A stretch of 64,000 nucleotides of DNA, taken from Candidatus Aenigmatarchaeota archaeon. Its GTDB lineage: Archaea > Aenigmatarchaeota > Aenigmatarchaeia > Aenigmatarchaeales > Aenigmatarchaeaceae. The translations under genes were made by a program, and so were the position numbers. Positions 1 to 64,000 of this stretch are shown here, piece after piece. Position 1 is the stretch's first letter; the number at the start of each line of letters is the position of its first letter. Under the pieces are notes generated by a model. The model saw nothing but the letters and a program-made list of their open reading frames with translations. It was not told the DNA's origin and searched no databases. The stretch spans positions 947-64,946 of the forward strand of contig JBHIDO010000001.1 of the NCBI GenBank assembly GCA_046760145.1, written 5' to 3'.

Positions 1-1
1 T

Positions 2-391
2 ATTGGAAATCCCCTTAAAGGTGACGATAATATAGGAAATCTCATAATTGATAAACTGATTCTCAAAGATATGATTAAAATCAAGGCAAGAAATACTCCT
101 GAAAATTTCATAGAAAAGCTAAAGGGTTGTGATGAAATAATAATTCTGGATGCTCTAGAGTTTGGAGGTAAGGTTGGTGAGGTAAATATTTTCAAATTAA
201 ATGAAATTAAAGATATTTTTTCAACAACACATAATATACCAATTAATATATTACAAAAATTCTTACCAAATTCAGAAATCAAAATAATAGGAATTCAACC
301 AAAAAACATTAATTTTAGAGAAGGATTGAGTAAAGAATTGAAAGAAGAATTTGAAAATATAGTTAAAAAAGTTTCTAAACTCCTGTTGTAA
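2..391 (+). CDS. Hydrogenase maturation endopeptidase (HycI/HoxM family), 5'-partial at window edge
   Basis: Reading frame is open from nt 2 in frame with the ATG at 71. Translation starts IGNPLKGDDNIGNLI, the GxGNxxxGDDGxG signature of [NiFe] hydrogenase maturation proteases. Followed by IIILDALEFGGKVGE and a C-terminal His (STTHNIP). Lies next to a group-4 hydrogenase operon. Confidence 0.7.
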   Translation: MGNPLKGDDNIGNLIIDKLILKDMIKIKARNTPENFIEKLKGCDEIIILDALEFGGKVGEVNIFKLNEIKDIFSTTHNIPINILQKFLPNSEIKIIGIQPKNINFREGLSKELKEEFENIVKKVSKLLL

Positions 392-1283
392 ACTCACTTT
401 TAATTCTAACCACAACATAAGCTCCTGCTAGTATTAATGCAGATCCAAATAACTGTAAAAATGGTGTTGGTTCACCAAAAACAATAACACCAATGATTAG
501 AGAAATAACAGGAGCTAGAAGCAACAATGTGGATGCTTTTGACACATTTATTAATTTTATACTCCAATACCAAAAGAATATATATCCAAATAAAATAGCA
601 ACAGATATACATAAGTTAATCATCTGTTGCATGGTTAAGGCGAGCAACAAACCTAGCTTATACTGAAGTATGAGAACAGCAAATAATATAATTGCCCCAA
701 AAAACATTCTTGCAAATGAGACAACAAGGTTTGATTCTCCTTTGATCATAGCTTTTCTCGCTATTGTATTTTCTATTGCCCATAAAATGGTTGCTCCTAT
801 TACTAACATATCACCTAAAGAAGGATTAAGCCAAAATTCAGATGGACTTATTTTAGCTGAAAAAAGAAGAATTGTTCCTATGAACATGACAGCAAGAGCA
901 TAAACCTGTTTTAGACTGACTTTTTCTTTTAAAAATATGAAAGCAAAAACAGCTATGTAAATGGGTAAAGTTTTATGAAGAAATGCTGCCCTACCTCCTG
1001 TTGTAAGTTTTAAACCTGTAAAGAACATTAAAAATGCAAAGGAACCACCAATTATACCAATTGCTAGAAGATACTTCCAAGGGACTTTTTTAAATTTTTG
1101 GTAATCAAATTTACTTTGAAAAGAAGCGAGTATAAAGAATATAACACCTATGATGAGTGCTCTTATGGCTGTGAAAACAGTAGGATCTAAATCAACAACA
1201 AATATTTTGTTAATTGGAATTGCAATACCACTTACAAAGGCAGTCATTATCGCTAGAAGTGTTCCCAGTGTTTCTTTTTTCAT
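375..1283 (-). CDS. DMT/EamA-family 10-TM permease
   Basis: 302 aa, about 10 hydrophobic helices, duplicated about 140-aa halves typical of EamA/DMT transporters. No catalytic motifs. Confidence 0.5.
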   Translation of the reverse strand: MKKETLGTLLAIMTAFVSGIAIPINKIFVVDLDPTVFTAIRALIIGVIFFILASFQSKFDYQKFKKVPWKYLLAIGIIGGSFAFLMFFTGLKLTTGGRAAFLHKTLPIYIAVFAFIFLKEKVSLKQVYALAVMFIGTILLFSAKISPSEFWLNPSLGDMLVIGATILWAIENTIARKAMIKGESNLVVSFARMFFGAIILFAVLILQYKLGLLLALTMQQMINLCISVAILFGYIFFWYWSIKLINVSKASTLLLLAPVISLIIGVIVFGEPTPFLQLFGSALILAGAYVVVRIKSEFTTGV

Positions 1284-1622
1284 TTAATCACTTATAATAA
1301 TATTATTTGCCTTTTTCTTATTTTTATCTGCATATTCAAATTCGTTTGTAAGATCTATTGATTTTGGTTTTGTTGGACAAACATCTTGACATAAACCACA
1401 ATAAACACATAAGCCCATATCAAAGTCAATATTTCCTTTTTTATGAAAATTAACAGCTCCTACTGGACAGTATTTTTCGCAAAGTTTGCAACCTATACAC
1501 CTTTCTGGATAAAATTTTATTCTGCCCCGAAATCTAGAAAAAACCTTTAACTTTTCTTTAGGATATCTTCTAGTAAAAGGTTTTTTAAATAAACTTATTA
1601 TAGCTTCTAATGTAACTCTCAT
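1284..1622 (-). CDS. 2x[4Fe-4S] ferredoxin subunit of membrane-bound hydrogenase (MbhN/EchF/NuoI-like)
   Basis: Two CxxCxxCxxxCP motifs (CIGCKLCEKYCP and CVYCGLCQDVCP). 112 aa. Last gene of the hydrogenase operon, in NuoI position. Confidence 0.75.
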   Translation of the reverse strand: MRVTLEAIISLFKKPFTRRYPKEKLKVFSRFRGRIKFYPERCIGCKLCEKYCPVGAVNFHKKGNIDFDMGLCVYCGLCQDVCPTKPKSIDLTNEFEYADKNKKKANNIIISD

Positions 1623-2461
1623 ATTAATCCCATTATTACAAACTCTAACAATACGAAAAACATTATAACAAAATATACTTTAAATGCTTGGTCTAGTCTG
1701 TATCTTGGTGTTATAACCTGAATTAATGTATAAACAAAAAGGAAAATTAAACTGAAAAGGAAAATTATCAAAATATCTCTTCCAAAAAGAAGTAATGGCA
1801 TTAAAAATACAAAGAACAATCTCTTCATATATTTAGCCATTTCCATAAAAGCTAGTCTATTTCCACTATATTCTGTTGGAGCACCACTTATTATTTCTGG
1901 TGGAGCTTCTGATGTATCAAATGGTGTTATATGAAGTTCCACAAAAAATATAGCTGCTAAAGCAATAGAAGAAATTGGAAGTACTAAAAACATTAATGTT
2001 GATTGAAAATTTGCTAATGATAAAACTCCTGCAGTCATTATGAAATTAAAAATTATTATTGCAATTGTTATTTCATAAACAATCATTAATGTCATTTCTC
2101 TCATAGAACCAATTATTCCAAACGGATTATCAGAAGATAGGCCCGATAAAACATAAAAAGCACTTGCTAAAATTGTAAGATAAATTAAAAATACAAAATC
2201 ATATTCAAACTGAATTAAAGAAAACGGAATAAAAAGAAATAATGAGTATATTGTAACAAAGTAAAGAAATGGGGCTATTTTAAAAAATGGATCATTCTGA
2301 CTTTTATATGATTTTTTGGAAAATAATTTTTTAATATCATAAAATGGCTGCAATATCGGAGGTCCTATTCTGTTTTGAAGTCGTGCATTTAATTTTCTTT
2401 GTAAACCCTCATAAAGTAGTGCAATAAATGGTATAAGTATAAAGAATATTATTTCGTACAT
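1619..2461 (-). CDS. Hydrogenase membrane subunit, NuoH/HycD/MbhM/EchB-like
   Basis: 280 aa polytopic membrane protein between large subunit and ferredoxin, the position of MbhM/EchB. 4-nt style overlaps with neighbours. Confidence 0.6.
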   Translation of the reverse strand: MYEIIFFILIPFIALLYEGLQRKLNARLQNRIGPPILQPFYDIKKLFSKKSYKSQNDPFFKIAPFLYFVTIYSLFLFIPFSLIQFEYDFVFLIYLTILASAFYVLSGLSSDNPFGIIGSMREMTLMIVYEITIAIIIFNFIMTAGVLSLANFQSTLMFLVLPISSIALAAIFFVELHITPFDTSEAPPEIISGAPTEYSGNRLAFMEMAKYMKRLFFVFLMPLLLFGRDILIIFLFSLIFLFVYTLIQVITPRYRLDQAFKVYFVIMFFVLLEFVIMGLI

Positions 2462-3606
2462 ACATATTTCCTCCTAAATTGTTTTTCAGTTAAATATTCT
2501 TCTTTACCGTCCTTTACTATCATTATTCTTTCTAAACAACTAAAACATGGATCTAAAGAACCAACAACAACTGGTATGTCTCCTATTTCACAACCCTTTA
2601 GAATATGCTCTAAAATTTTAAGATAGGCAAATGTTGGAGTTCTTATTTTTGCTCTTTGAATTTTATTATTTTTGAATTTTAAAAAGTAAAACAATTCTCC
2701 TCTTGGTGCTTCTACTCTGCCTATACCTTCTCCTTCTTTTATAAGAGAAAAATCAAATTTTGGTATTTTTTTATCTGGCAACTTTTCTAAAACTTGATCT
2801 ATTATTTTTATTGATTCTAATATTTCTTTTAATCTAACAAGTGTTCTTGAAAAGGAATCTCCTTTGCTTTCAATTATTTCTTTAAAATATAATTCTTTAT
2901 AGACTTTATAAGGTGGGTCTATTTTTCTTATATCTACTCTTACACCACTTCCTCTAGCATTTGGTCCAACAAGACAAAATTTCTTTGTAATTCTCTTTGA
3001 TATTGCTCCAATATTTTTTAATCTAGCTTTTATAATATGATCAGAATATATTTCTGAAAGATATTTTTTAACTTTATTTTCAACTTGTTTTATTCTTTTT
3101 ATTATAAATTCCTTATCCCTCTTTTTCAAATCATATCTAACTGTTTTTATTTTGTTAAAATTATGATGAACTCTGCCTCCTGTTATTTTTTCAAAAATAT
3201 CAATAATTTTTTCTCTTTCTCTCCAAAAATACATGAAAAGTGTATCATAACCTATTTCATGACTCAATAAACCTAACCAAAGTAAATGACTGTGTATTCT
3301 TTCTAACTCCATCATTAATACTCTAAGTAATTTAACTTTGTAATCAGCATTAAATTTTAAAATACTTTCAACTGTTCTAGTATACGCATTTTCATGTGCT
3401 GCAGAACAAATACCACAAATTCTTTGAGAAATATACAAAGCTGAATCTGGATTTTTTCCTTCTAATATTTTTTCTAAACCTTTATGAGTATAACCTAAAC
3501 GTAAATCAATTTCTTGTATATAATTTCCATCCAGAGTAACTCTTAAGCATGTTGGTTCTTTTAATGCAGGATGTTGTGGACCTATTGGTATTGTAAAGTC
3601 ATGCAT
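2449..3606 (-). CDS. Group-4 (energy-converting) [NiFe] hydrogenase large subunit (MbhL/EchE/NuoD-like)
   Basis: N-terminal RICGICSAAH (RxCGxC Ni-Fe ligand motif) and C-terminal DPCFSCLER (DPCxxCxxR/H motif). 385 aa. Confidence 0.85.
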   Translation of the reverse strand: MHDFTIPIGPQHPALKEPTCLRVTLDGNYIQEIDLRLGYTHKGLEKILEGKNPDSALYISQRICGICSAAHENAYTRTVESILKFNADYKVKLLRVLMMELERIHSHLLWLGLLSHEIGYDTLFMYFWREREKIIDIFEKITGGRVHHNFNKIKTVRYDLKKRDKEFIIKRIKQVENKVKKYLSEIYSDHIIKARLKNIGAISKRITKKFCLVGPNARGSGVRVDIRKIDPPYKVYKELYFKEIIESKGDSFSRTLVRLKEILESIKIIDQVLEKLPDKKIPKFDFSLIKEGEGIGRVEAPRGELFYFLKFKNNKIQRAKIRTPTFAYLKILEHILKGCEIGDIPVVVGSLDPCFSCLERIMIVKDGKEEYLTEKQFRRKYVCTK

Positions 3607-3610
3607 TTTA

Positions 3611-3919
3611 TCACTTTTTTAAAGGTGGTTTTTCTTTCCAATCATCAGCTAAAAATAATTTTAAATGTAATTTAGGATTCCCTTTAAATTCAACACCAAA
3701 GAAATCATGAATCTCTCTTTCAAAGTAATCTGCATTAGGGAATATATCAACAATACTTTCAATAATTGGTTTTATTTTTGGGAGATTAAAAGTTAATTTA
3801 CTTATTTTTCCATTTTTATCAAAAAAATAATTTAATTTGAAATCATTTTCTTGTAAACAAACAATTGAAATTAATCTATGACCTTTTAATTTTTTTACTC
3901 TTTGTTTTATCTTTTTCAT
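3611..3919 (-). CDS. NuoC/MbhK/EchD-like hydrogenase subunit
   Basis: ADYFEREIHDFFGVEFKGNP resembles the NuoC 30-kDa subunit core motif (ERExxDxxGxxFxGHP). 102 aa. Sits between NuoB-like and NuoD-like genes. Confidence 0.6.
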   Translation of the reverse strand: MKKIKQRVKKLKGHRLISIVCLQENDFKLNYFFDKNGKISKLTFNLPKIKPIIESIVDIFPNADYFEREIHDFFGVEFKGNPKLHLKLFLADDWKEKPPLKK

Positions 3920-4379
3920 TTAATCTACCTAACATTTTTAATATCCCATCAATTATAGCTTCTGGTCTTGGTGGACAGCCTGGAACATACATGTCTACTG
4001 GTATTATTTTATCTACAGGACCAACAAAATTGTATGAATCTTTAAATGGTCCACCTGTTATTGCACAAGAACCAATTGCTATAACTTTTTTATTATCTAC
4101 CATTTGTTTATAAATAGTTTTTAATCTTTCTTTATTCTGACGATTAACAATTCCACTTGTTAACAAAATATCAGCATGTCTTGCACTTGATTTTAAAAGT
4201 ATTCCAAATCTTTCAATATCATATCTTGGAGTTAACAGAGCATATATCTCTAAAATACAACCATTACATCCTCCGACATCAAAATTACAAACCCATGGAG
4301 ATTTTTTTAATTCTTTCACAAACCAACACCAGCTATTAAAATCATTGTTGTTAAAATTGCTAAAGTTATCAATAACCAT
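3876..4379 (-). CDS. [NiFe] hydrogenase small subunit, NuoB-like (MbhJ/EchC)
   Basis: CNGCILEI ... GSCAITGGPF ... VPGCPPRPE: the four Cys of the proximal 4Fe-4S cluster of NuoB/small-subunit family. 167 aa. Confidence 0.8.
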   Translation of the reverse strand: MVIDNFSNFNNNDFNSWCWFVKELKKSPWVCNFDVGGCNGCILEIYALLTPRYDIERFGILLKSSARHADILLTSGIVNRQNKERLKTIYKQMVDNKKVIAIGSCAITGGPFKDSYNFVGPVDKIIPVDMYVPGCPPRPEAIIDGILKMLGRLNEKDKTKSKKIKRS

Positions 4380-4483
4380 TTTTTATTGAAAAAATGTCCA
4401 TATCTTTTAGGTAATATTATCTTTTCAGGATCTTTTTCCCCACCCATGTAAATATCCATTATATGCTTTTCTTCTTTTTTCAT
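4316..4483 (-). CDS. Small single-TM protein in hydrogenase operon (start assumed at internal MKKEEK; ATGA overlap with upstream gene)
   Basis: ORF with C-terminal hydrophobic helix (WLLITLAILTTMILIAGVGL). Position in operon only. Confidence 0.3.
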   Translation of the reverse strand: MKKEEKHIMDIYMGGEKDPEKIILPKRYGHFFNKKWLLITLAILTTMILIAGVGL

Positions 4484-5358
4484 TAAATCACATTGAATAA
4501 TATAAACCATTGTATTTGTGGAAATATTCCTAAAATTAAACAAAAAAATGCTAATATACCATTAATTAGCGTAACTGGTCTTGGTATAAACTTTTCTTTA
4601 CCTTCTCCAACTAATAAAACATAAACAATTTTATAATACATCACAAACAAAATCAAAGTTGCAAAAATTCCAAATATAGCTATTGCTGGAGCAAGAAAGA
4701 AGCTTGTTGTAAGGAAAATCCATTTAGGAACAAACATATTAAAAACCGGTAAACCGGCTAGAGATAAGCATGCTATAGTTACAAAAATATCATTCCATTT
4801 ATTAGTGAAGTAAGACCCTTTTAATTGATATATGTATGTTTTATTTCTTGCAAATATTCCTATTGCTAGGAATAATACTAAACCTGGAAAAATATAATTA
4901 AAAATTTGAATTGTACCAAGTATTTGTAATTCTCCAAATAATTTAGCAAGAGATAGATCTGCAATTATAAATAATATCTGTATTACTGTTGATAGTAAAA
5001 GAAATTCTTTTAATTTACTCTGAAATATAGCAAATATTGCTAATACAGAAACAAATACTAAAGAAACCAAAGTTATAAAAAAATAAAAATTGAGTTCGAA
5101 GAGAAATAAATTAAAAAAGAACCAAGAAAGTAAAATTGTTGTAAATATGTTAAAGGATATGAATTTTCCAAAACTTATCTTTTTGTAGAAGAATAAAAAG
5201 AATAAAATTAAAATTGCAATATACCAGTAAAAAATTGTTAAAATTGAAAATAAAACCAATAAAGCTAATAAAATTAAATTTTTCTTATCATAAAAGAATG
5301 AATATATTGAAATAGAAATAGTTGCTATCAAAATAAGTGTTATAAATAAAAGCATCAT
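4483..5358 (-). CDS. Polytopic membrane subunit of hydrogenase operon (short NuoL/MbhH-like?)
   Basis: 291 aa, very hydrophobic, first gene of operon. Too short for a full antiporter-type subunit; assignment by position. Confidence 0.4.
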   Translation of the reverse strand: MMLLFITLILIATISISIYSFFYDKKNLILLALLVLFSILTIFYWYIAILILFFLFFYKKISFGKFISFNIFTTILLSWFFFNLFLFELNFYFFITLVSLVFVSVLAIFAIFQSKLKEFLLLSTVIQILFIIADLSLAKLFGELQILGTIQIFNYIFPGLVLFLAIGIFARNKTYIYQLKGSYFTNKWNDIFVTIACLSLAGLPVFNMFVPKWIFLTTSFFLAPAIAIFGIFATLILFVMYYKIVYVLLVGEGKEKFIPRPVTLINGILAFFCLILGIFPQIQWFILFNVI

Positions 5359-5399
5359 AATTATTTTAAACTCTCTTTCCTTTTATTTCTATCCTAAAT

Positions 5400-5437
5400 T
5401 TACAATATATTTAAATGTAAATAACAAATCATTTCTC
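5400..5437 (+). promoter_or_regulatory. Candidate archaeal TATA/BRE promoter for histone gene (divergent from hydrogenase operon)
   Basis: A/T-rich box atatatttaaatg about 25-30 nt upstream of ATG 5438. Short leader, suggesting a near-leaderless transcript. Confidence 0.3.
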
Positions 5438-5641
5438 ATGGACCTACAAAAAGCTCCTGTTGAAAGAATTCTCAAGAAAACAAGAATGAGGGTTAGTAAA
5501 GATGCAGTAGAAGAATTTGCTATTTTATTAGAAGAAATAACAGCTGACATAGCAGCAGAAGCCTGCGCAATTGCGAAAAGAAATAATAGGAAAACTGTTC
5601 TTAAAGAAGATATTTTAGAAGCTAAGAAAAAGCTAGAATGA
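5438..5641 (+). CDS. Archaeal histone (HMf-like histone fold)
   Basis: 67 aa. Pattern PVERILKK...VSKDAVEEFAILLEEITADIAAEACAIAKRNNRKTVLKEDIL matches the archaeal histone fold. Confidence 0.85.
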   Translation: MDLQKAPVERILKKTRMRVSKDAVEEFAILLEEITADIAAEACAIAKRNNRKTVLKEDILEAKKKLE

Positions 5642-5680
5642 TTTCTTATGTATTTAAATACTTTTCAGTAGTAATATGTT

Positions 5681-6166
5681 ATGGTATTTATGAAGATAAT
5701 TGAATATGCGAATCAACTTAAAATTGGTAAAATAAAGCAGAGAACATGGGCTGGAATTATTGATATCAATGAAAAATTTCCAAATGAGTCTAAAACTACT
5801 TTTGGTATAGTTAAACGTTTCGAATACAAAATTGGGTTCACTCCACATTATCCTACTGTTGTTGATGATAATCACATCGAATTTAGTTATCCTAGCCTTG
5901 CAACATATTACTTCAACAACGATGCTCTGGACAAGACAATGGGTGGATTTAGTAATGATTCAGAAATCTTCGATAAATATAACCACTTTGTCCTTAATGT
6001 ACGTAAAGTAGCATCTAAAGAAACATCTAATCTAAAGGAATTTTTAACATTAGCCAGAAGACTCTATGAAAAACCAAAAAGCAAAATCATACCAACAACT
6101 ACGAAAGCTAAATGGGAGAAAGCTATAATTAGTTCTTCGATGGAAACTAATTCTCAAAAACAATAA
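5681..6166 (+). CDS. Hypothetical protein
   Basis: 161-aa ORF, no recognisable motif. Confidence 0.35.
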   Translation: MVFMKIIEYANQLKIGKIKQRTWAGIIDINEKFPNESKTTFGIVKRFEYKIGFTPHYPTVVDDNHIEFSYPSLATYYFNNDALDKTMGGFSNDSEIFDKYNHFVLNVRKVASKETSNLKEFLTLARRLYEKPKSKIIPTTTKAKWEKAIISSSMETNSQKQ

Positions 6167-6222
6167 AACTATAACTTCTAGTAGTAAATATAATTTAAAT
6201 CTTTTAGTATCTAATAAAGATT

Positions 6223-7212
6223 ATGAACATAGATGAAATTATTCAAAAAATAATCGAGCACACCGGACTAAATAAAGAGGAGATTGATAAAAAGATTATC
6301 GAAAAACAAAAAGAACTATCAAACTTGGTTTCTAGAGAAGGTGCAACTTATATTATTGCAAAGGAGCTTGGTTTAGAATTATTTCCTAAGGTTAAAAGGA
6401 GATTAGAAATAAAGAACATTATCCCTAAAATAAGAAATTTGAACTTATCTGCAAGAGTTATAAGGGTTTTTGGACCTAAAGGATTTACAACAAAAGAAGG
6501 TAGAAGTGGTAAAGTTGCTAGCATAATTCTAGGAGATTCTACAGGAACAATCAGATTATCTTTATGGGATGAACAAACACATCTCGCAGAAAAAATAACA
6601 CCTGGTATGGCTATTCAGATTTTTAATGGATATACAAGAGATGATAACCTAGGAGGAGTTGAAATAAGATTAAGTAAAAGTGGTGGGATAAAAATTCTAG
6701 AATCTTCTGATCTACCATCTATAGAGAAAATATCAAAACCAACAACTCAAAGAAAGAATATAATCAATTTGAAAGAAGGTGATGAAGCTGAAGTAAGGGC
6801 TGCCTTGGTTCAATTGTTTGAAACAAGAGTTTTTTATGAAATATGTCCTCATTGTGGGAAAAGACTGATAACAACAAATAATACCTTTAAATGTAATCAA
6901 CATGGAAATGTTGACCCTTCTTATGCAATTGTTTTATCTGGAGTAATTGATGATGGTACAGAAAATATTAGGGCTGTTTTCTTTAGAACAGCGGCCTTAC
7001 AATTAATAGGAATGAATATGGAAGATGCATTAAGCAAAAAAGATAGCCTCTTAGAGGATATTGATGTTTTAGGTAAAGAATTTATTTTAACTGGAACAGT
7101 AAGAAGAAATAAAATGTTTAATAGATTAGAATTCGTGGCAAACAGTGTTAGAGAAATTGATGTTACTAACGAGGCAAACAAAATCTTAAATAGTTTAGCT
7201 TCTAATGTTTAA
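6223..7212 (+). CDS. Replication protein A / ssDNA-binding protein (OB fold + Zn ribbon)
   Basis: N-terminal MNIDEIIQKI...KEEIDKKIIEKQKELSNLVSREGATYIIAKELG typical of archaeal RPA. OB-fold segment (ARVIRVFGPKGFTTKEGRSGKVASIILGDSTGTIRLSLWDE). C4 zinc ribbon CPHCGKR...CNQHG. Confidence 0.7.
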   Translation: MNIDEIIQKIIEHTGLNKEEIDKKIIEKQKELSNLVSREGATYIIAKELGLELFPKVKRRLEIKNIIPKIRNLNLSARVIRVFGPKGFTTKEGRSGKVASIILGDSTGTIRLSLWDEQTHLAEKITPGMAIQIFNGYTRDDNLGGVEIRLSKSGGIKILESSDLPSIEKISKPTTQRKNIINLKEGDEAEVRAALVQLFETRVFYEICPHCGKRLITTNNTFKCNQHGNVDPSYAIVLSGVIDDGTENIRAVFFRTAALQLIGMNMEDALSKKDSLLEDIDVLGKEFILTGTVRRNKMFNRLEFVANSVREIDVTNEANKILNSLASNV

Positions 7213-7323
7213 ATACTATTTATTTTTGTGATTTTATGAAGAATAGAAAATCAAATTATCTGAATATAATAAAGGAAAATGTGAATAATATCAACTTAAT
7301 GGTTAATTTATAAGGAGATTTTA

Positions 7324-8274
7324 ATGACCGAAATAGCTGATTTACCAGGTGTTGGAGAAAAAACAGGTGAAAAGCTGAAAAAAGCTGGCTATGTTGACAT
7401 GATGGCAATTGCAGCTGCATCACCAATGGAATTAGCAGAAGCTGCAGAAATAGGGGAAGTAACTGCTGCTAAAATAATTAATGCTGCAAGAGAAGTTTTA
7501 AATATTGGTTTTGAGAGCGCATCTCAAGTTATGGAGAGGAGATTAAAAATAGGAAGAATTACAACATGTAGTGAAAATTTGAATGAGTTATTGGGGGGTG
7601 GAGTAGAAACTGCAGCTGTTACAGAATTTCATGGAGCATTTGGTTCTAGTAAAACACAGGTAGCACATCAATTAGCTGTCAACGTCCAATTACCAAAAGA
7701 AAGGGGTGGTTTAGAAGGTGGTTGTTTATTCATAGATGCAGAAGCAACATTCAGACCAGAAAGAATAAAGCAAATGGCTGAGGCTCTTGAATTAGATGTG
7801 GAAAAGGTTTTGAATAATATCACGGTTGGTAGAGTTTATAATTCTGATCATCAAATTATATTGGTCGAAAAGGCAGGAGATATAATTAGAGAAAAAAACG
7901 TTAAATTATTAGTGATTGATTCAGTGACATCATTATTTAGAGCAGATTATTTGGGAAGAGGAACATTAGCTACTAGACAACAAAAACTAAATAGACACTT
8001 ACATACATTACAAAGACTAGGAGATGTTTATAACATTGCGGTTTATATAACAAATCAGGTTATGGCAAGACCAGATATTTTATTCGGAGATCCAACTGCT
8101 CCAATTGGTGGTCATATCATAGGACACTTCTCAACTTATAGGATTTATGTTAGAAAGTCTAAAGGCGATACAAGAATTGCAAGAATGATTGATTCTCCAA
8201 ATCTTCCAGAAGGAGAATGTGTATTTTCTATCAAACCTGAAGGAATTAGAGACCCCAATGGGAAAAAGAGATAA
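7324..8274 (+). CDS. radA: DNA repair and recombination protein RadA
   Basis: N-terminal HhH ([17 protein letters not shown]), Walker [10 protein letters not shown], RecA-fold core, 316 aa. Confidence 0.9.
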
Positions 8275-8308
8275 ATATAGAATTAATACTAGATTGTTTA
8301 TGGGAATG

Positions 8309-8566
8309 CTAAACTATATCTTTCTCAGCAATTATTATAAAGTCTCCAACAGACTTTACAGAAGAGAATGGTATTAATAATCTTCCTCTGTCATCTTCTG
8401 ATAATTGCATTTCCAAAGCCTGTTTTGTTGGTTCTGCAATAACTAAATTCATCAATTCTCCTGACTCTGTTATAAACTTAACATCTCCAACAACTCCAAA
8501 CTTTCTTCCTGTTTCTTCAGAAACTATAATCTTACCGACCATATCTTTACCACGCACATTAGCCAC
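8309..8566 (-). CDS. PRC-barrel domain protein
   Basis: 85 aa. GKDMVGKIIVSEETGRKFGVVGDVKFITESGEL pattern typical of archaeal PRC-barrel proteins. Confidence 0.45.
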   Translation of the reverse strand: MANVRGKDMVGKIIVSEETGRKFGVVGDVKFITESGELMNLVIAEPTKQALEMQLSEDDRGRLLIPFSSVKSVGDFIIIAEKDIV

Positions 8567-8601
8567 AAAATCACCTTTTAATTATTTCACAAAATAAATA
8601 T

Positions 8602-8814
8602 TTAAGCTTTTAATAACGGCTCTTTTTTCTCACAATTTAAACATAAATCAGAAAACCCTACTTCTGTACAAACATCTTTTATTTCTACATTATATCCATC
8701 TATTTTTCTTATCCTTTGCATTGTGACATATTTATCTCTTTTTCTTTCCTTGCTTACTTTATAACATAAAGCATGATAAGGCATTCCTATTTTTTCAATG
8801 GTTGTAATACTCAT
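8602..8814 (-). CDS. Small Cys-containing hypothetical protein
   Basis: 70-aa ORF with C-terminal CxxC (CLNCEK). 4-nt overlap with upstream kinase gene. Confidence 0.3.
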   Translation of the reverse strand: MSITTIEKIGMPYHALCYKVSKERKRDKYVTMQRIRKIDGYNVEIKDVCTEVGFSDLCLNCEKKEPLLKA

Positions 8815-9359
8815 AACAATCCCTTTATTAATTTTATTAATTTCTTTTCTGTTTGCCTTTTAGTTAATTTAGAATTATTTATTACATAATTAGCCATTTT
8901 TATAATTTTTCCTAAACCATGTGACAATTCTAACTTATCTCTATTTTTTAGATATTTTTTAGATTCTTTTTTTCCAAATCTTTTTCTTTTGATTATTCTT
9001 TTAACTCTCACATTAAAATTGGTTTTTGTTGCAATAATTATTGGTTTTATTTTAGAATATTTTTCTAATAATTTTATTTCTTCTGGTGCCCTACATCCTT
9101 CAATAACTATTATTTTTTTCCTAGATTTTTTGATCTTATCCCATGTTCTTTTTATTATTAATCTTTCTCTTCCTCTTGTATGAAACCAATGAGCAATTTT
9201 AGCATCATTTTCAGGAGTATATTTTAATCCTCTTTTCTTGATCTCATCTCTTATTACATCACCGGTTCTAAATACTTTTCCATTAAAATTCTTTGCAATA
9301 ACATCTGCTGCAAAAGATTTTCCAGAACCAGGCATTCCTACTACAACAAAGATTTTCAT
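8811..9359 (-). CDS. P-loop nucleotide/nucleoside kinase-like protein (adenylate/dephospho-CoA-kinase-like, UPF0200-type). Start at internal MKIFVVVG.
   Basis: Walker A GMPGSGKSF immediately after the Met; about 180 aa, size and layout of small archaeal NMP-kinase-like proteins. Confidence 0.55.
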   Translation of the reverse strand: MKIFVVVGMPGSGKSFAADVIAKNFNGKVFRTGDVIRDEIKKRGLKYTPENDAKIAHWFHTRGRERLIIKRTWDKIKKSRKKIIVIEGCRAPEEIKLLEKYSKIKPIIIATKTNFNVRVKRIIKRKRFGKKESKKYLKNRDKLELSHGLGKIIKMANYVINNSKLTKRQTEKKLIKLIKGLL

Positions 9360-9508
9360 AAAGAATAATTGTAATTCTAGTTTAAATTGATTTTTAGAAA
9401 TCATTAATTCTAAATAATCTTAACATTTTTCAAAGCGGAGACACAATCATCATTCCTGTACAACGGCCTGTGCGCATAGACAATGGGACAATCCCAGTCC
9501 CAATAAAT

Positions 9509-10594
9509 CTAACTCTCAACAAACAAAGTCTTAACCTTAGGTGTCAAAGCATACATATAGGCCTTACCACGAGCTTCTCTTTGGACAAATCCTTCTAGCA
9601 TCATCCTTTTCAAAATATTATTAACAGACCTTATTGCATGACCTTTGGATTTATATCCTTTCATTTCTAATTCTTCAACAATAGCTGTTGGTGTTAACCA
9701 GTCTCTTCTAGATAATAAGTCTATTATTTTTCTTTGCTTATAAGGTAAATCTCTTAATTTTTCTTCAGAAGGTGGTTTTGGTGAAAAAGTAACTACTGGT
9801 TCTTCAACTCTCACTTTTTTTTCAGGAATTTCCCTTAGTTCTTCTATATCAAACTCATCAATCATATCCCTTTTATTTTCTAAAGCTCTTGAAACAAGCT
9901 TATCGCATAATTTTATTACTTCTCTTGGAAATCCACCTGTTCTCTGATAAATTTTATCTAGAGCCTGGACTGTGAACGGAACAGTACCTCTTCCACCAAC
10001 ATCAGCTATTCTTTTTTGAATTAAATCTCTTACATCTTCTTGATTTAAAGATATTAGAGATATACGGGTGGTTATTCTTTGATTCAAAGTTTCAATCTCC
10101 TTTAATTTTTCTTCTAGAATAGGCATTCCAGCAATAATTAAACTAACATTATCTATTTGATCAACCAAAACTCTTAACCATTCTAAAACTTCTCTGTTAG
10201 TTTCATGAGCTTCATCTAATAGTAAAATTAATTGGTTTCCTTTTAGTTTTTTATTTACATATGCTGGTAAATTGAAAAGTGAGGGATATTTTCTAAAAAT
10301 TCTTTCCCAGAAACTTAAAGGAAAATTTTCAGTAAAAATATTTATAAAATAATCTGGTTTTTCAGGTGGTTTGCTTATGTATAAAGCATGTTGGTGGGCA
10401 TTCATTCTCAACCATTTTAAAAACGTTGTCTTACCAGAACCAGTATGACCTGTTATTAGAGCTATTTTATGCTTATTTTCTATGTGTTTTAAAGAAGCTC
10501 TTACTTGCTCTTCATAACCAGTAAATAATTTAGGATCAATTTTTAAAGTAAAGGGATTTTCTTTCCACCCCCATTTTTGGTATCCTTCTGCCAT
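9509..10594 (-). CDS. Divergent Orc1/Cdc6-like AAA+ ATPase with C-terminal winged helix
   Basis: Walker A GHTGSGKTT, Walker B LLLDEAHE. N-terminal DPKLFTGYEEQ positionally analogous to the Cdc6 P..L.HRE.Q segment. C-terminal wH (KQRKIIDLLSRRDWLTPTAIVEEL...). Adjacent to iteron array 11360-11640. Confidence 0.5.
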   Translation of the reverse strand: MAEGYQKWGWKENPFTLKIDPKLFTGYEEQVRASLKHIENKHKIALITGHTGSGKTTFLKWLRMNAHQHALYISKPPEKPDYFINIFTENFPLSFWERIFRKYPSLFNLPAYVNKKLKGNQLILLLDEAHETNREVLEWLRVLVDQIDNVSLIIAGMPILEEKLKEIETLNQRITTRISLISLNQEDVRDLIQKRIADVGGRGTVPFTVQALDKIYQRTGGFPREVIKLCDKLVSRALENKRDMIDEFDIEELREIPEKKVRVEEPVVTFSPKPPSEEKLRDLPYKQRKIIDLLSRRDWLTPTAIVEELEMKGYKSKGHAIRSVNNILKRMMLEGFVQREARGKAYMYALTPKVKTLFVES

Positions 10595-11353
10595 TTACTC
10601 ACCAAAGTTAAAAAGAGAGTATTTTTCTCTTCCCTTAGTATCTTTATAAATAACTTCAATCAAGCGCGTTTTTTCTTCCATTTTAGGAATAAATTCCGAT
10701 GGAATTGGTATCCATCTTAGCTTTTTCCATTTCTTAAACTGAGCTTTTTTCTTCCTTGAAATTAACTTATTCTCACAAAAGAGACGGGTAACCCAACAAT
10801 TTCTACCTGTAACTCTATATTCCCAGCTAGAATCATTACCAGTTTTACCAATAAACCCCACCTTGAAAAAATTCTTAACTGTTTCAAGAATTTTTCTATC
10901 ATCTTGTGCAAGAGAAAACATTGGGTATTTATATTTTCCGGAACTGCATGTAAATGATCCTTCTGCTTCAATAAAACCAATTAACCAGTCAGAAAAATTA
11001 ACTTCTTTATAATTTGCTTCTCTTTTATTGAACGGTATCCGTTTTAATTGTTTCCAATTTTCAAATTGATTAGTTCTCCAGTCTAAAATCAGTCTACCTT
11101 CACAAAAATCTCGAATAGGCCAGCAGTTTCGACCACATACATTGTAAAACCATCCATGTTTTTTATCTGAATAAATAATAGAACCAACGTTGAAAAATTT
11201 CTTTAAAAACAACAAACTCATGATATCTTGTTGAAATACAACAAAGCTAGGATATTTTTTGTTATTTGAACAAAAAGAACCATCACCTTCTATGAAACCA
11301 AGTATCCAATCTGGTGAAACTTGTAAATCTTCTGATTTAAATTTCATAAACAT
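10595..11353 (-). mobile_element. Free-standing double-motif LAGLIDADG homing endonuclease
   Basis: Two LAGLIDADG motifs (ILGFIEGDGSF and LIGFIEAEGSF) about 100 aa apart. 252 aa. Own ATG, no upstream coding sequence. Same reading frame as the downstream Orc-like gene, separated by one TAA. Confidence 0.8.
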
Positions 11354-11359
11354 AATAAA

Positions 11360-11640
11360 TATTCATGTGAACATCTATTTAAGCTTTTCTCATAAATGTG
11401 TGAAGATGTGAAGAAAATGTGAAGAATTTTTGTGAAGATGTGAATTTTATATGAAGAATGTGTGAAGATGTGAAAATGTTAGACTTTATTTCATATATTC
11501 ACATGAAGATGACATGAAGGTAACGTGAAGATGTGAATATCGTTAGTGTTATAATATGAACTTCATGTGAATATGTTTCGTTTGTGATATTATTGTGTGA
11601 CTTTTATGAGAACTTCATGTGAAGTTTTCGTGAAGCAAAT
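11360..11640. repeat. Iteron array: at least 4 full copies of GTGAAGATGTGAA plus about 6 half-sites (CATGTGAA / ATGAAGA / GAACTTCATGTGAA); candidate replication-origin recognition boxes
   Basis: Direct reading gives TGTGAAGATGTGAAG at about 11398, 11431, 11461 and 11524. Also CATGAAGATGACATGAAGG and GAACTTCATGTGAA twice. Non-coding, AT-rich, upstream of an Orc-like gene. Confidence 0.6.
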
Positions 11641-11790
11641 ATGAACTTCAAAAATTCTTAAAAACCTTTCAAAACAGCTATTTTTACGGCAAAAGACGTA
11701 AAGATTTTAAAAATAATTCGTCTATTGTCTACAAATATAATATCTAATAATCTTTATAAGTATATGCTACTAGTATAGTAATAGATACCT

Positions 11791-12093
11791 ATGAAAAAAA
11801 GAAAAATCAAAAGAAACAGAGGAGTTAGAAAGGGTTTTGACCCTAAAAAACTAGCTAAAATATGGAACGTATTAGCAGAAGCAGGAGATTGGTTACATGT
11901 AGCTGATATTTCTAGAAGAACAGGTATTCACGAAGCCACAGTAAGGTGGTATCTAGATCACTATCTTCAAAAGGCTATTGATGAAGAAAGAATCGTACCT
12001 AATATTAGATTAAGACTAGTTAAATTAAAACCTGGTGTTGATCTTAAATCGTATATAAAGGCTCTAAAAATGATTGAAAAGGTTAAAACATAA
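11791..12093 (+). CDS. Small basic winged-helix/HTH DNA-binding protein (hypothetical)
   Basis: Lys/Arg-rich N-terminus followed by WNVLAEAGDWLHVADISRRTGIHEATVRWYL (HTH-like). 100 aa. Confidence 0.4.
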   Translation: MKKRKIKRNRGVRKGFDPKKLAKIWNVLAEAGDWLHVADISRRTGIHEATVRWYLDHYLQKAIDEERIVPNIRLRLVKLKPGVDLKSYIKALKMIEKVKT

Positions 12094-12284
12094 TAAGTTA
12101 AGAAAATTATAGTACAATAGATTATGAACGCTATAATAGCAATACATCTAATATAACATATAAAAAGTTTTAAAAAGATTCATATGTATATACATATATA
12201 CAGATATGTGCACACTCATACACACCCTAAATACGACTTACAGCATCATTATTGGAGTTATTGTTGGTTGCGAGGAGTCGAAAA

Positions 12285-12428
12285 ATGGCAATTAAAAAAT
12301 CGATTGAAAGGAGAGAAAGATTAAATGGTAATAGTGTTATTGTTAGTGTACAGAAGAAAGAGATATCTGATAAGGAATTTATAAAAGCTATGAAACCTAT
12401 AATTAAGAAAATGTCTAAAGAAATCTAA
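12285..12428 (+). CDS. 47-aa small ORF, possible AbrB/MazE-like swapped-hairpin protein
   Basis: GAGGAG Shine-Dalgarno-like 8 nt upstream of ATG. Sequence MAIKKSIERRERLNGNSVIVSVQKKEISDKEF resembles AbrB/SpoVT-type beta-hairpin. Not in supplied ORF track (short). Confidence 0.25.
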   Translation: MAIKKSIERRERLNGNSVIVSVQKKEISDKEFIKAMKPIIKKMSKEI

Positions 12429-12985
12429 GGTTTTGATATATGTTTGTGTTCTTTTACACCATCATGTAAAAGTTTTTTATCTTTTGTTATAAGTATAAGA
12501 CCTAATTTTTTACATATATCTAAATGAATAACATTATTTACCTTGAACCTAAATCTATTTTTTTTGATCATATTATAAGTATCTTCATCTATGTTTATCT
12601 CTTTTATAGTTTTCATACCTAAATATTTCTCTAAATATTGCCACATTCTATCAATATCAGAAGGAGTTATGTGATCAAAATCAGTTCTAAGCCTTCTTGC
12701 AACTTCACATTTGGTGAGAACAGAACTATAAATCTTGTTTTTGTATGCAGGATTTTTAAAACGCTTTATAATGCGCGGTATCATAAATTTTCTTTTCTTT
12801 TTAAAGCTTTTAGCTATCTCCTTGAAGAAACCATATACTATATTTGTTTCTAAATAAACAGATTTCATATAACCACTTAATAATGAAAAAAATAAACTTA
12901 TAAAAATTTCTATTTTTAAAAAGAAGTTTTTAAAGATAAACGTTAAGTGTCTAAGCTTTCTATAAATAATATTATCACAAGTCAA
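12425..12985 (-). CDS. Hypothetical protein; C-terminal segment PIN-like (true start probably internal)
   Basis: C-terminus VIHLDICKKLGLILITKDKKL resembles the last PIN-domain motif. N-terminal about 60 aa is hydrophobic and low-complexity, probably not translated. Confidence 0.3.
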   Translation of the reverse strand: MTCDNIIYRKLRHLTFIFKNFFLKIEIFISLFFSLLSGYMKSVYLETNIVYGFFKEIAKSFKKKRKFMIPRIIKRFKNPAYKNKIYSSVLTKCEVARRLRTDFDHITPSDIDRMWQYLEKYLGMKTIKEINIDEDTYNMIKKNRFRFKVNNVIHLDICKKLGLILITKDKKLLHDGVKEHKHISKP

Positions 12986-13322
12986 TCCTCTTGGCTATGA
13001 TCTCGATTTGATCCTTATATTCTGAAACTCTTCCCAAAACTGTTATTTCATCACCATTTTCTAATTCATAGGCTTCTTCTATATTTGAATTTTTAAATAC
13101 TACTACCTGAATTTCTCCGGTATTATCAGCCACCTTTAGAAAAACATGACCATCTTTACTAACATAAACAGATGTAACCATTCCAGAGATTCTCTGTAAC
13201 TGTCCTATTTTAACATCTGATATCTTGACTGTTTCTATTGAAGACCTAGTTAAAAAGAATAAAGATACTATTCCTATGATAGCAATAACAATCGATGCTT
13301 TTAATAATTTCTTGCTTTCCAT
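12975..13322 (-). CDS. Membrane-anchored OB-fold (tRNA_anti-like) protein
   Basis: N-terminal signal anchor (LLKASIVIAIIGIVSLFFL) followed by OB-fold-like GMVTSVYVSKDGHVFLKVADNTGEIQVVVF. Confidence 0.45.
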   Translation of the reverse strand: MESKKLLKASIVIAIIGIVSLFFLTRSSIETVKISDVKIGQLQRISGMVTSVYVSKDGHVFLKVADNTGEIQVVVFKNSNIEEAYELENGDEITVLGRVSEYKDQIEIIAKRIDL

Positions 13323-13406
13323 GATTTTTATTGAAATTTAAAAAGAATATTGATTTTTTACTTAATAGAGTAGTAAATTTAAAAGTTTCCATATTAATCT
13401 TAAAAT

Positions 13407-13856
13407 ATGGGTTTATATTCAAAACTTCAAAGACATTTTCCTGAAGAATTGGAAAAACTAGTGCCAGAAGAAATAAAATATTTGGAAGACGAACCATTTA
13501 TGACAGAAAGCTGTGGTGCTTGCTCTCATCTTCGTTGGGGTAGCTGGACAAAAGCATTTGGAGGAGATCTTGTAGAAGATAGAGAATATGGTGAAATACC
13601 ATGTTGTTCAGAAGGAAATGAAATATGGGAAATGAGTGAAGCTCCAGATGCGGTTCCTTTAACACCTGAAGATGCTCTTGAGTGGTATGTTATAAAAAGC
13701 GAATCAAGAAACAGTGTTTGTAAAAGATATGATGGTTCAATACCTTATACTAAAAAAGAAATTGAAGATTTTATTAAGAAAAGGAATGAAATAATAAAAA
13801 AGGTTACTGGTTTTGATAGTTTGAGCAAACTTGAAGAATATCTTGAATCAAGTTAA
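13407..13856 (+). CDS. Acidic Cys-containing hypothetical protein
   Basis: 149-aa ORF; CGACSHLRW...CCSEG. No family recognised. Confidence 0.35.
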   Translation: MGLYSKLQRHFPEELEKLVPEEIKYLEDEPFMTESCGACSHLRWGSWTKAFGGDLVEDREYGEIPCCSEGNEIWEMSEAPDAVPLTPEDALEWYVIKSESRNSVCKRYDGSIPYTKKEIEDFIKKRNEIIKKVTGFDSLSKLEEYLESS

Positions 13857-14387
13857 TTTCGAAGAAAATATCTCTTTATAAACTGGTCCCCTCCTAGTCA
13901 AAACAGATTGAATCAAATCAATTTTATTAACTTCCATTTCACCAATTTCTGGATTCAAGAATTCTATTATTTTTACTAGTTCTTCTCTGTTTCTTCCAGA
14001 TCTAACTCTTCCTAATGTTAAATGCGGAACAAACCTATCTTTTTTAAATCCTAAATTTTCTAAGGAATTATTTAATTCACTAGCAATAGCTTCTAACATT
14101 TTCCCATCTTCAACTCCTAACCATACAACTCTTATATAAGATTTACTTGGAAAAACTCCTATTCCCTTTATATTTATTTTAAATTTTTCAAATTTTTCAG
14201 CTGTTTCTTGAATTATTTCTTTGATTTTATCTATTTTTTCATCAGAAACCTCTCCTAAAAATTTTAAACAGAAATGCAAATTATCTTTTTCAACAAATTT
14301 TATGTCAAAATCTTTGAATTTTTCTTGAATTTTTATTATTTTTCTTTTTAAATCATCAGAAATTTCTATTGAAATGAATAATCTCAT
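13848..14387 (-). CDS. 2H phosphoesterase (RNA 2',3'-cyclic phosphodiesterase / LigT-ThpR family)
   Basis: Two H-x-T/S-like motifs about 80 aa apart (LHFCLKFLGE and PHLTLGRV). 179 aa, typical size. Confidence 0.5.
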   Translation of the reverse strand: MRLFISIEISDDLKRKIIKIQEKFKDFDIKFVEKDNLHFCLKFLGEVSDEKIDKIKEIIQETAEKFEKFKINIKGIGVFPSKSYIRVVWLGVEDGKMLEAIASELNNSLENLGFKKDRFVPHLTLGRVRSGRNREELVKIIEFLNPEIGEMEVNKIDLIQSVLTRRGPVYKEIFSSKLT

Positions 14388-14493
14388 AAAAAAGCTTTTA
14401 TGTAAAATGGTATTTAAAACTTCTTTTGTAAAATATAAATTTTTATAAGTCTTATTGTGTATATAAGTATCTGCGCTTTTTTGGAGTGATATT

Positions 14494-16632
14494 ATGTTTA
14501 CTAAAATTCGTAAGAGAGATGGGAGGATAGTTGATTTTCAACCAGAAAAAATTACAAATGCTATTTTTAAAGCAGCTGTTGCTGTTGGTGGTTCTGATAG
14601 AGAACTAGCAGAAAAATTGTCAAAAAAGGTTGTTGAAATAGCAGAAAGCAGATTTAAAGATAAAACACCAAATGTAGAAGATATACAAGATATTGTTGAA
14701 GAAGTTTTAATTAAATCTGGTCATGATAGAACTGCTAAAGCTTATATATTATATAGACAAGAAAGGAAAAATATCAGAGATGCTAAAGCTGTTTTCTATG
14801 GTGTAACAGATGATTTGAAATTATCATTAAACGCAATAAAAGTTTTAGAAAAAAGATATTTAATGAAAGATGAAAATGGTAAAGTGATAGAAACTCCAAA
14901 ACAATTATTTAGAAGAGTTGCAAAAGCAATTGCATCTGCAGACTTGTTATATGATCAGAATGCTGATGTTAAAAAAACTGAAAGAGATTTCTATAATATG
15001 ATGGCAAATTTAGAATTCTTGCCAAATTCTCCTACATTAATGAATGCTGGAACAGAATTAGGACAATTATCTGCTTGTTTTGTTTTGCCAGTAGGAGATT
15101 CAATGGAAGAGATATTTGAATCAATAAAACACACCGCACTAATTCATAAATCTGGTGGTGGAACAGGTTTTAGTTTTTCAAGATTAAGACCAAAAGGAGA
15201 TATAGTTAAGACAACTGGAGGAATTGCGTCTGGTCCTTTGACGTTTATGAGTGTTTTTAATTCTGCAACCGAAGCTGTTAAACAGGGTGGTAGAAGAAGG
15301 GGAGCAAACATGGGAATGTTAAGAGTTGATCATCCTGATATTCTTGATTTTATAATTGCAAAGGAAAAGGAAGGAATTTTCAATAATTTCAATTTATCGG
15401 TTGCATTAACAGAAGACTTTATGAAAGCTGTTGAAAATAATAAAGAATACAAATTAATTAACCCCAGAACAGAAGAGATTGTAAAGGAAATTAATGCAAA
15501 AACTGTTTTTGATATGATTGTTGCAATGGCTTGGAAAAACGGAGAACCGGGGATAGTGTTTCTTGATAGGATTAACAAAGATAATCCAACCCCCCATTTA
15601 GGAGAAATTGAATCAACAAACCCCTGCGGCGAACAACCATTATTACCATATGAATCCTGCAATTTGGGGTCAATTAATCTAGCAAAAATGGTTGAATATG
15701 GGGAAATTGACTGGTACAAATTAAGAGGAATTGTTCATAATGCGGTCCATTTTCTTGATAATGTTATTGACCTTAACAAATACCCCATTGACGAAATTGA
15801 GGAAATGACAAAAATTAACAGAAAGATTGGTTTGGGTGTTATGGGGTTTGCAGACATGCTAATTCAATTAGGAATTCCTTATAATTCTGATGAAGCTGTT
15901 GTATTAGCTGAAAAAATAATGCAATTTATTTATGTTGAAGCAAGGAAAAAGTCAGAAGAACTAGGAAAACAAAGAGGATCTTTCCCTGCATTTGAAAAAA
16001 GTAAATTAAACAACGGAAATTATGAAGCAATGAGAAACGCAACTGTTACAACAGTAGCACCCACCGGATCAATAAGTATAATAGCTGGTTGCTCTTCAGG
16101 AATAGAACCATTGTTTGCAATAAGTTTTGTTAGAAATGTGATGGAAGGAACAGATTTACTAGAAATAAATCCAATCTTTGAAGCATTAGCAAGAAAAGAA
16201 GGGTTTTATTCACATGAATTAATGAGAGAAATTGCAAAAGGGGGTAGTTTAAAAGATTTAGAAATACCAGAAATAATTAAAAAAGTTTTTGTAACTGCTC
16301 ATGATATTTCACCGGAATGGCATATAAAAATACAAGCAGCTTTTCAGAAATATACTGACAATGCTGTTTCTAAAACAATTAATTTCCCACAAAATGCAAC
16401 TCCAGATGACATTGCAAATGCCTATTGGTTAGCTTATCAACTTGGTTGTAAAGGATTAACGGTTTATAGAGATAAGAGTAGGGAAACACAAGTCCTTAAT
16501 ATAATGGAAGAAGAGAAAAGGAAAATAATAATTCCAGAAAAACAAAATCCTAAATCAGTAAAAATTCCTAAAAAAGTAAAAGTAAAAGCTGATTCAGATT
16601 ATTCTGGTGGTTGTAGTAATTGTAAGGTTTAG
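14494..16632 (+). CDS. nrdJ: Ribonucleoside-triphosphate/diphosphate reductase, adenosylcobalamin-dependent (class II, NrdJ) with N-terminal ATP-cone
   Basis: ATP-cone start ([24 protein letters not shown]). Catalytic [22 protein letters not shown]-terminal CSNCKV. 712 aa. Confidence 0.85.
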
Positions 16633-16862
16633 AATTTCGGACTATAATGTGTTTTAGTTTTCTTAATACCATTTATTGTTCTTATTTTATTGAAAATTAA
16701 ATCAATAAGATGTTCATAATTTCTTACTTCTACCATAAGAATTGCATCATCTGTTCCAAATAAAGCGTATGATTCTTTAATTTCTTCATATCTTCTTAGA
16801 GACCCTACTATTTCTTTGTAAGGTTTATTCAACTTCAAGAAAATAATTGCTCTATCATCCAT
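16629..16862 (-). CDS. Stand-alone AsnC/Lrp-type ligand-binding (RAM) domain protein
   Basis: 77 aa. [42 protein letters not shown] matches the C-terminal regulatory domain of Lrp/AsnC, without HTH. Confidence 0.5.
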
Positions 16863-16885
16863 ATTTATTAATTGAACAAGAAAAT

Positions 16886-17839
16886 TTAAATTATTAATTT
16901 TCCATTTTTCATAATTAATTTCTTACCAAACCAGATTGTAGGTTTTTTAATAATTCCGTCTAAATGAACATTACTCTTATTTTTTCCACCAAGAGATTTA
17001 TTATCCCCAAATGCAACATGACATGTCCCCATAACCTTTTCATCTAATAAAACATTTCCAATAATCTTAGCTTTTGAATTTAATCCAATAGAAAATTCAG
17101 CTATTGTAGTTGAATTTTTATCAGATTTTTTAAAAATATTTTTTAATTTATTTGCATTTTTTCCAAATATATTAATTATTTTTCCATTTTCCACATCAAT
17201 TATTAACGGGGATTTTAAAACCCCTACTCCAACCATTGCACCATCTATTACTAGTCTACCGTTTGATCCGTTTTCTAGTGGTGCTATCCCACATTCCCCT
17301 GCCGGTAAATTATGCAAACTTCCAATATGATCCATTATCCCGTCATCTGACTGTGGTTCTCTTTTATCATATTTTATTTTGATATTTGTTCCATTTTTTG
17401 TTTTAATTTTAATAATAGAATATCTTTTATAATATTTTGATAATTTATTACAGATTTTTTGTAATTTTTTATAATTAATATTTAATGCTGGTATCATTTT
17501 TCTTGTTATATCTGGCATTGTTGCAATTCTTGCATTTTTTCTAGCTTTTCTAATAGCTTTTGTATGAGTTAGAGAAATTGTTGTAATACCTAAAATAATA
17601 TCATATTTTTTCATTAATCTTATTACATTTTGTGGTGGTTCTCTTCTAGTTTGTTTAGCTACCTTTATTTTAACTAATTTGATATTATCAGAAATCTTCT
17701 TACATTCATTATAAAACAATTTTGCAATTTCTTCTTTATTTTTATCATATATTATTAAAACTTTTTCTTTGGGTTTTAATAAAATTGCATTTTTTACTGC
17801 ATTTTCAATTGCTTTCATTAATATCACATTGTAGGACAT
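16886..17839 (-). CDS. Aminopeptidase, M29 (AmpS/aminopeptidase T)-like
   Basis: C-terminal GTCHVAFGDNKSLGGKNKSNVHLDG resembles the M29 HiAxG...N.S..H.D metal-site motif. Co-oriented with tldE/tldD. Confidence 0.45.
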   Translation of the reverse strand: MSYNVILMKAIENAVKNAILLKPKEKVLIIYDKNKEEIAKLFYNECKKISDNIKLVKIKVAKQTRREPPQNVIRLMKKYDIILGITTISLTHTKAIRKARKNARIATMPDITRKMIPALNINYKKLQKICNKLSKYYKRYSIIKIKTKNGTNIKIKYDKREPQSDDGIMDHIGSLHNLPAGECGIAPLENGSNGRLVIDGAMVGVGVLKSPLIIDVENGKIINIFGKNANKLKNIFKKSDKNSTTIAEFSIGLNSKAKIIGNVLLDEKVMGTCHVAFGDNKSLGGKNKSNVHLDGIIKKPTIWFGKKLIMKNGKLII

Positions 17840-19131
17840 GTTATATTAACATTTTTCACCAAAACAAATGGTGTAAGAACTGGAGTTTCAACTTCCCACC
17901 ACTGAATCCATTCTGGTTTATTAGAAATAGCTATGATGTTTTTTAAAATTCTTTCTAAGTTATCTGTAATTCTAATTCCTTTCAGGGATTTGGTTATATT
18001 CCCGTTTTTTATTAAAAAAATTCCATCTCTGGGAATTGTTGAAAAATCTCCTGTTCTGTAATTTTGAAATCTTGTATACCAAACATTTGTTATATATAGC
18101 CCTTCTTTAACCTTTTTAAATAATTTTTCTTTTGAAAATTTTCCAGGTTTTAAAATTATATTTGTTGGTATTGGAGCAATTAAACCAGCATTTCCTGTTG
18201 ACTTTGTTTTATATTTCTTTGCAGTAGACGTATTATGTAAATAGGTTTTTAAAATTCCTTTATTAATAATATTTGTTTTTTGGGTTGGATAACCTTCTGC
18301 ATCAAACATAGAAGAATGAAAACCTCCTTCTATACTTCCATTATCTGCTAAGTTAACTATTTTACTCCCTACTTCTTTTCCTAGTTTTTCTGCTAGAAAT
18401 GAAAATCCAGCATCAACTGCAAAAGCTGATGAAAATCTTCCAACAAGATTTAATAAATTAGCAATTGGCAATGAATCAAATATTACATCAAATTTACCCT
18501 TTCTACCTTTTTTGGGTTTTTTTGCTAATTTAGATATTAAACCCGCTTTTTCTCCTGCTTTTTCAGGATTAAAATTATTCAAGGTTCTAGCACAAGAAAC
18601 AGCATGACCAGATTCATCTTTTTCATTAAAAGCTCTTATGTAAATTTGGATGGTTGTAGATTTTTCTGATGCAGAAACATTTGAAGATGTTTCTAAATTA
18701 TTTTCAAATGAAGTTGTATAAAGGGTTCCTGCTGTTTTTTTACTATTTTGTAAAGCAGAATTAATTGCTGTTTGAACTTTATCTAAAATGTTTTCAGATA
18801 TATTTTCTATTTTTTTATCATAAAGATTTGGAATTTTTTTATATTTGAATGGGCCTTGTGCAATTCCAAAATAATCTGAACTTGGTTTTGTGGCCTTTGC
18901 ATATTTAATTAATTTTTTAATTGTTTCATTAACTGATTTTTCAGACAAATCATCTATTGTGGTTTGTACAACTCTACCTTTCCATGTTAAGAAAATATTT
19001 GACCTTAAAACATTCCAATTTTGTATAGCTGTTATGGAATTGTTTGCAAATTTTACTTGATTAGCTTTTCCTTTGGTGGTTTGAACTATTACATCATCTG
19101 CTCCTATTTTTAATGCTTTTTTAATTATCAT
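17824..19131 (-). CDS. tldE: TldE/PmbA-family metallopeptidase partner (start moved to internal MIIKKALKIG giving ATGA overlap with tldD)
   Basis: PmbA/TldD-fold length and C-terminal GGFHSSMFDAEGYPTQKTNIINKGILKTYLHN. Lacks HExxxH. Confidence 0.7.
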   Translation of the reverse strand: MIIKKALKIGADDVIVQTTKGKANQVKFANNSITAIQNWNVLRSNIFLTWKGRVVQTTIDDLSEKSVNETIKKLIKYAKATKPSSDYFGIAQGPFKYKKIPNLYDKKIENISENILDKVQTAINSALQNSKKTAGTLYTTSFENNLETSSNVSASEKSTTIQIYIRAFNEKDESGHAVSCARTLNNFNPEKAGEKAGLISKLAKKPKKGRKGKFDVIFDSLPIANLLNLVGRFSSAFAVDAGFSFLAEKLGKEVGSKIVNLADNGSIEGGFHSSMFDAEGYPTQKTNIINKGILKTYLHNTSTAKKYKTKSTGNAGLIAPIPTNIILKPGKFSKEKLFKKVKEGLYITNVWYTRFQNYRTGDFSTIPRDGIFLIKNGNITKSLKGIRITDNLERILKNIIAISNKPEWIQWWEVETPVLTPFVLVKNVNITCPTM

Positions 19132-20528
19132 ATTATCACTTTTCTTAATCTGATATGTGGTCCACCAAACCAAACAGGAACTCCTTGCATAGGCTCGCCC
19201 TTTCCACAAGTTCCAGTAGAAAATTCCAGTTTTTTTCCAATAGCATCAATTGCTTGATAAAGAGTTGGAGTATTTATTTCCAAAACAGGTCTTCTTATTA
19301 GACCATCTATTTTTCCATTAGTTATTTTATAAGATTCTAAACCAACATATCTTTGATTAAGCCTTTTATCATCAATATTCCATTCCATATAAGATTTAAT
19401 GTAAATTCCTCTTCTTACATCAATTAAATCATCAAAACTAAATTTTCCTGGTTTAAAATATGTATTTGACATTCTAACTATTGGTTCGTTTGACCAATTG
19501 TTCGCTCTAGCAGAACCATTACTGTTTGTTGAAAATTCAAAAGCAGTTTCTCTATTATGTAAGAATGTATTGATTACTCCATTTTTTATTAAAAATTTTT
19601 CTCTTGCTTCAACACCTTCATCATCATATAAATAAAAACCATAACTATTTGGGATGGTTGGATTATCAACCAAATTAACAACATCTGTTCCGATTTTATA
19701 TCCTAACATATTTCTTTTTACAAACGATTCTCCTGCTTGAGCTGCTTCTCTTCCTAATATTCTATCTGCTTCATATGGGTGTCCACAACTTTCATGTGCA
19801 ATTATACCTGCTAATTCTGGAGAAAGAATTACATCAAATTTACCTTTTGGAGTTTTTGGGGATTTTGAAATTTTAGATAAAATGTTTGCTTCCTTAACTA
19901 AGGTTTCTACTAATTTCCATTTTTTAAATAATTCCCAACCACCACTCCCACCATATTCGAACAGCCTTTGTTCTGTTGATCTGTTTGATAGAAATGTTAA
20001 CATATATTCAAAGTAAATTCTCGGAATCTTAGAATGTATCTTTGATCCTTCAGAATTTATAAAATATTTTTCTCTAAATTCATCTACTAATTCAAAATAT
20101 CTAACTGGTAGATTTAAGTTTGTTTTTAAAACTTCTTTTTCTATGTTTAATAATTCTTTTACCTTTTCCTCCAAACTAATATTCTTTATCTTAATTTTTT
20201 CTTTTACTTGATATTTTTTTCTATTTGTTTTTTCTCTAGATAATAAGATTGGTTTTTTAATAAATTTCCTCGAATATTTTGTCATTTTTATTGCAGAAGA
20301 AATTGCCTTTTTTATTTTTTCAAAATCTGGCTCGCTTATAAACGCTAAACCCATCGAACCTTTTTTAAATACTCTAATACATAATCCACTACTTTTAATA
20401 AAATTAGTTAAATCTACATTACCATTTTTTAAGATTATTTTATTAGATTCAAAGTTCTCTGATCTTACTTCAGCATAATCAGACAAACTGTTTGCATATT
20501 TTAATGCTTTTTCAGCTAAATCTAACAT
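19128..20528 (-). CDS. tldD: TldD-family metallopeptidase
   Basis: HESCGHPYEADRIL (HExxxH...E) motif. 466 aa. Confidence 0.8.
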   Translation of the reverse strand: MLDLAEKALKYANSLSDYAEVRSENFESNKIILKNGNVDLTNFIKSSGLCIRVFKKGSMGLAFISEPDFEKIKKAISSAIKMTKYSRKFIKKPILLSREKTNRKKYQVKEKIKIKNISLEEKVKELLNIEKEVLKTNLNLPVRYFELVDEFREKYFINSEGSKIHSKIPRIYFEYMLTFLSNRSTEQRLFEYGGSGGWELFKKWKLVETLVKEANILSKISKSPKTPKGKFDVILSPELAGIIAHESCGHPYEADRILGREAAQAGESFVKRNMLGYKIGTDVVNLVDNPTIPNSYGFYLYDDEGVEAREKFLIKNGVINTFLHNRETAFEFSTNSNGSARANNWSNEPIVRMSNTYFKPGKFSFDDLIDVRRGIYIKSYMEWNIDDKRLNQRYVGLESYKITNGKIDGLIRRPVLEINTPTLYQAIDAIGKKLEFSTGTCGKGEPMQGVPVWFGGPHIRLRKVII

Positions 20529-20561
20529 ATTTTCTAAATTTGTATTCTTAATTTATTAAAC

Positions 20562-21710
20562 TTACTTTAAATCATCCATTGTCAATACTTTGATTCTTTG
20601 TGGTGATCTAACTTTAACACTCCTCATTCCAACCATATATTTAATTCCATTATGAGAACCAAAGTTAACCATTCTTTGGTCTATATCACCATCTATTACA
20701 ACTGCTTTTGCATCCAATCTTTTCATTGTATTAAATATTTCTTTTATAGGAACCTTACCAAGAATTTCCATTTTTTCATTTAGAAAACAAGCAGCTCTTG
20801 TTCCAATCAAATCTTCCAAGATTGTTTTGAAAATTTTTTTCTTTTCCTCATCTATGTAAATTTTTCTCTTTCTTAATTTTTTAACATCTTTAATTTGATT
20901 AACTGGTACCTTTTCTCTTAAACATTTAAAAATTTCTTTTTTTGTTAATTCTTCTACTTCTTCACCACCTAAAGCTCTTGCAACAAAATCTATTTCACAA
21001 GTTGCCAATAATTCTTTTAATATCAAGTCTCCTCCCCTATCACCATCAAGAAATGCTGTTATTGACTTTTCCTTTGATAAGTCTATAATGGTTTGTGGTA
21101 CAGAGGTTCCTTCTATCGCAATTACGTTTTTAATACCATGCTTTAAAAGGTTAATAACATCTGCTCTTCCTTCTACTACTATAATTGAGTCATATGCATC
21201 TAAATTAGGACCTGCTGGTAATCCATTATAATTTTCAATTTCAGAACCCCTTACTGCTTCTTTAATTTGTTCAGATATTTCTTGGGTGTCTGGTACACCC
21301 TCATCAAACATCCTTTCTAATAATTCTTTTGCCCTATCAACAACATATTTTCTTTTCTCAATTCTAACATCATCTATTTTTTCTGTATAAATCTTAGCAT
21401 TAGAAGGTCCGATTCTTTCAATGGTTTCAATACAAGCCGCAATTAAGGATGTTTGAGAAGCATCAAGACTAGAAGGTATGATAATTTCTCCTGATGTTTT
21501 TCCATTTTCATTTTTTATTTCTACATCTATTCTTCCTACTCTTCCTGTTCTCTGCAATTCCCTTAAATCCATATCAGGACCTAATAAACCTTCTGTTTGT
21601 CCAAACACTGCTCCTATTACATCTGGTTTTTCTACAGTTCCTTCTGCTTCAAATCTAGCGTATATTATGTATTTTGAAGTGGTTTGCGCCAATTTACTCA
21701 TTAATATCAC
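20562..21710 (-). CDS. dnaG: Archaeal DnaG-type primase (Toprim)
   Basis: N-terminal KYIIYARFEAEGTVEKPDVIGAVFGQTEGLLG is the archaeal DnaG signature. Toprim IVVEGRADVINLL...DGDRGGD. Confidence 0.85.
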   Translation of the reverse strand: MILMSKLAQTTSKYIIYARFEAEGTVEKPDVIGAVFGQTEGLLGPDMDLRELQRTGRVGRIDVEIKNENGKTSGEIIIPSSLDASQTSLIAACIETIERIGPSNAKIYTEKIDDVRIEKRKYVVDRAKELLERMFDEGVPDTQEISEQIKEAVRGSEIENYNGLPAGPNLDAYDSIIVVEGRADVINLLKHGIKNVIAIEGTSVPQTIIDLSKEKSITAFLDGDRGGDLILKELLATCEIDFVARALGGEEVEELTKKEIFKCLREKVPVNQIKDVKKLRKRKIYIDEEKKKIFKTILEDLIGTRAACFLNEKMEILGKVPIKEIFNTMKRLDAKAVVIDGDIDQRMVNFGSHNGIKYMVGMRSVKVRSPQRIKVLTMDDLK

Positions 21711-22066
21711 CTCAAGGATTTTAATTCTTCAATTGTTCGGATTCTTAATTTTGCAAATATTGTTTTTAATTTTTTTCTCGATACAATATCTACTTTACAT
21801 CCTTGAGATTGAAGAAAGAGGGTTAGTTTTTTGTTAATCTCTTTACCTTCTCTATCAAAGTCAGTAAATATCATGATTTTTTTGAATTTTTTTAATTTTA
21901 AACTTGTTTCGTATAAGCCTTTTTCAATTGTAAATATTTTGGTGAATTTAAAGGATCGTAATACTTTTTTATCACGTTTACCCTCAACAATTACTGGTCT
22001 ATCTTTTATGTTTTTAAATAATTCCAGTAACTTTTCTTCAATCTCCTTTTTAATCATAGAATACAA
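21707..22066 (-). CDS. Small stand-alone Toprim-domain protein
   Basis: VIVEGKRDKKVL (E of Toprim) and IFTDFDREGKEI (DxD). 119 aa. ATGA overlap with dnaG. Confidence 0.55.
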   Translation of the reverse strand: MYSMIKKEIEEKLLELFKNIKDRPVIVEGKRDKKVLRSFKFTKIFTIEKGLYETSLKLKKFKKIMIFTDFDREGKEINKKLTLFLQSQGCKVDIVSRKKLKTIFAKLRIRTIEELKSLR

Positions 22067-22097
22067 AGGTATTTAAAGATTTTTAAAGTTGATTTAT

Positions 22098-22646
22098 TTA
22101 CAATTCTGATGATTCTTCTTTACAAGTATCACAAACCCATCTATCATTCACATTATGAAGCATTTCAGAGAAATTTCCACACAATTCACACTCACCCGAA
22201 TTAAACTCTTCAATAGTAGAGGGTTCACCTTCTATGAATAATCTTTCTCTTAAAATTTCAATTGCAGCTGGTGCAACTTTTGCAATCTCTCTATCAGAAA
22301 TAATTCCTACTAATCTTCCTAGAGAAACAACTGGTATTCTTTCATAACCATACTTTGTCATTGTTCTTGCTACATCTGCCAAATCATTATCAGAAGAACA
22401 AGTAATTAAAGGTGTGTTCATTATCTCCTTTAATTTTATTTCAGATGGTTTCATATCTTTAGCAACAACTTTGTTAACAACATCTTCCCTGGTAACAATA
22501 CCAATTGGTTTGTTTCCTTCACAAATTATTACAGATCCCACATCTTCTTTTTTCATTAATCTAGATCCTTCGAGAACTGTTTGAGAAGGTCTTGCGGTTA
22601 CAACTCTTGCTACCATTGCATCTTTAACTTGAATTCCTGTTGGCAT
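22098..22646 (-). CDS. CBS-pair domain protein with C-terminal Zn ribbon
   Basis: Two CBS repeats (VKDAMVARVVTARPSQT..., IKLKEIMNTPLITCSSD...) and C-terminal CELCGN...CDTCK. Confidence 0.6.
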   Translation of the reverse strand: MPTGIQVKDAMVARVVTARPSQTVLEGSRLMKKEDVGSVIICEGNKPIGIVTREDVVNKVVAKDMKPSEIKLKEIMNTPLITCSSDNDLADVARTMTKYGYERIPVVSLGRLVGIISDREIAKVAPAAIEILRERLFIEGEPSTIEEFNSGECELCGNFSEMLHNVNDRWVCDTCKEESSEL

Positions 22647-22708
22647 AATATCAGTTATCTTCTTAATAAATATAAACTTATCTATAAAGAAAAAATATCT
22701 TTATAAAT

Positions 22709-23449
22709 TTGATTCGACAATCTATATATATGGATACGAAAACTTTAGCAAGAGAAAGACTTTCTAGAAAAATAGCAGGAGAAATTGTTTTAAGTCATGA
22801 TGCTGGAAAAACTATCCAAAAATGGAGAAATATTTTTAAAATTCCTCAAAGAAAATTAGCAGATGAAATAGGAATAATGCCTTCTGTTATTTCTGATTAT
22901 GAAAACGGTAGAAGGAAGTCTCCTGGTATCAAAGTAATAAAAAGACTAGTAAATGCAATGATAAGTTTAGATGAAAAATCTGGTGGTAAAATAATTCAAG
23001 ATTTTTCAGCCTTTCCTACAAAAACTGTTCTCTCTGATGGTATTTTAGATATGAAGGAATTTAAAACACCTATTAGTATTAAAGATTTTTGTAAAATTAT
23101 AGAAAGTCCTGTTATAGTTAGAAGTGATTTAATAAATAATAAGCTTTATGGTTATACAATAATTGATAGTATGAAGGCTATTATTGAATTATCACCAATG
23201 GATATGGTTAAATTATATGGATTAACAAGTGAAAGAGCCTTGATATTTACTGGTGCTCATAGAGGAAAAAGTTCAATGGTTGCTTTGAAAGTAACTAATT
23301 TAAGGCCTGGTTTAGTAGTTTTACATGGTTCTGAAGGTATTGATGATTTAGCAAGAAGAATAGCTGAATTAGAAAGCATACCTGTAGGAATAACTAAAAT
23401 AAAAAATGTTGATCAACTTATAAAAACATTAAAAAGAAAAACAAATTAG
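22709..23449 (+). CDS. XRE-type HTH domain protein with uncharacterised C-terminal domain
   Basis: IPQRKLADEIGIMPSVISDYENGRRKSPG is a helix-turn-helix of XRE type. Divergent from CBS gene. Confidence 0.5.
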   Translation: MIRQSIYMDTKTLARERLSRKIAGEIVLSHDAGKTIQKWRNIFKIPQRKLADEIGIMPSVISDYENGRRKSPGIKVIKRLVNAMISLDEKSGGKIIQDFSAFPTKTVLSDGILDMKEFKTPISIKDFCKIIESPVIVRSDLINNKLYGYTIIDSMKAIIELSPMDMVKLYGLTSERALIFTGAHRGKSSMVALKVTNLRPGLVVLHGSEGIDDLARRIAELESIPVGITKIKNVDQLIKTLKRKTN

Positions 23450-23459
23450 TTCCTCCCCT

Positions 23460-23778
23460 TCATTTCTTATCGAAGTTGAATTCGAAAAATAAAATATTTT
23501 TATTAATAAATTAATAACATTGTTATAAGAAATAAAGGTAAATAAGTTACTTATATTTCTTATGAAACCTTTAAAGGAAATAAAAGGGTGTGTTTTTTAT
23601 AAAAATAACAGTGTTATAAAAATAAATTTCTTTACATGTGAATATTTTACGAATAAAATTTAATTTTCCATGTGAAATAAAGGGGTTAACGTGAAGATAA
23701 TTATAAATATATTCATTCTTATTAAAAATCTTACTTCAAAAGAAATAAAGGTTTCCATAAGAAACTGAGGTATTAATA
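23460..23778. promoter_or_regulatory. Candidate oriC / origin-recognition-box region upstream of orc1/cdc6
   Basis: About 320 bp non-coding, very AT-rich. Contains CCATGTGAAATAAAGGGGTTAACGTGAAGATAA (23668-23700), which aligns to the archaeal ORB (ttCCAGTGGAAACgAAAGGGGT). Four GAAATAAAGG repeats (about 23531, 23578, 23674, 23743). Mini-ORB-like TACATGTGAATATTTTAC. Confidence 0.5.
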
Positions 23779-24969
23779 ATGAAAAAAATAGAAAAAATTT
23801 TTAATAAATTTCTTGATTCAAAACCCATATTTATAAATCGAGAAGCTCTTTCAATTTCATTTACACCAGAAGATATACCACATAGAGAAGCTCAAATAAA
23901 TGAGTTAGGAAGAATTCTGGCTCCGGCCTTAAAAAACGGAAAGCCTAGCAATGTATTCATATATGGAAGATGCGGAACAGGAAAAACTTTAATTTCTAAA
24001 TTGGTAGGATCAGAACTAGAAAAAATTAGTCAGTCTAATGGTCAAACCATTAAAGTTATTTATGTTAATTGTAAAATGAAAAAATCAGCTGATACAGAAT
24101 ATAGATTATTGGCTGGTTTAGCTAAGAAATTTGGAAAACAAGTTCCATTTACAGGATTGCCAACAGATCAAATTTATAATGCTTTTTTTGAAAGTTTGGA
24201 CAAAAGAAAACAAACTCTTATTTTAATTATAGATGAGATTGATGCTTTAGTTCAAAAAACAGGAGACGAAATTCTTTATAATCTAACAAGGATAAACCAA
24301 GATCTTAAAAACTCTAAATTATCTATTATAGGGATAACAAATAATCTGAGTTTTATTGAATCTTTAGATCCAAGGGTAAGAAGTTCCTTAGGTGAAGAAG
24401 AACTAATATTTCCACCTTATAATGCTTTACAATTACAAGATATTTTAAGGCAAAGATCTTCTATTGCTTTTGTATCTGGAGTTTTAGAAGAAGGAGTAAT
24501 TGAAAAATGTGCTGCTTTGGCTGCTCAGGAGCATGGAGATGCTAGAAGAGCTTTAGAATTGTTAAGGGTTGCTGGAGAACTAGCTGAGAGGAATGCAGAT
24601 GAAAAAATAACAACAGAGCATGTTGACCTAGCTCAGAAAAAAATTGATATAGATAGTGTTTTAGAAACAGTAAAAACCCAACCAAAACAAAGCCAGGCTG
24701 TTTTATATGCAATAATACAACTAGATAAAAAGAATATAGAAACAAGTGATGTAATTAATAAATATCAAGAAATTTGTAAGCAACATGGTTTAAGGGTATT
24801 AACACAAAGAAGAGTTTCAGATTTAATATCAGAACTATATTTATTTGGTATAATTGATTCAAAGATAATATCTAAGGGGAGATATGGGAGGACAAGAGTT
24901 ATAAATTTAAATTTAACTAATAATGTTAAGAAAAAACTAAAAAATCTTCTTAACCAAATATTCTTATGA
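23779..24969 (+). CDS. orc1: Orc1/Cdc6 replication initiator
   Basis: FTPEDIPHREAQINEL (Cdc6 N-terminal motif), Walker A GRCGTGKT, Walker B IIDEID, C-terminal winged helix. 396 aa. GAGGT RBS upstream. Confidence 0.9.
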   Translation: MKKIEKIFNKFLDSKPIFINREALSISFTPEDIPHREAQINELGRILAPALKNGKPSNVFIYGRCGTGKTLISKLVGSELEKISQSNGQTIKVIYVNCKMKKSADTEYRLLAGLAKKFGKQVPFTGLPTDQIYNAFFESLDKRKQTLILIIDEIDALVQKTGDEILYNLTRINQDLKNSKLSIIGITNNLSFIESLDPRVRSSLGEEELIFPPYNALQLQDILRQRSSIAFVSGVLEEGVIEKCAALAAQEHGDARRALELLRVAGELAERNADEKITTEHVDLAQKKIDIDSVLETVKTQPKQSQAVLYAIIQLDKKNIETSDVINKYQEICKQHGLRVLTQRRVSDLISELYLFGIIDSKIISKGRYGRTRVINLNLTNNVKKKLKNLLNQIFL

Positions 24970-25868
24970 ATTATTTAACCGAATTAATAAAACTAGGATT
25001 TTTAGTTGAACCTAATGCAGCAGAATTATTAAAAAATTTAAATCAAGGTGAATTTGAAAAACTATTAGAAAATTTGAAAAAGGAAGAGTCATTAGTTTTA
25101 TCAGAAAAATTTATAAAAAAAATATTTAAAAAAGAAATAAAAATTATAAAAACCTTTATTCCAATCAAAAAACTTTCTATTCAAGATTTTGTTAATATGT
25201 TAAATAACAGATATAATTTCTTACAAAACATTTTAGTTAATAAATTAGCAATGGAAAATATAATTTCTATTAACAAAGTTAGTTCTGGGAATACTACAAT
25301 AATAGGAATGGTAAAAATAAGACAAGAAAAAAATAACAATCTTATTGTATGGTTAGAAGATCAGACAGGTGAAATTGAAACAATTATACCCAAGATGTTG
25401 GGAGAAAAAATAAATTTAGATGATGTTATTGCAATTACAGGTAATATTTCAAACAAAAAATTATACGGAGAAAAGATAATATTTCCTGATATCCCAATAA
25501 GAAGAGTAAATTATTCTGATGATTCAATTAAAATTGCTTTTATTTTGAATGGAAAAGATTATGATGCTGATTATTTAATTTATGAAAATAAAATCAAAGA
25601 CAAATTAAATAATAAAATTCTTGAAATTACAAACCCATCAATTGTAAGCATAGGGGGAATAATAATTTTGATTGCTCATAAATTTGAACCATTTGAAATT
25701 TTAAAAAAGAGATATATTCATAAAGATAAAACTGATTTTTTAATTGATAATGTTCCAGATATTTTATTTACCGATAGAAAAATTAATACAAACTATAAAG
25801 GAGTAACTATTGTTTCAGGAAACAATTTAATAAATTTAAAGACTAGAGAAGTAATTTCTTTAGAATAG
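24966..25868 (+). CDS. PolD small-subunit (DP1)-like protein: N-terminal DP1-type helical domain + OB fold, lacking the calcineurin-like phosphodiesterase domain
   Basis: N-terminus LTELIKLGFLVEPNAAELL matches the DP1 N-terminal pattern (G[YF]L[IV].P.A..LL). OB-fold-like TTIIGMVKIRQEKNNNLIVWLEDQTGEIETIIP...DVIAITGNI. No GDxHG/GNH[DE] phosphoesterase motifs. 300 aa. Conserved cdc6-DP1 position. Confidence 0.4.
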   Translation: MNYLTELIKLGFLVEPNAAELLKNLNQGEFEKLLENLKKEESLVLSEKFIKKIFKKEIKIIKTFIPIKKLSIQDFVNMLNNRYNFLQNILVNKLAMENIISINKVSSGNTTIIGMVKIRQEKNNNLIVWLEDQTGEIETIIPKMLGEKINLDDVIAITGNISNKKLYGEKIIFPDIPIRRVNYSDDSIKIAFILNGKDYDADYLIYENKIKDKLNNKILEITNPSIVSIGGIIILIAHKFEPFEILKKRYIHKDKTDFLIDNVPDILFTDRKINTNYKGVTIVSGNNLINLKTREVISLE

Positions 25869-25905
25869 AAAACAGTTTAAATATTTAATATCTATAAAAT
25901 TACTC

Positions 25906-28542
25906 ATGGAAATACAGATTCTTGATTGTGATTATGTAATGCTACAAGGAAAGCCATTGATAAGAATATTTGGAAAAACAATGAATGGTGAATCAATTTG
26001 TGTTTTTTATGATAAGTTCTTACCATATTTTTACCTTTATGGAGATGAAGAGGAATATCCTAGAATTGCTAAGGAAATAAATAAAAGATATGATGTTAAA
26101 ATTGAGGTTGTTAAAAGAATTCTTCCAATTGGATATCAAAAACCAGTAAATATATTAAAAATAATTGGCAAAGATCCAGGTAAAACTCCAGAAATTAGAG
26201 AATTTGTAAGAAAATTTGGAACCCCTTATGAAGCAGATATTCTTTTTAAATATAGATTCATGGCAGATTTTGATTTGAAAGGAATGGGATGGATTAATGT
26301 TAAAGGAAAATTTAGAAAAACAAATACAGTTAAATGCAGGGCTTTGGCTGCAGATAATATAAAACCAATAGAGATTTTGAAAAATGCTCCATTAAAATAT
26401 TTAGCAATAGATTTAGAATGTTTAGGAGGAGAAGACAGATTAGTAACACCTGAGAAGGATTCAATTATTATAGTAAGTTTGGCATTTTATCCTACATACA
26501 AGGGAAAAAACCAAATGGTTTTGCTAGCAAAACCAATACAAACAGGAAAAGATGTTATTGGTCATAGTGATGAAGCGGATATGTTAAAAAACCTTTTGGA
26601 AATAATAAAAGATTTTGATCCTGATATTATAACTGGTTATAACATAAATAATTTTGATTTACCATTTCTAATAAAAAGATTAGAAATATTAAAATTACCA
26701 AGAGATTTAGGAAGGTCAGAAAAAAATGCTTTTTGTAGAAAGTTAATTTATTCACACATTCCTACTGTTTCTGGAAGAGTTATTGTTGATTCTTTTGAAA
26801 TTTTAAAAAGAGATCCTTGGGTGAAATTTAAAAGATATGATTTAGGCACGGTAGCAAGAGAATTATTAGATATAGAAAAGTTGGAAATGGGTGGACCACG
26901 CGAAATAAGAGAACTTTGGAATGGAAAAGATATGAAAAAACTTGTCGATTATGCAAGAAGAGATGCTGAACTTGCTTTGAAATTAATTATTGAAAAAAGA
27001 ATTTTAGACAAATTTTTCGAGTTATCTAAAATATCAGGTCTATTATTGCAAGAAAGTTTAGGAGGCCAGTCACAAAGACATGAATTCAAATTACTAAGAG
27101 AGTTTGGAAAAAGAAAATTTATTATGCCTTGTAAACCAGGACAAAACACATTAGAAAAAAGAATAAAAGAAAGAACAAATTTAGGATTGAAAGGTGCTTT
27201 AGTTTTAGAACCAGAAGTTGGTTTGTATAATAATATTATTGTTTTAGATTTTACAAGCCTATATCCTTCTTTAATAAGAGCATTTAACATATGCCCAACC
27301 ACATTTCTTGTAAATGGTGAAGAAATTGATCATATAGAATCACCTTATGGAACAAAGTTTGTTAAACCAAGTATTAGAAAAGGCATATTACCAAAAATTC
27401 TTGATGAATTAATAAACACAAGGGCTGATGTAAGAAAACAGGTTAAATTAACCGAAGATAAAGAGGAGAAAAGAACTTTAAATGCAAAACAACTTGCTTT
27501 GAAGGATATGGCAAATTCTCTTTATGGATATACTGGTTACATAAGATCAAGACTTTATGTTATTCAAATTGCAAATACAATTACTGCTTTTGGTAGAGAT
27601 ACAATAAGAAAAACTAAAAAACTAATCGAGGAAAACTTTCCTGTAAAGGTTTTGTATGCTGATACAGATTCTGTTTTTATAAAATCTGATGCAAAAACTT
27701 TAGAAGAAGCTGAAAAATTAGGAAAAGAAATTTCACAATTTATAACAAATAAATTAAAAGGTTTGGATCTAAAATTTGAAAAAATATTCAAAACATTTTT
27801 GATTTTATCAAAGAAAAGATATGCGGGTTGGGCATTTGAAAGAGAAAAAGATGGATGGAAAGATAGTTTGGATATGAAAGGAATTGAGACTATAAGAAGA
27901 GACTGGTGCGAATTAACATCTGAGACGATGTTAAAGGTTTTAAAAATTGTTTTGAAAGAACAAAACATTACAAAAGCATGTAAATATGTTAGAAGTGTTA
28001 TAGAAGATTTATCTAAAAATAAAGTCCCATTAGAAAAGTTAGCTGTTGTAAAAGGAATTACAAAATCTTTGGATTCTTATGATGGAATTCAGCCACATGT
28101 TGAATTGGCTAAAAAAATTCTAAAAAGAGACCCTACCAGAGGGTCAATGGTTGGTGAAAGATTAGGGTATGTGATAATAAAAGGAAATCAGTTATTGTCA
28201 AAAAGAGCAGAAGACCCAAATTATGTTAAGGAAAAAGGATTGAAAATTGATTCTCAATATTATATTCAAAATCAATTGTTACCTCCTTTAGAAAGAATAT
28301 TTGAGGTTTGTGGAGTAACATCTTCTGAATTATTAGAAGGTGTTAGACAATTAAGTTTAATGGACTCTTTCAAAGTAAAATCACCAGAAGAAACCATTTT
28401 AAAAGAATTTGATTCTGTTACATGTAAGGCTTGTCATTGGACTTTCAGAAGACCTCCGTTAAAGGGTTCTTGTCCACGTTGTGATTCTAAATTGTATTTT
28501 TCTGGAAATGGTTCAATTGGAAAAAGTGTTGAATTTAACTAA
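25906..28542 (+). CDS. polB: Family-B DNA polymerase (PolB) with 3'-5' exonuclease domain and C-terminal Zn finger
   Basis: Exo I LAIDLEC, Exo II YNINNFDLPFL, Exo III YARRDAELA. Pol motif A DFTSLYPSLI, motif B KQLALKDMANSLYGYTGY, motif C YADTDSVF. C-terminal CKACHW...CPRCDS. Confidence 0.95.
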   Translation: MEIQILDCDYVMLQGKPLIRIFGKTMNGESICVFYDKFLPYFYLYGDEEEYPRIAKEINKRYDVKIEVVKRILPIGYQKPVNILKIIGKDPGKTPEIREFVRKFGTPYEADILFKYRFMADFDLKGMGWINVKGKFRKTNTVKCRALAADNIKPIEILKNAPLKYLAIDLECLGGEDRLVTPEKDSIIIVSLAFYPTYKGKNQMVLLAKPIQTGKDVIGHSDEADMLKNLLEIIKDFDPDIITGYNINNFDLPFLIKRLEILKLPRDLGRSEKNAFCRKLIYSHIPTVSGRVIVDSFEILKRDPWVKFKRYDLGTVARELLDIEKLEMGGPREIRELWNGKDMKKLVDYARRDAELALKLIIEKRILDKFFELSKISGLLLQESLGGQSQRHEFKLLREFGKRKFIMPCKPGQNTLEKRIKERTNLGLKGALVLEPEVGLYNNIIVLDFTSLYPSLIRAFNICPTTFLVNGEEIDHIESPYGTKFVKPSIRKGILPKILDELINTRADVRKQVKLTEDKEEKRTLNAKQLALKDMANSLYGYTGYIRSRLYVIQIANTITAFGRDTIRKTKKLIEENFPVKVLYADTDSVFIKSDAKTLEEAEKLGKEISQFITNKLKGLDLKFEKIFKTFLILSKKRYAGWAFEREKDGWKDSLDMKGIETIRRDWCELTSETMLKVLKIVLKEQNITKACKYVRSVIEDLSKNKVPLEKLAVVKGITKSLDSYDGIQPHVELAKKILKRDPTRGSMVGERLGYVIIKGNQLLSKRAEDPNYVKEKGLKIDSQYYIQNQLLPPLERIFEVCGVTSSELLEGVRQLSLMDSFKVKSPEETILKEFDSVTCKACHWTFRRPPLKGSCPRCDSKLYFSGNGSIGKSVEFN

Positions 28543-28546
28543 GCAG

Positions 28547-29743
28547 CTAAATCAAACCAATTCCCATAAAAAATAAAATCGTAGGAATAATTAAACAACC
28601 CATTGAATAACTTCTTCTTACTCCAATTAAATTGGGAATTATTCCAATTGCTATTCCTGTAAAGGAAATTAATAATCCCATTATTCCAGAAAAGAAAACA
28701 ATTAGACCAAAAATAAAAATAGAAACATAAAAACATAATTTTGAATAATTAACTTTACTAAGTATTTTCAAAAACCTTTTTGATATATTTAATGTTAATA
28801 TAGATGCAATTCCTGCAGCAAATATGATTACTGATATAAAGATCAAAATTTCATTAAATCCAATATTTAATAATTTTGAAATACCAACCGCAATTCCTGA
28901 TCTTGGATTTCCTATTAACCATAGTGCTAACAAAGAATAAATTAAATCTGAAGAATCAACTGCTGATAATGAAATTAAAAAATCTTTACCTTCTTTTTTC
29001 TTTGAAACTTGCTGAGCTAGAATTGCTGATTGCGCAGCACCTAATCCAGGAAGTAAACCAGCTATAATTCCTGCTAAACTTCCTATTCCTATTGAAGAAA
29101 ATATTCTTTTGAATTTTACCTTTTCTTCTTCAAATGTAAAATTTTCTGGTAATTTAGTTTTTCGAAAAACAGATATTAATAACAAAGGTAAACCAAACAA
29201 ACCAGTTAATAATGGAAATATATAAGAATCTGAAAAATCAAGAACAGCTAAACCAAGTAATCCTGATAAGATAAAAACAGAAAATGCAAATAATTTATTT
29301 TTTCCTTTTTCTCTTAGGATCATATAACCCATAACAAATATTAGTAACCAATGAATATGTGGTCTTATTATTTCATATAATTCAGGAACAAATAATGCAA
29401 ATAATGGTAAAGTTAAAATTGCAAATAAAATTCCTCCTAAATTTCCGATAACAGTTAATTTGATTGCTTCAAAACCTTTCCCTTCTAATAATAATTTATG
29501 TCCAGGTAGAACTCCTAATGATGTTGTATCTTCTGGCGCACCTAGCAATATAGCAGGTATGTAAGCTAAAAAAGAGTCAACTACACCACAAGTTATTAAG
29601 ATTATAGCAGCTGTTAAAGGATCAAACAAAAATGAAATTCCAAGTATTATTGGTATTGTATTATTAGGATGTAAGCCAGGAAGTAATCCTGCACCTATAC
29701 CTAAAACAATTCCTAGCAAAAGAGCAAGAAAAAAATCTAACAT
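28547..29743 (-). CDS. TctA-family (DUF112) integral membrane protein
   Basis: 398 aa polytopic protein with repeated G-x-LPGL-G(A) motifs (GIGAGLLPGLHP..., GIIAGLLPGLGAAQSA) characteristic of the TctA family. Confidence 0.45.
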   Translation of the reverse strand: MLDFFLALLLGIVLGIGAGLLPGLHPNNTIPIILGISFLFDPLTAAIILITCGVVDSFLAYIPAILLGAPEDTTSLGVLPGHKLLLEGKGFEAIKLTVIGNLGGILFAILTLPLFALFVPELYEIIRPHIHWLLIFVMGYMILREKGKNKLFAFSVFILSGLLGLAVLDFSDSYIFPLLTGLFGLPLLLISVFRKTKLPENFTFEEEKVKFKRIFSSIGIGSLAGIIAGLLPGLGAAQSAILAQQVSKKKEGKDFLISLSAVDSSDLIYSLLALWLIGNPRSGIAVGISKLLNIGFNEILIFISVIIFAAGIASILTLNISKRFLKILSKVNYSKLCFYVSIFIFGLIVFFSGIMGLLISFTGIAIGIIPNLIGVRRSYSMGCLIIPTILFFMGIGLI

Positions 29744-29791
29744 AATATGAAAACAATATTTTAAAAGAAATAATTAATTTACTACTTTCAG

Positions 29792-31498
29792 TTAAATTTC
29801 ATGTTCTTCTAGTATTTTTTCTGCAACTCTTCCGAATGCTGGTCTTGTTATTACAATACCAATTAAAATTCCTAAAACAGTTGTTATTGCAAACCCTCTC
29901 ATAACACCAATACCAACAAACATTAATGGTAACATTGCAGCAATAATTGTTCCAGCCGCACCAAATATTATGAAGAAAGCTCTTTTGATTCTTTGTTTTA
30001 AAGTATAAATTTTCTTTTCAGCACCACCACCAATTAATATTTCATCTATTATCATTATTTGATCGTTTGTTCCAGTTCCAATTGCAGCAATTATTCCAGC
30101 TATAGCAGCTAAATCAATTGTCCATTTTATTAATGATGCAGCCCCCAAAATTAGAATTAACTCTGATGCACTCCAAAGCATCATAGGAATTAATATTTTG
30201 ATTTTTCTATATCTGAAAAATATTACACCAGCAACAGCAATTTCAGCTATAATTGCAGCTATTATAGCTGCCTTAAAGAATTCTTGTCCTAGACTTGGAG
30301 AGATCTGATCAATTTTTATTATTTCTAAACTAACCGGTAAAGACCCTGATTGTAAAATACTTTGTAATGTTAATTTTTCTTGTAAAGCATCACTTCTAGT
30401 TGATCTAAAACCTGTTATCAAAGGAGTTGTGTATGCTTTTCCTTTTAGCTCAGCAGCAATACCTAAGCTAGAAACTTCTTTTTCATCCATATAAAGATAA
30501 ATTTTACTTTCTAAATATTTTTCACCGCTAGTTGGATTGGTTATAATTTTCATATTCTTTGTGATATCAGCAAATTTTTTGGCACTTTCTTCTGAAATAA
30601 ATACCTGAAACTGAAATTGCCAACCTTCCTGTAATTGTAAAATTCTAGATACACAAATTCCTGGTTGATCTTGCATACAAACCGATTTTATATCAGAACC
30701 AGTAAAAACAGTAAACATAAGAACAGCGGTTTGGTTTGTTAGATTAAAAACTTCAAATTCAATTCCATTAAGTTTAGAAGTATCATTTATAGACAATAAT
30801 TCATTATTAATTTTTACTTGATTATTCTGAAGTTCAACTGTATAGTTATTATCACCCAACATAAAACTGCTGATATTTTCTTTAAAATTAACAAAAATTG
30901 GTATTTTACCTTCAAATTTTCCTTGTTTTGCTAATAAATTTTCAATTTCTTCTTTTGTTCCACCAGCCATTTCAATTTGTGCATAATTATTTCCAGAAAC
31001 ATCTTTAACTTGTTGGAATTTGGCCTCTTTTAAACCATAAATATTAATTCTAGTTTCTAATGTAGCAATTATTTGTTGCATTACTATGTCGGAAACATTT
31101 TCTTTTGGTTTTAGTAATACTCTGGTTCCACCAACTAGGTCTAAACCAAAATTTAAATTAGTTCTAGGTTTTCCTTTTACAATTACTCCTAATCCAGGCT
31201 CCTGAATATTTACAATATCAAGTTTTCCATTATGAATAAATCTAAGATTTCCAGTAAAATCATCAAATATATAAAAATCTTCTGGTGTTGATATATCTTT
31301 TTCATTTATCCATGTTATAATTTCACCAACATTTACTATGTTAAAAAGAGGAGAATCAGACGAAATACTCGTAACAATTACACCTTTCTGAAATGATGGT
31401 GCAATTGCAAATAAAGATAATGCCACTAGAATTATTACTAATAATACTCTCCAATCTTTTAGTAAATTCAATATCATATTTTCCTCTCCAGATACCAT
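29792..31498 (-). CDS. secD: Protein-export membrane protein SecD
   Basis: N-terminal TM, large extracytoplasmic domain, C-terminal 5-6 TM bundle with SecD/F signature. Follows secF. Confidence 0.7.
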   Translation of the reverse strand: MVSGEENMILNLLKDWRVLLVIILVALSLFAIAPSFQKGVIVTSISSDSPLFNIVNVGEIITWINEKDISTPEDFYIFDDFTGNLRFIHNGKLDIVNIQEPGLGVIVKGKPRTNLNFGLDLVGGTRVLLKPKENVSDIVMQQIIATLETRINIYGLKEAKFQQVKDVSGNNYAQIEMAGGTKEEIENLLAKQGKFEGKIPIFVNFKENISSFMLGDNNYTVELQNNQVKINNELLSINDTSKLNGIEFEVFNLTNQTAVLMFTVFTGSDIKSVCMQDQPGICVSRILQLQEGWQFQFQVFISEESAKKFADITKNMKIITNPTSGEKYLESKIYLYMDEKEVSSLGIAAELKGKAYTTPLITGFRSTRSDALQEKLTLQSILQSGSLPVSLEIIKIDQISPSLGQEFFKAAIIAAIIAEIAVAGVIFFRYRKIKILIPMMLWSASELILILGAASLIKWTIDLAAIAGIIAAIGTGTNDQIMIIDEILIGGGAEKKIYTLKQRIKRAFFIIFGAAGTIIAAMLPLMFVGIGVMRGFAITTVLGILIGIVITRPAFGRVAEKILEEHEI

Positions 31499-32295
31499 CT
31501 TAATAATCCAGCATTAGTTATCCATGTGTTAATTACATCAAATATTAATCCAATTAAAAGAACAGATGCAATTTGAGTAATTATGCTTGATGCTGATATT
31601 ATAAACAAAGCAAATAAAGCTGCTGCTGTTGCTCCTATCATTGTTAAACCGGTTTTCATTGTTCCTTTTATTCTATTTTTTAAATTACCTTCTCTAGTTT
31701 TCAAAATCCTTGTGGTTAACAAAATATCTGTGTCAACAGAGTAACCAATTAATAGCAATAATGCGGCAAATGTTGCTAAAGATAATTCTATTCCTAACAT
31801 TTGTGAAAATGCTAGTGTTTCAACAATATCTGCAAACCCAGCCAAAATAACATAAAAGCTTGGTAAAGCTTTTTTAAAAATTATAAAAACAGTTACAGCC
31901 ATAAAAAGAAAGGCAAACCCTAAAACAACCTGTGCTTGTTGAAAGAAGGCTGCTCCTAAACTGGGTGTTATTGTTTGAACAGAATAACTATCAAACACAT
32001 ATCCATTGTTTTTTAAAGTGTTAATTACATCATCTGAATTTATACTTGAATCAAATTCAATTAAAACAGAATATCCAGTAATACCTCTAGCAATCCTAAC
32101 ATCTGCATTATATTCTTTTAAAATATTTTCTAAAATATGTTCATTGGGAGGTGTTGAAGATTCAGCAGAAATTAATGTTCCACCTTTCAAATCTACATCA
32201 AGATTCAAACCAGTAGTAGATATTACCCAAAATAAATAAATTAAAGATAAAACTAATAATGCTACAGGTATTATCATCAAGGTCTTATAATTCAT
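31474..32295 (-). CDS. secF: Protein-export membrane protein SecF
   Basis: 273 aa. N-terminal TM + LDVDLKGGTLI start of the periplasmic domain, then 5 C-terminal TM. Overlaps secD start. Confidence 0.7.
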   Translation of the reverse strand: MNYKTLMIIPVALLVLSLIYLFWVISTTGLNLDVDLKGGTLISAESSTPPNEHILENILKEYNADVRIARGITGYSVLIEFDSSINSDDVINTLKNNGYVFDSYSVQTITPSLGAAFFQQAQVVLGFAFLFMAVTVFIIFKKALPSFYVILAGFADIVETLAFSQMLGIELSLATFAALLLLIGYSVDTDILLTTRILKTREGNLKNRIKGTMKTGLTMIGATAAALFALFIISASSIITQIASVLLIGLIFDVINTWITNAGLLRWYLERKI

Positions 32296-32335
32296 ACCAA
32301 AAATGTTATATAATCAACTATTTATATGGTTATTG

Positions 32336-33286
32336 ATGAGAATAGGCATAATTGGATGTGGGATAAATGGTGCATATTTGGGTTGGAAGTTATCTAGAAA
32401 AAATGATGTTACAATTTTTGAGCAGAAAAGAAAAATAGGAAAAGAGGTATGTTCTGGTTTAGTTTCTGAAAGGTTGTGGAATTTTATACCTAAAAATAAA
32501 AAATTAATTAAAAACACAATTAATTCAGCTATTTTACACTATCCTAATAAAGACGTTAAATTGGATTTTTCACCCAAAATATTTGTTTTAGAACATAAAT
32601 TATTAGATAGATATGTTGTATCTTTAGCAAAGAAAAATAACATAAAGATATTTTTGAATAAGAAAGTAACAAAAGTAACTCAAAACAAAAAACCTATAAT
32701 ATATGCTAGAAAATCGTTTGAATTTGATTATGTTATTGGTTGTGATGGTGCATTATCAATAACAAGAAAATCCTTAGGGATTGAAGATCCTAAATATAGG
32801 CTAGGAATGCTAACATATGTTAACAAAAAGGATAAATCTGATTTTTTTGAAACTTGGCCAACCAAACATGGTTTTTTTTGGAGAATACCTAGAGGATCTA
32901 AAGTTGAGTATGGTATATTAGAAAGAACAGATAGAGCAAAGAGGATGTTTCAGAGTTTTCTCAAGAAAAAGAAAATAAAGACAAGGAAAATTTACTCACG
33001 TGTTATACCATTAGGATTAACTAAACTTTATAAAGGAAAAATAGCTTTGACTGGAGATGCTTGTGGCCTAACAAAACCATGGTCTGGTGGGGGCATAATT
33101 TGGGGTTTATTAGCAGATGATATTTTATTAAGAACATTTCCAAACTTTAGGAAGTATGAGAATGAAGTAAGAAGATTATTTGAAGCAAATATATTCTTTT
33201 CAAATTTAACAGCTAGTTTAGCTTTTAAAATATCTAAATTACCATTACCTAGAAAATATTTGTTTGATAGTGATTGGGTATTTTAA
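32336..33286 (+). CDS. FAD-dependent geranylgeranyl-reductase-family oxidoreductase (start at MRIGIIG)
   Basis: Rossmann dinucleotide motif IGIIGCGINGAYLG, then EVCSG. Size about 315 aa typical of archaeal GGR-family short forms. Confidence 0.55.
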   Translation: MRIGIIGCGINGAYLGWKLSRKNDVTIFEQKRKIGKEVCSGLVSERLWNFIPKNKKLIKNTINSAILHYPNKDVKLDFSPKIFVLEHKLLDRYVVSLAKKNNIKIFLNKKVTKVTQNKKPIIYARKSFEFDYVIGCDGALSITRKSLGIEDPKYRLGMLTYVNKKDKSDFFETWPTKHGFFWRIPRGSKVEYGILERTDRAKRMFQSFLKKKKIKTRKIYSRVIPLGLTKLYKGKIALTGDACGLTKPWSGGGIIWGLLADDILLRTFPNFRKYENEVRRLFEANIFFSNLTASLAFKISKLPLPRKYLFDSDWVF

Positions 33287-34242
33287 AATAATTTTTTCAA
33301 AATTTCTATTGTTTTTTCAACAGACTCTTTACTATTATATTTTGGTTTCCATCCTAGTTGCTTTATTTTATCTATAGAAAGTAGCATGTATTTTACATCA
33401 CCTTTCCAACCACGTCCTCCATCAACCCCTCCTGTAAATTTATATTCAATATTTTCTAATCCCAATCCCTTGACAACCAAGTCTGCTATTTCTTTAACAG
33501 TTATCCTATCTTCAGAACCAAGATTAAAGATTTCAACCCTATTTTTAGCATTTTTCTCACTAAAAATCATTCCATCAATGCAATCGTCTATATAAAGATA
33601 AGATTTAGACTGGGTTCCATCACCTAGAATCTCAAGTTCTTTAGGGTTTTGTTTTAATTTTTTAATAAAATCAAATATAACACCATGACCACTTCTTTCT
33701 CCAATAACATTTGCAAACCTTAATAAAACAGATTTCATATCAAACGTATAACAATAACTCGATATTAGGGCTTCTGCAGCTAATTTTGATGCTGCATAAA
33801 GTGAAATAGGAATAAGTGGCCCATAATCTTCTTTGGTTGGAATTTGAGTTGCATCACCATAAACTGCTGAAGTAGAAGTAAATATTATATTTTTTATTCC
33901 TTTTTTTCTCATTGCTTCTAAGAGATTATAGGTAGCAACTATATTCTGATCAAAATGAACTCTTGAATCTTCAGCCCCAATTTTAACATCTGGATTTGCT
34001 GCAAGATGATAAACCTTTTCAACATCATTTAAGCATTTTTCAATATCTTCTGGTTTTAACAAATCCCCCACAACAACCTCAAAATTTGGATTACCTTCAT
34101 TATGTTTTATATTTTTCATGTTTCCAGAACTCAGATTGTCTAGCACTATTACTTTTTCATTCATAGAAAGTAGTTTATCAACTAAATGAGAACCTATAAA
34201 TCCAGCTCCACCCGTAACTAATATCTTAGACATAATATTCAT
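33283..34242 (-). CDS. NAD-dependent sugar-nucleotide epimerase/dehydratase (GalE/extended SDR family)
   Basis: ILVTGGAGFIGSHLVDKLL (GxxGxxG), catalytic YAASKLAAE (YxxxK), SDR size. Confidence 0.8.
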   Translation of the reverse strand: MNIMSKILVTGGAGFIGSHLVDKLLSMNEKVIVLDNLSSGNMKNIKHNEGNPNFEVVVGDLLKPEDIEKCLNDVEKVYHLAANPDVKIGAEDSRVHFDQNIVATYNLLEAMRKKGIKNIIFTSTSAVYGDATQIPTKEDYGPLIPISLYAASKLAAEALISSYCYTFDMKSVLLRFANVIGERSGHGVIFDFIKKLKQNPKELEILGDGTQSKSYLYIDDCIDGMIFSEKNAKNRVEIFNLGSEDRITVKEIADLVVKGLGLENIEYKFTGGVDGGRGWKGDVKYMLLSIDKIKQLGWKPKYNSKESVEKTIEILKKLF

Positions 34243-34280
34243 ATATTAAGAGTAGTTATTTATCTTTATCGGGTGTTGAA

Positions 34281-35795
34281 ATGAAATTACAAAGAAAAAT
34301 TATTTCGAATGTTTTTTATTATTTTTTAGATATTGTTACTTTGTCAATTTTCGGTTATATTTTCTGGATATTAATGGGTAAGATGTTAGTACCAGAACAA
34401 TATGGAATTTTGTTAACAGTGGTTTCTTTATTTTATGTTTTTGTTTCAATTACTACTTTGGGTTTTCATGAAGCTTTGCCTAAGTTTATATCTGAATTGG
34501 TAAAGAAAAATAAATTATCACAAATTAGATCAATGATAACTTATTCGATAAAATTTGTAACTATTACATCATTACTATTATCTGTAGCAATTTTCTTTTT
34601 ATCAGAAAATACTTCTTTGATTTTATATGGTTCCGAGAAAATGATAATACCCCTTCAATTCCTTTCAATACTTTTATTTTCTGGTGTTTTGGCATATATT
34701 TCTAAGTCAATTTTACAAGGATTTCAAAATTTCAAAAAATTATTTCTAGCTGATTTAACAGGTAATATATTAAAAATAATAATAGCATTTGTTTTGGTTT
34801 TTATTGGCCTTGGAGTTATAGGTGGAATTATTTCATTGGTTGTATGGTTTATATCAGTTGTAATTGTTTCTATAATTGTGATAATAAAAATATTTAAATC
34901 TAAATTAAAAAAAATAAATTTTGATAAAAAGAAATTTTTCAAATTCAGTTTACTTAGTGTTGTATCATTATCGTCTTTGCTTTTGATACAACAAGGAGGA
35001 ATAATAATTCTAGGATTTTTATCAACTTTAGAATCTGTTGCATTTTTAGGAGTTGCATTTCTTGTTGGTCAAATAGTTATTTTAATTCCAATTGTTATAA
35101 TGGGATCACTATTTCCAACTTTTTCTAGTTTTTGGGTAAAAGAAAAGAATAAGTTCACAAAATTATTATCAATTTCAATTAAAGTAATTGTTTTGACAGT
35201 TTTACCACTTGTTATTTTATTTACAATGCTTTCTGATTGGATAGTTAAAATTTTATATACAACAGAATATTTACCAGCATCATTTTTGTTTCCAGGATTT
35301 CTTTTTGGAAGTTTCTTATTAGGAATAAATTTATTGATTTTAATAGCATTATATTCTGCAAATAAACCCAATTTAAGAGCTTTAACACTTTTTATTGGTA
35401 TGATTATAAACATTTCTTTATGCTTTATTTTAATACCAACATTTGGTGCACAGGGTGCTGTTTTTGCATTTTTAACATCCCAAATCTTTACATTAGTGTT
35501 TTCACTTTTGTTTATTAGTAAATTAATTCAATTAAAATTTTCAAGAAGAAGTGTTCTAATTATACCGGTAAACATAATATTCTTAATTTTATTATTTTTC
35601 ATAAAATTAACTGAAATATTAGTATTAAAGGTTTTGGTAATTTTATTTTCAATAATGATTTACATAATTTTGTTGTTTGCATTAAAAATAATAAACAGAA
35701 ATGATTTAGATATTTTAAATTATTTTCCTGATAAACTAGGTTTCGAGGCTTTTAAAAGGGTAGTTAAGAGGATGATAAATTTTTTTAAGAGATAA
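34281..35795 (+). CDS. Wzx/MOP-superfamily oligosaccharide flippase (polysaccharide biosynthesis protein)
   Basis: 504 aa, about 14 TM helices, layout of Polysacc_synt/Wzx (AglR-like). First gene of glycosylation island. Confidence 0.6.
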   Translation: MKLQRKIISNVFYYFLDIVTLSIFGYIFWILMGKMLVPEQYGILLTVVSLFYVFVSITTLGFHEALPKFISELVKKNKLSQIRSMITYSIKFVTITSLLLSVAIFFLSENTSLILYGSEKMIIPLQFLSILLFSGVLAYISKSILQGFQNFKKLFLADLTGNILKIIIAFVLVFIGLGVIGGIISLVVWFISVVIVSIIVIIKIFKSKLKKINFDKKKFFKFSLLSVVSLSSLLLIQQGGIIILGFLSTLESVAFLGVAFLVGQIVILIPIVIMGSLFPTFSSFWVKEKNKFTKLLSISIKVIVLTVLPLVILFTMLSDWIVKILYTTEYLPASFLFPGFLFGSFLLGINLLILIALYSANKPNLRALTLFIGMIINISLCFILIPTFGAQGAVFAFLTSQIFTLVFSLLFISKLIQLKFSRRSVLIIPVNIIFLILLFFIKLTEILVLKVLVILFSIMIYIILLFALKIINRNDLDILNYFPDKLGFEAFKRVVKRMINFFKR

Positions 35796-35886
35796 GCTTA
35801 AAAAACTTTGTAGTTAATACTTTTAAGTAGTAAAAGATAAAAATATATTTAAACATAAATAATATAACAGCGTTATAAGTGATATT

Positions 35887-37293
35887 ATGAGGGTTTTACT
35901 TGTACAGCCAAATTATAGAAGAACAAGAGAAACTGGTGCATGGTTGGTTAATCCACCAATTGGGCTAGGATATATAGCATCAGTTTTAGAAAAAAATAAT
36001 ATATCTGTTGAAATTATAGATGCAAACGCATTAAATTTAATTCCAGAAGATGTTGCTCTTTATGCAAAAAATTTTGATATTATAGGAGTTAGTATGTTAA
36101 CTCCTGCTCATAGATTTGGAGTTGCTCTAGCAAACCATGAATTATTAAAAAATAAACTTAAGGTTGTTGGGGGTCCACATGCTTCTGGATATCCTGAAGA
36201 ATTACTCGAAAGTGGATTTGATATAGTAGTTAGGGGAGAGGGAGAATATAGTTTTCTAGAAATAGTACAAGGCAAGAATTTGAAGGATATATTAGGTATT
36301 TCTTTTAAGGATAATGGCAAAATAATTCACAATAAAAACAGACCAGAATTAGATGTAGATAAACTACCATTCCCAGCAAGACATTTAATGATAAAAAATG
36401 GTGTTGATTTGCCTTATCTTTCGGCTGGTACACAATATAGACCATGGTCACCTATTTTTACGAGTAGAGGATGTCCATATGACTGTAATTTCTGCAATAA
36501 GAAAGTGTTTGGTTATAAGTTTAGGCCAAGAAGTCCTGAAAATGTTGTAAAGGAAATTGATTTTCTGGTTAAAAATTATGGTGTAAAAGAAATTGATATT
36601 TATGATGATACATTTAATCTTGATATTGAGAGGGCAGAAAAAATATTAGATCTAATAATTGAAAGAAATTATAAAATTTACATAAGGACAACAAACGGGC
36701 TCAGAGCTGATAAAGTGACAAGAAGATTTTTAGAAAAAATGAAAAAAGCGGGTTGTATATACATTGCATATGGAATAGAATCTGGAGATCAATCTGTTTT
36801 AGATAAAATACCTAAAGCAGAAACATTAGAAGATATCAGACGTGCTGTTAAATTAACAAAAGAAGTAGGTATTCCTGTATGTGGTTTTATTATGTTTGGT
36901 TTGTTTGGGGATACAAAGGAAACTATGCAAAAAACCATTGATTTTACAAAGGAACTTGATTTAGATTTTGTTGCAGTAAATCTTACAACACCATATCCCG
37001 GGACTAAATTATTTGATAGAATTAAAAAAGAAGGAAAATTTTTATTTGATTTTAATAAATGGGAAGATTTTCATCATACATCTGGTAGAATGTGTTTTAC
37101 ACACCCAGATGTTGCTTCTCCAAAAGAAGTTGAAGAAGCATATCAACGTGCATATAGAGAATTTTATTTTAGACCACGTTATTTAATTAGACAATTATTA
37201 AAAGTTAGAACTTGGGAGCAATTTAAAGGAATGATTCGTGGAGGTATAGCGATATGGAAAGGAGCATTCAAAAAACAAAAAGTAGATCTATGA
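35887..37293 (+). CDS. B12-binding (class B) radical SAM enzyme, paralog 1
   Basis: N-terminal B12-binding-domain start MRVLLVQPNY...IGLGYIASVL. Radical SAM cluster motif SRGCPYDCNFC (CxxxCxxC). 468 aa. Confidence 0.8.
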   Translation: MRVLLVQPNYRRTRETGAWLVNPPIGLGYIASVLEKNNISVEIIDANALNLIPEDVALYAKNFDIIGVSMLTPAHRFGVALANHELLKNKLKVVGGPHASGYPEELLESGFDIVVRGEGEYSFLEIVQGKNLKDILGISFKDNGKIIHNKNRPELDVDKLPFPARHLMIKNGVDLPYLSAGTQYRPWSPIFTSRGCPYDCNFCNKKVFGYKFRPRSPENVVKEIDFLVKNYGVKEIDIYDDTFNLDIERAEKILDLIIERNYKIYIRTTNGLRADKVTRRFLEKMKKAGCIYIAYGIESGDQSVLDKIPKAETLEDIRRAVKLTKEVGIPVCGFIMFGLFGDTKETMQKTIDFTKELDLDFVAVNLTTPYPGTKLFDRIKKEGKFLFDFNKWEDFHHTSGRMCFTHPDVASPKEVEEAYQRAYREFYFRPRYLIRQLLKVRTWEQFKGMIRGGIAIWKGAFKKQKVDL

Positions 37294-38705
37294 GGGTTTT
37301 GTTATTAAATCCACCATGGATAAAGGGTTTTAATAGATTTAGTAGATGGAGCTCTAGATCTGTTTCAGAAACATTATCTGAGCCACTTTATTTAGCTTAT
37401 GCTACAGCTGTTCTTGAAAGAGATACAAATGCAGATGTAAAACTAATAGACGCATTTGCTCTTGGTTGGAAATTATCTGAATTAAAAAGAAATTTAAAAA
37501 AAATAAATCCTGATTTGGTTGTTATAGAATCAACCACACCCTCATTTGAAGATGATATGAAAACAGTTAAAATTATTAAGAATAATACTAATGCTAAAAT
37601 TATGTTAGTTGGAACGCATGGAAGTGTATTTCCCAAGGAAACCCTTAGAAATAATCCAATAGACATAGTTGCTATAGGAGAGTATGATTATACTGTTAGG
37701 GATGTTGTTAAGAATTTTAATAATTTAAGAAGGGTTAAAGGAATAGCATTTAAAAAAAATGGAAAAATCATAAAAACATCGCCACGTCCATTAATAGAAA
37801 ACTTAGATTCTTTACCATTCCCAGCAAGACACCATTTAGATATGAGCAAATATAGGGAATCTAACATTACTAAAAAAATATTTGCTAGGATGATAAGTTC
37901 TAGAGGATGTACTGGGAGATGTATTTTTTGTGTTTTCAATTTTGTGTATAACAATCTTAGATGGAGAGGAAGAAGTGCTAAAAATGTTGTTGATGAGATG
38001 GAACATTTGATAAATGAATATGGAATAGAATATATTTACATTGATGATGATACTTTTACAATTGATAAAAAGCGTGTTCATGACATATGTAAACTGATAA
38101 TTAAAAGGGGAATAAATAAAAAATTGTCATGGGGAAGTCTTTCAAGGATAGATACGGTTAATGAAAAAATGTTAAAAACAATGGTAGAAGCTGGTTGTGA
38201 TTTACTGGTTTATGGAGTAGAATCGGGAGATCAAAACGTACTGAATAATATGAAAAAAGGAATAACATTGGAGCAAATAAGAAGGGTATTTAAATGGACA
38301 AAAAAAGCTGGGATAAGAATTCATGCGACTTTTATGTTTGGCTCACCAGGTGAAACCAAAGAAACAATTAGAAAAACTATAGAATTTGCAAAAGAACTTA
38401 ATCCTGATACAGCCCAATTTCCAATTTGTATGCCATATCCTGGTACAGAATTTTATGAGATTGCAAAGAAAAATAATTGGTTAAAATTTAATAAGTGGTC
38501 AGATTTTTATAGTGCTACAGATAGAGCTGTTATTGAAACACCCCAATTATCAAGAAAGGATCTTGAGAAAGCTGTTAAAATGGCTTATAAAGAATTTTAT
38601 ATGAGACCAAGATTTATATTAAAGAAATTATTTTCTATCAATTCGTTTTCACAATTTAAAGAAACTATAAAAGGAGGATTTGCTTTGTTAAAATCTTTAA
38701 GGTGA
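37290..38705 (+). CDS. B12-binding (class B) radical SAM enzyme, paralog 2 (start at MRVLLLNPPW, ATGA overlap)
   Basis: SSRGCTGRCIFC radical SAM motif. Same domain order and length as paralog 1. Confidence 0.8.
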   Translation: MRVLLLNPPWIKGFNRFSRWSSRSVSETLSEPLYLAYATAVLERDTNADVKLIDAFALGWKLSELKRNLKKINPDLVVIESTTPSFEDDMKTVKIIKNNTNAKIMLVGTHGSVFPKETLRNNPIDIVAIGEYDYTVRDVVKNFNNLRRVKGIAFKKNGKIIKTSPRPLIENLDSLPFPARHHLDMSKYRESNITKKIFARMISSRGCTGRCIFCVFNFVYNNLRWRGRSAKNVVDEMEHLINEYGIEYIYIDDDTFTIDKKRVHDICKLIIKRGINKKLSWGSLSRIDTVNEKMLKTMVEAGCDLLVYGVESGDQNVLNNMKKGITLEQIRRVFKWTKKAGIRIHATFMFGSPGETKETIRKTIEFAKELNPDTAQFPICMPYPGTEFYEIAKKNNWLKFNKWSDFYSATDRAVIETPQLSRKDLEKAVKMAYKEFYMRPRFILKKLFSINSFSQFKETIKGGFALLKSLR

Positions 38706-38709
38706 TATA

Positions 38710-40158
38710 ATGAAAGTACAATTAATTAATCCTCCAAGATTTAATAAAACACCAGTAATTAGAGAAGTTAGATGTGCAGGTTTATCACCAGTTTCTGTTT
38801 TTCCTCCTTTAAACCTTGCTTATATAGCATCTTTTCTTAGAGAAAGGGGTATTGATATTTCTTTAATAGACGCTAATGCTCTGGATTTATCATGGAACGA
38901 TGTTGAAGATTCTATAAGAAAATTCAAACCAGATGTAATTATCTTTAAATCTTCACCTCCTACAATGATTTGGGATTGTAATACTGCTAAAATAGCTAAA
39001 AAAATTAATAAAAAAATTATTACAATTTTAGATGATTCTCATATAGCCCCTGTATTCCCAGAGAAAACACTTAAGAAATTTCCTTATATTGATCTTTTAA
39101 TAAGAGGTGAATCTGAGAAAACTTCTTTTCAATTGATAAAAACAATAAAAGGAAAAAGGAATTTCAATAAAGTTACTGGCATAAGTTTCAGAAAGGGAAA
39201 TAAAATTGTTAATACCAAACCTACACCACCTATTAAAAATTTAGATGACTTACCAATACCTGCTTTTGACCTTCTTCCAATCAATAAGTATTTTTCAATA
39301 ACATTTTCTAAAAGAAAACCATTTATGACTATAATAACTTCAAGAGGTTGCCCATTTAGATGCGATTTTTGTATTGTTGGAGGTTCTACTGTTTGGAGGG
39401 GTTCTGGAAATGGATGGTTTCAAAGAAGTGCAAAATCAATTTTAGATGAAATAGAACACTTAGTTAAGAATTATAAAATAAAAGATATCTATTTTTTTGA
39501 TGAAACCTTTACAGTCGATAAAAAAAGAGTTCTAGAAATTTGTAAAGGTATTAAAAAAAGAAATATAAAGATAAATTGGTCTTGTAATTCAAGAGTTGAC
39601 AGTGTGCAGGATGAAAAAATGTTAAAAACAATGGCAGAAGCAGGTTGTTGGAATTTATTATTTGGTGTTGAATCTGGCTCTCAAGAAATATTAGATTCTT
39701 GCAATAAAAGAATAAATATTTCGCAAATAAAAAAAACATTCGAGATTACAAAAAAATATGGTATATATGCTTCTAGTTCCTTTATGGTAGGTCTTCCAGG
39801 TGAGACCAAAGAAACAATTAGAAAAACTTTAAAACTTGCTTTAGAGTTAAATCCAGATTTTTCTCAATTTGTTATAACAACACCATATCCTGGTACAATA
39901 CTTTATGAAAAGGTAAAAAAAGAAGGACTTCTAGAAAGAGATTATAAATTCTCAAGTTATGATGCTTATTGTGTCCAAGATCATCCAGTTTTAAGAACAG
40001 AATTCATGAGTTCCGAAGAAATTGCCAGAGCACAAAAATGGCTTTATAAGAAATTTTATTTTAGATTATCATACATTTTACATAGATTATTTTCTATAAA
40101 AAATTTTAATGAATTGAAATATCACCTTAAAGCTATGAAATATGTTGCTGGTGTTTAA
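38710..40158 (+). CDS. B12-binding (class B) radical SAM enzyme, paralog 3
   Basis: MKVQLINPPR start; TSRGCPFRCDFC. Shares the conserved block GLPGETKETIRKT with paralogs 2 and 4. Confidence 0.8.
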   Translation: MKVQLINPPRFNKTPVIREVRCAGLSPVSVFPPLNLAYIASFLRERGIDISLIDANALDLSWNDVEDSIRKFKPDVIIFKSSPPTMIWDCNTAKIAKKINKKIITILDDSHIAPVFPEKTLKKFPYIDLLIRGESEKTSFQLIKTIKGKRNFNKVTGISFRKGNKIVNTKPTPPIKNLDDLPIPAFDLLPINKYFSITFSKRKPFMTIITSRGCPFRCDFCIVGGSTVWRGSGNGWFQRSAKSILDEIEHLVKNYKIKDIYFFDETFTVDKKRVLEICKGIKKRNIKINWSCNSRVDSVQDEKMLKTMAEAGCWNLLFGVESGSQEILDSCNKRINISQIKKTFEITKKYGIYASSSFMVGLPGETKETIRKTLKLALELNPDFSQFVITTPYPGTILYEKVKKEGLLERDYKFSSYDAYCVQDHPVLRTEFMSSEEIARAQKWLYKKFYFRLSYILHRLFSIKNFNELKYHLKAMKYVAGV

Positions 40159-40794
40159 ATGTCGAAAAAAGTAGTGATGAATGAATGGGAAAAAATGTGG
40201 AAAGATTTTGATAGGCATACATTCTTAGGTGAATATTTTTTTAATAAAATCAAAGACAAGTTGAATGAAATTTTGATAGAAATAAAAATACCAAAAAAAT
40301 CTAAAGTTATTGATGTTGGTTGTGGTTCTGGTAGAACATTATTATGGTTAAGAAGCATGGGGTATAAAAATTCCATAGGTATTGACCATTCTAAATCAAG
40401 TATTCAATATTGTATAAATAAAAATAATCTCAAAAAAAATGATGTATTCTTAATGGATGCATTTAAGACAAAATTTAAAAATAATACATTTGACTTAGTT
40501 TTTTCTGAAGGTTTAATAGAACATTTTAAAAATTTTAATCCTGTTGTGAAAGAAATGTGTAGAATAAGTAAAAGATATGTAATCATAGTACAACCAAACC
40601 ATTTCTCTTTTTTAAAATTTTTATCAAACTTTTTTTATATTTTTTATAAATGGAGAGGTCCACCAGAATATACTTATAAAATAGAAGATTTTGAAAAATC
40701 CTTTTCAAAACATAATTTTTACCTTAAAAAAATTAAAAGCACATTATTTAATGGTTTTTGGATTTTATTATTTGAAAAATCAAAGGTGAAATAG
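40159..40794 (+). CDS. Class I SAM-dependent methyltransferase
   Basis: Motif I VIDVGCGSGRTLLWL, motif post-I IGIDHS, motif II/III DLVFSEGLIEH. 211 aa. Confidence 0.75.
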   Translation: MSKKVVMNEWEKMWKDFDRHTFLGEYFFNKIKDKLNEILIEIKIPKKSKVIDVGCGSGRTLLWLRSMGYKNSIGIDHSKSSIQYCINKNNLKKNDVFLMDAFKTKFKNNTFDLVFSEGLIEHFKNFNPVVKEMCRISKRYVIIVQPNHFSFLKFLSNFFYIFYKWRGPPEYTYKIEDFEKSFSKHNFYLKKIKSTLFNGFWILLFEKSKVK

Positions 40795-40795
40795 A

Positions 40796-42157
40796 ATGAG
40801 AATAATGTTAATAAATCCACAATATGTTGAAGGATATATTCATTCTGCGAGATGGGATGGTTTAACTATTTCTGGGAGTCATTGGTATCCTATTTTTTTA
40901 GCTTATTGTACTGGTTTGTTAGAAAAATATGGTCATAAATGTAAACTTATTGATGCTGAAGCTGATAATTTATTAGATAATCAAATATTTTCTATAGCAA
41001 AAAAATTTAACCCAGATTTTACTGTTATTTATATTTCTAAAAAAGGATTAAAGCAAAATGTAGATTTATCAGAAAGAATTAAGAAAGAAACGGACTCTAA
41101 AATTATATTTGTTGGTCCTTGGGCTTCTATGGAACCAAAAAATATCTTAAAAAATAAAGTTGTTAATTATTTAATTGATGGAGAATTTGAATATACTGTT
41201 AAAGATATAGTTGAAGGAAAAATAAAGAAAAGATATTTAAAAACAAAACGTTTAACAAAAAAACAATTAGAAGAATTACCTTGGGTAACTAAGGTTTATA
41301 AGAGACATCTAAATATTAAAAATTATAAAATTGGTTCTCTTTGGCATCCGTTTGTAGATACATTTACAGGTAGAAAATGTTATTGGAGTAAATGTACCTT
41401 TTGTTTATGGCCATTCACAAATTTGAAAGAAGGAGGATACATAGTAAGAGACATTGAAGATGTTCTTGATGAAATTGATTGGGTTAGTAAAAACTTGCCA
41501 ATAAAAGAGATATTTATTCAGGATGATACACTTCCTGGTTGGAGAGCAAAACAAATTGCTGAAGGAATTCTTAGAAGAGGAATAAAAATAAGATGGTCTG
41601 CTTATGCAAGAGGAGATTTGTCAATGACGCCTAAAATTTTAAAATTAATGAGAAAATCTGGATGTCATTGTTTGCATATTGGTTATGAGTCTAGTTCTAA
41701 TAAAATTTTAAGAAATGTAAATAAAGGAGTTACTAAAGAAGATTTAGAAAAATTTACAAAATGGGTCAATGATGCTGGTATAGACATTCATGGAGATTTT
41801 ATGGTAGGTCTTCCAGGTGAGACCAAAGAAACTATAAGAGATACAATTGAATGGGCCAAAAAATTGAATATAGTCACTTACCAATTTGCTCCACCTAAAG
41901 CATATCCATGTACACCTTATTATGAAGAACTAAAAAGAAATTCTCACCTTGATGAAAATGATAAATTAAAACTCCCTAATATGAGTTATTCTGAAATAGA
42001 AATGTGGTGTAAGAGGGCAATGAGAGAATGTTATTTTAATTTTGGTTTTCTACGGAGAGTTATTTTCAAACCACGTGAATTGAAAAGACTACTTAGATCT
42101 AGTATTTACGTAGTACCACATATTTTTTCTAAGTCTAAAAGTAGTGAGGTAAGTTAA
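40796..42157 (+). CDS. B12-binding (class B) radical SAM enzyme, paralog 4
   Basis: MRIMLINPQY start; CYWSKCTFC (Cx4Cx2C variant of rSAM motif); GLPGETKETIRDT block. Confidence 0.75.
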   Translation: MRIMLINPQYVEGYIHSARWDGLTISGSHWYPIFLAYCTGLLEKYGHKCKLIDAEADNLLDNQIFSIAKKFNPDFTVIYISKKGLKQNVDLSERIKKETDSKIIFVGPWASMEPKNILKNKVVNYLIDGEFEYTVKDIVEGKIKKRYLKTKRLTKKQLEELPWVTKVYKRHLNIKNYKIGSLWHPFVDTFTGRKCYWSKCTFCLWPFTNLKEGGYIVRDIEDVLDEIDWVSKNLPIKEIFIQDDTLPGWRAKQIAEGILRRGIKIRWSAYARGDLSMTPKILKLMRKSGCHCLHIGYESSSNKILRNVNKGVTKEDLEKFTKWVNDAGIDIHGDFMVGLPGETKETIRDTIEWAKKLNIVTYQFAPPKAYPCTPYYEELKRNSHLDENDKLKLPNMSYSEIEMWCKRAMRECYFNFGFLRRVIFKPRELKRLLRSSIYVVPHIFSKSKSSEVS

Positions 42158-42816
42158 TGAAATCAAAAAGGATATCAGCAAAAATTATAAGAGAATTGAA
42201 TATGCCAAAATCTTTAGCATATAAATCCCCAAATCCATTTATCAGAAGAATTTTTTGGCAAAGATTTGATGTTTTACTCAAATTATCTAATATAAAGAAA
42301 ACAGATAAAGTTGCAGATGTAGGATGTGGAAGTGGCTTATTTTTACCAACACTTTCAAAATTTTCTTCTGAAGTTTATGCATTTGATAAAGATATAAATA
42401 AAAGTACCTACGAGCTTCTTAAAATGTTTAAAATTAGAAATGTCAAACTAATAAAAAAGGATATCGGAAAATCATTTAAATTAAAAAATTATTTTGATGT
42501 TGTAATATGCGCTGATGTTTTAGAGCATATTGATAATGTAGAGGGTGTTATTGGAAATATATCAAATATAATGAAAAATAATGGTAAATTATTAGTTTCA
42601 AATCCTTCTGATAGTATAATATATAAATTTTTATCATATTTTACTGGATTCAAAAAATCCTCTTTAAAAGAAAAACATATAACAAATACCAAAGATATTG
42701 AGAAATTATTAAAGAAACATTTTCTTTTGAAAGAAAAAGTTTATGTACCAAATAAATTGCTATCTTTATTTAACATATTATTTTTTGAAAAGAATTCAAA
42801 AAAGGTGAATAAATGA
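42157..42816 (+). CDS. Class I SAM-dependent methyltransferase (second copy)
   Basis: VADVGCGSGLFLPTL motif I; DVVICADVLEHI. 219 aa. Confidence 0.75.
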   Translation: MKSKRISAKIIRELNMPKSLAYKSPNPFIRRIFWQRFDVLLKLSNIKKTDKVADVGCGSGLFLPTLSKFSSEVYAFDKDINKSTYELLKMFKIRNVKLIKKDIGKSFKLKNYFDVVICADVLEHIDNVEGVIGNISNIMKNNGKLLVSNPSDSIIYKFLSYFTGFKKSSLKEKHITNTKDIEKLLKKHFLLKEKVYVPNKLLSLFNILFFEKNSKKVNK

Positions 42817-44090
42817 AAATAAATATTGAAAATTTCTTATTGGTATTATTTTTAATTGTTCTTGTATTTTCAAACATATATTTTGTAACCCCTAATTCAG
42901 ATACTTATCTTCATTACTTAGTTTCAAAAATGATAATGAAAAATCCATCAATTCTATGGGAGCCACATGAAACTGAATTTTTGGGTGGTGGTCAATTATT
43001 AGATATTAATATTTATACTTCTGTAACCCCATTACCTAACATTCTTTATGCATTTTTATTTTTAATTGGCATAGGACCAAAAATTATAGATATAATTTCA
43101 ATAATAGGAATAGCTTATTTTCTTTTTAAGTTAGATAAAAGAGCAATACCATTTTTGTTTTTATCTTTTTTATTTATAAGAATTTCAATATTTGGTGGTC
43201 ATGATTTACTTCTTTTATTCTTAATGTTAGGTATAATTTATTTTTTTGAAAGAAAACCTAAGATTGCTGCAATTTTTGCTGGTTTCTGTCCTCTTGTTAA
43301 GACAACGGGATTTATTATTCTTGGAGCATACATTCTATCACTCTTTATATTTAAAAGAAAAGAAATTTTCACAAAAAATTTTTATAAAAACAAATTCTTT
43401 ATTGCATTTTTAATATCTATTTTAATAATTTTTCCTTGGTACTTAAGGAATTTTATATTCTTTGATGGAGATATATTAGCTACTCTAACAGGTCAAAGTT
43501 ATAGCAGAATAGTTGAAGGAGAAGAATGGTTAAAAACAGGTATACAAGCTACTCAACCAGAAAGATATTGGTGGGATGCTAGCGGTTATTATCCATTGCC
43601 TATAGATATTCTTTTTTATATCGGACTTTTATTTACCGCTATAAATTTTTATAGAGAAAGAAAATTTGACAAAGAATTATTGTTCATAATAATATTTGCA
43701 GTATTTTACTTTTCTGTTCAAGCTTTAAACATTCAAACTTTGATGTCAATCCGTTATATTTTGCCTATATTTCCTCTTTTAGCTTTACAGATAACAAAGG
43801 GAGTATCTGAAAAATATTTGAAATACTTCTATGTATTTTGTTTAATTATGTTAGTATTTTTCATGTACAACATACCAAAATATTCATTTAATATCTTAGA
43901 TGCACAGTTAACTCCTGTTTGTAATCAAGCAAAAGCAATTGTAGATTATGAACCGGTTTATGTAAAATTTTTACATAATTGGTTTTTAATATACAAATGC
44001 GACTTTAATGCTGTTTCAGAAGAACAAAGCATATGGACAGTTGATTTAGAAAAAGGAGAAGTCTATAAAACAAACAGATCTTTGAGTTGA
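42813..44090 (+). CDS. Polytopic membrane protein, possible GT-C-fold glycosyltransferase
   Basis: 425 aa, more than 10 TM helices. Context between methyltransferase and HprK-like gene. No catalytic motif identified. Confidence 0.3.
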   Translation: MKINIENFLLVLFLIVLVFSNIYFVTPNSDTYLHYLVSKMIMKNPSILWEPHETEFLGGGQLLDINIYTSVTPLPNILYAFLFLIGIGPKIIDIISIIGIAYFLFKLDKRAIPFLFLSFLFIRISIFGGHDLLLLFLMLGIIYFFERKPKIAAIFAGFCPLVKTTGFIILGAYILSLFIFKRKEIFTKNFYKNKFFIAFLISILIIFPWYLRNFIFFDGDILATLTGQSYSRIVEGEEWLKTGIQATQPERYWWDASGYYPLPIDILFYIGLLFTAINFYRERKFDKELLFIIIFAVFYFSVQALNIQTLMSIRYILPIFPLLALQITKGVSEKYLKYFYVFCLIMLVFFMYNIPKYSFNILDAQLTPVCNQAKAIVDYEPVYVKFLHNWFLIYKCDFNAVSEEQSIWTVDLEKGEVYKTNRSLS

Positions 44091-44094
44091 TATT

Positions 44095-45108
44095 ATGAAA
44101 ATTGGGTACAACATTCACAATATTTTTAAATTTAACATAGAAAGTAAAAAACAAAGTTACTTGAATAATGTTTATTCATATTTCAAAACAAATATAATTA
44201 AAAATCCAGATATGAATATAATTTTAAATCATAAATTTATTATACCAAAAGATGAATTCAAAAATATAAATAAAAGGTTTTTTATTTCGAAAAATAAGAT
44301 ATATTTTGAAGATTCTCATAAGTTTTCACAATGGAGAGCTTTGATTGAAAATCTAGAATCAAATAAGTTAAATCTCGTATTAGGCGGCAATATATTATTT
44401 TCTGAACGTTTTTTATATCGATTTATAGTTGAACCAATAATTCAATATAAATTAGTTCAGAAAGGATATAGTTTTGTACATTCTTCTTCTGTTGGAGGAA
44501 AAAAAGCACATGTTTTTGTTTCATTACCTGGTGTTGGAAAAACAAGCATTGCAATGAACTTAGTTAGAGAAGGTTATGAATTTTTTGGTGACGATTTTAT
44601 AATTCTTTATAAAAACAAAGTTTATAGTTATCCTACTTCTGTTAGACTTTTAGATTACAATATGAAAACTTGCCCATTTTTATGGAAAAAAATAAAAAAT
44701 AAAGAAAAATTATTTCTAACATTGAAAAGTTTATTGCGAATATTTTCTTTAAATAAGATTAAATTACCACAAGATATAGATGTAAAACAAATAACAAATA
44801 AAGTTGGAAAATCAAAGGAAATTGGTTCTGTAAATATTCTTAGATCTTCAAAAAATAGTAAAGTTAAAATTAAGAAAATAACTAAAAGGGAAGCAATAAG
44901 AAAAATAATTTTAATTAACAAACCTGAATTTGAAAGATTTTCACAATGTTTAGAAATTTACTCTAGGATGAAAAAAGGTTTACCAAATTATTGGAGATTA
45001 CAAAAGAAAAACTTATCTAAGTTGAACGCGAAATATTATGAAATATATATTCCTAAAAAATATGGTAAAATAACACTTCAAAGAATAATGAATAACATAG
45101 GAGAATAA
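44095..45108 (+). CDS. HPr-kinase/phosphorylase C-terminal-domain-like P-loop protein
   Basis: AHVFVSLPGVGKTSIAMNLVREGYEFFGDDFIIL parallels the HprK C-domain G.SG.GKSe.AL.L...Gh.Lv.DD P-loop. Confidence 0.5.
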   Translation: MKIGYNIHNIFKFNIESKKQSYLNNVYSYFKTNIIKNPDMNIILNHKFIIPKDEFKNINKRFFISKNKIYFEDSHKFSQWRALIENLESNKLNLVLGGNILFSERFLYRFIVEPIIQYKLVQKGYSFVHSSSVGGKKAHVFVSLPGVGKTSIAMNLVREGYEFFGDDFIILYKNKVYSYPTSVRLLDYNMKTCPFLWKKIKNKEKLFLTLKSLLRIFSLNKIKLPQDIDVKQITNKVGKSKEIGSVNILRSSKNSKVKIKKITKREAIRKIILINKPEFERFSQCLEIYSRMKKGLPNYWRLQKKNLSKLNAKYYEIYIPKKYGKITLQRIMNNIGE

Positions 45109-45109
45109 A

Positions 45110-46588
45110 ATGGAAATTGAGCTTAAAAAAGAATATATTGGATTAATATTGATCTTGATAATTGGTATTTTATTCATTTACTTAGCTCCCCAAACAAATT
45201 TACTTGGAGAAGATGAAGAAGTATACTTTTCATTAGGAAAAGAGTTTTCTCAAGGAAAATTTCCACTCTTTAAACATACGGGCGGTCCTGCTAATGTAGT
45301 ACCACTCCTTCCATTAATTTTTGTACCATTTTTCCTTTTATTTGGTACGTCTTTGGGCGTTGCTAAAATGGTAGTGGCTATATTTGGAATTTTAACTATT
45401 ATTATGGTTTACTTTATAGGAAGACAATATGGTTTAGTTGCGGCTATATCCTCTATTGCAATTCTTTTATCAATACCAATTTTTGTCCAATTATCAATGT
45501 TATCTTATACGGATATACCAATAGCATTCTTCTCTATTTTAGCAATGTTTATTTTCATGAAATTAGATTCTTCTAAAAAAGCAATTTTAGGAGGTGTTAT
45601 ATTAGCTTTAGCATTTTATACAAAACAAACTGGTTCTTTTTTGGCATTAGTTTTTCTTTTATATGGTGCTTATAAATATGTTTTCAAAAAGGATAAGAAA
45701 TATATTAAATTTATTTTTACATCATTAATAATATTTGGAGTTTTAATTGCACCATGGATAATTAAGAATATTATATTTTATAATTATCCATATTTTGAAG
45801 GTTTAAATCTATTTTTTCCTGGAACTGCTTTAGGCACTCAAATACCACAGTGGATGGTTGAAGCAGTCAGTACTTTATCACCAAGAATAAACTTCATTAG
45901 TGCGTTTGGTCATATAGCATTAATTATAACTCTATTTGGTATAATATTCATAGCTTTAAAAAAAGAAGAAAAATTCTTCTTACCTATTTTAATGTTTGTA
46001 ATGTTTTTTGCAATATTTTATTTTGGATCTTTTACAGGAAGAATAATATCAGAGGCCAGATATTTTACTGTTATATTACCACAATTAGCTATAATTGGAG
46101 GATTATTTTTGCAAAAATTATCTGAAAATAAAAAAACATATTTATTAATTGTAATTATCATTATAGGAGTATCTATTTTTTCTGGTTTATCTCTCGCTTT
46201 TGCTATAAGTAATTCAGTAAGATACCCCTCAGATTATGTTGAAGCATTAAAATGGATTAAAGAAAATACACCACAAGATTCTAAAATATTTACAGCATAT
46301 TCTGGAAGTGTTAAAATATATGCTGATAGGAATAGTGTATGGGGGATAGAAGAGTTTCCAGATGTAATGACAACACAAGATTCAAATTACATATATAGAA
46401 TATTGAAAAATAACAATGTAAGCTATATTCTTATTTGGTCTGGAATTTTATCAGATAGATACATAATACCAGAATCTAATCTTTTTGGGGCATTTACATA
46501 TAATTTCCTTAATGTAGTTAATAAAGATCAAGAACATTTTAAAGTAGTTTTTCAAAATCAAAATAATATAATTTTTGAATTAATGTAA
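45110..46588 (+). CDS. GT-C-fold membrane glycosyltransferase-like protein (PMT/ArnT-like) with C-terminal soluble domain
   Basis: 492 aa. About 11 TM N-terminal region typical of GT39/GT83-type enzymes, followed by about 120-aa hydrophilic C-terminal domain. Confidence 0.4.
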   Translation: MEIELKKEYIGLILILIIGILFIYLAPQTNLLGEDEEVYFSLGKEFSQGKFPLFKHTGGPANVVPLLPLIFVPFFLLFGTSLGVAKMVVAIFGILTIIMVYFIGRQYGLVAAISSIAILLSIPIFVQLSMLSYTDIPIAFFSILAMFIFMKLDSSKKAILGGVILALAFYTKQTGSFLALVFLLYGAYKYVFKKDKKYIKFIFTSLIIFGVLIAPWIIKNIIFYNYPYFEGLNLFFPGTALGTQIPQWMVEAVSTLSPRINFISAFGHIALIITLFGIIFIALKKEEKFFLPILMFVMFFAIFYFGSFTGRIISEARYFTVILPQLAIIGGLFLQKLSENKKTYLLIVIIIIGVSIFSGLSLAFAISNSVRYPSDYVEALKWIKENTPQDSKIFTAYSGSVKIYADRNSVWGIEEFPDVMTTQDSNYIYRILKNNNVSYILIWSGILSDRYIIPESNLFGAFTYNFLNVVNKDQEHFKVVFQNQNNIIFELM

Positions 46589-46631
46589 TATTTAAATAAT
46601 TTGTAATATTAGGTATCTATGGTGTTTAAAA

Positions 46632-48077
46632 ATGAAAATAACAATTTTAATGCCACCTGCATTAAAAGGTAAAGCACCGGAAAGGATATTTGGATGTAAT
46701 TATGGTTTATTTTATCAACCAAATATTTTCATACTTTACTCAGCTGCAGTGCTAGAAAAAAATAATCATAAAGTTAAAGTGCTTGATTGTCCTGTAGAAA
46801 AGATTTCATGGAGAAAACTAGAAAATATCTTAAAAGAAGACAATTCTAACCTTTATGTTTTTTATACAGTTTTTTTATCAGAAGAAATAGATAAGTATGC
46901 TCATAAATTAATCAGAAAACTTAGAGGGAATATTCCAATAGTTTTCATAGGACCAGAACCAACTTCAAGACCAAAAGATTTTCTACTAGATAAAAATATC
47001 TTTGTTATAAGGGGAGAAGCAGATTATGCTTTGTTAGAATTGGTAAATGAATTAGAAAAAAATAAGAATTTTAAGAAAATAAAGGGTCTATCATGGAAAC
47101 ATGATAAAAAAATAATTCATAATCCTCAAAGACCAATTTTAACTAATAAAGAATTAGACAAATTACCATTCCCAGCAAGACATTTAATAAAAAAAGAATT
47201 GTATTATAATCCAAAATTAAGAGGAAGACCATCAACTGTTATGTTAACAAGCAGAGGTTGTTGGGGACGTTGTATTTATTGCATTCCTTGTTCATATATG
47301 TTTGCTAGAGAAATAGAAAACAAAAGATTTTCTGGATTAAAACCTAAAGTAGGGTTACGTTCGCCAGAAAATATTATTAAAGAGTTTAAGTTATTAAAAA
47401 GACAAGGATATAAATCTGTTGCAATTATAGATGATAATTTTGTTAACGGTGAAGAAAGAACAATCAAAATTTGTAAAGGTATAAAAAATTTAGGAATTGA
47501 ATGGGGTTGTTTAGCAAGACCTGATACATTGCAGAATGAAGATATGATTAAAGCTATGGCAGAAGCTGGTTGTGTTTACATTGACATAGGCGCTGAATCA
47601 TTTGATCAAAAAGTTTTGGACTTTGTTCATAAAGATTTAAAAGTTGGAGATATTTTTAATGCAATATTTTTATTAAAAAAACATGGAATAGAACCTAAAG
47701 TTAACATTTTATTTGGAACAAGTCCTTATGAAACAGAAGAATCAATTAAATGGACAGTAAAAATGTTAAAAGAATTAGATATAGAATGGGTAAGTTTTGA
47801 TGTTACAATTCCACACCCAAATACAGAGTTTTATAAATTTGTTAAAAGAAAAAAATGGTTTGGTACTAAATCTGGAGATTATGAGCCTGTTGATCCTTTA
47901 AGGTCTGCAACAGTTAATTTTCCTAATTTGAGTCATAAAAAATTAGAAGAATTAGTAAAATGGGCTTATCGCGAATATTATCTAAGACCGAAATATGTTT
48001 GGAAAAGATTATTAAAAATTAAAAATGTTCAAGAATTAAAAGAATTGATAAGAACTGCTTGGAGGCTGTTCTTTTGA
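46632..48077 (+). CDS. B12-binding (class B) radical SAM enzyme, paralog 5
   Basis: MKITILMPPA start; TSRGCWGRCIYC. Confidence 0.8.
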   Translation: MKITILMPPALKGKAPERIFGCNYGLFYQPNIFILYSAAVLEKNNHKVKVLDCPVEKISWRKLENILKEDNSNLYVFYTVFLSEEIDKYAHKLIRKLRGNIPIVFIGPEPTSRPKDFLLDKNIFVIRGEADYALLELVNELEKNKNFKKIKGLSWKHDKKIIHNPQRPILTNKELDKLPFPARHLIKKELYYNPKLRGRPSTVMLTSRGCWGRCIYCIPCSYMFAREIENKRFSGLKPKVGLRSPENIIKEFKLLKRQGYKSVAIIDDNFVNGEERTIKICKGIKNLGIEWGCLARPDTLQNEDMIKAMAEAGCVYIDIGAESFDQKVLDFVHKDLKVGDIFNAIFLLKKHGIEPKVNILFGTSPYETEESIKWTVKMLKELDIEWVSFDVTIPHPNTEFYKFVKRKKWFGTKSGDYEPVDPLRSATVNFPNLSHKKLEELVKWAYREYYLRPKYVWKRLLKIKNVQELKELIRTAWRLFF

Positions 48078-49030
48078 AATATCCATCTATAACTGTTCTT
48101 ATAACAATAAAAAACGCTAAGGATACAATCAAACAATGCATTGATTCCTTATTAAAATTAGATTATCCTAACTATAGAATCTTTGTTGTAGATGCATTTT
48201 CTAATGATGGAACATATGAGATATTAAAAAGTTATGGAAATAAAATAGAGTTACACCAATTAAAGGGTTGGGCACCCAGAGCATATAATTGGGCAATTGA
48301 TAGAATAAAAACAGAATACATTGCTTTAATAGACGGGGATTGTACTGTACCAAGAAATTGGTTAAAAGAATTAATAAAGGGTTTTAAGTCAGATGATATT
48401 TTAGAAGTTCTTGGTTTTTGTGCAACACCTAAGAATGTTTCTAAGTTACAAAAAATAATTGGTGCAGATTTAGAGGACAGATTTAAACATCTACCAAAAT
48501 ATCCTTCTAGAGCTCCTACTATGAATGTTATTTTTAAAACAGAAACAGCAAAAAAGTTAAAGTTTGATGAATCTTTAAGGGTTGGTTATGATACTGATTT
48601 TTCTTTCCGTTTAACAAAACTTGGTAAAATTTATTATAATCCTAAAGCTGTTATTTATCATTATCATAGAGCAACTTGGAAAAATTATTTCAAACAACAG
48701 TATATAACTGCAACAATGATGCCCAAGTTATATAGTAAACATAAATCAAAGTCCAAAGGAGACCCCATAACTAAATCAACTATGATAATTCAACCATTCC
48801 TATCATACTTAGGAATTTTAGGTTTGATTTTATATTTTTTAACTTCACAATTTCTTGCTTTCGCTATTTCTATGTTTTTGATTTTATTATTTCTTTTCAT
48901 TGTTGATACTATACGTTTGAGCAAAAATCTTAGTGATGTTTTCTGGCTTTTTGCTATTTTTATTGTAAGAAATGTAGCATGGTCTATTGGACTTATCAAG
49001 GGTATAATTAGTTATTTGATAGGAAGATAG
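48059..49030 (+). CDS. Family-2 glycosyltransferase with C-terminal TM helices
   Basis: ITVLITIKNAKDTIKQCIDSLL...YRIFVVDAFSNDGT (GT-A DxD region: IDGDC). Two C-terminal TM helices. Confidence 0.7.
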   Translation: MEAVLLKYPSITVLITIKNAKDTIKQCIDSLLKLDYPNYRIFVVDAFSNDGTYEILKSYGNKIELHQLKGWAPRAYNWAIDRIKTEYIALIDGDCTVPRNWLKELIKGFKSDDILEVLGFCATPKNVSKLQKIIGADLEDRFKHLPKYPSRAPTMNVIFKTETAKKLKFDESLRVGYDTDFSFRLTKLGKIYYNPKAVIYHYHRATWKNYFKQQYITATMMPKLYSKHKSKSKGDPITKSTMIIQPFLSYLGILGLILYFLTSQFLAFAISMFLILLFLFIVDTIRLSKNLSDVFWLFAIFIVRNVAWSIGLIKGIISYLIGR

Positions 49031-49031
49031 C

Positions 49032-49448
49032 ATGTGGTGGAAAAAACATTTTATTTTATCTTTTCTATTGGGTTCTCTTTATTTTCTTTTTTCTGAAGAT
49101 TTTATAGGCGGGATTATAGTTTTTTTGTCAGGCTCTTTGATAGATATAGACCATTATATTCTGTATAAGATTGTTAGTAAAGAAAGTTTTTCCAACATAT
49201 ATAAAAGATTTTACAAAATTGAAAAAGGAAAAATACCTGATAAAGATGTACATAAATATGTTTTACCGTTTCATAATTTTGAATTTGCAATTATTATAAT
49301 AATTTTAATTTTCTTTCATCCAATTTTTTTACCAATAGCAATAGGTTCTGTTTCACATTTCTTATCTGATATTATTACTGTAAGAAATTTTAAAATAAAA
49401 AACTATTATTCTCTAATATATTATTTTTCTAAAAAATTATCCAAATAA
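49032..49448 (+). CDS. Small 4-TM membrane protein (hypothetical)
   Basis: 138 aa hydrophobic ORF tightly following GT2 gene. Confidence 0.3.
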   Translation: MWWKKHFILSFLLGSLYFLFSEDFIGGIIVFLSGSLIDIDHYILYKIVSKESFSNIYKRFYKIEKGKIPDKDVHKYVLPFHNFEFAIIIIILIFFHPIFLPIAIGSVSHFLSDIITVRNFKIKNYYSLIYYFSKKLSK

Positions 49449-50111
49449 CCATCTTACAAAAAGATGCCAGGCATTCTTAAAACCATCTAAAACTCCAACA
49501 CCCCTAACCTTTCTAGGACTAATAATTGAAATTTCATTTATTTTTAATTTTTTTCTAGAAGCTTCTAGTATCATTTCAGCTTCTATAGCATATCTATCAG
49601 CTTTTAGATTTAATTTTTTCAATTTATCTGCTTTTATTGCTCTATAACCACATTCTGTATCTGATAACCATTTATTAAAATTAAATCCAAAGCATAGCAA
49701 ATTTACTCCAAATCTTAAGCCAATATTTCCAAATAAATTAATTCTACTTGTAGCTATTTTTCCTTTAAACCTAGACCCTATTACCATATCACTTTTCTTT
49801 AAAGCCTTCAAAAATTTTGGGATGTCTTCTGGTCTGTGTTGTCCATCTGCATCCAGAAATATTATGATATCTGGTTTGTATTTCATAGCTATTTTTGAGC
49901 CAAGTCTTTTGGCATAACCATTACCTCTATTATTTTTATAAGAAATAACTTTGGCCCTAGCCTTTTTTGCTATTTCTTCAGTATTATCAGTAGAGCCATC
50001 ATTTACAACTATTACTAAATTTGAATATTTTTTAGCTCTTCTTATAACACTAGAAAACACTTTACTTCTTTTACCTTCATTATAAGCAGGGATTATAGTT
50101 ATAACTTTCAT
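49437..50111 (-). CDS. Family-2 glycosyltransferase, dolichyl-phosphate sugar synthase (Dpm1/AglJ/AglD-like)
   Basis: MKVITIIPAYNEG...VNDGSTDNTEEI...IIFLDADGQH: canonical Dpm1/GtrB-type GT2 motifs. 224 aa. Confidence 0.8.
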   Translation of the reverse strand: MKVITIIPAYNEGKRSKVFSSVIRRAKKYSNLVIVVNDGSTDNTEEIAKKARAKVISYKNNRGNGYAKRLGSKIAMKYKPDIIIFLDADGQHRPEDIPKFLKALKKSDMVIGSRFKGKIATSRINLFGNIGLRFGVNLLCFGFNFNKWLSDTECGYRAIKADKLKKLNLKADRYAIEAEMILEASRKKLKINEISIISPRKVRGVGVLDGFKNAWHLFVRWLFG

Positions 50112-50156
50112 AAAACCACTTAAGGTATATATTATTAACCCTTATAAAATAATAAT

Positions 50157-51185
50157 ATGAAAATAAATTATGTTTTATGGAATTTGAAATGTACTGGTGG
50201 TAATAGGGTTATATTTGAAATAGCTAATGGCTTGGTTGACAGGGGTTATGATGTAACTATAACTGCTGCTGGTGGAGATCCAAATTGGTTTCCCCTCAGA
50301 GCTAAATTAAGAATTTTTCGTAGTTATTTCAAATATCCATCTTTGCTAAATATGATGAGTAGTTTCTTTACTATGATGACAAAGAAACATGAAGCAGATG
50401 TAGTTATTGCTACCTGGGCCTTTACTGCTTATCCTGTTAAATATTCTGGAAATGGGAAAAAATTTTATCATATTCAACATTATGAACCATTATTTTTTAA
50501 CCAACCTTTTAAATATCTTGTAAAGAGAACATATTCTTTTCCTTTGAAATTAATTTCTAATTGTATTTGGCTAAGAAACATGCTAAAAAAGAAACATAAT
50601 AGAGATTCAGTAATAATAAATCCTGGTATTGATCTGAAGTTATTCAGACCTAAAAAATTAAAAAAAGATCCTAGTAAAAAAAGAATTGTTTGTTTGGGAA
50701 AGGATTACATTCCTTGGAAAGGGGTCCAAGATGCATTTAAAGCAATGGAAATTGTAAATGAAAAAAGAAAAGATGTTGAATTGATTTTTTATGGTATTAG
50801 ACCTTTAACAACTAAAAATCCTAAGGTTCCTTATAGATTTATTAAATTTCCCTCTGATGAAGAACTTGTTAATCTATATAATTTGGCTGATTTAGTTCTT
50901 TGTCCATCTTGGTATGAAAGTTTTCCACTTCCTCCATTAGAAGCAATGGCTTGTGGTGTTCCAATTGTTACCACAAGATATGGAACTGAAGATTATGCTT
51001 TTGATGGAAAGAATTCACTAGTAATTCCACCAAAAAGACCAAAATTAATGGCAGAAGCAATTTTAAAAGTTTTAGATGATGAAAAATTGGCTAGAAGATT
51101 AAGAGAAAATGGAATAAAAACAGCTAAAAAATTTACTTGGAATAATACAGTTGATAAATTTGAAAGATTATTAAAAGAGATATAA
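50157..51185 (+). CDS. GT-B-fold glycosyltransferase, family 4-like
   Basis: C-terminal EAMACGVPIVTTRYGTEDYAFDGKNSLVI (E-x7-E GT4 motif). 342 aa. Confidence 0.75.
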   Translation: MKINYVLWNLKCTGGNRVIFEIANGLVDRGYDVTITAAGGDPNWFPLRAKLRIFRSYFKYPSLLNMMSSFFTMMTKKHEADVVIATWAFTAYPVKYSGNGKKFYHIQHYEPLFFNQPFKYLVKRTYSFPLKLISNCIWLRNMLKKKHNRDSVIINPGIDLKLFRPKKLKKDPSKKRIVCLGKDYIPWKGVQDAFKAMEIVNEKRKDVELIFYGIRPLTTKNPKVPYRFIKFPSDEELVNLYNLADLVLCPSWYESFPLPPLEAMACGVPIVTTRYGTEDYAFDGKNSLVIPPKRPKLMAEAILKVLDDEKLARRLRENGIKTAKKFTWNNTVDKFERLLKEI

Positions 51186-51225
51186 TGAAATTAAGGTGTG
51201 TAATTTGAAAATATCATTTATAGTG

Positions 51226-52602
51226 ATGTATAAACCCACTCCATTAAGTCTATGTTATCCTTCACTTGGTGTTGGTTATCTTTCTTCATATGTTAAACAA
51301 AATACTGATTTTAAAACATCTGTAATTGATACTGCAATAGAAGATCCTATTAATAGATTAACCAAAGAACGCCCAGATATAATAGGAATATCTTCGTCAA
51401 CATTAGAATTCCACGAGGCAATTGAATTATCAAAAAAAATTAAGGAAATTTTTGATGTCCCCATAATAGTAGGAGGATCTCATATATCTGCATTACCACA
51501 CACATTACAAGATTCTTTTGATATTGGAATTATTGGTGAAGGTGAACAAACTCTTGTTGAATTATTAAAATTATTTGAAAAGTATGGATTCAGTTCTAAT
51601 AAACTTAAAAATATAAATGGAATTGTTTTTCATGATAAAAATAATAATAAAATAACAAAATCCAGGGAACTGATTAGACCTTTGGATAGAATACCTATGC
51701 CTGATTATGATTTATTTAACATGAAATATTATCTTAAAAAACAAGATCATTTTCCAAGAAAACATGGAAAAGGAATGTCGATGATAACTTCAAGAGGATG
51801 TCCTTATAGATGCGTTTTTTGTGGAAGTTCTCATTTTTGGAGGATGTTAAGATATCACTCAGCTGAATATTCAGTAAACGTAATGAAATTCCTAATAGAT
51901 AAATATGATGTTGAATTCATCAATATATTTGATGACATATTTGTAATAGATATTAAAAGATTAAAGGAAATAGTGAAACTAATTAGAGAAGAAGGAATAC
52001 ATAAAAAAGTAACTTTTGGTATTCAATCACGAGCAAATATAATGTCAGATGAAATCTGTAAATTACTAAAACAAATGAATGTTTATTATCTTGGTTTTGG
52101 TCTGGAAAGTGGAAGTGAAAAGATACTAAATTATTTAAAAAAAGGGACTGTCACTGTAGAAGATAATAAAAATGCTGTGAAAATGTGTAAGAAATATAAT
52201 TTTGCTGTTGGGTCTGGTTTTATGGTAGGTAATCCTAATGAAACTGAGAAAGATATGAATGACACTTTAAAATTTATTCAAGAAAACAATATGGATAGTT
52301 GTACTGTTTATATAACAGCTCCTTTACCAGGAACAGAGCTTTGGGAATATGCCAAGAAAGAAGGTCTTGTTTCAGATAATATGGATTGGAGTAAAATAAA
52401 TCAATTCTTTACTGGTGATAATGTTATATTGAGTAAAATGGACAGAGAGAAATTTACTATGATTTATAATAAAATATTAAGAGCAAGTACTGTTTCAAAA
52501 ATAAGAAGTAACATATTACATCCATTCTCATTAACTAGTTATTTCATAAAGAATCCATTTGCAATAATAAAGTACTTAAAACAAATAAGAAAAGGTGGGT
52601 GA
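51226..52602 (+). CDS. B12-binding (class B) radical SAM enzyme, paralog 6 (start at MYKPTP; longer ORF begins 51196)
   Basis: TSRGCPYRCVFCGS radical SAM motif. N-terminal B12-binding-like region. Confidence 0.75.
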   Translation: MYKPTPLSLCYPSLGVGYLSSYVKQNTDFKTSVIDTAIEDPINRLTKERPDIIGISSSTLEFHEAIELSKKIKEIFDVPIIVGGSHISALPHTLQDSFDIGIIGEGEQTLVELLKLFEKYGFSSNKLKNINGIVFHDKNNNKITKSRELIRPLDRIPMPDYDLFNMKYYLKKQDHFPRKHGKGMSMITSRGCPYRCVFCGSSHFWRMLRYHSAEYSVNVMKFLIDKYDVEFINIFDDIFVIDIKRLKEIVKLIREEGIHKKVTFGIQSRANIMSDEICKLLKQMNVYYLGFGLESGSEKILNYLKKGTVTVEDNKNAVKMCKKYNFAVGSGFMVGNPNETEKDMNDTLKFIQENNMDSCTVYITAPLPGTELWEYAKKEGLVSDNMDWSKINQFFTGDNVILSKMDREKFTMIYNKILRASTVSKIRSNILHPFSLTSYFIKNPFAIIKYLKQIRKGG

Positions 52603-53918
52603 ATAAATTGAAAATAGGAATATTAGGGGGAGGATTAACTGGTTTATCTTTAGGATTATTTCTAAAACATGATTTTGAAATTTTGGAAAAAGAAAAAGAA
52701 TGTGGAGGATTATGTAGAAGTATTCAGGAAAATGGTTTTACATTTGACTATGGAGGAGGACATATTTTATTTTCAAGGGATGAAGAAATTCTCAACTTTA
52801 TGTTAAAGTTACTTTCAGATAACATTGTAAAATGTAAAAGAAATAGCAAAATTTTTTATAACGGAATATATATTAAATATCCATTTGAAAACGGATTAAG
52901 TGATTTGCCGTTACAAGAAAATTATGAATGCCTAAATGACTTCATAGATGTTTTAATAAAATCTTCTAAAGGAGAATTGAAAGAACCTTATAATTTTCAA
53001 GAATGGATTTATAATACATTTGGAAAGGGAATTGCTGAAAAATATCTAATTCCTTACAATAAAAAGATATGGAATTTTGACCCTCAAAACATGGGAATAG
53101 ATTGGATAAAAATTAAAGATAGATTACCAAAACCAAATCCAGAAGATATTATTAAGTCTGCATTAGGGGTTAAAACTGAAGGGTACAAAGCTCAATTATA
53201 TTTTTATTATCCTAAAAACGGTGGTATTCAATCTTTGATAAGAGAAATGGAGAAAAGAATAAAAAATATTACTAGAAAGTTTAATATCAAAAGAATTTTT
53301 AAAAGGAAGGATAAATGGCTAGTTTCTAATGGTTTTATAGAAAAAAGGTTTGATAAATTAGTATCAACTATTCCTTTGCACGATATAATCTTAATGTTGG
53401 AAAAAGTTCCAGAAAAGGTTAAAAAAGCTGTTAATGATTTAAAGTTCAATTCTTTAATGACAGTTCTTATTGGAATTGATCAAGATAATTTATTTGATAA
53501 GCATTGGATTTATATACCAGATATGAAAATGAAACCCCATAGAATAATTTGCCCTACTGCAAATACAAAGGAAACAGCTCCGCAAGGAAAATCCTCTTTA
53601 ATGGCAGAAATAACATGTAAATTTGGAGATTCTTATTGGAATAAATTTGATAGTGAAATAATAAATGAGGTTATTAATGATTTGCATGAAAGGAAAATTA
53701 TAGATAAAAATAAAGTTATTTACAAAAAATTAATGAGGTCTAAATATGCTTATGTAATTTATGATTTAGATTATCAGAAAAATATTAGAATTGTAAAAGA
53801 TTTTTTCAATGAAATTGGTATTGAATTGTGTGGAAGATTTGCAGAATTTAAATATCTTAATATGGATGCATGTATTAGAAGTGCTTTGGAAATGGCAAAG
53901 AAATTGAATTCTAAATAA
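52599..53918 (+). CDS. FAD-dependent oxidoreductase, UDP-galactopyranose-mutase/amine-oxidase-like
   Basis: N-terminal Rossmann KIGILGGGLTGLSLG followed by ECGGLCRS...FTFDYGGGHILF, resembling the UGM/amine-oxidase fold. 439 aa. Confidence 0.4.
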   Translation: MNKLKIGILGGGLTGLSLGLFLKHDFEILEKEKECGGLCRSIQENGFTFDYGGGHILFSRDEEILNFMLKLLSDNIVKCKRNSKIFYNGIYIKYPFENGLSDLPLQENYECLNDFIDVLIKSSKGELKEPYNFQEWIYNTFGKGIAEKYLIPYNKKIWNFDPQNMGIDWIKIKDRLPKPNPEDIIKSALGVKTEGYKAQLYFYYPKNGGIQSLIREMEKRIKNITRKFNIKRIFKRKDKWLVSNGFIEKRFDKLVSTIPLHDIILMLEKVPEKVKKAVNDLKFNSLMTVLIGIDQDNLFDKHWIYIPDMKMKPHRIICPTANTKETAPQGKSSLMAEITCKFGDSYWNKFDSEIINEVINDLHERKIIDKNKVIYKKLMRSKYAYVIYDLDYQKNIRIVKDFFNEIGIELCGRFAEFKYLNMDACIRSALEMAKKLNSK

Positions 53919-55962
53919 CCTCATATATTTTAACCATTTCATTTCTAAATACTTGTTTAAAATGTTCTAATCCTTGACCTTCTAACATAAACATTTTTGT
54001 GAATACAACATTCCTTAAATTTGGTGGAATTAAAACTACATATCCTTGATGTTGAGGAATCCATATTGTATACGGCATTGTTTTATCAGTAATTCTTACA
54101 TTTAATATTCCTTCTAAAGGTTTTAAGGACTCTATTAATTCTGTTTTATTATATTGATTCAATTTTAAAGTTTTTGGTATACCACCTTCGTAATAAATCA
54201 TTTCATTATATAATGAAGCTCTTCCTGTTTCTTTATCCACAAAAATCGGTAAAGGTATGTTAGCAAGAACAACAAAAGTATTTCCATAATTTCTTACCAT
54301 ATAACCACCTGCAACAAATGAATTTTGTAATCCTAGTTGATAGTAAAGAGGACAGTTTGGATTAACTGTACCATCACAACCTGTTCCAAAATATTCTATC
54401 CATCTGAATTTTCCTATTAAATCATCAGAAGCTATCCAATAAACTTTAGGAGAATTACCTTGATATTTTCTTATTAATTTTAATGATTCATTTTCATCAG
54501 TAGTTGCCATTATTTTTCCTAGATCAACAATTCTATCATTTATTGTATAATAACAAACTTCTTTACAATGTGCTCCATCTGCTATATTTCTTCTTTCAGC
54601 TAAACCAGATATCATATGCCCTGGGTCCCACCAAGTTCCAACTAAAGAATACTCAGGGGTTTGAGTTTTCAAAAAGTTCCATGCATCATCCCAATATACA
54701 TTTATGTCAGGACCAAGTTGAGATCCAATTTCATAACCAAAGTTAAATGCAATTAAAACTATAAGAACTCCTGCGCCAATACAAATTGTTTTTATTATTA
54801 TGTCTTTTTTCAGGGACCATTTAACCAAATAACCAAATCCAACTCCAATCAAGACTATGAATAATGCAGATGTAAATTCTGTAAATCTAACTCCCCTAAA
54901 TGATGTATAGACAGCTATTAAGAATAGAGTTAATAAAAACGATAATATATTAATATCTTTTTTGTAAGCTTTATATAAACCAAAAAATATAAACAAGAAA
55001 ATTACTATAAACATTATAATGTTGAATATATTATCTCCTGTTACAAATCTACCAGTTGCTAGAATCCAACCTTCTAAACTGAATATACTAAAAGGTTGTA
55101 GTTCTGCAATAGATATATTTACAATCCATACTTCTGCACGTTGGGCAAATCCAATCACATTTAATAAACTTGATATAGGACTTTGATTTGTTATAAAACC
55201 TATAATTATTAAACCTATGAAAAGTAAGACCATAAAGATAAACTGGCCTTTAAATTCTTTGAAAGAGAATTTTAATCTTTCACTAAAACTAATCTTTATT
55301 TCCTCCCTTTTTCCTATTAATAAATTTAATAGGAAATAAACAATAACATATCCTGCAAGGATTAAATACGAATAAATAAACATCTCCCAAGTTAACATGA
55401 ACGCTGTAAAACCTATTAATGCAAAACAAAAACTTGCTATTGTTCTTTTCTTTAATCCATAAATTCCTAAATAAAGGGTTAAAACTATGAAAAATAGGGT
55501 TATGGCATCAGTGTCATAAGAACTTCCAAACGTTCTTGTTAAAATTGCTGGAGCAGTTCCTATTAAAGATGCTGCCAATAAGCCACCATATTTATTTGAT
55601 AATTCTCTTCCCAAAAGGAACGCAGGAATAACAATTAAAGCTCCATAGATTGCAGACATATAAGCTGCAGTTGTCATTAAACTAAGGCCAAATAGTTTTG
55701 TAAACCAATATATAAAGACAGTTACATAGTGCATAAATGGTTGTAGATTCATAAATCTTCCAACATAATATCCAATTTCATCCCATACAGGCAAGTGTCC
55801 CCAATCAGCAAGATATTTAGTAAATCTATATTGAAAAATGGGATCAAAGGAAAGTAATCTATCAGGAACAATATTTATAGATCTTATGTAATATGAAAAT
55901 AAGAATATGAAAATTAATGCAAGCCAAACCCAGTTTTTCTTCAAAAAATTTTCTAATTTCAT
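53911..55962 (-). CDS. aglB: Archaeal oligosaccharyltransferase AglB (STT3 homologue)
   Basis: 13-TM N-terminal domain and WWDPGHMISG (WWDxG catalytic motif of STT3/AglB). 683 aa. Confidence 0.8.
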   Translation of the reverse strand: MKLENFLKKNWVWLALIFIFLFSYYIRSINIVPDRLLSFDPIFQYRFTKYLADWGHLPVWDEIGYYVGRFMNLQPFMHYVTVFIYWFTKLFGLSLMTTAAYMSAIYGALIVIPAFLLGRELSNKYGGLLAASLIGTAPAILTRTFGSSYDTDAITLFFIVLTLYLGIYGLKKRTIASFCFALIGFTAFMLTWEMFIYSYLILAGYVIVYFLLNLLIGKREEIKISFSERLKFSFKEFKGQFIFMVLLFIGLIIIGFITNQSPISSLLNVIGFAQRAEVWIVNISIAELQPFSIFSLEGWILATGRFVTGDNIFNIIMFIVIFLFIFFGLYKAYKKDINILSFLLTLFLIAVYTSFRGVRFTEFTSALFIVLIGVGFGYLVKWSLKKDIIIKTICIGAGVLIVLIAFNFGYEIGSQLGPDINVYWDDAWNFLKTQTPEYSLVGTWWDPGHMISGLAERRNIADGAHCKEVCYYTINDRIVDLGKIMATTDENESLKLIRKYQGNSPKVYWIASDDLIGKFRWIEYFGTGCDGTVNPNCPLYYQLGLQNSFVAGGYMVRNYGNTFVVLANIPLPIFVDKETGRASLYNEMIYYEGGIPKTLKLNQYNKTELIESLKPLEGILNVRITDKTMPYTIWIPQHQGYVVLIPPNLRNVVFTKMFMLEGQGLEHFKQVFRNEMVKIYEVI

Positions 55963-56094
55963 TTTATCAACTTAAGAAGAATTAGAAAAACAAATATAAA
56001 AAGTTAAAGGACTGACAATTAATTCATGAGAAATATATTACCCATACTAGATAGTATAAAGAATAGAAAAATTTTAAAATAAATTAATAAAATT

Positions 56095-56271
56095 TTATCT
56101 CCTTCTTCTTGCAAGTCTGTATCCGCCTTTGACCTTGTAAATTGTGTAACCTTTCCTTCTTGCTTTTCTTGCAGCAGCTTTTGTTTTGAAAGTTTTCTTC
56201 CTTGAGGTTCTTCTTCTTGTTCTTCTTCTTGCTGTTCTTCTTCTTGCAACTCTTCTTCGTCTTCTTACCAT
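56095..56271 (-). CDS. 58-aa arginine-rich, protamine-like small basic protein (MVRRRRRVARRRTARRRTRRRTSRKK...)
   Basis: Hand-translated from minus strand. Perfect GGAGG 7 nt upstream of ATG 56271. Encoded on a (CTTCTT)n simple repeat. The supplied track lists only the poly-Glu alternative frame (56019-56249), which lacks an RBS. Confidence 0.4.
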   Translation of the reverse strand: MVRRRRRVARRRTARRRTRRRTSRKKTFKTKAAARKARRKGYTIYKVKGGYRLARRRR

Positions 56272-56342
56272 TTTATTTCCTCCATTTTGTTTATCAAAAA
56301 TGTTTTTTGATATAATAATTATGTAAATTCTTACTTAAAAAA

Positions 56343-57386
56343 TTATCTTTTATTACAAATTATAATACCAGATTCATTTTTCTTACCATTTACAGTAAAT
56401 TTTACTGGCAAGAATTTTTCAATTACCCAAATATTTGTTAGGCAATGATTTGTAATTTCTGCAACAGAAATTTTTCCACTTGCAATTGCAAGATATGGTA
56501 ATATTTGATCTGTCATCCATCTATCTAAACAAGCATTTGTATCTAATTGTTTTTTTAATAAATTTGCACATTCTTTTCCAACATCTTCTGCCTTCTTTCT
56601 AATTTCGCCTAAACTGCTAGCACCTAAAATACTATTTGTTGTTTTTGCCCATAGAACAATTCCAGATCCTGGACAAATAGCATCGCAATATTTATAATCT
56701 ATTTTTGGAGATATAGCAAACTTTTTTGAAATAATTTTTTCTGCTGAATCTTTTTGTCTTTCAGCTACCTTAGATTTTTCTAGGTGTTTAGATGCAATTG
56801 AAATACCACAAATATTCTTTATATTTCCTTGTTCAGTTAAAATAATTTGTTTTAGTTTTTCTGCAGGATATATTTCTATTTCAACTTCGCTACCTCCACG
56901 GGGATAGAAGCCATGTCTTTTAACATTTAATTTAATTTTATAGTCTATTTTTTCTAAGAGTGGTATTGTCACATTTTCTAAATAAGGCGTTGGCGGTGCC
57001 CATTTTCCAAAACTTGCACCGCCCTTTATACTAATGTTAATTTTGTGCTTCGCAGAAATACAGGCAAGTTGTAATAATTGAAGAATTAAACCAATTGAAG
57101 CTGCGGTAGGAACTTCTATGGTTAATTTACTTTCTTTAATTTTTTGGGGGTAAAATTCTATTTCTTTGCTCCTTAACGTTATACCTTTCGTTTTAGCATT
57201 ACATAATTTTTTTGCAGCTTCTATACTTTTTACAAGTTGTGTATGTAATCCTGGTTTAGGACGATTTGATCTTATGTTATATATTCTTACAGGTTTTTGT
57301 GTTAAAATTGATAAACCTAATGATACCCTTACTATAGCTCCCCCTCCTTCTAGGTAATCTCCTGCTACTTCGATAATATTTTTCAC
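56343..57386 (-). CDS. rtcA: RNA 3'-terminal phosphate cyclase (RtcA family)
   Basis: N-terminal GGGAIVRVSLGLSILTQKPVRIYNIR matches RtcA GGGQxLRxxxxLS motif. 347 aa. Confidence 0.7.
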   Translation of the reverse strand: MKNIIEVAGDYLEGGGAIVRVSLGLSILTQKPVRIYNIRSNRPKPGLHTQLVKSIEAAKKLCNAKTKGITLRSKEIEFYPQKIKESKLTIEVPTAASIGLILQLLQLACISAKHKINISIKGGASFGKWAPPTPYLENVTIPLLEKIDYKIKLNVKRHGFYPRGGSEVEIEIYPAEKLKQIILTEQGNIKNICGISIASKHLEKSKVAERQKDSAEKIISKKFAISPKIDYKYCDAICPGSGIVLWAKTTNSILGASSLGEIRKKAEDVGKECANLLKKQLDTNACLDRWMTDQILPYLAIASGKISVAEITNHCLTNIWVIEKFLPVKFTVNGKKNESGIIICNKR

Positions 57387-57553
57387 CTTTTGAATAAGCT
57401 ATTTAAAATTTCTTGTTTATATGTAAGATTCAATTTTATATTATTCCAACATCTTTTTAATTCATTTGTTGTTATTCTTGGGATGTTACCAATTATATTT
57501 ATAACCTATGTTGTTTATAGAATTGCGTATCAACATGCGACCAAACATTGAAC

Positions 57554-58810
57554 TTAGATTTTAATTACATCACCATTGTGTGGTGCGATTGTATCAAATC
57601 CTCTAGATTTTAATTCTTTTGCAAACCTCTGACAATTGTCTCCATGCAAACAAATAACTTTCTCGGCATTAATCTTATGAGCCAGTTCAAATAATTCTGA
57701 TCTTCCTGCATGTGCAGAGAAATCAAGATATTGTATATTCATTTTTACTTTAAAATCTAAGTCCTCTGTGACATATCTTCCAGTATCTAGTAAATATCTT
57801 CCTGCTGTTCTAGGTATTAAAAAACCTGTGAATATTAAGGAGCAGTCTTGCCTGTTGTATAGATGTTTCATATATTGAACAACAGGTCCACCTTCCATTG
57901 TTCCTGAAGTTGTTACAATTGCACAAGGTTTTTTTATTGCACGTCTTCTATCATCTTGATTACGAATTAATCTAACATTTTTAAATGCTCTAGCCAAAGC
58001 TTTGGGGTCTCTTAAAAACTTTTGATGAGCTAATGCAATTTCTGTTGCCTTTTTTCCCATACCATCAAGATAAATTGGAAATTTTGGTTTGAACCTATTT
58101 AGAATCATTATAATTTCAGAAGATCTTCCTATTGCAAATGAAGGTAACAAAGCAATTCCGTTTGTTAGGATTGTATCTTTTACTAATTGATATAATTTCT
58201 TTTCTAATTCATGTCTTGGTGGATGATCTCTATTACTATAAGTAGATTCCATTATCAAAATATTAATATCCTTAGCATTAATTCTAGCTCCTGATAATAA
58301 TTCTGTTTGTTTTAGTTTGAAATCTCCTGTATAAAGAATTCTTTTGTTTTCTATTTCTAAAGCAAATGAGCAAGAACCAGGAATATGACCTGCATCATAA
58401 ACTTCTACAAAACCTTTTTTGGTTTCAAATTCTTCATCATATTCTATTACTGTTTCATATCTTTTCATTTTTTCAATATGTTTTTCTGTATAAATCCTAG
58501 GATGTTTCTTTATGATTCCAACTTTTATTGAATCTTTTAAAATCAAATGTTCCAGATCAAAAGAGGGTAAAGTAGAATAAATGTTACATTTTGATTTTTT
58601 GAATATGGTTGGTGTGGATCCACAATGATCTAAATGAGAATGGGTTAATAAAATTGTGTCAACCCTTCCTGGAGGTTTAGGCATTTCCCCCGTTTCTACT
58701 TTAATCCCATAATCAAACATTATTTTTTCCTTTGAATCTATCAAAACTGCATTTCTTCCTACTTCTCTAAAACCACCTAAACATTTGATTTGCATAATAT
58801 AAATATTCAC
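57554..58810 (-). CDS. Metallo-beta-lactamase/beta-CASP ribonuclease (aCPSF2 / RNase J-like)
   Basis: HxHxDH motif (LLTHSHLDHCGS). Beta-CASP motifs downstream (D...H...H). 418 aa. Confidence 0.8.
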   Translation of the reverse strand: MNIYIMQIKCLGGFREVGRNAVLIDSKEKIMFDYGIKVETGEMPKPPGRVDTILLTHSHLDHCGSTPTIFKKSKCNIYSTLPSFDLEHLILKDSIKVGIIKKHPRIYTEKHIEKMKRYETVIEYDEEFETKKGFVEVYDAGHIPGSCSFALEIENKRILYTGDFKLKQTELLSGARINAKDINILIMESTYSNRDHPPRHELEKKLYQLVKDTILTNGIALLPSFAIGRSSEIIMILNRFKPKFPIYLDGMGKKATEIALAHQKFLRDPKALARAFKNVRLIRNQDDRRRAIKKPCAIVTTSGTMEGGPVVQYMKHLYNRQDCSLIFTGFLIPRTAGRYLLDTGRYVTEDLDFKVKMNIQYLDFSAHAGRSELFELAHKINAEKVICLHGDNCQRFAKELKSRGFDTIAPHNGDVIKI

Positions 58811-58845
58811 TTTCTTTTTAAATAGGCAATGGAGAACCTATTTCT

Positions 58846-60855
58846 TCATCTCTTCTTAGTCTTCCAATAACCAGCCGGTTTTCTACTTAAATCGTCTTCT
58901 GTTAAATTTGGAAAAGCTTCCTTCAGAGCCTTGAAGGTACTAGAATCATATGTATTTTGAAATAATCCAGACAACCCATGTTCTTCAAATGCATCAGCTG
59001 TAACATTTTTTATACCATCAACTTCCTCTTTTAACCATTTGATAGCTTCAACCCTAATTTCTTTTTTGTTAAAGAAATTTTTTGGTAATTGTTTTAATGC
59101 TAACCACGGTGTTTCAGCCAATTCAGGATCGTAATATTCAGAATTGGGGTCTGTGAAACCAGCTTCGATAAAGGCAAGATATGGAGAATCACCATAATAC
59201 CAATTAATAAGAGCTCCAAGCTTGTTTTTAGCTAGATAATCAAGAGTCGGATATCTCTTTCCAGTTTCACTCCTAAATTCTTCTACAGCAGCCTGTATTA
59301 GATAGGCTCTATGATTTTTATTTTGTAAGAATTTATCTGGAAATTTCTTCCTTTCACCACGTCTCCTCTCATACCATAGTTGGATGGTCTCTTCTTTGGA
59401 GATATTTAAAAATCTTTTTCTCCTTTCTTCTTTAATTTGTTTTAAACGAAGCCTTTCTTCAAGTCTTTTACTCATAACAGATGGCATATCAGGAAAGTAT
59501 TTTTTTCTAAATTTTTCTAATCCACCATGGTAATGATAAATTGCAACTGAAACAGAACTATTTATTCTGCTTAGCTGAGATGCCGAAGGAAAATGTCCAA
59601 GCTTTTTTATAACTTTTTCTAATTCTTTTTTAACATTATTTTCATCTTTCCAAAAACCTTTTGGTTTTTCTGTTGCAAATCCCCTTTTCATTTTATACTC
59701 TGTCAGACTACCATAAATTGCTGTAATTCCTTGTAATAAACCTGATCTTCCACTATAACTAATTTCATATTGAGTTGGAACATGACCCAAAAGGTCTATT
59801 AATTTGTCAAATTCCATATCAATATTTTTTTTATCTCTCCAATAGTGTCTAGGAACCCTTTTCATGTCTGTAGGTTTTTTTACTAAACCAGCTTCTTTTA
59901 AAGCTGAATAAGCAGAACCATTATAGATATTTGTTATTAAAGTCCCAAGATTTTGTTCTATTAAATCCTCACTTGTTATTTCTTCAACAGGTTTTCCAAT
60001 TGCTTCTACTGCTGATTTAATATGCTCAATTCTACATTCTTTATCTTCCCAATAATACCAAGGTTTTTTGCCTTCTAAATTTTTACTCATTTTATAGTTA
60101 GCTAAACCGCCATGGAAATTTTGTATATCATCTAATAAACCAAGTTTGCCATGTTTTTGAAAATCCGAATAGACAGGAACTCTACCAAGTTTTTCCATAA
60201 ATTTATCAAATTCTCTATCAACCTTTTCTCTATCTTTCCAATAAGCAAATGGATGCTGTTTTCTATCTTCCATTTGTAATGTTGGATATGCTTCTCTTAT
60301 TAATTCAAAAATTATTTTATCTGAGTTTTTTACAACTGCAACAAACCCATTGTTGTAATAGTCATCTTGTGTTAATTCTGCAGGAGATTTTTTAAGTTTT
60401 ATTTCTGCTAACCATTTTGTTGCTCTTATTCTATTCTCTTTATTAGACCAGAATCTTTGTGGTAGTTTTCTTATAACAACCCATGGTGTTTCTGCAAATT
60501 CTTGATTATAATACTCTGATTTAGGATCTGCCAAATCACACAATTTGAAAATCTCATAAGGAGAACCATTATTGTATGTTAGTAAACTTTTAAGCTTATT
60601 TTCTTTGAAATCTTTATTTGTCGGGAAGTTTTCAGGATTTTCTTTTTGATATTCATCTAAAAAGGCTCGACCAACATATTGCTGATGTCTTACATTACTC
60701 CAAAAATAGTTTGGAAATCTTTCTCTAATACCAGCTCTAACTTCATGCCAAATTTGTATAGCTTCCTCTTCAGATACTTCAAAATATTTTTTTCTTCTAT
60801 ATTCTTTAATTTCTTTCAATTTCCTTTTATCTGCTTTTGTTAACCCCTTTGGCAT
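58846..60855 (-). CDS. Internally repeated hypothetical protein (two about 150-aa terminal repeats flanking four about 75-aa YW[KRE]D[KR]EN repeats)
   Basis: Residues about 10-160 and about 470-620 are clear duplicates (e.g. EYYNQEFAETPWVVIRKLPQRFWSNKENRIRATKWL vs EYYDPELAETPWLALKQLPKNFFNKKEIRVEAIKWL). Middle has 4 units like KPWYYWEDKECRIEHIKSAVEAIGKPV. Confidence 0.5.
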   Translation of the reverse strand: MPKGLTKADKRKLKEIKEYRRKKYFEVSEEEAIQIWHEVRAGIRERFPNYFWSNVRHQQYVGRAFLDEYQKENPENFPTNKDFKENKLKSLLTYNNGSPYEIFKLCDLADPKSEYYNQEFAETPWVVIRKLPQRFWSNKENRIRATKWLAEIKLKKSPAELTQDDYYNNGFVAVVKNSDKIIFELIREAYPTLQMEDRKQHPFAYWKDREKVDREFDKFMEKLGRVPVYSDFQKHGKLGLLDDIQNFHGGLANYKMSKNLEGKKPWYYWEDKECRIEHIKSAVEAIGKPVEEITSEDLIEQNLGTLITNIYNGSAYSALKEAGLVKKPTDMKRVPRHYWRDKKNIDMEFDKLIDLLGHVPTQYEISYSGRSGLLQGITAIYGSLTEYKMKRGFATEKPKGFWKDENNVKKELEKVIKKLGHFPSASQLSRINSSVSVAIYHYHGGLEKFRKKYFPDMPSVMSKRLEERLRLKQIKEERRKRFLNISKEETIQLWYERRRGERKKFPDKFLQNKNHRAYLIQAAVEEFRSETGKRYPTLDYLAKNKLGALINWYYGDSPYLAFIEAGFTDPNSEYYDPELAETPWLALKQLPKNFFNKKEIRVEAIKWLKEEVDGIKNVTADAFEEHGLSGLFQNTYDSSTFKALKEAFPNLTEDDLSRKPAGYWKTKKR

Positions 60856-60921
60856 ATTTGAGAATAGAATCTAAAAAGTTAAATACTAAATCTTTATTTG
60901 TTTAAATACTAAATCTTAGTC

Positions 60922-61875
60922 ATGGATAAATTCGATCTAATAACTAGAAATACGCAAGAAATAATAACACTCCAAGAATTAAAAGGAGTTTTAAAAAAGA
61001 AAAATCCTGTTGCATACTGGGGAATAGCTCCAACAGGAGAAGTTCACACTGGTTATTTAATTCCTGTTCAAAAAATACTAGATTTTGTTAAAGCCGGATT
61101 CAAATTTAAAGTTCTAATAGCAGATGTGCATGCTTATCTAGATGATATGAAAACTCCCTGGAAACTAATGGAAGCAAGAGCAAAATATTATCAAGAATGT
61201 TTAAGATTATTAGGATTAAAAAATGTGGAATATGTTTTTGATTCTGACTTTAAATATGATTCTGATTATATAAAAGAAATTTACAGATTATCAGCTATGA
61301 TCACACAAAAAAGAGCTTTGAGAGCAGCATCAGAAGTTTGCAGATTAAAAAATCCTAAAGTTTCTGAATTGATTTATCCAGTTGCACAAACAATTGATTG
61401 TTGGAAATTAGGAGTAGATGTTGCATATTCTGGTTTGGATCAAAGACACATCTACATGCTAGCAAGAGAAACCCTTCCAAAACTAGGATTCAAAGTTCCG
61501 GTTATTGTTATGACCCCTATGTTATCCGGGTTAATTAAAGGGATCAAATCATCTGCCTCAGTTCCAGAATCAAATGTTTTGATATATGATGAACCTGATA
61601 TTATAAAAAAGAAAATAAGAAAAGCATGGTGCCCATTAGAAAAAGAAAACCCAATTTTAGAATATTACAAATTTATAATATTTCCAAGATATGACAAAAT
61701 AGAAGTTAAAAATAAAAGTTTTGAAAGTTTTGAAGATTTGGAAAAAGAATTTTTAGAAAAAAATATTCACCCAGAAGATTTGAAAAATGATTTAGCAGAA
61801 AGATTAATTGAAATATTAAAACCTGCTAGAAAAATTAATAAAAGTTTAATAAAAAAGGCGTATCCAAATGCTTGA
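60922..61875 (+). CDS. tyrS: Tyrosyl-tRNA synthetase, short archaeal type
   Basis: HIGH-like PTGEVHTGYL, KMSKS-like KGIKSSAS. Collinear with the M. jannaschii TyrRS layout. 317 aa. Confidence 0.85.
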   Translation: MDKFDLITRNTQEIITLQELKGVLKKKNPVAYWGIAPTGEVHTGYLIPVQKILDFVKAGFKFKVLIADVHAYLDDMKTPWKLMEARAKYYQECLRLLGLKNVEYVFDSDFKYDSDYIKEIYRLSAMITQKRALRAASEVCRLKNPKVSELIYPVAQTIDCWKLGVDVAYSGLDQRHIYMLARETLPKLGFKVPVIVMTPMLSGLIKGIKSSASVPESNVLIYDEPDIIKKKIRKAWCPLEKENPILEYYKFIIFPRYDKIEVKNKSFESFEDLEKEFLEKNIHPEDLKNDLAERLIEILKPARKINKSLIKKAYPNA

Positions 61876-63148
61876 TATCAAGTTAATCAGAGAAAAACCA
61901 GAAATAATTAAGAACGATTTAGAGAAACGACAAGATAAAGAAAAAATGAAGTTGCTAGAAGAAGTAATAAAGAATGATGATGAATATAGAAAAAAATTGC
62001 AAGAAGTAGAGAAATTAAAACATTTGAGAAATAAAATTTCTTTGGAAATTGCAAAATTAAAAAGAGAAAAAAAAGATGTTTCTAAAAAATTAAAAGAAGC
62101 AGCTGAGATTCCAGATAAAATCAAGAAATTAGAAGATGAAATTCTAAAGTTAAAAGAAAAGATTAATAATGGACTAATGAGTTTACCAAATATATTACAT
62201 GATTCTGTTCCCTTTGGAAGAGATGAAAATGATAATGTTGAAATAAAAAAATGGGGTAAAACTCCTAAATTTGATTTTAAACCAAAAAGTCATTTGGAAA
62301 TAGCATTAAATTTAGGGTTAATAGATCCTGAAAGAGCAGCTAAAGTTGCTGGGCATGGATTTTATTATTTAAAAAAAGAGCTAGTTCTTTTAGACTTAGC
62401 AATACAAAGATTTGCAATAGATAATCTCATAAAAAAGGGTTATACATTAATTGAACCTCCTTTCATGATAAACAGAAAAGCATACGAAGGAATGATAGAT
62501 CCAACTGATTTTGAAATGGTAACATATAAAATAGAAAATGAACAAATGTATCTCATTGCAACAGCTGAACATCCCTTGGGTGCAATGTATGCTGGTGAGA
62601 TTATTGATAAAAAAAATTTACCAATAAAGCTTATTGGTGTTTCTCCTTGTTTTAGAAAAGAAGTTGGGACTCATGGGAAATATACTAAAGGATTGTTTAG
62701 AACACATCAATTTAATAAAGTTGAGCAGTTTATTTTCTGTTTACCAGAACAATCTTGGGAATTATTTGAAGAATTGCAGAAAAACTCAGAAGAGCTTTAT
62801 CAAAAATTAGAATTGAATTATAGAGTTGTCAATATATGCACAGGTGATATTGGGATAATAGCTGCAAAAAAGTATGACATTGAAGTCTGGATGGCTGATG
62901 GAAAATACAGAGAAGTGGGATCAAATTCTAACTGCACTGACTATCAGGCTAGAAGATTAAATATTAGATATAGAGAAAAACCAGGGCAGAAACCGGTTGG
63001 ATTTGTTCATACTTTGAATAATACTGCTCTTGCAACTTCTCGAACAATTCTAGCTATTTTAGAACAATATCAACAAAAAGATGGTAGTGTTTTAATTCCT
63101 AAAGTTCTTCAACCGTATATGGGAATTAAGAAGTTAGAAAAGACTTAA
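61868..63148 (+). CDS. serS: Seryl-tRNA synthetase
   Basis: N-terminal MLDIKLIREKPE + long coiled-coil arm, then class-II core (motif 2 FRKEVGTHG.., motif 3 GSVLIP). 426 aa. Confidence 0.9.
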   Translation: MLDIKLIREKPEIIKNDLEKRQDKEKMKLLEEVIKNDDEYRKKLQEVEKLKHLRNKISLEIAKLKREKKDVSKKLKEAAEIPDKIKKLEDEILKLKEKINNGLMSLPNILHDSVPFGRDENDNVEIKKWGKTPKFDFKPKSHLEIALNLGLIDPERAAKVAGHGFYYLKKELVLLDLAIQRFAIDNLIKKGYTLIEPPFMINRKAYEGMIDPTDFEMVTYKIENEQMYLIATAEHPLGAMYAGEIIDKKNLPIKLIGVSPCFRKEVGTHGKYTKGLFRTHQFNKVEQFIFCLPEQSWELFEELQKNSEELYQKLELNYRVVNICTGDIGIIAAKKYDIEVWMADGKYREVGSNSNCTDYQARRLNIRYREKPGQKPVGFVHTLNNTALATSRTILAILEQYQQKDGSVLIPKVLQPYMGIKKLEKT

Positions 63149-63179
63149 ATTCTTTTCTATTCATACCTTTATTGATTAA

Positions 63180-64000
63180 ATGAAAGGTAACTTCAAATTA
63201 GCGATTATATTCTTACTTATAACAGCTCTAGCTATTCCTGTTTATGCTTCTGTTTCTCATATGGATGTACAACCTGTCCCACCACAAAATATTAGAAGCG
63301 AAATTATCCAAGAGCCATTATTTGAAAGTAGTCCGATTGCATCTGCTATACCTATAGATCCTGAACCTTTAGATCCAGGCTGTCCTACAGATGATACTTA
63401 CATAACCACAGACACTGTTTTGAGTGGTGAATATTGTGAAATTGCAGATCCTAATGATAATGGTGTCTTAATAATTAATGCAGATAATATCGTTTTAGAT
63501 TGTAATGGAACAACATTAGATGGTATTTATAATTTTGGAATGGGCATAGTAAATCAGTATAAAAATAACGTTACAATTAAAAATTGTAACATAACAAGAT
63601 ACCAATGGGGAATTATGTTAGTTGAATTAAATAAAAATGATATTATAAATAATAACTTTACAGATAATTCTGTGGGAGTTTTGATTCCATTTCCATCTCC
63701 AATCTCGTCTCATAATACTACTATAGAAAAAAATATTTTTACAAAAAATTGGTGGGGAATCTACATGGATTCATTTTCTGATAATTTTATTATAACTAAC
63801 AATGGATTTTGTAATAATAATCTTGGACATGCTATTACTTTAGTCAGTGGGACAATTTCAAATTCAATTTATAGAAATAATTTTTTTAATAACGGACAAA
63901 CTGGTCAGGTAGAAGATCTTTCAGAATTTAATCAATGGGATAATGGATTAGAAGGTAATTATTGGTCTGATTATAATGGAACAGATTTAAATGGAGATGG
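63180..64000 (+). CDS. Secreted right-handed beta-helix (PbH1/NosD-like) repeat protein, 3'-partial; many N-x-S/T sequons
   Basis: Signal peptide MKGNFKLAIIFLLITALAIPVYA. Repeated N/G-rich about 22-aa units (IKNCNITRYQWGIML, NNNFTDNSVGVLI, ITNNGFCNNNLGHAI). Open to window end. Confidence 0.5.
   Translation, partial: MKGNFKLAIIFLLITALAIPVYASVSHMDVQPVPPQNIRSEIIQEPLFESSPIASAIPIDPEPLDPGCPTDDTYITTDTVLSGEYCEIADPNDNGVLIINADNIVLDCNGTTLDGIYNFGMGIVNQYKNNVTIKNCNITRYQWGIMLVELNKNDIINNNFTDNSVGVLIPFPSPISSHNTTIEKNIFTKNWWGIYMDSFSDNFIITNNGFCNNNLGHAITLVSGTISNSIYRNNFFNNGQTGQVEDLSEFNQWDNGLEGNYWSDYNGTDLNGD

What the first reader, a model, noticed from the sequence alone, without database searches (positions are those of the whole stretch)
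9509..11353. Homing endonuclease and Orc-like ATPase in the same frame, separated by a single TAA
The 252-aa LAGLIDADG ORF (two motifs) ends with TAA at 10595-10597. The Orc-like ORF starts at the very next codon (ATG 10594) in the same minus-strand frame (both ends give coordinate mod 3 = 1). The gene is not an intein: it has its own ATG, no extein upstream, and a stop. This is either a free-standing HEase that invaded the origin-proximal site, or a stop-codon read-through or sequencing artefact fusing a nuclease to an initiator-like ATPase.
Basis: seen in the sequence. Interest (0 to 1): 0.6.

Follow-up and report, generated by a model that had tools for sequence, protein, structure and literature searches.

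The report
Homing endonuclease gene parked before ATPase
A selfish "homing" nuclease gene has inserted itself exactly between the promoter and the start codon of a conserved ATPase gene in a tiny uncultured archaeon; relatives of it sit in the same slot in other lineages, so the shared reading frame with the ATPase is a coincidence rather than a fusion.

Summary
On the minus strand, a 252-aa two-motif LAGLIDADG ORF (10595-11353) ends in TAA. The next codon is the ATG of a 361-aa ATPase (9509-10594), in the same frame.

The nuclease is a free-standing homing endonuclease gene (HEG). It belongs to a small family: 10 full-length clusters plus one half-sized remnant, 40-60% identical. All 9 members with genomic context sit in the same slot in Aenigmatarchaeota: after the TATA box and last TTCACGTGAATAT box, and before the ATPase ATG. 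Most ATPase loci are empty.

- **Mobility:** there are empty/filled allele pairs, and one mosaic pair has near-identical flanks around a 60%-identical HEG.
- **No fusion:** the gap from HEG stop to ATPase ATG varies from -8 to +12 nt, and 4 of 8 junctions are in frame. All three stop codons occur. The ATPase has its own GGTGA ribosome-binding site.
- **Not Orc1/Cdc6:** the ATPase is an ExeA/MuB-like AAA_22 protein with a C-terminal winged helix. The canonical orc1/cdc6 gene, with a likely origin upstream, lies 12 kb away (23779-24969).

I rate this a new member of a known kind, of moderate interest. The helically phased TTCAC array upstream is unexplained.

The parts
10595..11353 (-). Free-standing two-domain LAGLIDADG homing endonuclease gene (252 aa). 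NCBI calls a 250-aa product from the second ATG at 11347. The stop is TAA at 10595-10597.
   Evidence: ORF. Pfam PF00961 at E=3.9e-17 in 2 stretches. AF2 model has pLDDT 83 with two alpha-beta-beta-alpha-beta-beta-alpha domains. Foldseek top hits are I-SmaMI, I-OnuI, I-AniI and I-GzeII. PDB profile hits reach E=1e-16.
11273..11308 (-). LAGLIDADG motif 1, WILGFIEGDGSF, with the catalytic Asp retained.
   Evidence: Alignment A3: the acidic residue is kept in all 11 family members.
10952..10987 (-). LAGLIDADG motif 2, WLIGFIEAEGSF, with the catalytic Glu retained.
   Evidence: Alignment A3. The position aligns to the catalytic Glu of I-GzeII/I-OnuI-type enzymes (alignment).
10599..10603 (-). GGTGA Shine-Dalgarno-like motif inside the last codons of the HEG, 4 nt before the ATPase ATG. 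It would support translational coupling or re-initiation.
   Evidence: Sequence. The same GGTGA/GTGAT motif, 4-6 nt before the ATG, marks operon-internal genes throughout the window.
9509..10594 (-). Conserved Aenigmatarchaeota AAA_22 (ExeA/MuB-like) ATPase with a C-terminal winged helix (361 aa). This is the host gene whose leader is the homing site.
   Evidence: Pfam AAA_22 at 5.6e-15. The search returned 693 homolog clusters; the 120 listed are 59-72% identical and unfused. AF2 pLDDT 86.7. Best PDB sequence hit is MuB. Best fold hits are Orc1/Cdc6. NCBIfam best hit is ExeA-like TIGR03015, below its cutoff.
11376..11383 (-). TATA box (CTTAAATA) of the host ATPase promoter, now driving the HEG. 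It lies 22 or 28 nt upstream of the two candidate HEG ATGs, which suggests a leaderless-type start.
   Evidence: The same aaagYTTAAATA element sits at the same distance in empty loci L001, L002, L004 and L028 and in filled loci L005 and L019.
11359..11371 (-). Promoter-proximal box TTCACATGAATAT. It forms the left half of the inferred homing site, and the HEG starts 5 nt after it.
   Evidence: Empty sites read CTTCACGTGAATAT-(2-4 nt)-GTGAA(T/G)(A/G)TT-ATG. Filled sites read the same box, then an A/T-rich stretch, then ATG(HEG).
11359..11640 (.). Array of TTCAC / TTCACATGAA half-sites and palindromes upstream of the promoter. It is the conserved cis element next to the homing site; its function is unknown.
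   Evidence: 15 TTCAC/GTGAA sites fall in 11251-11750, against a window mean of 0.4 per 250 nt. Repeat families D1-D3. In related loci the 10-mer occurs only in this intergenic region. Half-site spacing peaks at 11, 21-22, 31-34, 40-43 and 51-53 nt.
11791..12093 (+). Divergently transcribed small winged-helix protein (100 aa). It is a syntenic neighbour on the far side of the box array and a candidate box-binding protein.
   Evidence: Weak HTH_IclR hit at 1.4e-3. A gene of 91-107 aa occupies the same position in L001-L004, L019 and L028.

Best explanation
The 252-aa ORF is a free-standing, monomeric (two-domain) LAGLIDADG homing endonuclease gene. It is lodged in the 5' leader of a conserved Aenigmatarchaeota AAA_22-winged-helix ATPase gene, immediately after that gene's TATA box and last TTCACGTGAATAT box and immediately before its start codon.

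Shown:
- The HEG family is specific to this one slot.
- Most alleles of the host locus are empty.
- Closely related empty and filled alleles exist.
- HEG cassettes have been exchanged between nearly identical host backgrounds.
- The ORFs are under purifying selection with both catalytic acidic residues kept.
- One locus carries a half-deleted remnant.

Inferred:
- The enzyme cuts the empty site, roughly CTTCACGTGAATAT-nn-GTGAAKRTT-ATG. Recombinational repair from a filled allele then copies the HEG in, which splits the target and makes the allele immune.
- The HEG is transcribed from the captured host promoter as the first, leaderless-type cistron.
- The ATPase is translated as the second cistron from the GGTGA Shine-Dalgarno that the HEG's 3' end provides, by tight coupling at TAAATG.

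The single in-frame TAA is incidental. Two separate proteins are made.
For: **Site specificity.** Every close family member with genomic context lies between the box-rich region with its TATA box and the ATPase ATG. These are the window, L005, L006, L007/8, L009/10, L019/20, L021-23, L030 and L031. In L006 the contig ends before the ATPase, so only the upstream side of the slot is seen. The 78 more distant LAGLIDADG loci from the metagenome scan have neither the ATPase nor the boxes.

**Sporadic distribution.** The top 120 ATPase homologs are unfused, 358-413 aa long. The six distinct loci inspected (L001, L002/3, L004, L011, L028, L029) are empty but syntenic. By contrast there are only 10 full-length HEG clusters plus 1 half-sized one among 5.8 billion proteins.

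**Empty/filled pairs.**
- L028 versus L019: about 90% nucleotide identity on both flanks. Ten nucleotides of the empty site are replaced by the 341-nt insert.
- L029 versus L007, from the same sample series: 55 of 55 nt identical from the ATG onward.

**Mobility.** In L021 versus L031 the flanks are 96-98% identical. This covers the first ~45 and last ~15 nt of the HEG, the spacer and ~125 nt of the ATPase. The HEG interior is only about 65-70% identical in DNA and 60% in protein, with indels.

**Function retained.**
- pN of 0.26-0.43 is below pS of 0.60-0.87 in all 28 pairs.
- The catalytic D/E is kept in both motifs of all members.
- The model is a confident LHE fold.
- HEG GC content is 30.6%, against 31.0% for the ATPase.

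**Degeneration stage.** A 111-aa half-HEG occupies the same slot in L019/L020.

**No fusion.** Spacers run from -8 to +12 nt, three different stop codons are used, and the ATPase has its own Shine-Dalgarno.
Against: - No cleavage activity or target site has been tested. The homing site is inferred from insertion boundaries that are blurred over about 10 nt, presumably by co-conversion.
- All HEG pairs are at most 60% identical and synonymous sites are saturated. Long-term vertical persistence under host-level selection (domestication) is therefore not excluded by the dN/dS result alone.
- How DNA would move between cells of these DPANN archaea is unknown.
- Most filled loci are contigs of only 1-2 kb, so presence/absence within a single population was not shown from reads.
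- The promoter and transcription start are inferred from sequence only.
Confidence: 0.85

Rival explanations
1. Domesticated endonuclease. The LAGLIDADG protein is no longer selfish and serves the host, for example as a DNA-binding regulator or nuclease acting on the adjacent TTCAC box array or on the ATPase's function. It would be co-expressed with the ATPase as an operon partner.
For: - Purifying selection holds across very old divergences, with pS saturated.
- Composition is fully ameliorated to the host.
- It is always co-transcribed with the same ATPase, next to a protein-binding-type array.
Against: - It is present in only a small minority of otherwise syntenic loci, and absent from close relatives of filled loci.
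- The mosaic cassette exchange and the half-deleted copy fit the HEG life cycle of invasion, decay and loss.
- The catalytic residues are intact rather than degenerate, unlike typical domesticated maturase-like LHEs.
Confidence: 0.08
2. Stop-codon read-through or recoding yields a nuclease-ATPase fusion protein. Alternatively, a sequencing error created the TAA in what is really one gene.
For: In the window, a single in-frame TAA is followed directly by ATG. Three other loci also have an in-frame 12-nt spacer.
Against: - 4 of 8 junctions are out of frame or overlapping (+2, +2, +5, -8 nt), and TAA, TGA and TAG are all used.
- TAA is the main stop of this genome, 29 of 56 ORFs.
- None of the top 120 ATPase homologs carries an N-terminal nuclease domain, and none of the HEase homologs carries an ATPase.
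- The ATPase N-terminus is conserved from its own Met.
- The junction was assembled independently.
Confidence: 0.03
3. The HEG is carried by a self-splicing element, such as an intein, a group I intron or an archaeal bulge-helix-bulge intron, rather than being free-standing.
For: Most known archaeal LAGLIDADG enzymes are encoded in inteins or rRNA introns (established knowledge; also PMC13619312 and PMC3943268).
Against: - The ORF lies upstream of an intact host ORF, not inside it, and has its own ATG and stop.
- No Hint/intein domain was found by Pfam.
- No intron RNA family was found by Rfam, either at gathering thresholds for the whole window or at E<=1 for 10300-11850.
Confidence: 0.02

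Closest known systems
Free-standing homing endonuclease genes of T4-like phages (seg and mob genes; 'intronless homing')
   Same: They are stand-alone HEGs inserted between host genes. They spread by cleavage of the HEG-less allele and recombinational repair, with co-conversion of flanks. They depend on neighbouring host transcription signals, and their distribution among related genomes is sporadic (PMC2988022 and PMC2790892 listed; PMC13619312).
   Different: The phage genes are GIY-YIG or HNH enzymes in phage genomes and spread during co-infection. Here the enzyme is a LAGLIDADG protein in a cellular DPANN archaeal chromosome. It sits precisely between the promoter and the start codon of one conserved gene, and the route of cell-to-cell DNA transfer is unknown.
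Monomeric two-domain LAGLIDADG meganucleases of the I-OnuI / I-SmaMI / I-AniI / I-GzeII group (Pfam PF00961)
   Same: Same fold and domain duplication, and the same catalytic acidic residues at the ends of the two LAGLIDADG helices. Profile E-values are 1e-16 to 1e-10, and Foldseek E is about 1e-12 with TM about 0.6.
   Different: Those enzymes are encoded inside mitochondrial group I introns, and some double as maturases. This one has no intron, is 17-23% identical to them, and is somewhat shorter (205-260 aa).
Archaeal Orc1/Cdc6 initiators next to ORB-containing origins
   Same: The downstream ATPase has the same domain order: AAA+ base, lid, then a C-terminal winged helix. Orc1/Cdc6 structures are its best fold matches (1w5t, 2qby, 1fnn, 2v1u). 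It also sits beside a dense array of short dyad repeats upstream of its own gene.
   Different: It has no Cdc6_C, Cdc6_lid or TIGR02928 signature. Its sequence relatives are ExeA/MuB/PEP-CTERM-type AAA_22 ATPases. A disordered linker of about 25 residues precedes the winged helix. The genome has a bona fide orc1/cdc6 gene with ORB-like repeats 12 kb away.
ExeA / MuB / TniB-type AAA_22 ATPases
   Same: The Pfam AAA_22 match is above threshold. The N-terminal NPF motif, the Walker A/B motifs and the GGFPR sensor motif are present. The best solved sequence relative is phage Mu MuB (E=3e-4), and the AAA core superposes with TMt 0.68.
   Different: It has a C-terminal winged helix instead of the peptidoglycan-binding, TPR or transposition-partner contexts. 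It is a conserved, syntenic gene, apparently single-copy, next to radA, rpa and histone genes in Aenigmatarchaeota.

Membership tests
LAGLIDADG homing endonuclease (PF00961), monomeric type | Two LAGLIDADG motifs, each ending in a catalytic Asp or Glu | tested here: met
   The motifs are GFIEGDGSF and GFIEAEGSF. The acidic residues are conserved in all family members.
LAGLIDADG homing endonuclease (PF00961), monomeric type | Tandem alpha-beta-beta-alpha-beta-beta-alpha domains forming a DNA-binding saddle | tested here: met
   AF2 pLDDT is 83 and pTM 0.79, with the expected order of secondary-structure elements. The top 50 Foldseek hits are all LHEs.
LAGLIDADG homing endonuclease (PF00961), monomeric type | Site-specific cleavage of the HEG-less allele | not testable with these tools
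   This needs an in-vitro cleavage assay on empty-site DNA.
Mobile (homing) genetic element | A fixed insertion site, with presence/absence polymorphism among related genomes | tested here: met
   9 of 9 members are in one slot (L006 supported on the upstream side only, because its contig is cut). Empty alleles L028 and L029 are close relatives of filled L019 and L007.
Mobile (homing) genetic element | An evolutionary history discordant with the flanking host DNA | tested here: met
   The L021/L031 mosaic has flanks 96-98% identical and a HEG interior about 65-70% identical.
Intein | In-frame insertion within a host protein, with Hint splicing blocks and no stop codon of its own | tested here: not met
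   The ORF has its own ATG and stop and lies upstream of a complete host ORF. Pfam finds no Hint or intein domain.
Group I intron-encoded HEG | A surrounding ribozyme structure | tested here: not met
   Rfam gives no intron match at gathering thresholds or at E<=1.
Orc1/Cdc6 replication initiator (for the downstream ATPase) | Cdc6_lid plus Cdc6_C winged-helix signatures, or TIGR02928 | tested here: not met
   There are no such hits. The weak ORC-CDC6-like PF24389 match scores 19.8 bits against a cutoff of 27. The same search finds these signatures in the window's real orc1/cdc6 at 23779-24969.
Orc1/Cdc6 replication initiator (for the downstream ATPase) | AAA+ base, lid and C-terminal winged-helix architecture | tested here: met
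   The AF2 model shows this architecture, and the top Foldseek hits are 1w5t, 2qby, 1fnn and 2v1u. The architecture is shared with RuvB and NB-ARC proteins, so it is not diagnostic.
Orc1/Cdc6 replication initiator (for the downstream ATPase) | Adjacent origin with ORB repeats flanking an unwinding element | tested here: inconclusive
   A phased TTCACGTGAA array is present but is not canonical ORB. It is absent upstream of the 42%-identical ortholog in L015. The skew minimum lies at the other locus.
AAA_22 / ExeA-MuB-like ATPases (for the downstream ATPase) | A Pfam PF13401 match above the gathering score | tested here: met
   The match scores 56.2 bits against a cutoff of 27. Remote relatives are ExeA-type fusions.

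The most novel reading that the evidence does not exclude
The AAA_22-winged-helix ATPase and its helically phased TTCACGTGAA array may form a previously undescribed chromosomal DNA-organising module of Aenigmatarchaeota. It could be a second, non-Orc initiator/origin pair or a centromere-like partition complex. On this reading the HEG family has specialised on the one invariant protein-binding box at the module's promoter, and its expression is wired to the module's autoregulation.
Probability: 0.2. Interest if true: 0.7.

Novelty: new member of a known kind. Interest (0 to 1): 0.42.

Why it matters
- It documents a site-specific, apparently active family of free-standing LAGLIDADG homing endonuclease genes in the chromosomes of DPANN archaea. 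Known archaeal LAGLIDADG enzymes are mostly encoded in inteins or rRNA introns.
- The case is unusually clean. It has a defined slot between promoter and start codon, empty and filled alleles, a decayed copy and a recombinant mosaic. Together these imply genetic exchange and homologous recombination among these uncultured, reduced-genome archaea.
- It offers candidate meganucleases whose target of about 25 bp can be inferred.
- It corrects a tempting mis-annotation: the neighbouring gene is not the replication initiator.
- It also draws attention to a conserved ATPase with a phased repeat array whose function is unknown.

Tried and rejected
- **Read-through or fusion.** Rejected on frame, spacer and stop-codon variability, and on the ATPase having its own Shine-Dalgarno.
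- **Intein or intron carrier.** Rejected.
- **'The ATPase is Orc1/Cdc6'.** Rejected at family level. A real orc1/cdc6 was found in the window.
- **Genome-contig scan with the ATPase alignment.** One search pattern was too general, so it returned only 8 loci. These were useful only in showing that the 42-45% identical orthologs (L012-L015) lack the box array.
- **Viral-contig scan with the HEase family.** No close relatives, at most 27% identity, so there is no evidence for a viral source.
- **Single-domain LAGLIDADG relatives (P0149 and others).** They lie in unrelated, unannotated contexts and are not part of this element.
- **Sigma-70 promoter scan.** Uninformative for an archaeon.
- **GC skew within 64 kb.** Dominated by gene orientation. 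It points to about 22-23 kb, not to 11 kb.
- **Literature searches.** They found no description of this HEG family or of this ATPase and array.
Full report
**1. Observation**

The minus strand of 9509-11353 carries two abutting ORFs. ORF 10595..11353 is 252 aa and ORF 9509..10594 is 361 aa. They are joined as ...GGT GAG TAA ATG GCA..., so they share a frame and are separated by a single TAA (10595-10597).

Pfam assigns the first ORF to LAGLIDADG_1 (PF00961, E=3.9e-17, two stretches). It assigns the second to AAA_22 (PF13401, E=5.6e-15), with weak winged-helix hits at its C-terminus. The window is 100% identical in both proteins to a Candidatus Aenigmatarchaeota MAG contig of 69,432 nt. GC content is about 28%.

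**2. The host locus**

The search for ATPase homologs returned 693 clusters. The 120 best are 59-72% identical and 358-413 aa long, most of them 359-365 aa. Almost all are from Aenigmatarchaeota and none is fused to a nuclease.

Loci encoding them are syntenic with the window. The order is nrdD/nrdR, LigT, an OB-fold gene, a small divergent winged-helix gene, an intergenic region of about 480 bp, the ATPase, an AAA_17 kinase, a PRC-barrel gene, radA, rpa and a histone gene.

In these loci the intergenic region is packed with CTTCACGTGAA(C/T) palindromes and TTCAC half-sites. The 10-mer TTCACRTGAA occurs nowhere else in the 7-9 kb fetched around each gene.

In the window the variant is TTCACATGAA / TTCACATCTTCACA. 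Fifteen half-sites fall in 11251-11750, against a window mean of 0.4 per 250 nt.

The region ends with a TATA box (aaagTTTAAATA), one last box CTTCACGTGAATAT, then GTGAA(T/G)(A/G)TT and the ATPase ATG.

**3. The HEG family and its slot**

A first search found only 5 relatives of the nuclease, at 43-52% identity. A profile search raised this to 10 full-length clusters plus one 111-aa fragment. A scan of JGI metagenome contigs added two loci.

Every member with recoverable DNA context lies in the same place: after the TATA box and last box, and before the ATG of the ATPase. These are the window, L005, L007/8, L009/10, L019/20, L021-23, L030 and L031. L006 has the same upstream side, but its contig ends before the ATPase.

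None of the 78 more distant LAGLIDADG loci from the same scan has the ATPase or the boxes. No close relative occurs in IMG/VR viral contigs.

**4. Empty and filled alleles**

- L028 (empty) and L019 (filled) are about 90% identical in DNA on both flanks. Ten nucleotides of the empty site (GTGAATAT|ATTGTGAAGGTT|ATG) are replaced by a 341-nt insert (GTGAATAT|TTATT-ATG...TAA-TT|ATG).
- L029 (empty) and L007 (filled) come from the same sample series. They are identical over the 55 nt from the ATPase ATG to the contig end.
- The L019/L020 insert is a half-HEG. It keeps domain 1 and the family's C-terminal tail but lacks domain 2, as expected from a deletion between the repeated QFxxWKxLxW segments. 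This is the decay stage of the HEG life cycle.

**5. Direct evidence for mobility**

L021 and L031 were compared along their length.

| Segment | Identity |
|---|---|
| Upstream ~45 nt including the first codons of the HEG | 96-98% |
| Last ~15 nt of the HEG, the 12-nt spacer and ~125 nt of the ATPase gene | 96-98% |
| HEG interior | about 65-70% DNA, 60% protein, with indels |

Synonymous sites inside the HEG are saturated (pS 0.75) while the flanks have hardly diverged. Only recombination that swaps HEG cassettes between near-identical host backgrounds explains this.

**6. The enzyme looks functional**

- Both LAGLIDADG motifs keep their catalytic Asp or Glu in all members.
- The AF2 model is confident (pLDDT 83, pTM 0.79) and shows two alpha-beta-beta-alpha-beta-beta-alpha domains.
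- Its best structural matches are the monomeric meganucleases I-SmaMI, I-OnuI, I-AniI and I-GzeII (sequence profile).
- All 28 pairwise comparisons give pN of 0.26-0.43, well below pS of 0.60-0.87.
- HEG GC content (30.6%) equals that of the ATPase (31.0%), so the gene is an old resident of this AT-rich lineage.

**7. Expression model (inferred)**

The HEG ATG lies 22 nt downstream of the host TATA box, or 28 nt for the second ATG. It has no Shine-Dalgarno, like the first genes of operons in this window.

The ATPase ATG is preceded by GGTGA at 10599-10603, 4 nt upstream. This is the motif and spacing seen before operon-internal genes throughout the window. No terminator-like element separates the two ORFs. 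A hairpin followed by T-rich sequence lies just after the ATPase stop.

The HEG has therefore captured the host promoter and leaves the ATPase as a translationally coupled second cistron.

**8. Read-through or fusion is not supported**

| Locus | Stop-to-ATG distance | In frame? |
|---|---|---|
| window | 0 | yes |
| L007 | +2 | no |
| L019 | +2 | no |
| L005 | +5 | no |
| L009 | +12 | yes |
| L021 | +12 | yes |
| L031 | +12 | yes |
| L030 | -8 (ATGAATGA overlap) | no |

Four of 8 are in frame against 1 in 3 expected, which is not significant. The HEG ends in TAA, TGA or TAG in different loci. The window uses all three as stops: 29, 17 and 10 of 56 ORFs. The ATPase N-terminus is conserved from its own Met.

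**9. The neighbour is not Orc1/Cdc6**

By sequence the ATPase is ExeA/MuB-like:
- Pfam gives AAA_22. The ORC-CDC6-like model scores 19.8 bits against a cutoff of 27.
- The best solved relative is phage Mu MuB, E=3e-4.
- The best NCBIfam hit is the ExeA-like PEP-CTERM ATPase TIGR03015, and there is no TIGR02928 match.
- An exhaustive HMM search of 1.84 billion representatives grades into TPR/Zn-ribbon/PG-binding ExeA-type proteins, none with Cdc6_C.

The AF2 model (pLDDT 86.7) has an AAA+ base and lid, a disordered linker (residues 255-270) and a C-terminal winged helix. Its best Foldseek matches are archaeal Orc1/Cdc6 structures at E of 1e-12 to 1e-9. RuvB, NB-ARC and MuB follow closely. 'Orc-like' thus describes the architecture, not the family.

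The window contains a canonical orc1/cdc6 gene at 23779-24969 (Cdc6_lid 3e-27, Cdc6_C 2e-23). Its AT-rich upstream region (23450-23778) carries ORB-like repeats such as TTTCCATGTGAAATAAAGGGGT. It coincides with the cumulative GC-skew minimum and with a switch in gene orientation at about 22.7 kb. The likely origin is therefore about 12 kb from the HEG.

**10. What remains unexplained**

The TTCAC half-sites of the array are helically phased. Start-to-start spacings peak at 11 nt (40 cases), then 21-22, 31-34, 40-43, 51-53 and 63-64 nt. This points to cooperative protein binding on one face of the DNA.

The 10-bp core equals the centre of the bacterial parS site, which is how the literature search matched it. 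One-mismatch copies occur three times in the orc1/cdc6 upstream region.

The array is absent upstream of the 42%-identical ortholog in a complete 833-kb chromosome (L015). I cannot tell whether it is an operator cluster, a centromere-like site or a second origin.

**11. Comparison with known systems and verdict**

Free-standing HEGs that invade intergenic sites are well known, for example the T4 seg and mob genes (PMC13619312 and PMC3943268; titles). Monomeric LAGLIDADG enzymes are well characterised.

I found no report of a free-standing LAGLIDADG HEG family in DPANN archaea or at this locus.

The finding is a real feature: a new member of a known kind of element, with an unusually complete comparative picture. 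The second (read-through or artefact) is not. The labels 'Orc-like' and 'origin-proximal' do not hold.

Noticed in passing
window 23779-24969 (+) and 23450-23778: A canonical orc1/cdc6 gene (396 aa; Cdc6_lid 3e-27, Cdc6_C 2e-23) has a very AT-rich upstream region of 329 nt. That region holds ORB-like repeats: TTTCCATGTGAAATAAAGGGGT at 23665-23686, GGAAATAAAAGGGT at about 23575, and AAGAAATAAAGGT twice plus inverted copies. The cumulative GC-skew minimum and a minus-to-plus switch in gene orientation fall at about 22.7 kb. This is probably oriC.
   Followed up: partly
window 11359-11640; L001 3640-3990, L004 3630-3990, L029 740-1180 and others: The TTCAC / TTCACGTGAA sites upstream of the ATPase are helically phased. 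Spacings are 11, 21-22, 31-34, 40-43, 51-53 and 63-64 nt. The sites are mostly oriented toward the ATPase gene. There are 14-22 half-sites per intergenic region of about 450 nt.
   Followed up: partly
window 11362-11623; also 23633, 23667, 23686: The 10-bp box core TTCACGTGAA is identical to the centre of the bacterial parS centromere consensus (TGTTTCACGTGAAACA). One-mismatch copies occur three times within 60 nt in the orc1/cdc6 upstream region. This may be coincidence, or it may reflect a shared class of DNA-binding protein.
   Followed up: no
L019 3501-3836, L020 278-613: A 111-aa half-HEG sits in the same slot. It has domain 1 plus the family's C-terminal tail, with domain 2 deleted. It lies upstream of an ATPase that is 93% identical to ATPases at empty sites. 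It is either a decaying copy or a possible homodimeric derivative.
   Followed up: partly
L005 936-950, L007 964-982, L009 1066-1077, L021 1110-1121, L031 971-982: The sequence (A)ATGTGAGAGTT is conserved at or just past the 3' end of the HEG, even though the HEases are only 40-50% identical. In L007 it is coding (NVRV) and in the others it is spacer. It is probably the co-converted 3' boundary and ribosome-binding region carried along with the cassette.
   Followed up: partly
window 11690-11745; L001 3590-3640, L019 3120-3180, L028 410-470: A second conserved motif lies between the divergent winged-helix gene and the box array. It is a short CGTC-N4-GACG-type palindrome (for example ATCGTCAAAAGACGAT, TTACGTCTAATGACGAA) in an AT-rich stretch. 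It may be the operator of the small winged-helix protein or an unwinding element.
   Followed up: no
L024-L027 (gene at 4001-4501): Single-domain LAGLIDADG relatives of 165-200 aa (P0149 and about 25 other clusters) match only one domain of the family. They lie in contigs full of unannotated genes, next to a 1056-aa ORF. This context may be a virus or another mobile element.
   Followed up: no
L015 (CP070662.1, 252463-259518): A complete 833-kb archaeal chromosome carries a 42%-identical ortholog of the ATPase. It is still next to radA- and rpa-like genes, but its upstream region is only 82 nt and has no box array. The array is therefore clade-specific.
   Followed up: partly
window 20562-21710 (-): A 382-aa Toprim-domain protein (DnaG-like) lies about 2 kb from the putative origin region. 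Replication and repair genes (radA 7324-8274, the OB-fold gene 12975-13322, and orc1/cdc6) are concentrated in the first 25 kb of the window.
   Followed up: no

Follow-up and report, generated by a model that had tools for sequence, protein, structure and literature searches.

The array of GTGAA boxes found upstream of a conserved AAA+ gene in Aenigmatarchaeota looks like a replication-linked control array and not like a second origin of replication. Over the relatives examined, the array is conserved, phased and strictly linked to the AAA+ gene, and the true oriC is upstream of cdc6, at 23.45-23.78 kb of the window (the whole 64-kb stretch of Ca. Aenigmatarchaeota (DPANN) DNA that was analysed). 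The features discussed below are listed in Table 1.

Table 1. Positions of the array, the neighbouring genes and the oriC/cdc6 elements in the window
Feature	Position	Strand	Basis or remark
AAA+ protein gene, 361 aa, C-terminal winged helix	9509..10594	-	conserved; presumed box binder
LAGLIDADG homing endonuclease gene, free-standing, double-motif, 252 aa	10595..11353	-	Pfam LAGLIDADG_1, E 3.9e-17
GTGAA-box array	11362..11645	.	RTGAA counts, exact 13-mers, orthologous arrays, motif and spacing
Promoter-proximal dyad TTCATGTGAA	11362..11371	.	between TATA box and start codon of the LAGLIDADG/AAA+ operon
Putative BRE/TATA AGCTTAAATAG of the minus-strand operon	11375..11385	-	ATG at 11353 lies about 25 bp downstream; boxes on both sides
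G-poor spacer (operon sense strand) with TCACA elements	11575..11612	-	local form of the strand-specific CTCACA motif of relatives
Distal boundary element TTGCCGTAAAAAT	11680..11692	-	counterpart of TTTTTGTCGATAAAAAT in relatives
HTH protein gene HTH100, 100 aa	11791..12093	+	divergent from the array; fast-evolving
Canonical oriC	23452..23771	.	ORBs, DUE, palindromes, GC-skew minimum at kb 23
oriC inverted left ORB	23452-23475		
oriC AT-rich DUE	about 23479-23530		
oriC palindromes TATAACAnTGTTATAA, two	23514-23539, 23604-23619		
oriC ORBs with G-strings	23568, 23664-23685, 23733, 23750-23771		
GTGAA box TTTACATGTGAATAT	23631..23645	+	upstream of the promoter-proximal oriC ORB; relatives have TTCAYATGAA or GTGAA here
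GTGAA box TTAACGTGAAGAT	23686..23698	+	between ORB G-string and cdc6 TATA box; identical to array 11521-11532
cdc6 TATA box AATTATAAATA, then degenerate downstream box	23699..23718	+	TTCAT here, TTCAC in 7 relatives
orc1/cdc6 gene, bona fide	23779..24969	+	NF001625, 518 bits (cutoff 501); Cdc6_lid and Cdc6_C domains

The GTGAA-box array and its conservation

Four exact copies of the 13-mer GTGAAGATGTGAA are present in the window (11400-11412, 11432-11444, 11462-11474 and 11525-11537), all on the + strand, with 0.05 expected by chance and four copies reached in none of 100 shuffles. RTGAA half-sites number 24 within 11343-11645, 18 on the + strand and 6 on the - strand, and the densest 300-bp stretch holds 23 of them (window mean 1.9, sd 1.8). 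The - strand site at 11343 is located just outside the array span, within the start of the LAGLIDADG gene. Read along the AAA+ operon's sense strand, each + strand RTGAA of the array is TTCAY. Neighbouring + strand sites are spaced by 11 bp eight times, by 8 bp four times and by 33 bp twice. These data support the array as a specific, non-random cis-element, and the first-pass annotation, which had reported at least four full 13-mers and many half-sites, was correct in this respect. Searches of the window with Rfam at gathering thresholds and with ARAGORN gave no match and no tRNA, respectively.

The 10-bp dyads TTCATGTGAA or TTCACATGAA occur at the promoter-proximal site and at 11498-11507, 11562-11571 and 11614-11623, and the sole further copy in the window is at 16209, within the RNR gene. 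In relatives, TTCACGTGAA occupies the place of the promoter-proximal dyad. The G-poor spacer contains TGTGAT and TGTGAC, at 11583 and 11596. The 7-mer ATGTGAA is not enriched window-wide (16 found vs 14.6 expected); nine of the 16 copies are in the array and two are upstream of cdc6. Longer words are restricted to these two regions of the window: the 12-mer TAACGTGAAGAT is present only at 11521 and 23687, and the 11-mer CATGTGAATAT only at 11564, 11495 (- strand) and 23635. Boxes common to the array and the cdc6 upstream region, as had been proposed, are thus real. The further proposal of a CATGTGAA core common to the array and the ORBs holds in part: the boxes at 23631-23645 and 23686-23698 are genuine, but the element at 23664-23685 is a local variant of the canonical ORB (TTCCATAGGAAAT-n3-GGGG) with an A after GTGAA, and the resemblance is partly coincidence.

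In all 72 orthologous loci with sufficient upstream sequence (28-54% GC; protein identity 42-71%), the 700 bp before the AAA+ start contain 12-31 GTGAA/TTCAC boxes, so the absence from orthologous loci that had been named beforehand as an argument against the array did not occur. The density of boxes is 17-45 per kb in this region vs 0-4.7 per kb elsewhere in the same loci, usually with one cluster per 21-kb locus. Some 5 to 60 bp separate the end of the cluster from the AAA+ ATG, except in a few loci where the cluster extends into the beginning of the gene; its position follows the AAA+ start codon, not other genes. In two deep lineages (L005 and L007), where the LigT gene abuts the AAA+ gene, 10-12 boxes lie inside the LigT coding sequence; LigT genes that do not adjoin the AAA+ gene have 0-2 boxes. 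Distant AAA+ paralogues from one Woesearchaeota genome (L008) and one Methanosarcinales genome (L009), with 24-25% identity, have no array upstream; the array is specific to the Aenigmatarchaeota orthologues.

The box consensus of the arrays is aCGTGAA[G/C/T][A/T]T, and only 6% of array boxes have an A directly after GTGAA. In a set of 1429 sites, the spacing of neighbours with the same orientation is 11 bp in 319 cases, 8 bp in 76 and 10 bp in 21; 256 palindromes were counted, and box orientation is biased 948:493. CTCACA is enriched 14-fold in a strand-specific manner (90 sense vs 9 opposite), clustering near -200 and -390 from the AAA+ ATG. Another positionally conserved motif, TTGTCGAT, is found distally, and about one quarter of the arrays have a mini-ORB-like dyad near -110.

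The AAA+ protein, its neighbours and the shared promoter module

In the AF2 model (pLDDT 84), the AAA+ protein is composed of an AAA+ module, a lid, a disordered linker and a winged helix. This architecture of AAA+ base, lid and C-terminal winged helix shows, at the level of the predicted structure, the fold of the initiator clade (Cdc6/Orc1, MuB, TnsC, DnaA), and three modelled helices (82-90, 95-99 and 109-117) between beta2 (69-73) and beta3 (122-126) are consistent with an ISM (initiator-specific motif), the helical insertion expected between these strands. Many of the invariant residues of the protein reside in the winged helix. The sequence has no Cdc6_lid, Cdc6_C or TIGR02928/PRK00411 signature, and an hhalign comparison with the Cdc6 family of the same genome gave 72% probability over the ATPase core only. 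The protein matches PF13401 AAA_22 (56 bits vs cutoff 27), PHROG 296 'DNA transposition protein' (2.9e-20) and, by PDB profile, MuB 8xvb (E 2.6e-4). It also matches TIGR03015 (E 5e-29), but is not an equivalog of that family because the score of 101 bits is below the cutoff of 324. The protein is therefore Orc/Cdc6-like in fold only and MuB/ExeA-like by sequence, and its description as Orc1/Cdc6-like in the first-pass annotation applies to the fold alone. Its conservation is close to that of Orc1/Cdc6: identity is 59-72% for the AAA+ protein vs 66-78% for Orc1/Cdc6, in each case over the 119 best relatives listed.

The AAA+ gene is single-copy, has a conserved chromosomal neighbourhood and shows no transposon context there. 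The gene order RNR-OB115-(HTH100)-array-AAA+-kinase-RadA-RPA is kept in more than 70 loci, and a mobile element or integrated plasmid was rejected on this basis. A defence system was also rejected, as PADLOC gave weak partial P-loop matches only for a single-copy gene in a conserved replication/repair neighbourhood.

An insertion, the LAGLIDADG gene, separates the AAA+ start codon from the promoter with its boxes. The AAA+ gene is co-directional and directly downstream of it at a TAA|ATG junction; despite this insertion, the array and the AAA+ gene stay in one operon. Both flanking genes had been described as they are, except that the AAA+ gene, called divergent, is so in sequence and not in orientation. 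By tblastn, the LAGLIDADG gene is found only in L001 and L002 (the same organism), with a short remnant in L012. It was rejected as a part of the system because relatives are without the full gene. HTH100 was detected by tblastn in about one third of the relatives, with a more divergent homologue in L026, and its gene is not always beside the array. An HTH_3 gene is conserved next to oriC, upstream of cdc6.

The element AGCTTAAATAG is probably the promoter element of the operon. In relatives, the arrangement TTCACGTGAA-n8-aaAGCTTAAATA-n4/5-TTCACGTGAA followed by the ATG is kept at the AAA+ promoter. A similar module is present at cdc6, where the promoters of seven of eight genomes read ORB-aaCGTGAAg-TATA-cTTCAC; the window is the exception, its downstream box being degenerate (TTCAT for TTCAC). 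The box that separates the ORB G-string from the cdc6 TATA box is kept in all eight cdc6 loci. When about 1.1 Mb was scanned for the strict box-TATA-box pattern, 43 matches fell in AAA+ promoters or arrays (reverse-strand readings counted) and five in cdc6 promoters. The one remaining match is in the LigT-embedded array of L007, and, apart from that site, the module is confined to AAA+ and cdc6 promoters in this sample. A search for a wider regulon gave few dyads or phased pairs beyond the arrays (28 in 1.12 Mb); those that recur are at cdc6 promoters and, in the GC-rich clade, just upstream of the OB115 ATG (2-3 boxes).

Possible functions of the array

In our proposed model, the helically phased boxes of the array form a platform on which the adjacent AAA+ protein would assemble and regulate its own gene; the protein would also control cdc6. 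In our judgement, this model has about an even chance of being right. The AAA+ protein is presumed to be the box binder on the basis of genomic linkage, and we infer that identity together with oligomerisation, the sign of the regulation and titration. One winged helix would read one box of the consensus, and boxes 11 bp apart (or 8 bp apart, or joined in the palindrome TTCACGTGAA) would align consecutive protomers along the same side of the double helix, so that their AAA+ modules might polymerise, as DnaA does on DnaA-box arrays or MuB/TnsC on DNA. As the array overlaps the BRE/TATA of the operon, with boxes on both sides, we propose that occupancy sets the level of the AAA+ protein. Likewise, boxes bracket the TATA box of orc1/cdc6 within oriC, 12 kb away, and on this ground we propose the AAA+ protein as a controller of the activity of the origin or of cdc6 expression. 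Near the origin, an array of this size may in addition buffer or titrate the AAA+ protein. A precedent is provided by Sulfolobus Orc1-2, an Orc1 paralogue that is not an initiator and is reported to regulate transcription (PMC9738581).

Several observations weigh against this model: the 20-30 sites far exceed what autoregulation needs; HTH100, the HTH_3 protein or Orc1/Cdc6 could be the box binder; and an initiator-clade AAA+ gene beside an array of its own sites is the classic layout of a replicator. CTCACA, the distal TTGTCGAT and the mini-ORB-like dyads within arrays may point to a nucleoprotein machine of greater complexity, for instance an origin, a centromere or an organiser.

We consider it unlikely that the array serves replication as a second origin, or as one half of a bipartite one, with the AAA+ protein as its dedicated initiator. 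A second origin or Orc-binding array, as suggested by the first-pass annotation, would agree with the predicted initiator-clade fold and C-terminal winged helix, with the AAA+ gene adjoining a multi-site array in DnaA-box-like 11-bp register, with the composite and positionally conserved make-up of the array (including the strand-asymmetric CTCACA), with mini-ORB-like dyads in a subset of arrays and with a neighbourhood rich in replication and repair genes (RPA, RadA, RNR, DnaG and PolB). However, the full ORB pattern (dyad plus G-string) is present in none of 66 arrays, and the ORB-dyad position weight matrix is barely enriched, 1.1-fold at a lenient threshold (2.0 vs 1.9 per kb) and 2.4-fold at a strict one, with matches concentrated at about -110 and -490 in a subset of arrays only. 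Archaeal origins have their own orc1/cdc6 or whiP gene next to them; no initiator of the Orc1/Cdc6 family (or WhiP) adjoins the array. In 13 relatives of 41-54% GC, the arrays have no exceptional AT-rich stretch: their lowest 50-bp GC is 20-32%, equalled or undercut by 5-38% of the stretches scanned in the same loci, vs 6-10% in the cdc6 upstream region, even in a genome of 48% GC.

The skew data may point the same way, though they are short-range and confounded by gene orientation. The cumulative GC-skew minimum of the window is at kb 23, beside cdc6, with negative skew on either side of the array; an origin-type switch was seen in one of 20 array-centred loci; and in all four cdc6-centred loci the skew is higher to the right of cdc6, with a sign change in three. 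A complete canonical oriC is conserved 11.5-13 kb from the array in relatives, each cdc6 upstream region having 3-6 full-pattern ORBs. The array can moreover be embedded in a coding sequence (LigT), the bracketing of TATA boxes is a transcriptional arrangement, and two origins 12 kb apart would probably bring no obvious benefit to a genome of about 0.8 Mb. The evidence favours the other possibility offered at the outset, an origin plus a partition or regulatory array.

A partition function is itself improbable. The array would then be an origin-proximal centromere or chromosome-organising site on which the AAA+ protein nucleates a large complex for segregation or for folding of the origin domain, with autoregulation as a by-product, by analogy with parS/ParB or R1 parC/ParR. 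A single large cluster in each locus, at about 12 kb from oriC in every case, 11-bp phased repeats over the promoter of the binding-protein gene and a site number far above regulatory need would all suit a centromere, as would the palindrome TTCACGTGAA, which ParB/parS papers give as the core of bacterial parS. This 10-bp core is matched in relatives (the window dyad reads TTCATGTGAA), but the 16-bp parS palindrome tGTTNCACGTGAAACa is not matched by the arrays, and parS has at position +5, after GTGAA, the A that so few array boxes carry. Furthermore, no ParA or ParB domain and no ParA/SegA-like partner motor gene were seen in the annotated conserved neighbourhood, there is no sign of spreading, and the extra boxes precisely around the cdc6 TATA box argue for gene control.

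We also assign little probability to the boxes being read by another factor, with the AAA+ gene merely a target. HTH100, the divergent neighbour of the array in the window and the closest clade, is an alternative candidate that might bind, for instance, the CTCACA motif; conservation beside oriC makes the HTH_3 protein another; and Orc1/Cdc6 might take the boxes as mini-ORB variants, since the ORB dyad TTCCnnnGGAA superficially resembles the TTCACGTGAA dyad and an ORB contains CAyGTGAAAT in the window and in L096. Against this, the box is invariant in the sampled relatives while HTH100 diverges past tblastn detection, and neither in L005/L007 nor in the GC-rich clade does HTH100 adjoin the array. 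The arrays follow the AAA+ start codon, and ORBs differ from the boxes at +5, carry a G-string and are not enriched in the arrays by the lenient matrix.

Beyond the autoregulatory platform, a broader interpretation is that the AAA+ winged-helix protein and its array form an unrecognised control system of replication initiation in DPANN archaea, or the first archaeal AAA+-based centromere; we regard this as doubtful. As a control system, the initiator-clade ATPase would polymerise on a 400-bp array of 20-30 boxes which, being 12 kb from oriC, would be duplicated right after initiation, and from the array the ATPase would titrate, or be handcuffed with, the boxes bracketing the cdc6 TATA box and ORB. 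Such a system would be an archaeal counterpart of datA/DnaA or of iteron incA control.

We found no prior description in the literature on Aenigmarchaeota origins, ExeA-like archaeal AAA+ proteins, COG3267 or the box sequence. The control of replication initiation is poorly understood in archaea and essentially a blank in the DPANN, a mostly uncultured group with very small genomes. The present analysis yields: a candidate regulator and a cis-code, aCGTGAA[G/C/T][A/T]T repeated in 11-bp register; a direct connection, open to testing, of this candidate with the cdc6 promoter and oriC; and a defined oriC anatomy for the sampled Aenigmatarchaeota. With the box sequence, the spacing rules and two target promoters at hand, the autoregulatory model can be tested in vitro with recombinant protein, without culture.

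Comparison with known systems

The MuB/TnsC/ExeA-type AAA_22 ATPases are closest to the AAA+ protein by sequence, and superposition of the ATPase cores gives 3.0-3.1 A. MuB and TnsC form polymers on DNA. Unlike them, the AAA+ protein is encoded by a single-copy gene outside any transposon context, and a putatively sequence-specific winged helix has been added.

In the plasmid iterons of P1 (incC/incA) and in R1 parC/ParR, direct repeats (11 bp in R1) lie beside the gene of the binder and over its promoter, which is autoregulated, and a second, smaller set of sites at the origin gives a layout for titration or handcuffing. The array similarly places many direct repeats over the promoter of the presumed binder gene, with a smaller set at the origin, and, as in iteron systems, repeats of one motif adjoin the gene of a DNA-binding protein and are conserved together with it. 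It differs in being chromosomal and conserved across the Aenigmatarchaeota loci examined, in its core of 5 bp (about 10 bp extended) vs 17-22 bp for iterons, and in a presumed binder that is an AAA+ protein rather than a Rep or RHH protein.

As in an archaeal oriC with ORBs or mini-ORBs and Orc1/Cdc6, a repeat array with dyad-type elements is found by an AAA+ winged-helix gene. However, the arrays have neither G-string ORBs nor a DUE, the real oriC is 12 kb away, and the AAA+ protein is without the Cdc6_lid and Cdc6_C signatures of Orc1/Cdc6.

The AAA+ protein may resemble Sulfolobus Orc1-2 in being an AAA+/winged-helix protein that acts as a putative regulator through a promoter motif and coexists with the true initiator. 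Orc1-2, which combines AAA+, ISM and winged helix, is a global regulator of the DNA-damage response that reportedly recognises a short promoter motif (PMC9738581). Orc1-2 is a bona fide member of the Orc1/Cdc6 family, unlike the AAA+ protein, and is not known to have an array of 20-30 sites; the targets here would be the AAA+ gene itself and cdc6.

The array also shares features of its layout with the DnaA system. DnaA is an initiator-clade AAA+ protein with a C-terminal DNA-binding domain that reads many short asymmetric boxes; clusters of these boxes overlap the dnaA promoter, extra sites are present at or near the origin, and datA is a titration locus. The protein described here is archaeal, reads its boxes (putatively) with a winged helix and not with the domain IV HTH of DnaA, and the box sequence is unrelated; unlike a DnaA-box oriC, the array has no DUE, and a separate Orc1/Cdc6 with a canonical oriC is present. 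Nevertheless, an initiator-clade AAA+ protein with a C-terminal DNA-binding domain is again associated with short asymmetric boxes, a large share of them in 11-bp register and in both orientations, that cluster over the promoter of its own gene and recur at or near the origin. The AAA+ protein would represent, beside DnaA and Orc1/Cdc6, a third lineage of initiator-clade AAA+ proteins with a C-terminal DNA reader acting on arrays of sites.

Conservation and grammar of the box array

Within the intergenic region at 11354-11790 of the window, GTGAAGATGTGAA occurs exactly four times (starts at 11400, 11432, 11462 and 11525; 0.05 expected by chance), and RTGAA half-sites number 18 on the plus strand and 6 on the minus strand. 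No other 300 bp of the 64-kb window are as dense in this motif (23 sites versus a mean of 1.9), so that the iteron-like array reported upstream of a LAGLIDADG gene in the first-pass annotation is borne out. Plus-strand sites are mostly spaced by 11 bp (8 times) or 8 bp (4 times), and four 10-bp dyads read TTCATGTGAA or TTCACATGAA. The sole dyad outside the array in the window, a single TTCACATGAA, lies within the class II RNR coding sequence (16209-16218).

Loci around relatives of the neighboring AAA+ protein were fetched (8 from genomes and 80 from metagenomes), comprising 85 Aenigmatarchaeota-type orthologues and three distant paralogues. Whether relatives carry the array beside this gene had been left as a check, and they do: all 72 loci with enough upstream sequence have 12-31 GTGAA/TTCAC boxes within 700 bp before the AAA+ start, a density of 17-45 per kb compared with 0-4.7 per kb over the remainder of the same loci. 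These loci span 28-54% GC (the window has 25-31%) and keep the order RNR, OB-fold protein, sometimes the 100-aa HTH protein (HTH100), array, AAA+, kinase, RadA, RPA. A 21-kb locus usually holds a single cluster, roughly 400 bp long, which stops about 5 to 60 bp short of the AAA+ ATG or, in a few loci, extends into the start of the gene. The distant paralogues (24-25% identity) have no upstream array. In two deep-branching relatives, a LigT gene adjoins the AAA+ gene and carries 10-12 boxes inside its coding sequence, in two reading frames and in the typical context aCGTGAAg; LigT genes located elsewhere have only 0-2. Two relatives at 45% identity show a separate run of about eight TCTCACAT(T) repeats between an HTH100-like gene and the GTGAA array (L004 4250-4515; L006 2270-2520).

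The consensus aCGTGAA[G/C/T][A/T]T emerged from 1429 boxes in 61 distinct arrays; just 6% of the boxes have A directly after GTGAA. Neighbors in the same orientation are spaced by 11 bp (319 times), 8 bp (76), 12 bp (49) or 10 bp (21), and the AAA+ sense strand is biased toward TTCAC (948, versus 493 GTGAA). The palindrome TTCACGTGAA occurs 256 times. In relatives such as L014 and L026, it matches the central part of the bacterial parS centromere (tGTTNCACGTGAAACa) exactly, probably by coincidence; the flanks are unlike, A rarely following GTGAA here. A strand-specific CTCACA motif is 14-fold enriched in the arrays of L011-L090, with 90 copies on the sense strand of the AAA+ gene versus 9 on the other. 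Its copies cluster around positions −200 and −390 relative to the AAA+ ATG, within G-poor spacers; possible roles are single-strand recognition or binding of another factor. Many arrays end distally in a conserved near-palindromic element, TTTTTGTCGATAAAAAT (11680-11692 in the window), TTGTCG being 11-fold enriched, and about one quarter carry a mini-ORB-like palindrome, TTTCCTAAGAAAA, near −110. The TCGACAA core of TTTTTGTCGATAAAAAT resembles the dyad in the inverted left origin recognition box (ORB) of oriC (CTTCGACAAGAAA).

Coordinates of the genes, motifs and protein domains discussed
Feature	Source	Position	Strand	Remark
LAGLIDADG homing-endonuclease gene	window	10595-11353	-	first minus-strand gene after array
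361-aa AAA+ gene	window	9509-10594	-	TAA|ATG junction with LAGLIDADG gene
AAA_17 kinase-like gene	window		-	third gene after array, behind AAA+ gene
100-aa HTH gene	window	start 11791	+	other side of array
Bona fide orc1/cdc6 gene	window	23779-24969	+	NF001625, 518 bits
CTCACA-motif region	window	about 11575-11612		within array
LigT gene with embedded array	L005	4299-4886		deep-branching relative
LigT gene with embedded array	L007	4343-4900		deep-branching relative
OB115-upstream boxes	L061	1379-1402		also in L068, L071, L072, L075, L076
OB115-upstream boxes	L065	8746-8769
OB115-upstream boxes	L069	8885-8900
AAA+ base and lid	AAA+ protein	residues 1-252		AlphaFold2 model
Disordered linker	AAA+ protein	residues 255-273		AlphaFold2 model
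Winged helix	AAA+ protein	residues 277-350		AlphaFold2 model

The AAA+ protein and the inserted endonuclease gene

By sequence, the AAA+ protein resembles AAA_22/ExeA/MuB (PF13401, 56 bits). It matches TIGR03015 with an E value of 5e-29, yet well under that model's cutoff, and PHROG 296 ('DNA transposition protein') at 2.9e-20; MuB was the top hit in a PDB profile search (E 2.6e-4). Profile searches for Cdc6-specific signatures found none in this protein, and hhalign against the Cdc6 family of its own genome aligned no more than the ATPase core, at 72% probability. The AlphaFold2 model (pLDDT 84) places three helices between beta2 and beta3, the site of the initiator-specific motif in Orc and DnaA. 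Taken together, these results identify an initiator-clade AAA+ protein of Orc-like architecture that lies outside the Orc1/Cdc6 family; the earlier label "Orc1/Cdc6-like" thus holds for the architecture but not for the sequence. Its conservation is close to that of Cdc6: among the best 119 non-identical relatives listed, identity is 59-72%, versus 66-78% for Cdc6. Database proteins matching the AAA+ and Cdc6 proteins of the window exactly come from a MAG named 'Candidatus Aenigmatarchaeota archaeon'.

The LAGLIDADG endonuclease is free-standing and double-motif, and its gene sits precisely where the boxed promoter would otherwise meet the AAA+ start codon. No such gene was found at the AAA+ locus of the relatives compared, making it unique to the window organism. 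It is the AAA+ gene to which the array belongs; the endonuclease gene came in later, splitting the promoter from the start codon. At the equivalent site, L012 retains an N-terminal LAGLIDADG remnant of about 100 bp (MVFPRVDLSSIKKLDFDGWIIGFIEGEG, about 7040-7145), which suggests that homing elements repeatedly invaded this position and then decayed. In L092, the anaerobic ribonucleotide reductase NrdD (62-3058; 998 aa) has a faint LAGLIDADG_3 match and may hold an intein, which would be a further homing element in the replication island.

Boxed promoters and the origin at cdc6

Arrays of the AT-rich clade terminate in TTCACGTGAA-n8-aaAGCTTAAATA-n4/5-TTCACGTGAA, with 10-20 bp left before the AAA+ ATG. 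The presumed BRE/TATA element, aaAGCTTAAATA, thus has boxes on both sides, as it also does in the window, where this module spans 11362-11400. A comparable arrangement is found at cdc6, whose loci were fetched from seven relatives (eight genomes with the window). The cdc6 TATA box is bracketed in 7/8 genomes, with the consensus ORB-GGGGTT-AACGTGAAG-ATAATTATAAATA-TC-TTCAC; the exception is the window, where the downstream box is degenerate (TTCAT). A strict box-TATA-box scan of about 1.1 Mb of fetched sequence matched 43 AAA+ promoters or arrays (reverse-strand readings counted), five cdc6 promoters and only one further place, within the LigT-embedded array of L007. Beyond these, phased pairs of boxes are scarce, with 28 found in 1.12 Mb. 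The recurrent ones belong to the GC-rich clade, where 2-3 boxes with 11-bp spacing directly precede the start codon of OB115, a membrane-anchored OB-fold protein whose gene may be a third target of the factor that binds the boxes.

The region upstream of cdc6 is a canonical oriC in all eight genomes (window 23452-23771; L091-L097), in the gene order DnaG-CBS-HTH_3, oriC, Cdc6-OB protein-PolB. It carries 3-6 ORBs of the form TTCnnnnRGAAAt-n3-GGGG (an inverted one at the left edge in 6/8), an ORB in the cdc6 leader immediately before the ATG, two TATAACAnTGTTATAA palindromes and, in all six regions measured, a 50-bp unwinding element (DUE) of 6-10% GC. In the window and in three of the seven relatives, cdc6 lies 11.5-13 kb from the AAA+ gene on one contig.

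A core shared by the array and the cdc6-proximal ORB had also been proposed. Two sites, 23631-23645 and 23686-23698, do represent true boxes, conserved in position across the cdc6 genomes, and the 12-mer TAACGTGAAGAT is confined within the window to the latter box and the array. The element TTTTCCATGTGAAATAAAGGGG at 23664-23685 is the local spelling of a canonical ORB (TTCCATAGGAAATAATGGGG in L094), and its CATGTGAA is coincidental, given the ORB-type A after GTGAA.

Origin, centromere or assembly platform

The first-pass annotation regarded the array as a putative second origin or an Orc-binding array, and an initiator-clade AAA+ gene with an adjacent, compositionally complex site array is indeed the classic replicator layout. 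However, none of 66 arrays contains a G-string ORB, those of GC-rich relatives lack a DUE-like AT-rich stretch, the array can serve as LigT coding sequence, and relatives keep a full oriC at a distance of 12 kb. Across the window, cumulative G-C reaches its minimum at kb 23, beside cdc6, with negative skew on either side of the array. An origin-type switch occurs at 1 of 20 array-centred loci, while skew is higher to the right of cdc6 at 4/4 cdc6-centred loci (changing sign in three), short-range skew being confounded by gene orientation. A second origin is therefore improbable. We consider it no likelier that the array is a centromere or organiser, and doubt equally that the boxes are bound by a protein other than the AAA+ protein.

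Our preferred reading, to which we give about even chances as a whole, is that the array would be an assembly platform for the adjacent AAA+ protein, its presumed binder, each winged helix reading one box. The 11-bp register would place protomers on one DNA face, allowing their ATPase modules to polymerise, and an array so large and so close to the origin may buffer or titrate the protein. Because boxes flank the TATA boxes of both its own gene and cdc6, the AAA+ protein most likely regulates its own expression and, in addition, cdc6 or origin activity. What the data show is that the array is conserved, phased, linked to the AAA+ gene and arranged around promoters, and which fold the protein has; the binder's identity, oligomerisation, titration and the sign of regulation are inferences.

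Literature searches turned up no account of what this protein family does, of the box or of Aenigmatarchaeota origins. That an initiator-clade AAA+ protein can have a site array beside its gene is a known principle; new are the family, the box code, the conservation seen in the examined Aenigmatarchaeota loci and the connection with the cdc6 promoter. DnaA assembles on DnaA-box arrays, and MuB and TnsC polymerise on DNA; the polymerisation proposed here would be analogous to both. For the regulatory role, Orc1-2 of Sulfolobus, a non-initiator Orc1 paralogue with a transcription-regulator role according to PMC9738581, provides a functional precedent.

Follow-up and report, generated by a model that had tools for sequence, protein, structure and literature searches.

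The 329-bp non-coding gap upstream of orc1 (positions 23450-23778, from the stop codon TAG of an HTH-protein gene at 23447-23449 to the orc1 ATG at 23779) is, with a probability of roughly 0.85, the chromosomal replication origin in this Aenigmatarchaeota (DPANN) archaeon, of the oriC1 type (Orc1-1/ORB), and would overlap the promoter and leader of orc1. This reading is drawn from sequence comparison and follows from several lines of evidence: the Orc1-1 class of the initiator, the clustering of ORB sites, an unstable AT-rich stretch, a layout conserved in relatives, the neighboring replication genes, the divergence of genes from the site, and a pooled strand skew. [quoted passage not shown] The literature searches yielded no DPANN archaeon whose replication origin has been mapped.

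ORB sites and the unstable stretch upstream of orc1

The gap has an A+T content of 79.3%, compared to 71.9% for the window (the whole 64-kb stretch of DNA that was analyzed), and open reading frames in it are all 33 aa or shorter, which bears out an earlier description as an AT-rich non-coding region of about 320 bp. A tRNA scan and an Rfam scan returned nothing in the gap or in the 64-kb window, and a sigma-70 promoter and terminator scan, which relies on a bacterial model irrelevant to an archaeal host, showed no enrichment. The features of the gap themselves are real; they are listed below, with scores in bits from a 21-nt ORB weight matrix that was trained only on other species (the search was first seeded with ORB-R of the window, and the matrix then retrained on relatives). 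A1 denotes an alignment of 10 sequences of the orc1-upstream region.

23454-23474, minus strand: ORB-L, full ORB TTCGATAAGAAATGAAGGGGA, 23.7 bits, one mismatch to the extended ORB pattern
23476-23516, no strand: candidate duplex-unwinding element, of which 23487-23516 is 100% A+T
23513-23527, no strand: palindrome 1, AATAACATTGTTATA (family consensus TATAACAnTGTTATA), the most conserved block of A1
23521-23541, plus strand: weak ORB-like site TGTTATAAGAAATAAAGGTAA, 13.2 bits, contains the first GAAATAAAGG copy
23547-23567, minus strand: mini-ORB TTTCATAAGAAATATAAGTAA without G-string, 13.1 bits, matches TTYCATNNGAAAY
23569-23589, plus strand: ORB-like site CTTTAAAGGAAATAAAAGGGT, 17.9 bits, conserved GGAAAtaAAaGGGTG block in A1
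23604-23618, no strand: palindrome 2, AATAACAGTGTTATA, repeat D1
23631-23643, plus strand: mini-ORB-like element TTTACATGTGAAT, direct repeat D7 with the ORB-R core
23666-23686, plus strand: ORB-R, full ORB TTCCATGTGAAATAAAGGGGT, 26.7 bits, top match of the window and conserved block in A1
23695-23712, plus strand: putative TATA/BRE of the orc1 promoter, AGATAATTATAAATATAT, conserved AAATTATAAATAT block directly 3' of ORB-R in A1
23734-23754, plus strand: ORB-like site CTTCAAAAGAAATAAAGGTTT, 21.0 bits, contains the third GAAATAAAGG copy
23753-23773, plus strand: ORB-like site TTCCATAAGAAACTGAGGTAT, 21.7 bits, overlaps a Shine-Dalgarno-like GAGGT

The concentration of these sites speaks for an origin: seven matrix matches of at least 13 bits lie inside 23454-23773, compared to one in the remaining 63.7 kb, and the ORB-like matches outside the gap are just three, weaker and lone. 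The extended motif TTYCANNNGAAAYNAAGGGG (up to 2 mismatches) has two matches in the window, both in the gap and on opposite strands, where 0.26 would be expected. Likewise, all three exact copies of GAAATAAAGG in the 64 kb fall inside the gap (about 0.58 expected per whole window). Likeness of a single site to the canonical Pyrococcus 13-mer mini-ORB was dropped as evidence, since this pattern (3 mismatches allowed) occurs at chance frequency in such AT-rich DNA, with 36 matches in the window vs 36 expected.

Two of the sites are full ORBs with G-strings in inverted orientation, ORB-L on the minus and ORB-R on the plus strand, and the AT-rich stretch lies between them. ORB-L points its mini-ORB end inward and its G-string, which extends to 23451 (AGGGGAGGA), outward; it is a conserved block in A1 and corresponds to the distal minus-strand ORB of most relatives. 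No second match to ORB-R occurs in the window when up to 3 mismatches are allowed, and ORB-R is followed by TTAACGTGAAG at 23686-23696. The first-pass annotation had rested on the latter site, an ORB with G-string: its sequence CCATGTGAAATAAAGGGGTT is found exactly at 23668-23687, overlapping the best matrix match of the window. Its mini-ORB TACATGTGAATATTTTAC is also present exactly, at 23633-23650; the corresponding element at 23631-23643 falls short of the 21-nt matrix threshold, and TTCAyGTGAA-type elements recur in relatives. Of its four GAAATAAAGG repeats, three are exact (23529, 23674, and 23742), while the fourth (23577), part of the site at 23569-23589, reads GAAATAAAAGG, with one extra A. 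ORB-L, which begins before the start of the region annotated then, the minus-strand mini-ORB at 23547-23567 and both palindrome copies (23513-23527 and 23604-23618) had not been described.

The weaker sites are partly shared with relatives as well. The site at 23521-23541 overlaps the right arm of palindrome 1, and its GAAAyAAAGGT is invariant in close relatives. The site at 23734-23754 lies in the presumed 5' leader and aligns with the block adjacent to the ribosome-binding site of relatives. An ORB at about -25 from the orc1 ATG is kept in relatives in either orientation, which argues that the site at 23753-23773 is more than a ribosome-binding site.

A duplex-unwinding element, which had been proposed as something to search for, has a candidate at 23476-23516: by nearest-neighbor energy, only one other 30-bp stretch in the 64 kb is less stable than 23487-23516, which adjoins ORB-L. 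The equivalent spacer in relatives is 39 bp long (median) and 82% A+T; its sequence varies, but its composition does not.

Conservation, gene context and alternative readings

The same layout, a distal minus-strand ORB, an AT-rich spacer, a proximal plus-strand ORB and then orc1, is found in about 70 other DPANN species. Across 80 loci from different species, ORB density is 7.2/kb upstream of orc1 vs 0.05/kb elsewhere, about 100 times the background. A distal minus-strand and a proximal plus-strand ORB occur together in 50 of 69 loci at a strict threshold, and in most of the others at a looser one. The non-coding blocks of A1 are conserved among genomes that share only 67-75% identity in Orc1. 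The ORB consensus of the DPANN relatives is TTCCACAGGAAATAAAGGGGT, which shares register and core with ORB1/2 of Pyrococcus furiosus and with the Sulfolobus mini-ORB (PMC1904270; PMC3089459); it is related to the canonical consensus, a TTCC...GAA core with a G-string.

Gene orientation diverges from the site, with 18 of 26 genes to its left on the minus strand and 22 of 31 to its right on the plus strand. A GC/AT-skew analysis, suggested earlier as a check, was uninformative within the 64-kb window. The raw cumulative GC-skew minimum does lie at 22-24 kb, where it tracks the gene-strand switch; after gene-strand control, nothing is left of it, as neither third-position nor fourfold-site skew differs significantly between left and right. 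Pooling fourfold-degenerate sites of the 80 loci, in contrast, yields a GC4 skew of -0.069 for genes pointing away from the site vs +0.027 for genes pointing toward it, a difference that holds without conserved core genes (p = 4e-8), in a test of our own design that gene identity and expression level may confound. The polarity of this skew is inverted compared to bacteria, the presumed leading strand being C-rich, as is known for haloarchaea (PMC1868953). Read naively, such a polarity would fit a terminus.

These data also bear on the strongest alternative, that the ORB cluster is only an Orc1 operator/promoter by which orc1 regulates itself, and as an origin dormant or vestigial, with replication starting elsewhere or by recombination. 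Two ORB-like sites do occupy the stretch from the putative TATA box to the orc1 ATG, and the 64-kb window on its own shows no replication-linked skew. Moreover, Thermococcus kodakarensis can do without Cdc6 and the presumed origin, and some archaea dispense with a bona fide oriC (PMC5663688), so that architecture alone is no proof of use. However, repression does not require an inverted ORB pair around a maximally unstable AT stretch, and both this layout and its constrained spacing are kept in the ~70 species; strand asymmetry, once pooled, shows a switch at this position; and many alternative origins are unlikely in DPANN genomes of about 0.8-1 Mb, with neither a second orc1 gene nor, by matrix scan, a second ORB cluster in the 64-kb window. 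Taken together, the operator alone is an improbable explanation compared to a chromosomal origin.

The gene context is that of a replication locus, with DnaG, orc1, the DP1-like gene and PolB clustering together. The three genes that follow the gap are:

23779-24969, plus strand: orc1/cdc6 initiator gene, Orc1-1 class, 396 aa (Pfam Cdc6_lid, Cdc6_C, AAA)
24966-25868, plus strand: truncated DP1-like gene (PolD small subunit/B-subunit homologue), 300 aa (NF003118, E = 4.6e-27)
25906-28542, plus strand: family B DNA polymerase of group B6 (PMC7544198), carrying a DP2-like zinc finger at its C terminus

By its sequence, the gene downstream of the gap is an initiator of the Orc1-1 class: its product matches 2QBY_A (E = 5e-104) and 2V1U_A (E = 2e-100), chains of the two Orc1 structures solved on ORB DNA, and, with DNA-contact residues taken as defined in PMC3089459, shares with Sulfolobus Orc1-1 the Walker A (GTGKT) and Walker B (DEID) motifs, the ISM Gly-Leu, the HTH arginine and the wing arginine. 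The earlier proposal of an order oriC-cdc6-DP1-like was right in substance, as orc1 is followed by a DP1 homologue, and the third gene here is PolB. The NF003118 match covers only residues 4-193 of the DP1-like protein (the N-terminal and OB parts), and no phosphodiesterase domain was found in it with Pfam and NCBIfam; the gene is syntenic after orc1 in most relatives. That Aenigmatarchaeota carry PolB-B6 in place of DP2 has already been published (PMC7544198), so the idea that PolB and the DP1-like protein form a new ‘eukaryote-like’ polymerase was discarded as not new. In Woesearchaeota-type relatives, a DP1 match follows orc1 and the zinc-finger query matches about 6.1 kb downstream; judging the DP2 end from the position of this match, these relatives appear to keep orc1-DP1-DP2.

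Extra orc1-origin pairs in haloarchaea and Sulfolobus often stem from captured extrachromosomal elements (PMC4010727), and the locus might by the same token belong to a plasmid or virus that integrated together with its own orc1 and origin. This is very unlikely: Orc1 scores 517.9 against the cutoff of 501 of the NCBIfam ORC1-type equivalog NF001625 and is closest to chromosomal Orc1-1 proteins, the flanks are core housekeeping genes (DnaG, DP1-like, PolB, SecDF, and TldD), many of which recur beside orc1 in several DPANN lineages, no integrase or tRNA gene lies near orc1, and composition is uniform along the 64-kb window. Finally, a genome of 72% A+T, in which the canonical 13-mer occurs at chance frequency and one GAAA..AGGT block overlaps the ribosome-binding site, could in principle produce such repeats by chance or as mere Shine-Dalgarno or promoter sequence, but this explanation has next to no probability and is already refuted by ORB clustering far above expectation, by conserved position and orientation of the sites across species in layout and A1 alignment, and by ORBs with G-strings that also lie about 300 bp from any start codon.

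A palindrome between the inverted ORBs

The chromosomal origin proposed here contains a single new element: a literature search for the sequence of the palindrome found nothing relevant, and no description of it. The element TATAACAnTGTTATA is a perfect 15-bp palindrome that lies at a constrained distance of about 39 bp from the left ORB, on its inner side, and exceeds the ORBs in conservation; the TAACA..GTTATA of palindrome 1 is invariant in 10 of 10 sequences aligned in A1. With 0-2 mismatches, it occurs upstream of orc1 in about 35 of 72 relatives scanned, mostly of Aenigmatarchaeota/Micrarchaeota type, and is rare elsewhere. Most of the closest relatives (L001-L003, L005, L007, and L008) also have a second copy, and some lineages have a different palindrome, TATTACA..TGTAATA. 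A further copy in the window, at 35863-35877, falls between genes, with the start codon of a radical SAM gene about 10 bp further downstream.

A perfect palindrome points to a dimeric binder, and the element probably binds one more factor of this kind. A bolder version is possible, although we consider it doubtful: the palindrome might be an undescribed essential origin element of Aenigmatarchaeota/Micrarchaeota-type DPANN, recognized by a dimeric factor specific to it, which would act once Orc1 is bound, and a functional analogue of ucm/UBP. One candidate binder, of low probability, is the origin-linked regulator encoded at 22709-23449, which has HTH and DRTGG-like domains. With the CBS-domain protein next to it, this regulator could link origin firing to nucleotide or energy status. 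However, the recognition helix of the HTH protein (PSVISDYEnGRRKSPG) is nearly invariant even where the palindrome of a lineage differs, so that helix and palindrome do not covary. In the window, the promoter region of the HTH gene itself lacks the palindrome, and co-occurrence of the gene with the palindrome is confounded by phylogeny.

Comparison with known origins and proposed mechanism

The closest parallel is oriC1 of Sulfolobus and Aeropyrum (2QBY, 2V1U), which also lies directly upstream of its orc1-1 gene. In both cases, ORBs consist of a TTCCAnnnGAAA-type core and a G-string (PMC12141716; PMC3089459), an inverted ORB pair flanks an AT-rich unwinding element with a third ORB nearer to the gene, and the highly similar initiators have the same ISM, HTH and wing contact residues. 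Differences are the core-to-G-string spacer, which is 3 nt here (consensus TTCCAnnnGAAAtAAAGGGGT), a larger number of accessory weak ORBs and a longer inter-ORB interval (191 bp here, ~85-97 bp in simpler relatives). Where the Sulfolobus interval contains ucm, the interval here contains the palindrome. Both are short, highly conserved non-ORB motifs between inverted ORBs in an AT-rich interval (PMC12141716), and both are also found at a few other intergenic sites (in the window, 35863-35877), but ucm has 11 bp and is non-palindromic (ATTATACAAAC). A search for ucm with up to one mismatch finds none in 23450-23778 and, over the window, about as many copies as chance predicts; UBP is reported as restricted to Sulfolobales and Desulfurococcales (PMC12141716).

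The oriC of Pyrococcus and other Thermococcales shares the register of the mini-ORB 13-mers (TTCCAGTGGAAAT vs TTCCATGTGAAAT; PMC1904270), the two long inverted ORBs and the succession of origin, cdc6 and a DP1 homologue. Unlike here, the Pyrococcus ORB has a longer spacer before the G-string and a second ORB cluster lies inside dp1; the DP1-like gene at 24966-25868 has no matrix match of 10 bits or more. Moreover, compared to the Thermococcales order oriC-cdc6-dp1-dp2, DP1 is truncated and DP2 is replaced by PolB-B6 (PMC7544198).

Using these systems as precedents (PMC12141716; PMC3089459; PMC1904270), we infer by homology how binding, MCM loading, unwinding, autoregulation and the palindrome might act together. 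As in Sulfolobus and Aeropyrum, one Orc1 monomer would bind each ORB in fixed polarity, with the winged helix on the TTCCAnnnGAAA core and the AAA+ ISM toward the G-string. ATP-bound Orc1 at the inverted ORB-L and ORB-R, with cores facing inward, could then recruit MCM hexamers into the interval, and melting would presumably start in the 100% A+T stretch beside ORB-L, while the weaker ORB and mini-ORB sites might promote cooperative Orc1 binding. Orc1 on the sites at 23734-23773, which follow the putative TATA box on the side of the gene, could act as a repressor of orc1 itself. The palindrome, similar in its position to ucm/UBP in Sulfolobus oriC1, would probably be bound by the further dimeric factor.

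Apart from the palindrome, the feature is what a specialist would expect upstream of orc1. Even the most reduced archaeal genomes of this analysis keep the Orc1-1/ORB system with essentially no change. Built from a consensus ORB, an inverted pair and a defined AT-rich stretch, the prediction may provide a coordinate anchor for growth rates from read depth (peak-to-trough ratio), checks of MAG assemblies and Orc1/ORB biochemistry in uncultivated lineages. The palindrome, in turn, bears on the question raised by PMC12141716, whether extra sequence-specific factors act in the unwinding element outside Sulfolobales.

The orc1-upstream gap and its recognition boxes

The 329-bp non-coding gap upstream of orc1/cdc6 is best read, judging from its own sequence and that of related loci, as a chromosomal replication origin of the oriC1 type that is merged with the promoter and leader of orc1. 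The G+C content of the window is about 28%, and the gap is richer in A+T (79.3%) than the window as a whole (71.9%). Scans of the gap yielded no ORF longer than 33 aa, no tRNA and no Rfam match.

Genes surrounding the gap
14494-16632, plus strand: ribonucleotide reductase, with ATP-cone
17824-20528, minus strand: two PmbA/TldD genes, tandem paralogues
20562-21710, minus strand: archaeal DnaG
22098-22646, minus strand: CBS-domain protein, C-terminal CxxC zinc ribbon
22709-23449, plus strand: HTH_3 protein
23450-23778: non-coding gap under study
23779-24969, plus strand: orc1/cdc6
24966-25868, plus strand: OB-fold (DP1-like) protein, 300 aa
25906-28542, plus strand: family B DNA polymerase (PolB)

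The sequence elements themselves can be read directly from the gap. The first-pass annotation had proposed a candidate oriC with repeats resembling the origin recognition box (ORB), and both strings that it quoted are found exactly (23668-23687 and 23633-23650). Its claim of four GAAATAAAGG repeats is accurate save for one detail: three are exact, at 23529, 23674 and 23742, while the fourth, at 23577, has an extra A. These three are the only exact copies in the whole 64 kb (0.58 expected). The annotation started its element too late to include another full ORB, which lies on the minus strand (ORB-L, 23454-23474, TTCGATAAGAAATGAAGGGGA), and it missed a minus-strand mini-ORB (23547-23567) as well as two copies of a 15-bp palindrome (23513-23527 and 23604-23618).

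Single-site similarity to the Pyrococcus 13-mer mini-ORB is not significant: with up to three mismatches, this 13-mer has 36 matches in the AT-rich window against 36 expected. The G-string-extended motif TTYCANNNGAAAYNAAGGGG, with up to two mismatches, has two matches against 0.26 expected, and both fall in the gap, on opposite strands. A 21-nt weight matrix (consensus TTCCACAGGAAATAAAGGGGT) was built, with the window left out, from the sequences preceding orc1 in 73 other loci; the iterative search, which was seeded with the plus-strand ORB of the window (ORB-R, 23666-23686) and then retrained on relatives, returns seven hits of 13-27 bits, all within 23454-23773, and only three weaker, isolated hits over the remaining 63.7 kb. 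The Sulfolobus mini-ORB TTTCAGATGAAAC (PMC3089459) aligns with sites of the window, e.g., TTTCATAAGAAAT and TTCCATGTGAAAT, in the same register.

The encoded Orc1 matches Sulfolobus solfataricus Cdc6-1/Orc1-1 (2QBY_A, E=5e-104) and Aeropyrum pernix ORC1 (2V1U_A, E=2e-100), both of which are structures on origin DNA. Mini-ORB binding is determined by residues of the ISM, HTH and wing (PMC3089459). Walker A, Walker B, the ISM Gly-Leu, the HTH arginine (TQRR) and the wing arginine (GRYG) are conserved in the alignment, residues being mapped with a deduced offset between crystal chain and full-length protein.

Conservation of the layout and of the palindrome

A scan of one genome per species gave 80 loci (L001-L080) encoding Orc1 relatives of 50-75% identity, from MAGs labelled Aenigmatarchaeota, Micrarchaeota, Woesearchaeota, Pacearchaeota, Nanoarchaeia, Nanohaloarchaea and others. 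In these loci, the 450 bp preceding orc1 carry 7.2 ORB motifs per kb, compared to 0.05 per kb elsewhere. The recurring layout is a distal minus-strand and a proximal plus-strand ORB, with the TTCCA ends pointing inward and the G-strings outward; it is present in 50 of 69 loci at a strict threshold of 18 bits, and in the majority of the rest at 12 bits. Alignment of the gap with nine relatives (Orc1 67-75% identical) reveals conserved blocks that stand apart, the AT-rich DNA between them being unalignable.

Conserved blocks in the 10-sequence alignment, from distal to proximal
ORB-L
Palindrome 1 (23513-23527), fused to GAAAyAAAGGT
GGAAAtaAAaGGGTG
Palindrome 2 (23604-23618)
ORB-R, fused to TTmAyGTGAAg and AAATTATAAATAT (the latter read as a putative orc1 TATA/BRE)
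ORB-like element adjoining the ribosome-binding site

Across lineages, an ORB is kept in either orientation some 25 nt before the start codon of orc1, which implies that it is more than a Shine-Dalgarno sequence. It lies on the plus strand in the clade of the window (window and L001-L003 compared) and on the minus strand in many others (strands were compared in L010, L012-L014, L018, L026-L029, L037, L051, L062 and L079).

Immediately inside ORB-L, the stretch 23487-23516 is 100% A+T and ranks second among the least stable 30-mers of the window by nearest-neighbour energy, making it a candidate unwinding element. In 28 relatives, the inner end of the left ORB and the palindrome are separated by a spacer with a median of 39 bp (interquartile range 37-47) and 82% A+T, which keeps its composition but not its sequence.

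The palindrome itself (TATAACAnTGTTATA, perfect over 15 bp and placed some 39 bp inward of the left ORB) is more strongly conserved than any other block of the gap, the ORBs included, with TAACA..GTTATA invariant in 10 of 10 aligned sequences. With 0-2 mismatches it occurs upstream of orc1 in about 35 of 72 relatives scanned (among them L003, L018, L022-L027, L030, L033, L039, L047, L058 and L078), many of them with Orc1 identities as low as 55-60%. Carriers are mostly labelled Aenigmatarchaeota or Micrarchaeota, and Woesearchaeota-type loci largely lack it. Simpler relatives have it near the middle of an 85-97 bp inter-ORB interval. Away from origins it is rare (nine hits with at most one mismatch in about 870 kb, several of them intergenic). 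A third copy in the window (35863-35877) precedes by about 10 bp the start codon of a B12-binding radical SAM gene, one of two tandem paralogues (35887-38705) in polysaccharide-biosynthesis surroundings, adjoining a flippase-like gene (34281-35795) and an epimerase (33283-34242).

By position, the palindrome parallels Sulfolobus ucm, which lies within the unwinding element, is essential and serves as the binding site of UBP (PMC12141716); the ucm sequence was not found in the gap. A full-text literature search with the palindrome sequence returned nothing relevant, and the palindrome within the inter-ORB interval is apparently the sole undescribed feature.

The upstream HTH protein is a speculative candidate for a palindrome-binding factor. 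In most lineages that carry the palindrome, its gene is found no more than about 4 kb from orc1, in varying orientation, and its predicted structure (mean pLDDT 82) has a Cro/C1-type HTH at the N-terminus and, at the C-terminus, a domain that weakly resembles DRTGG domains (Foldseek E ~4e-3). However, its recognition helix hardly varies even in lineages with a different palindrome half-site, and the palindrome was not found in its own promoter region; both observations count against such a role and leave the link speculative. The NCBI start of the protein is at 22730 (239 aa), compared to a TTG at 22709. The HTH and CBS genes form a divergent pair; many Aenigmatarchaeota/Micrarchaeota-type relatives, too, have the HTH gene no more than about 4 kb from orc1, often with the CBS gene in its vicinity, the orientations being several.

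Gene order and strand asymmetry

Synteny of the origin with cdc6 and DP1, also proposed earlier, is supported: the 300-aa protein following orc1 matches the PolD small subunit DP1 (NF003118, E=4.6e-27, residues 4-193). The match is limited to the N-terminal and OB parts, and profile searches did not detect a phosphodiesterase domain in this truncated homologue. The C-terminal CxxC...CxxC of PolB is a weak match to the C-terminal zinc finger of PolD's large subunit (NF003103, E=3.4e-4). With this zinc finger as query, Woesearchaeota-type relatives give a match some 6.1 kb downstream of orc1, which we infer, from the zinc-finger query alone, to be the end of a DP2 gene. On this reading the ancestral order would be orc1-DP1-DP2, and PolB appears to occupy the former DP2 slot beside the origin. 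The PolB/DP1-like pair is known context, as this polymerase has been published as group B6-aenigma, with inactivated DP1 (PMC7544198). Left of the origin (14494-21710) lie nucleotide and replication genes, i.e., ribonucleotide reductase, the PmbA/TldD paralogues and DnaG.

Genes diverge from the site (18 of 26 on the minus strand to the left, 22 of 31 on the plus strand to the right), counts that are not independent because of operon structure. In raw form, the cumulative GC skew reaches its lowest point in the window at 22-24 kb, and third-position skew tracks the coding strand; when the genes of the window are split by strand, left/right differences are small and not significant. Skew was therefore also considered at fourfold-degenerate sites pooled over all 80 loci and the window.

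Pooled coding-strand skew relative to the orc1-upstream site
Genes transcribed away: GC4 -0.069, AT4 +0.027 (all genes); GC4 -0.141 (core genes excluded)
Genes transcribed toward: GC4 +0.027, AT4 -0.096 (all genes); GC4 +0.023 (core genes excluded)

Genes transcribed away are thus enriched in C and A, those transcribed toward in G and T. This side-by-strand interaction is the pattern expected of replication-linked asymmetry, and it survives exclusion of conserved core genes (p = 4e-8). The test was devised ad hoc, and gene identity or differences in expression may confound it. As supporting evidence, it agrees with strand asymmetry changing over at the orc1-upstream site. If the site is the origin, the leading strand would be C-rich, an inverted GC-skew polarity that is also reported in haloarchaea (PMC1868953).

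A putative origin of known type

By homology with Sulfolobus, Aeropyrum and Pyrococcus, polar binding of Orc1 at ORB-L and ORB-R would recruit MCM into the AT-rich interval, and the accessory ORBs would help cooperative binding and probably autoregulation, too. The origin itself would be of a known type, with the conserved palindrome in the inter-ORB interval as its only apparently new element.
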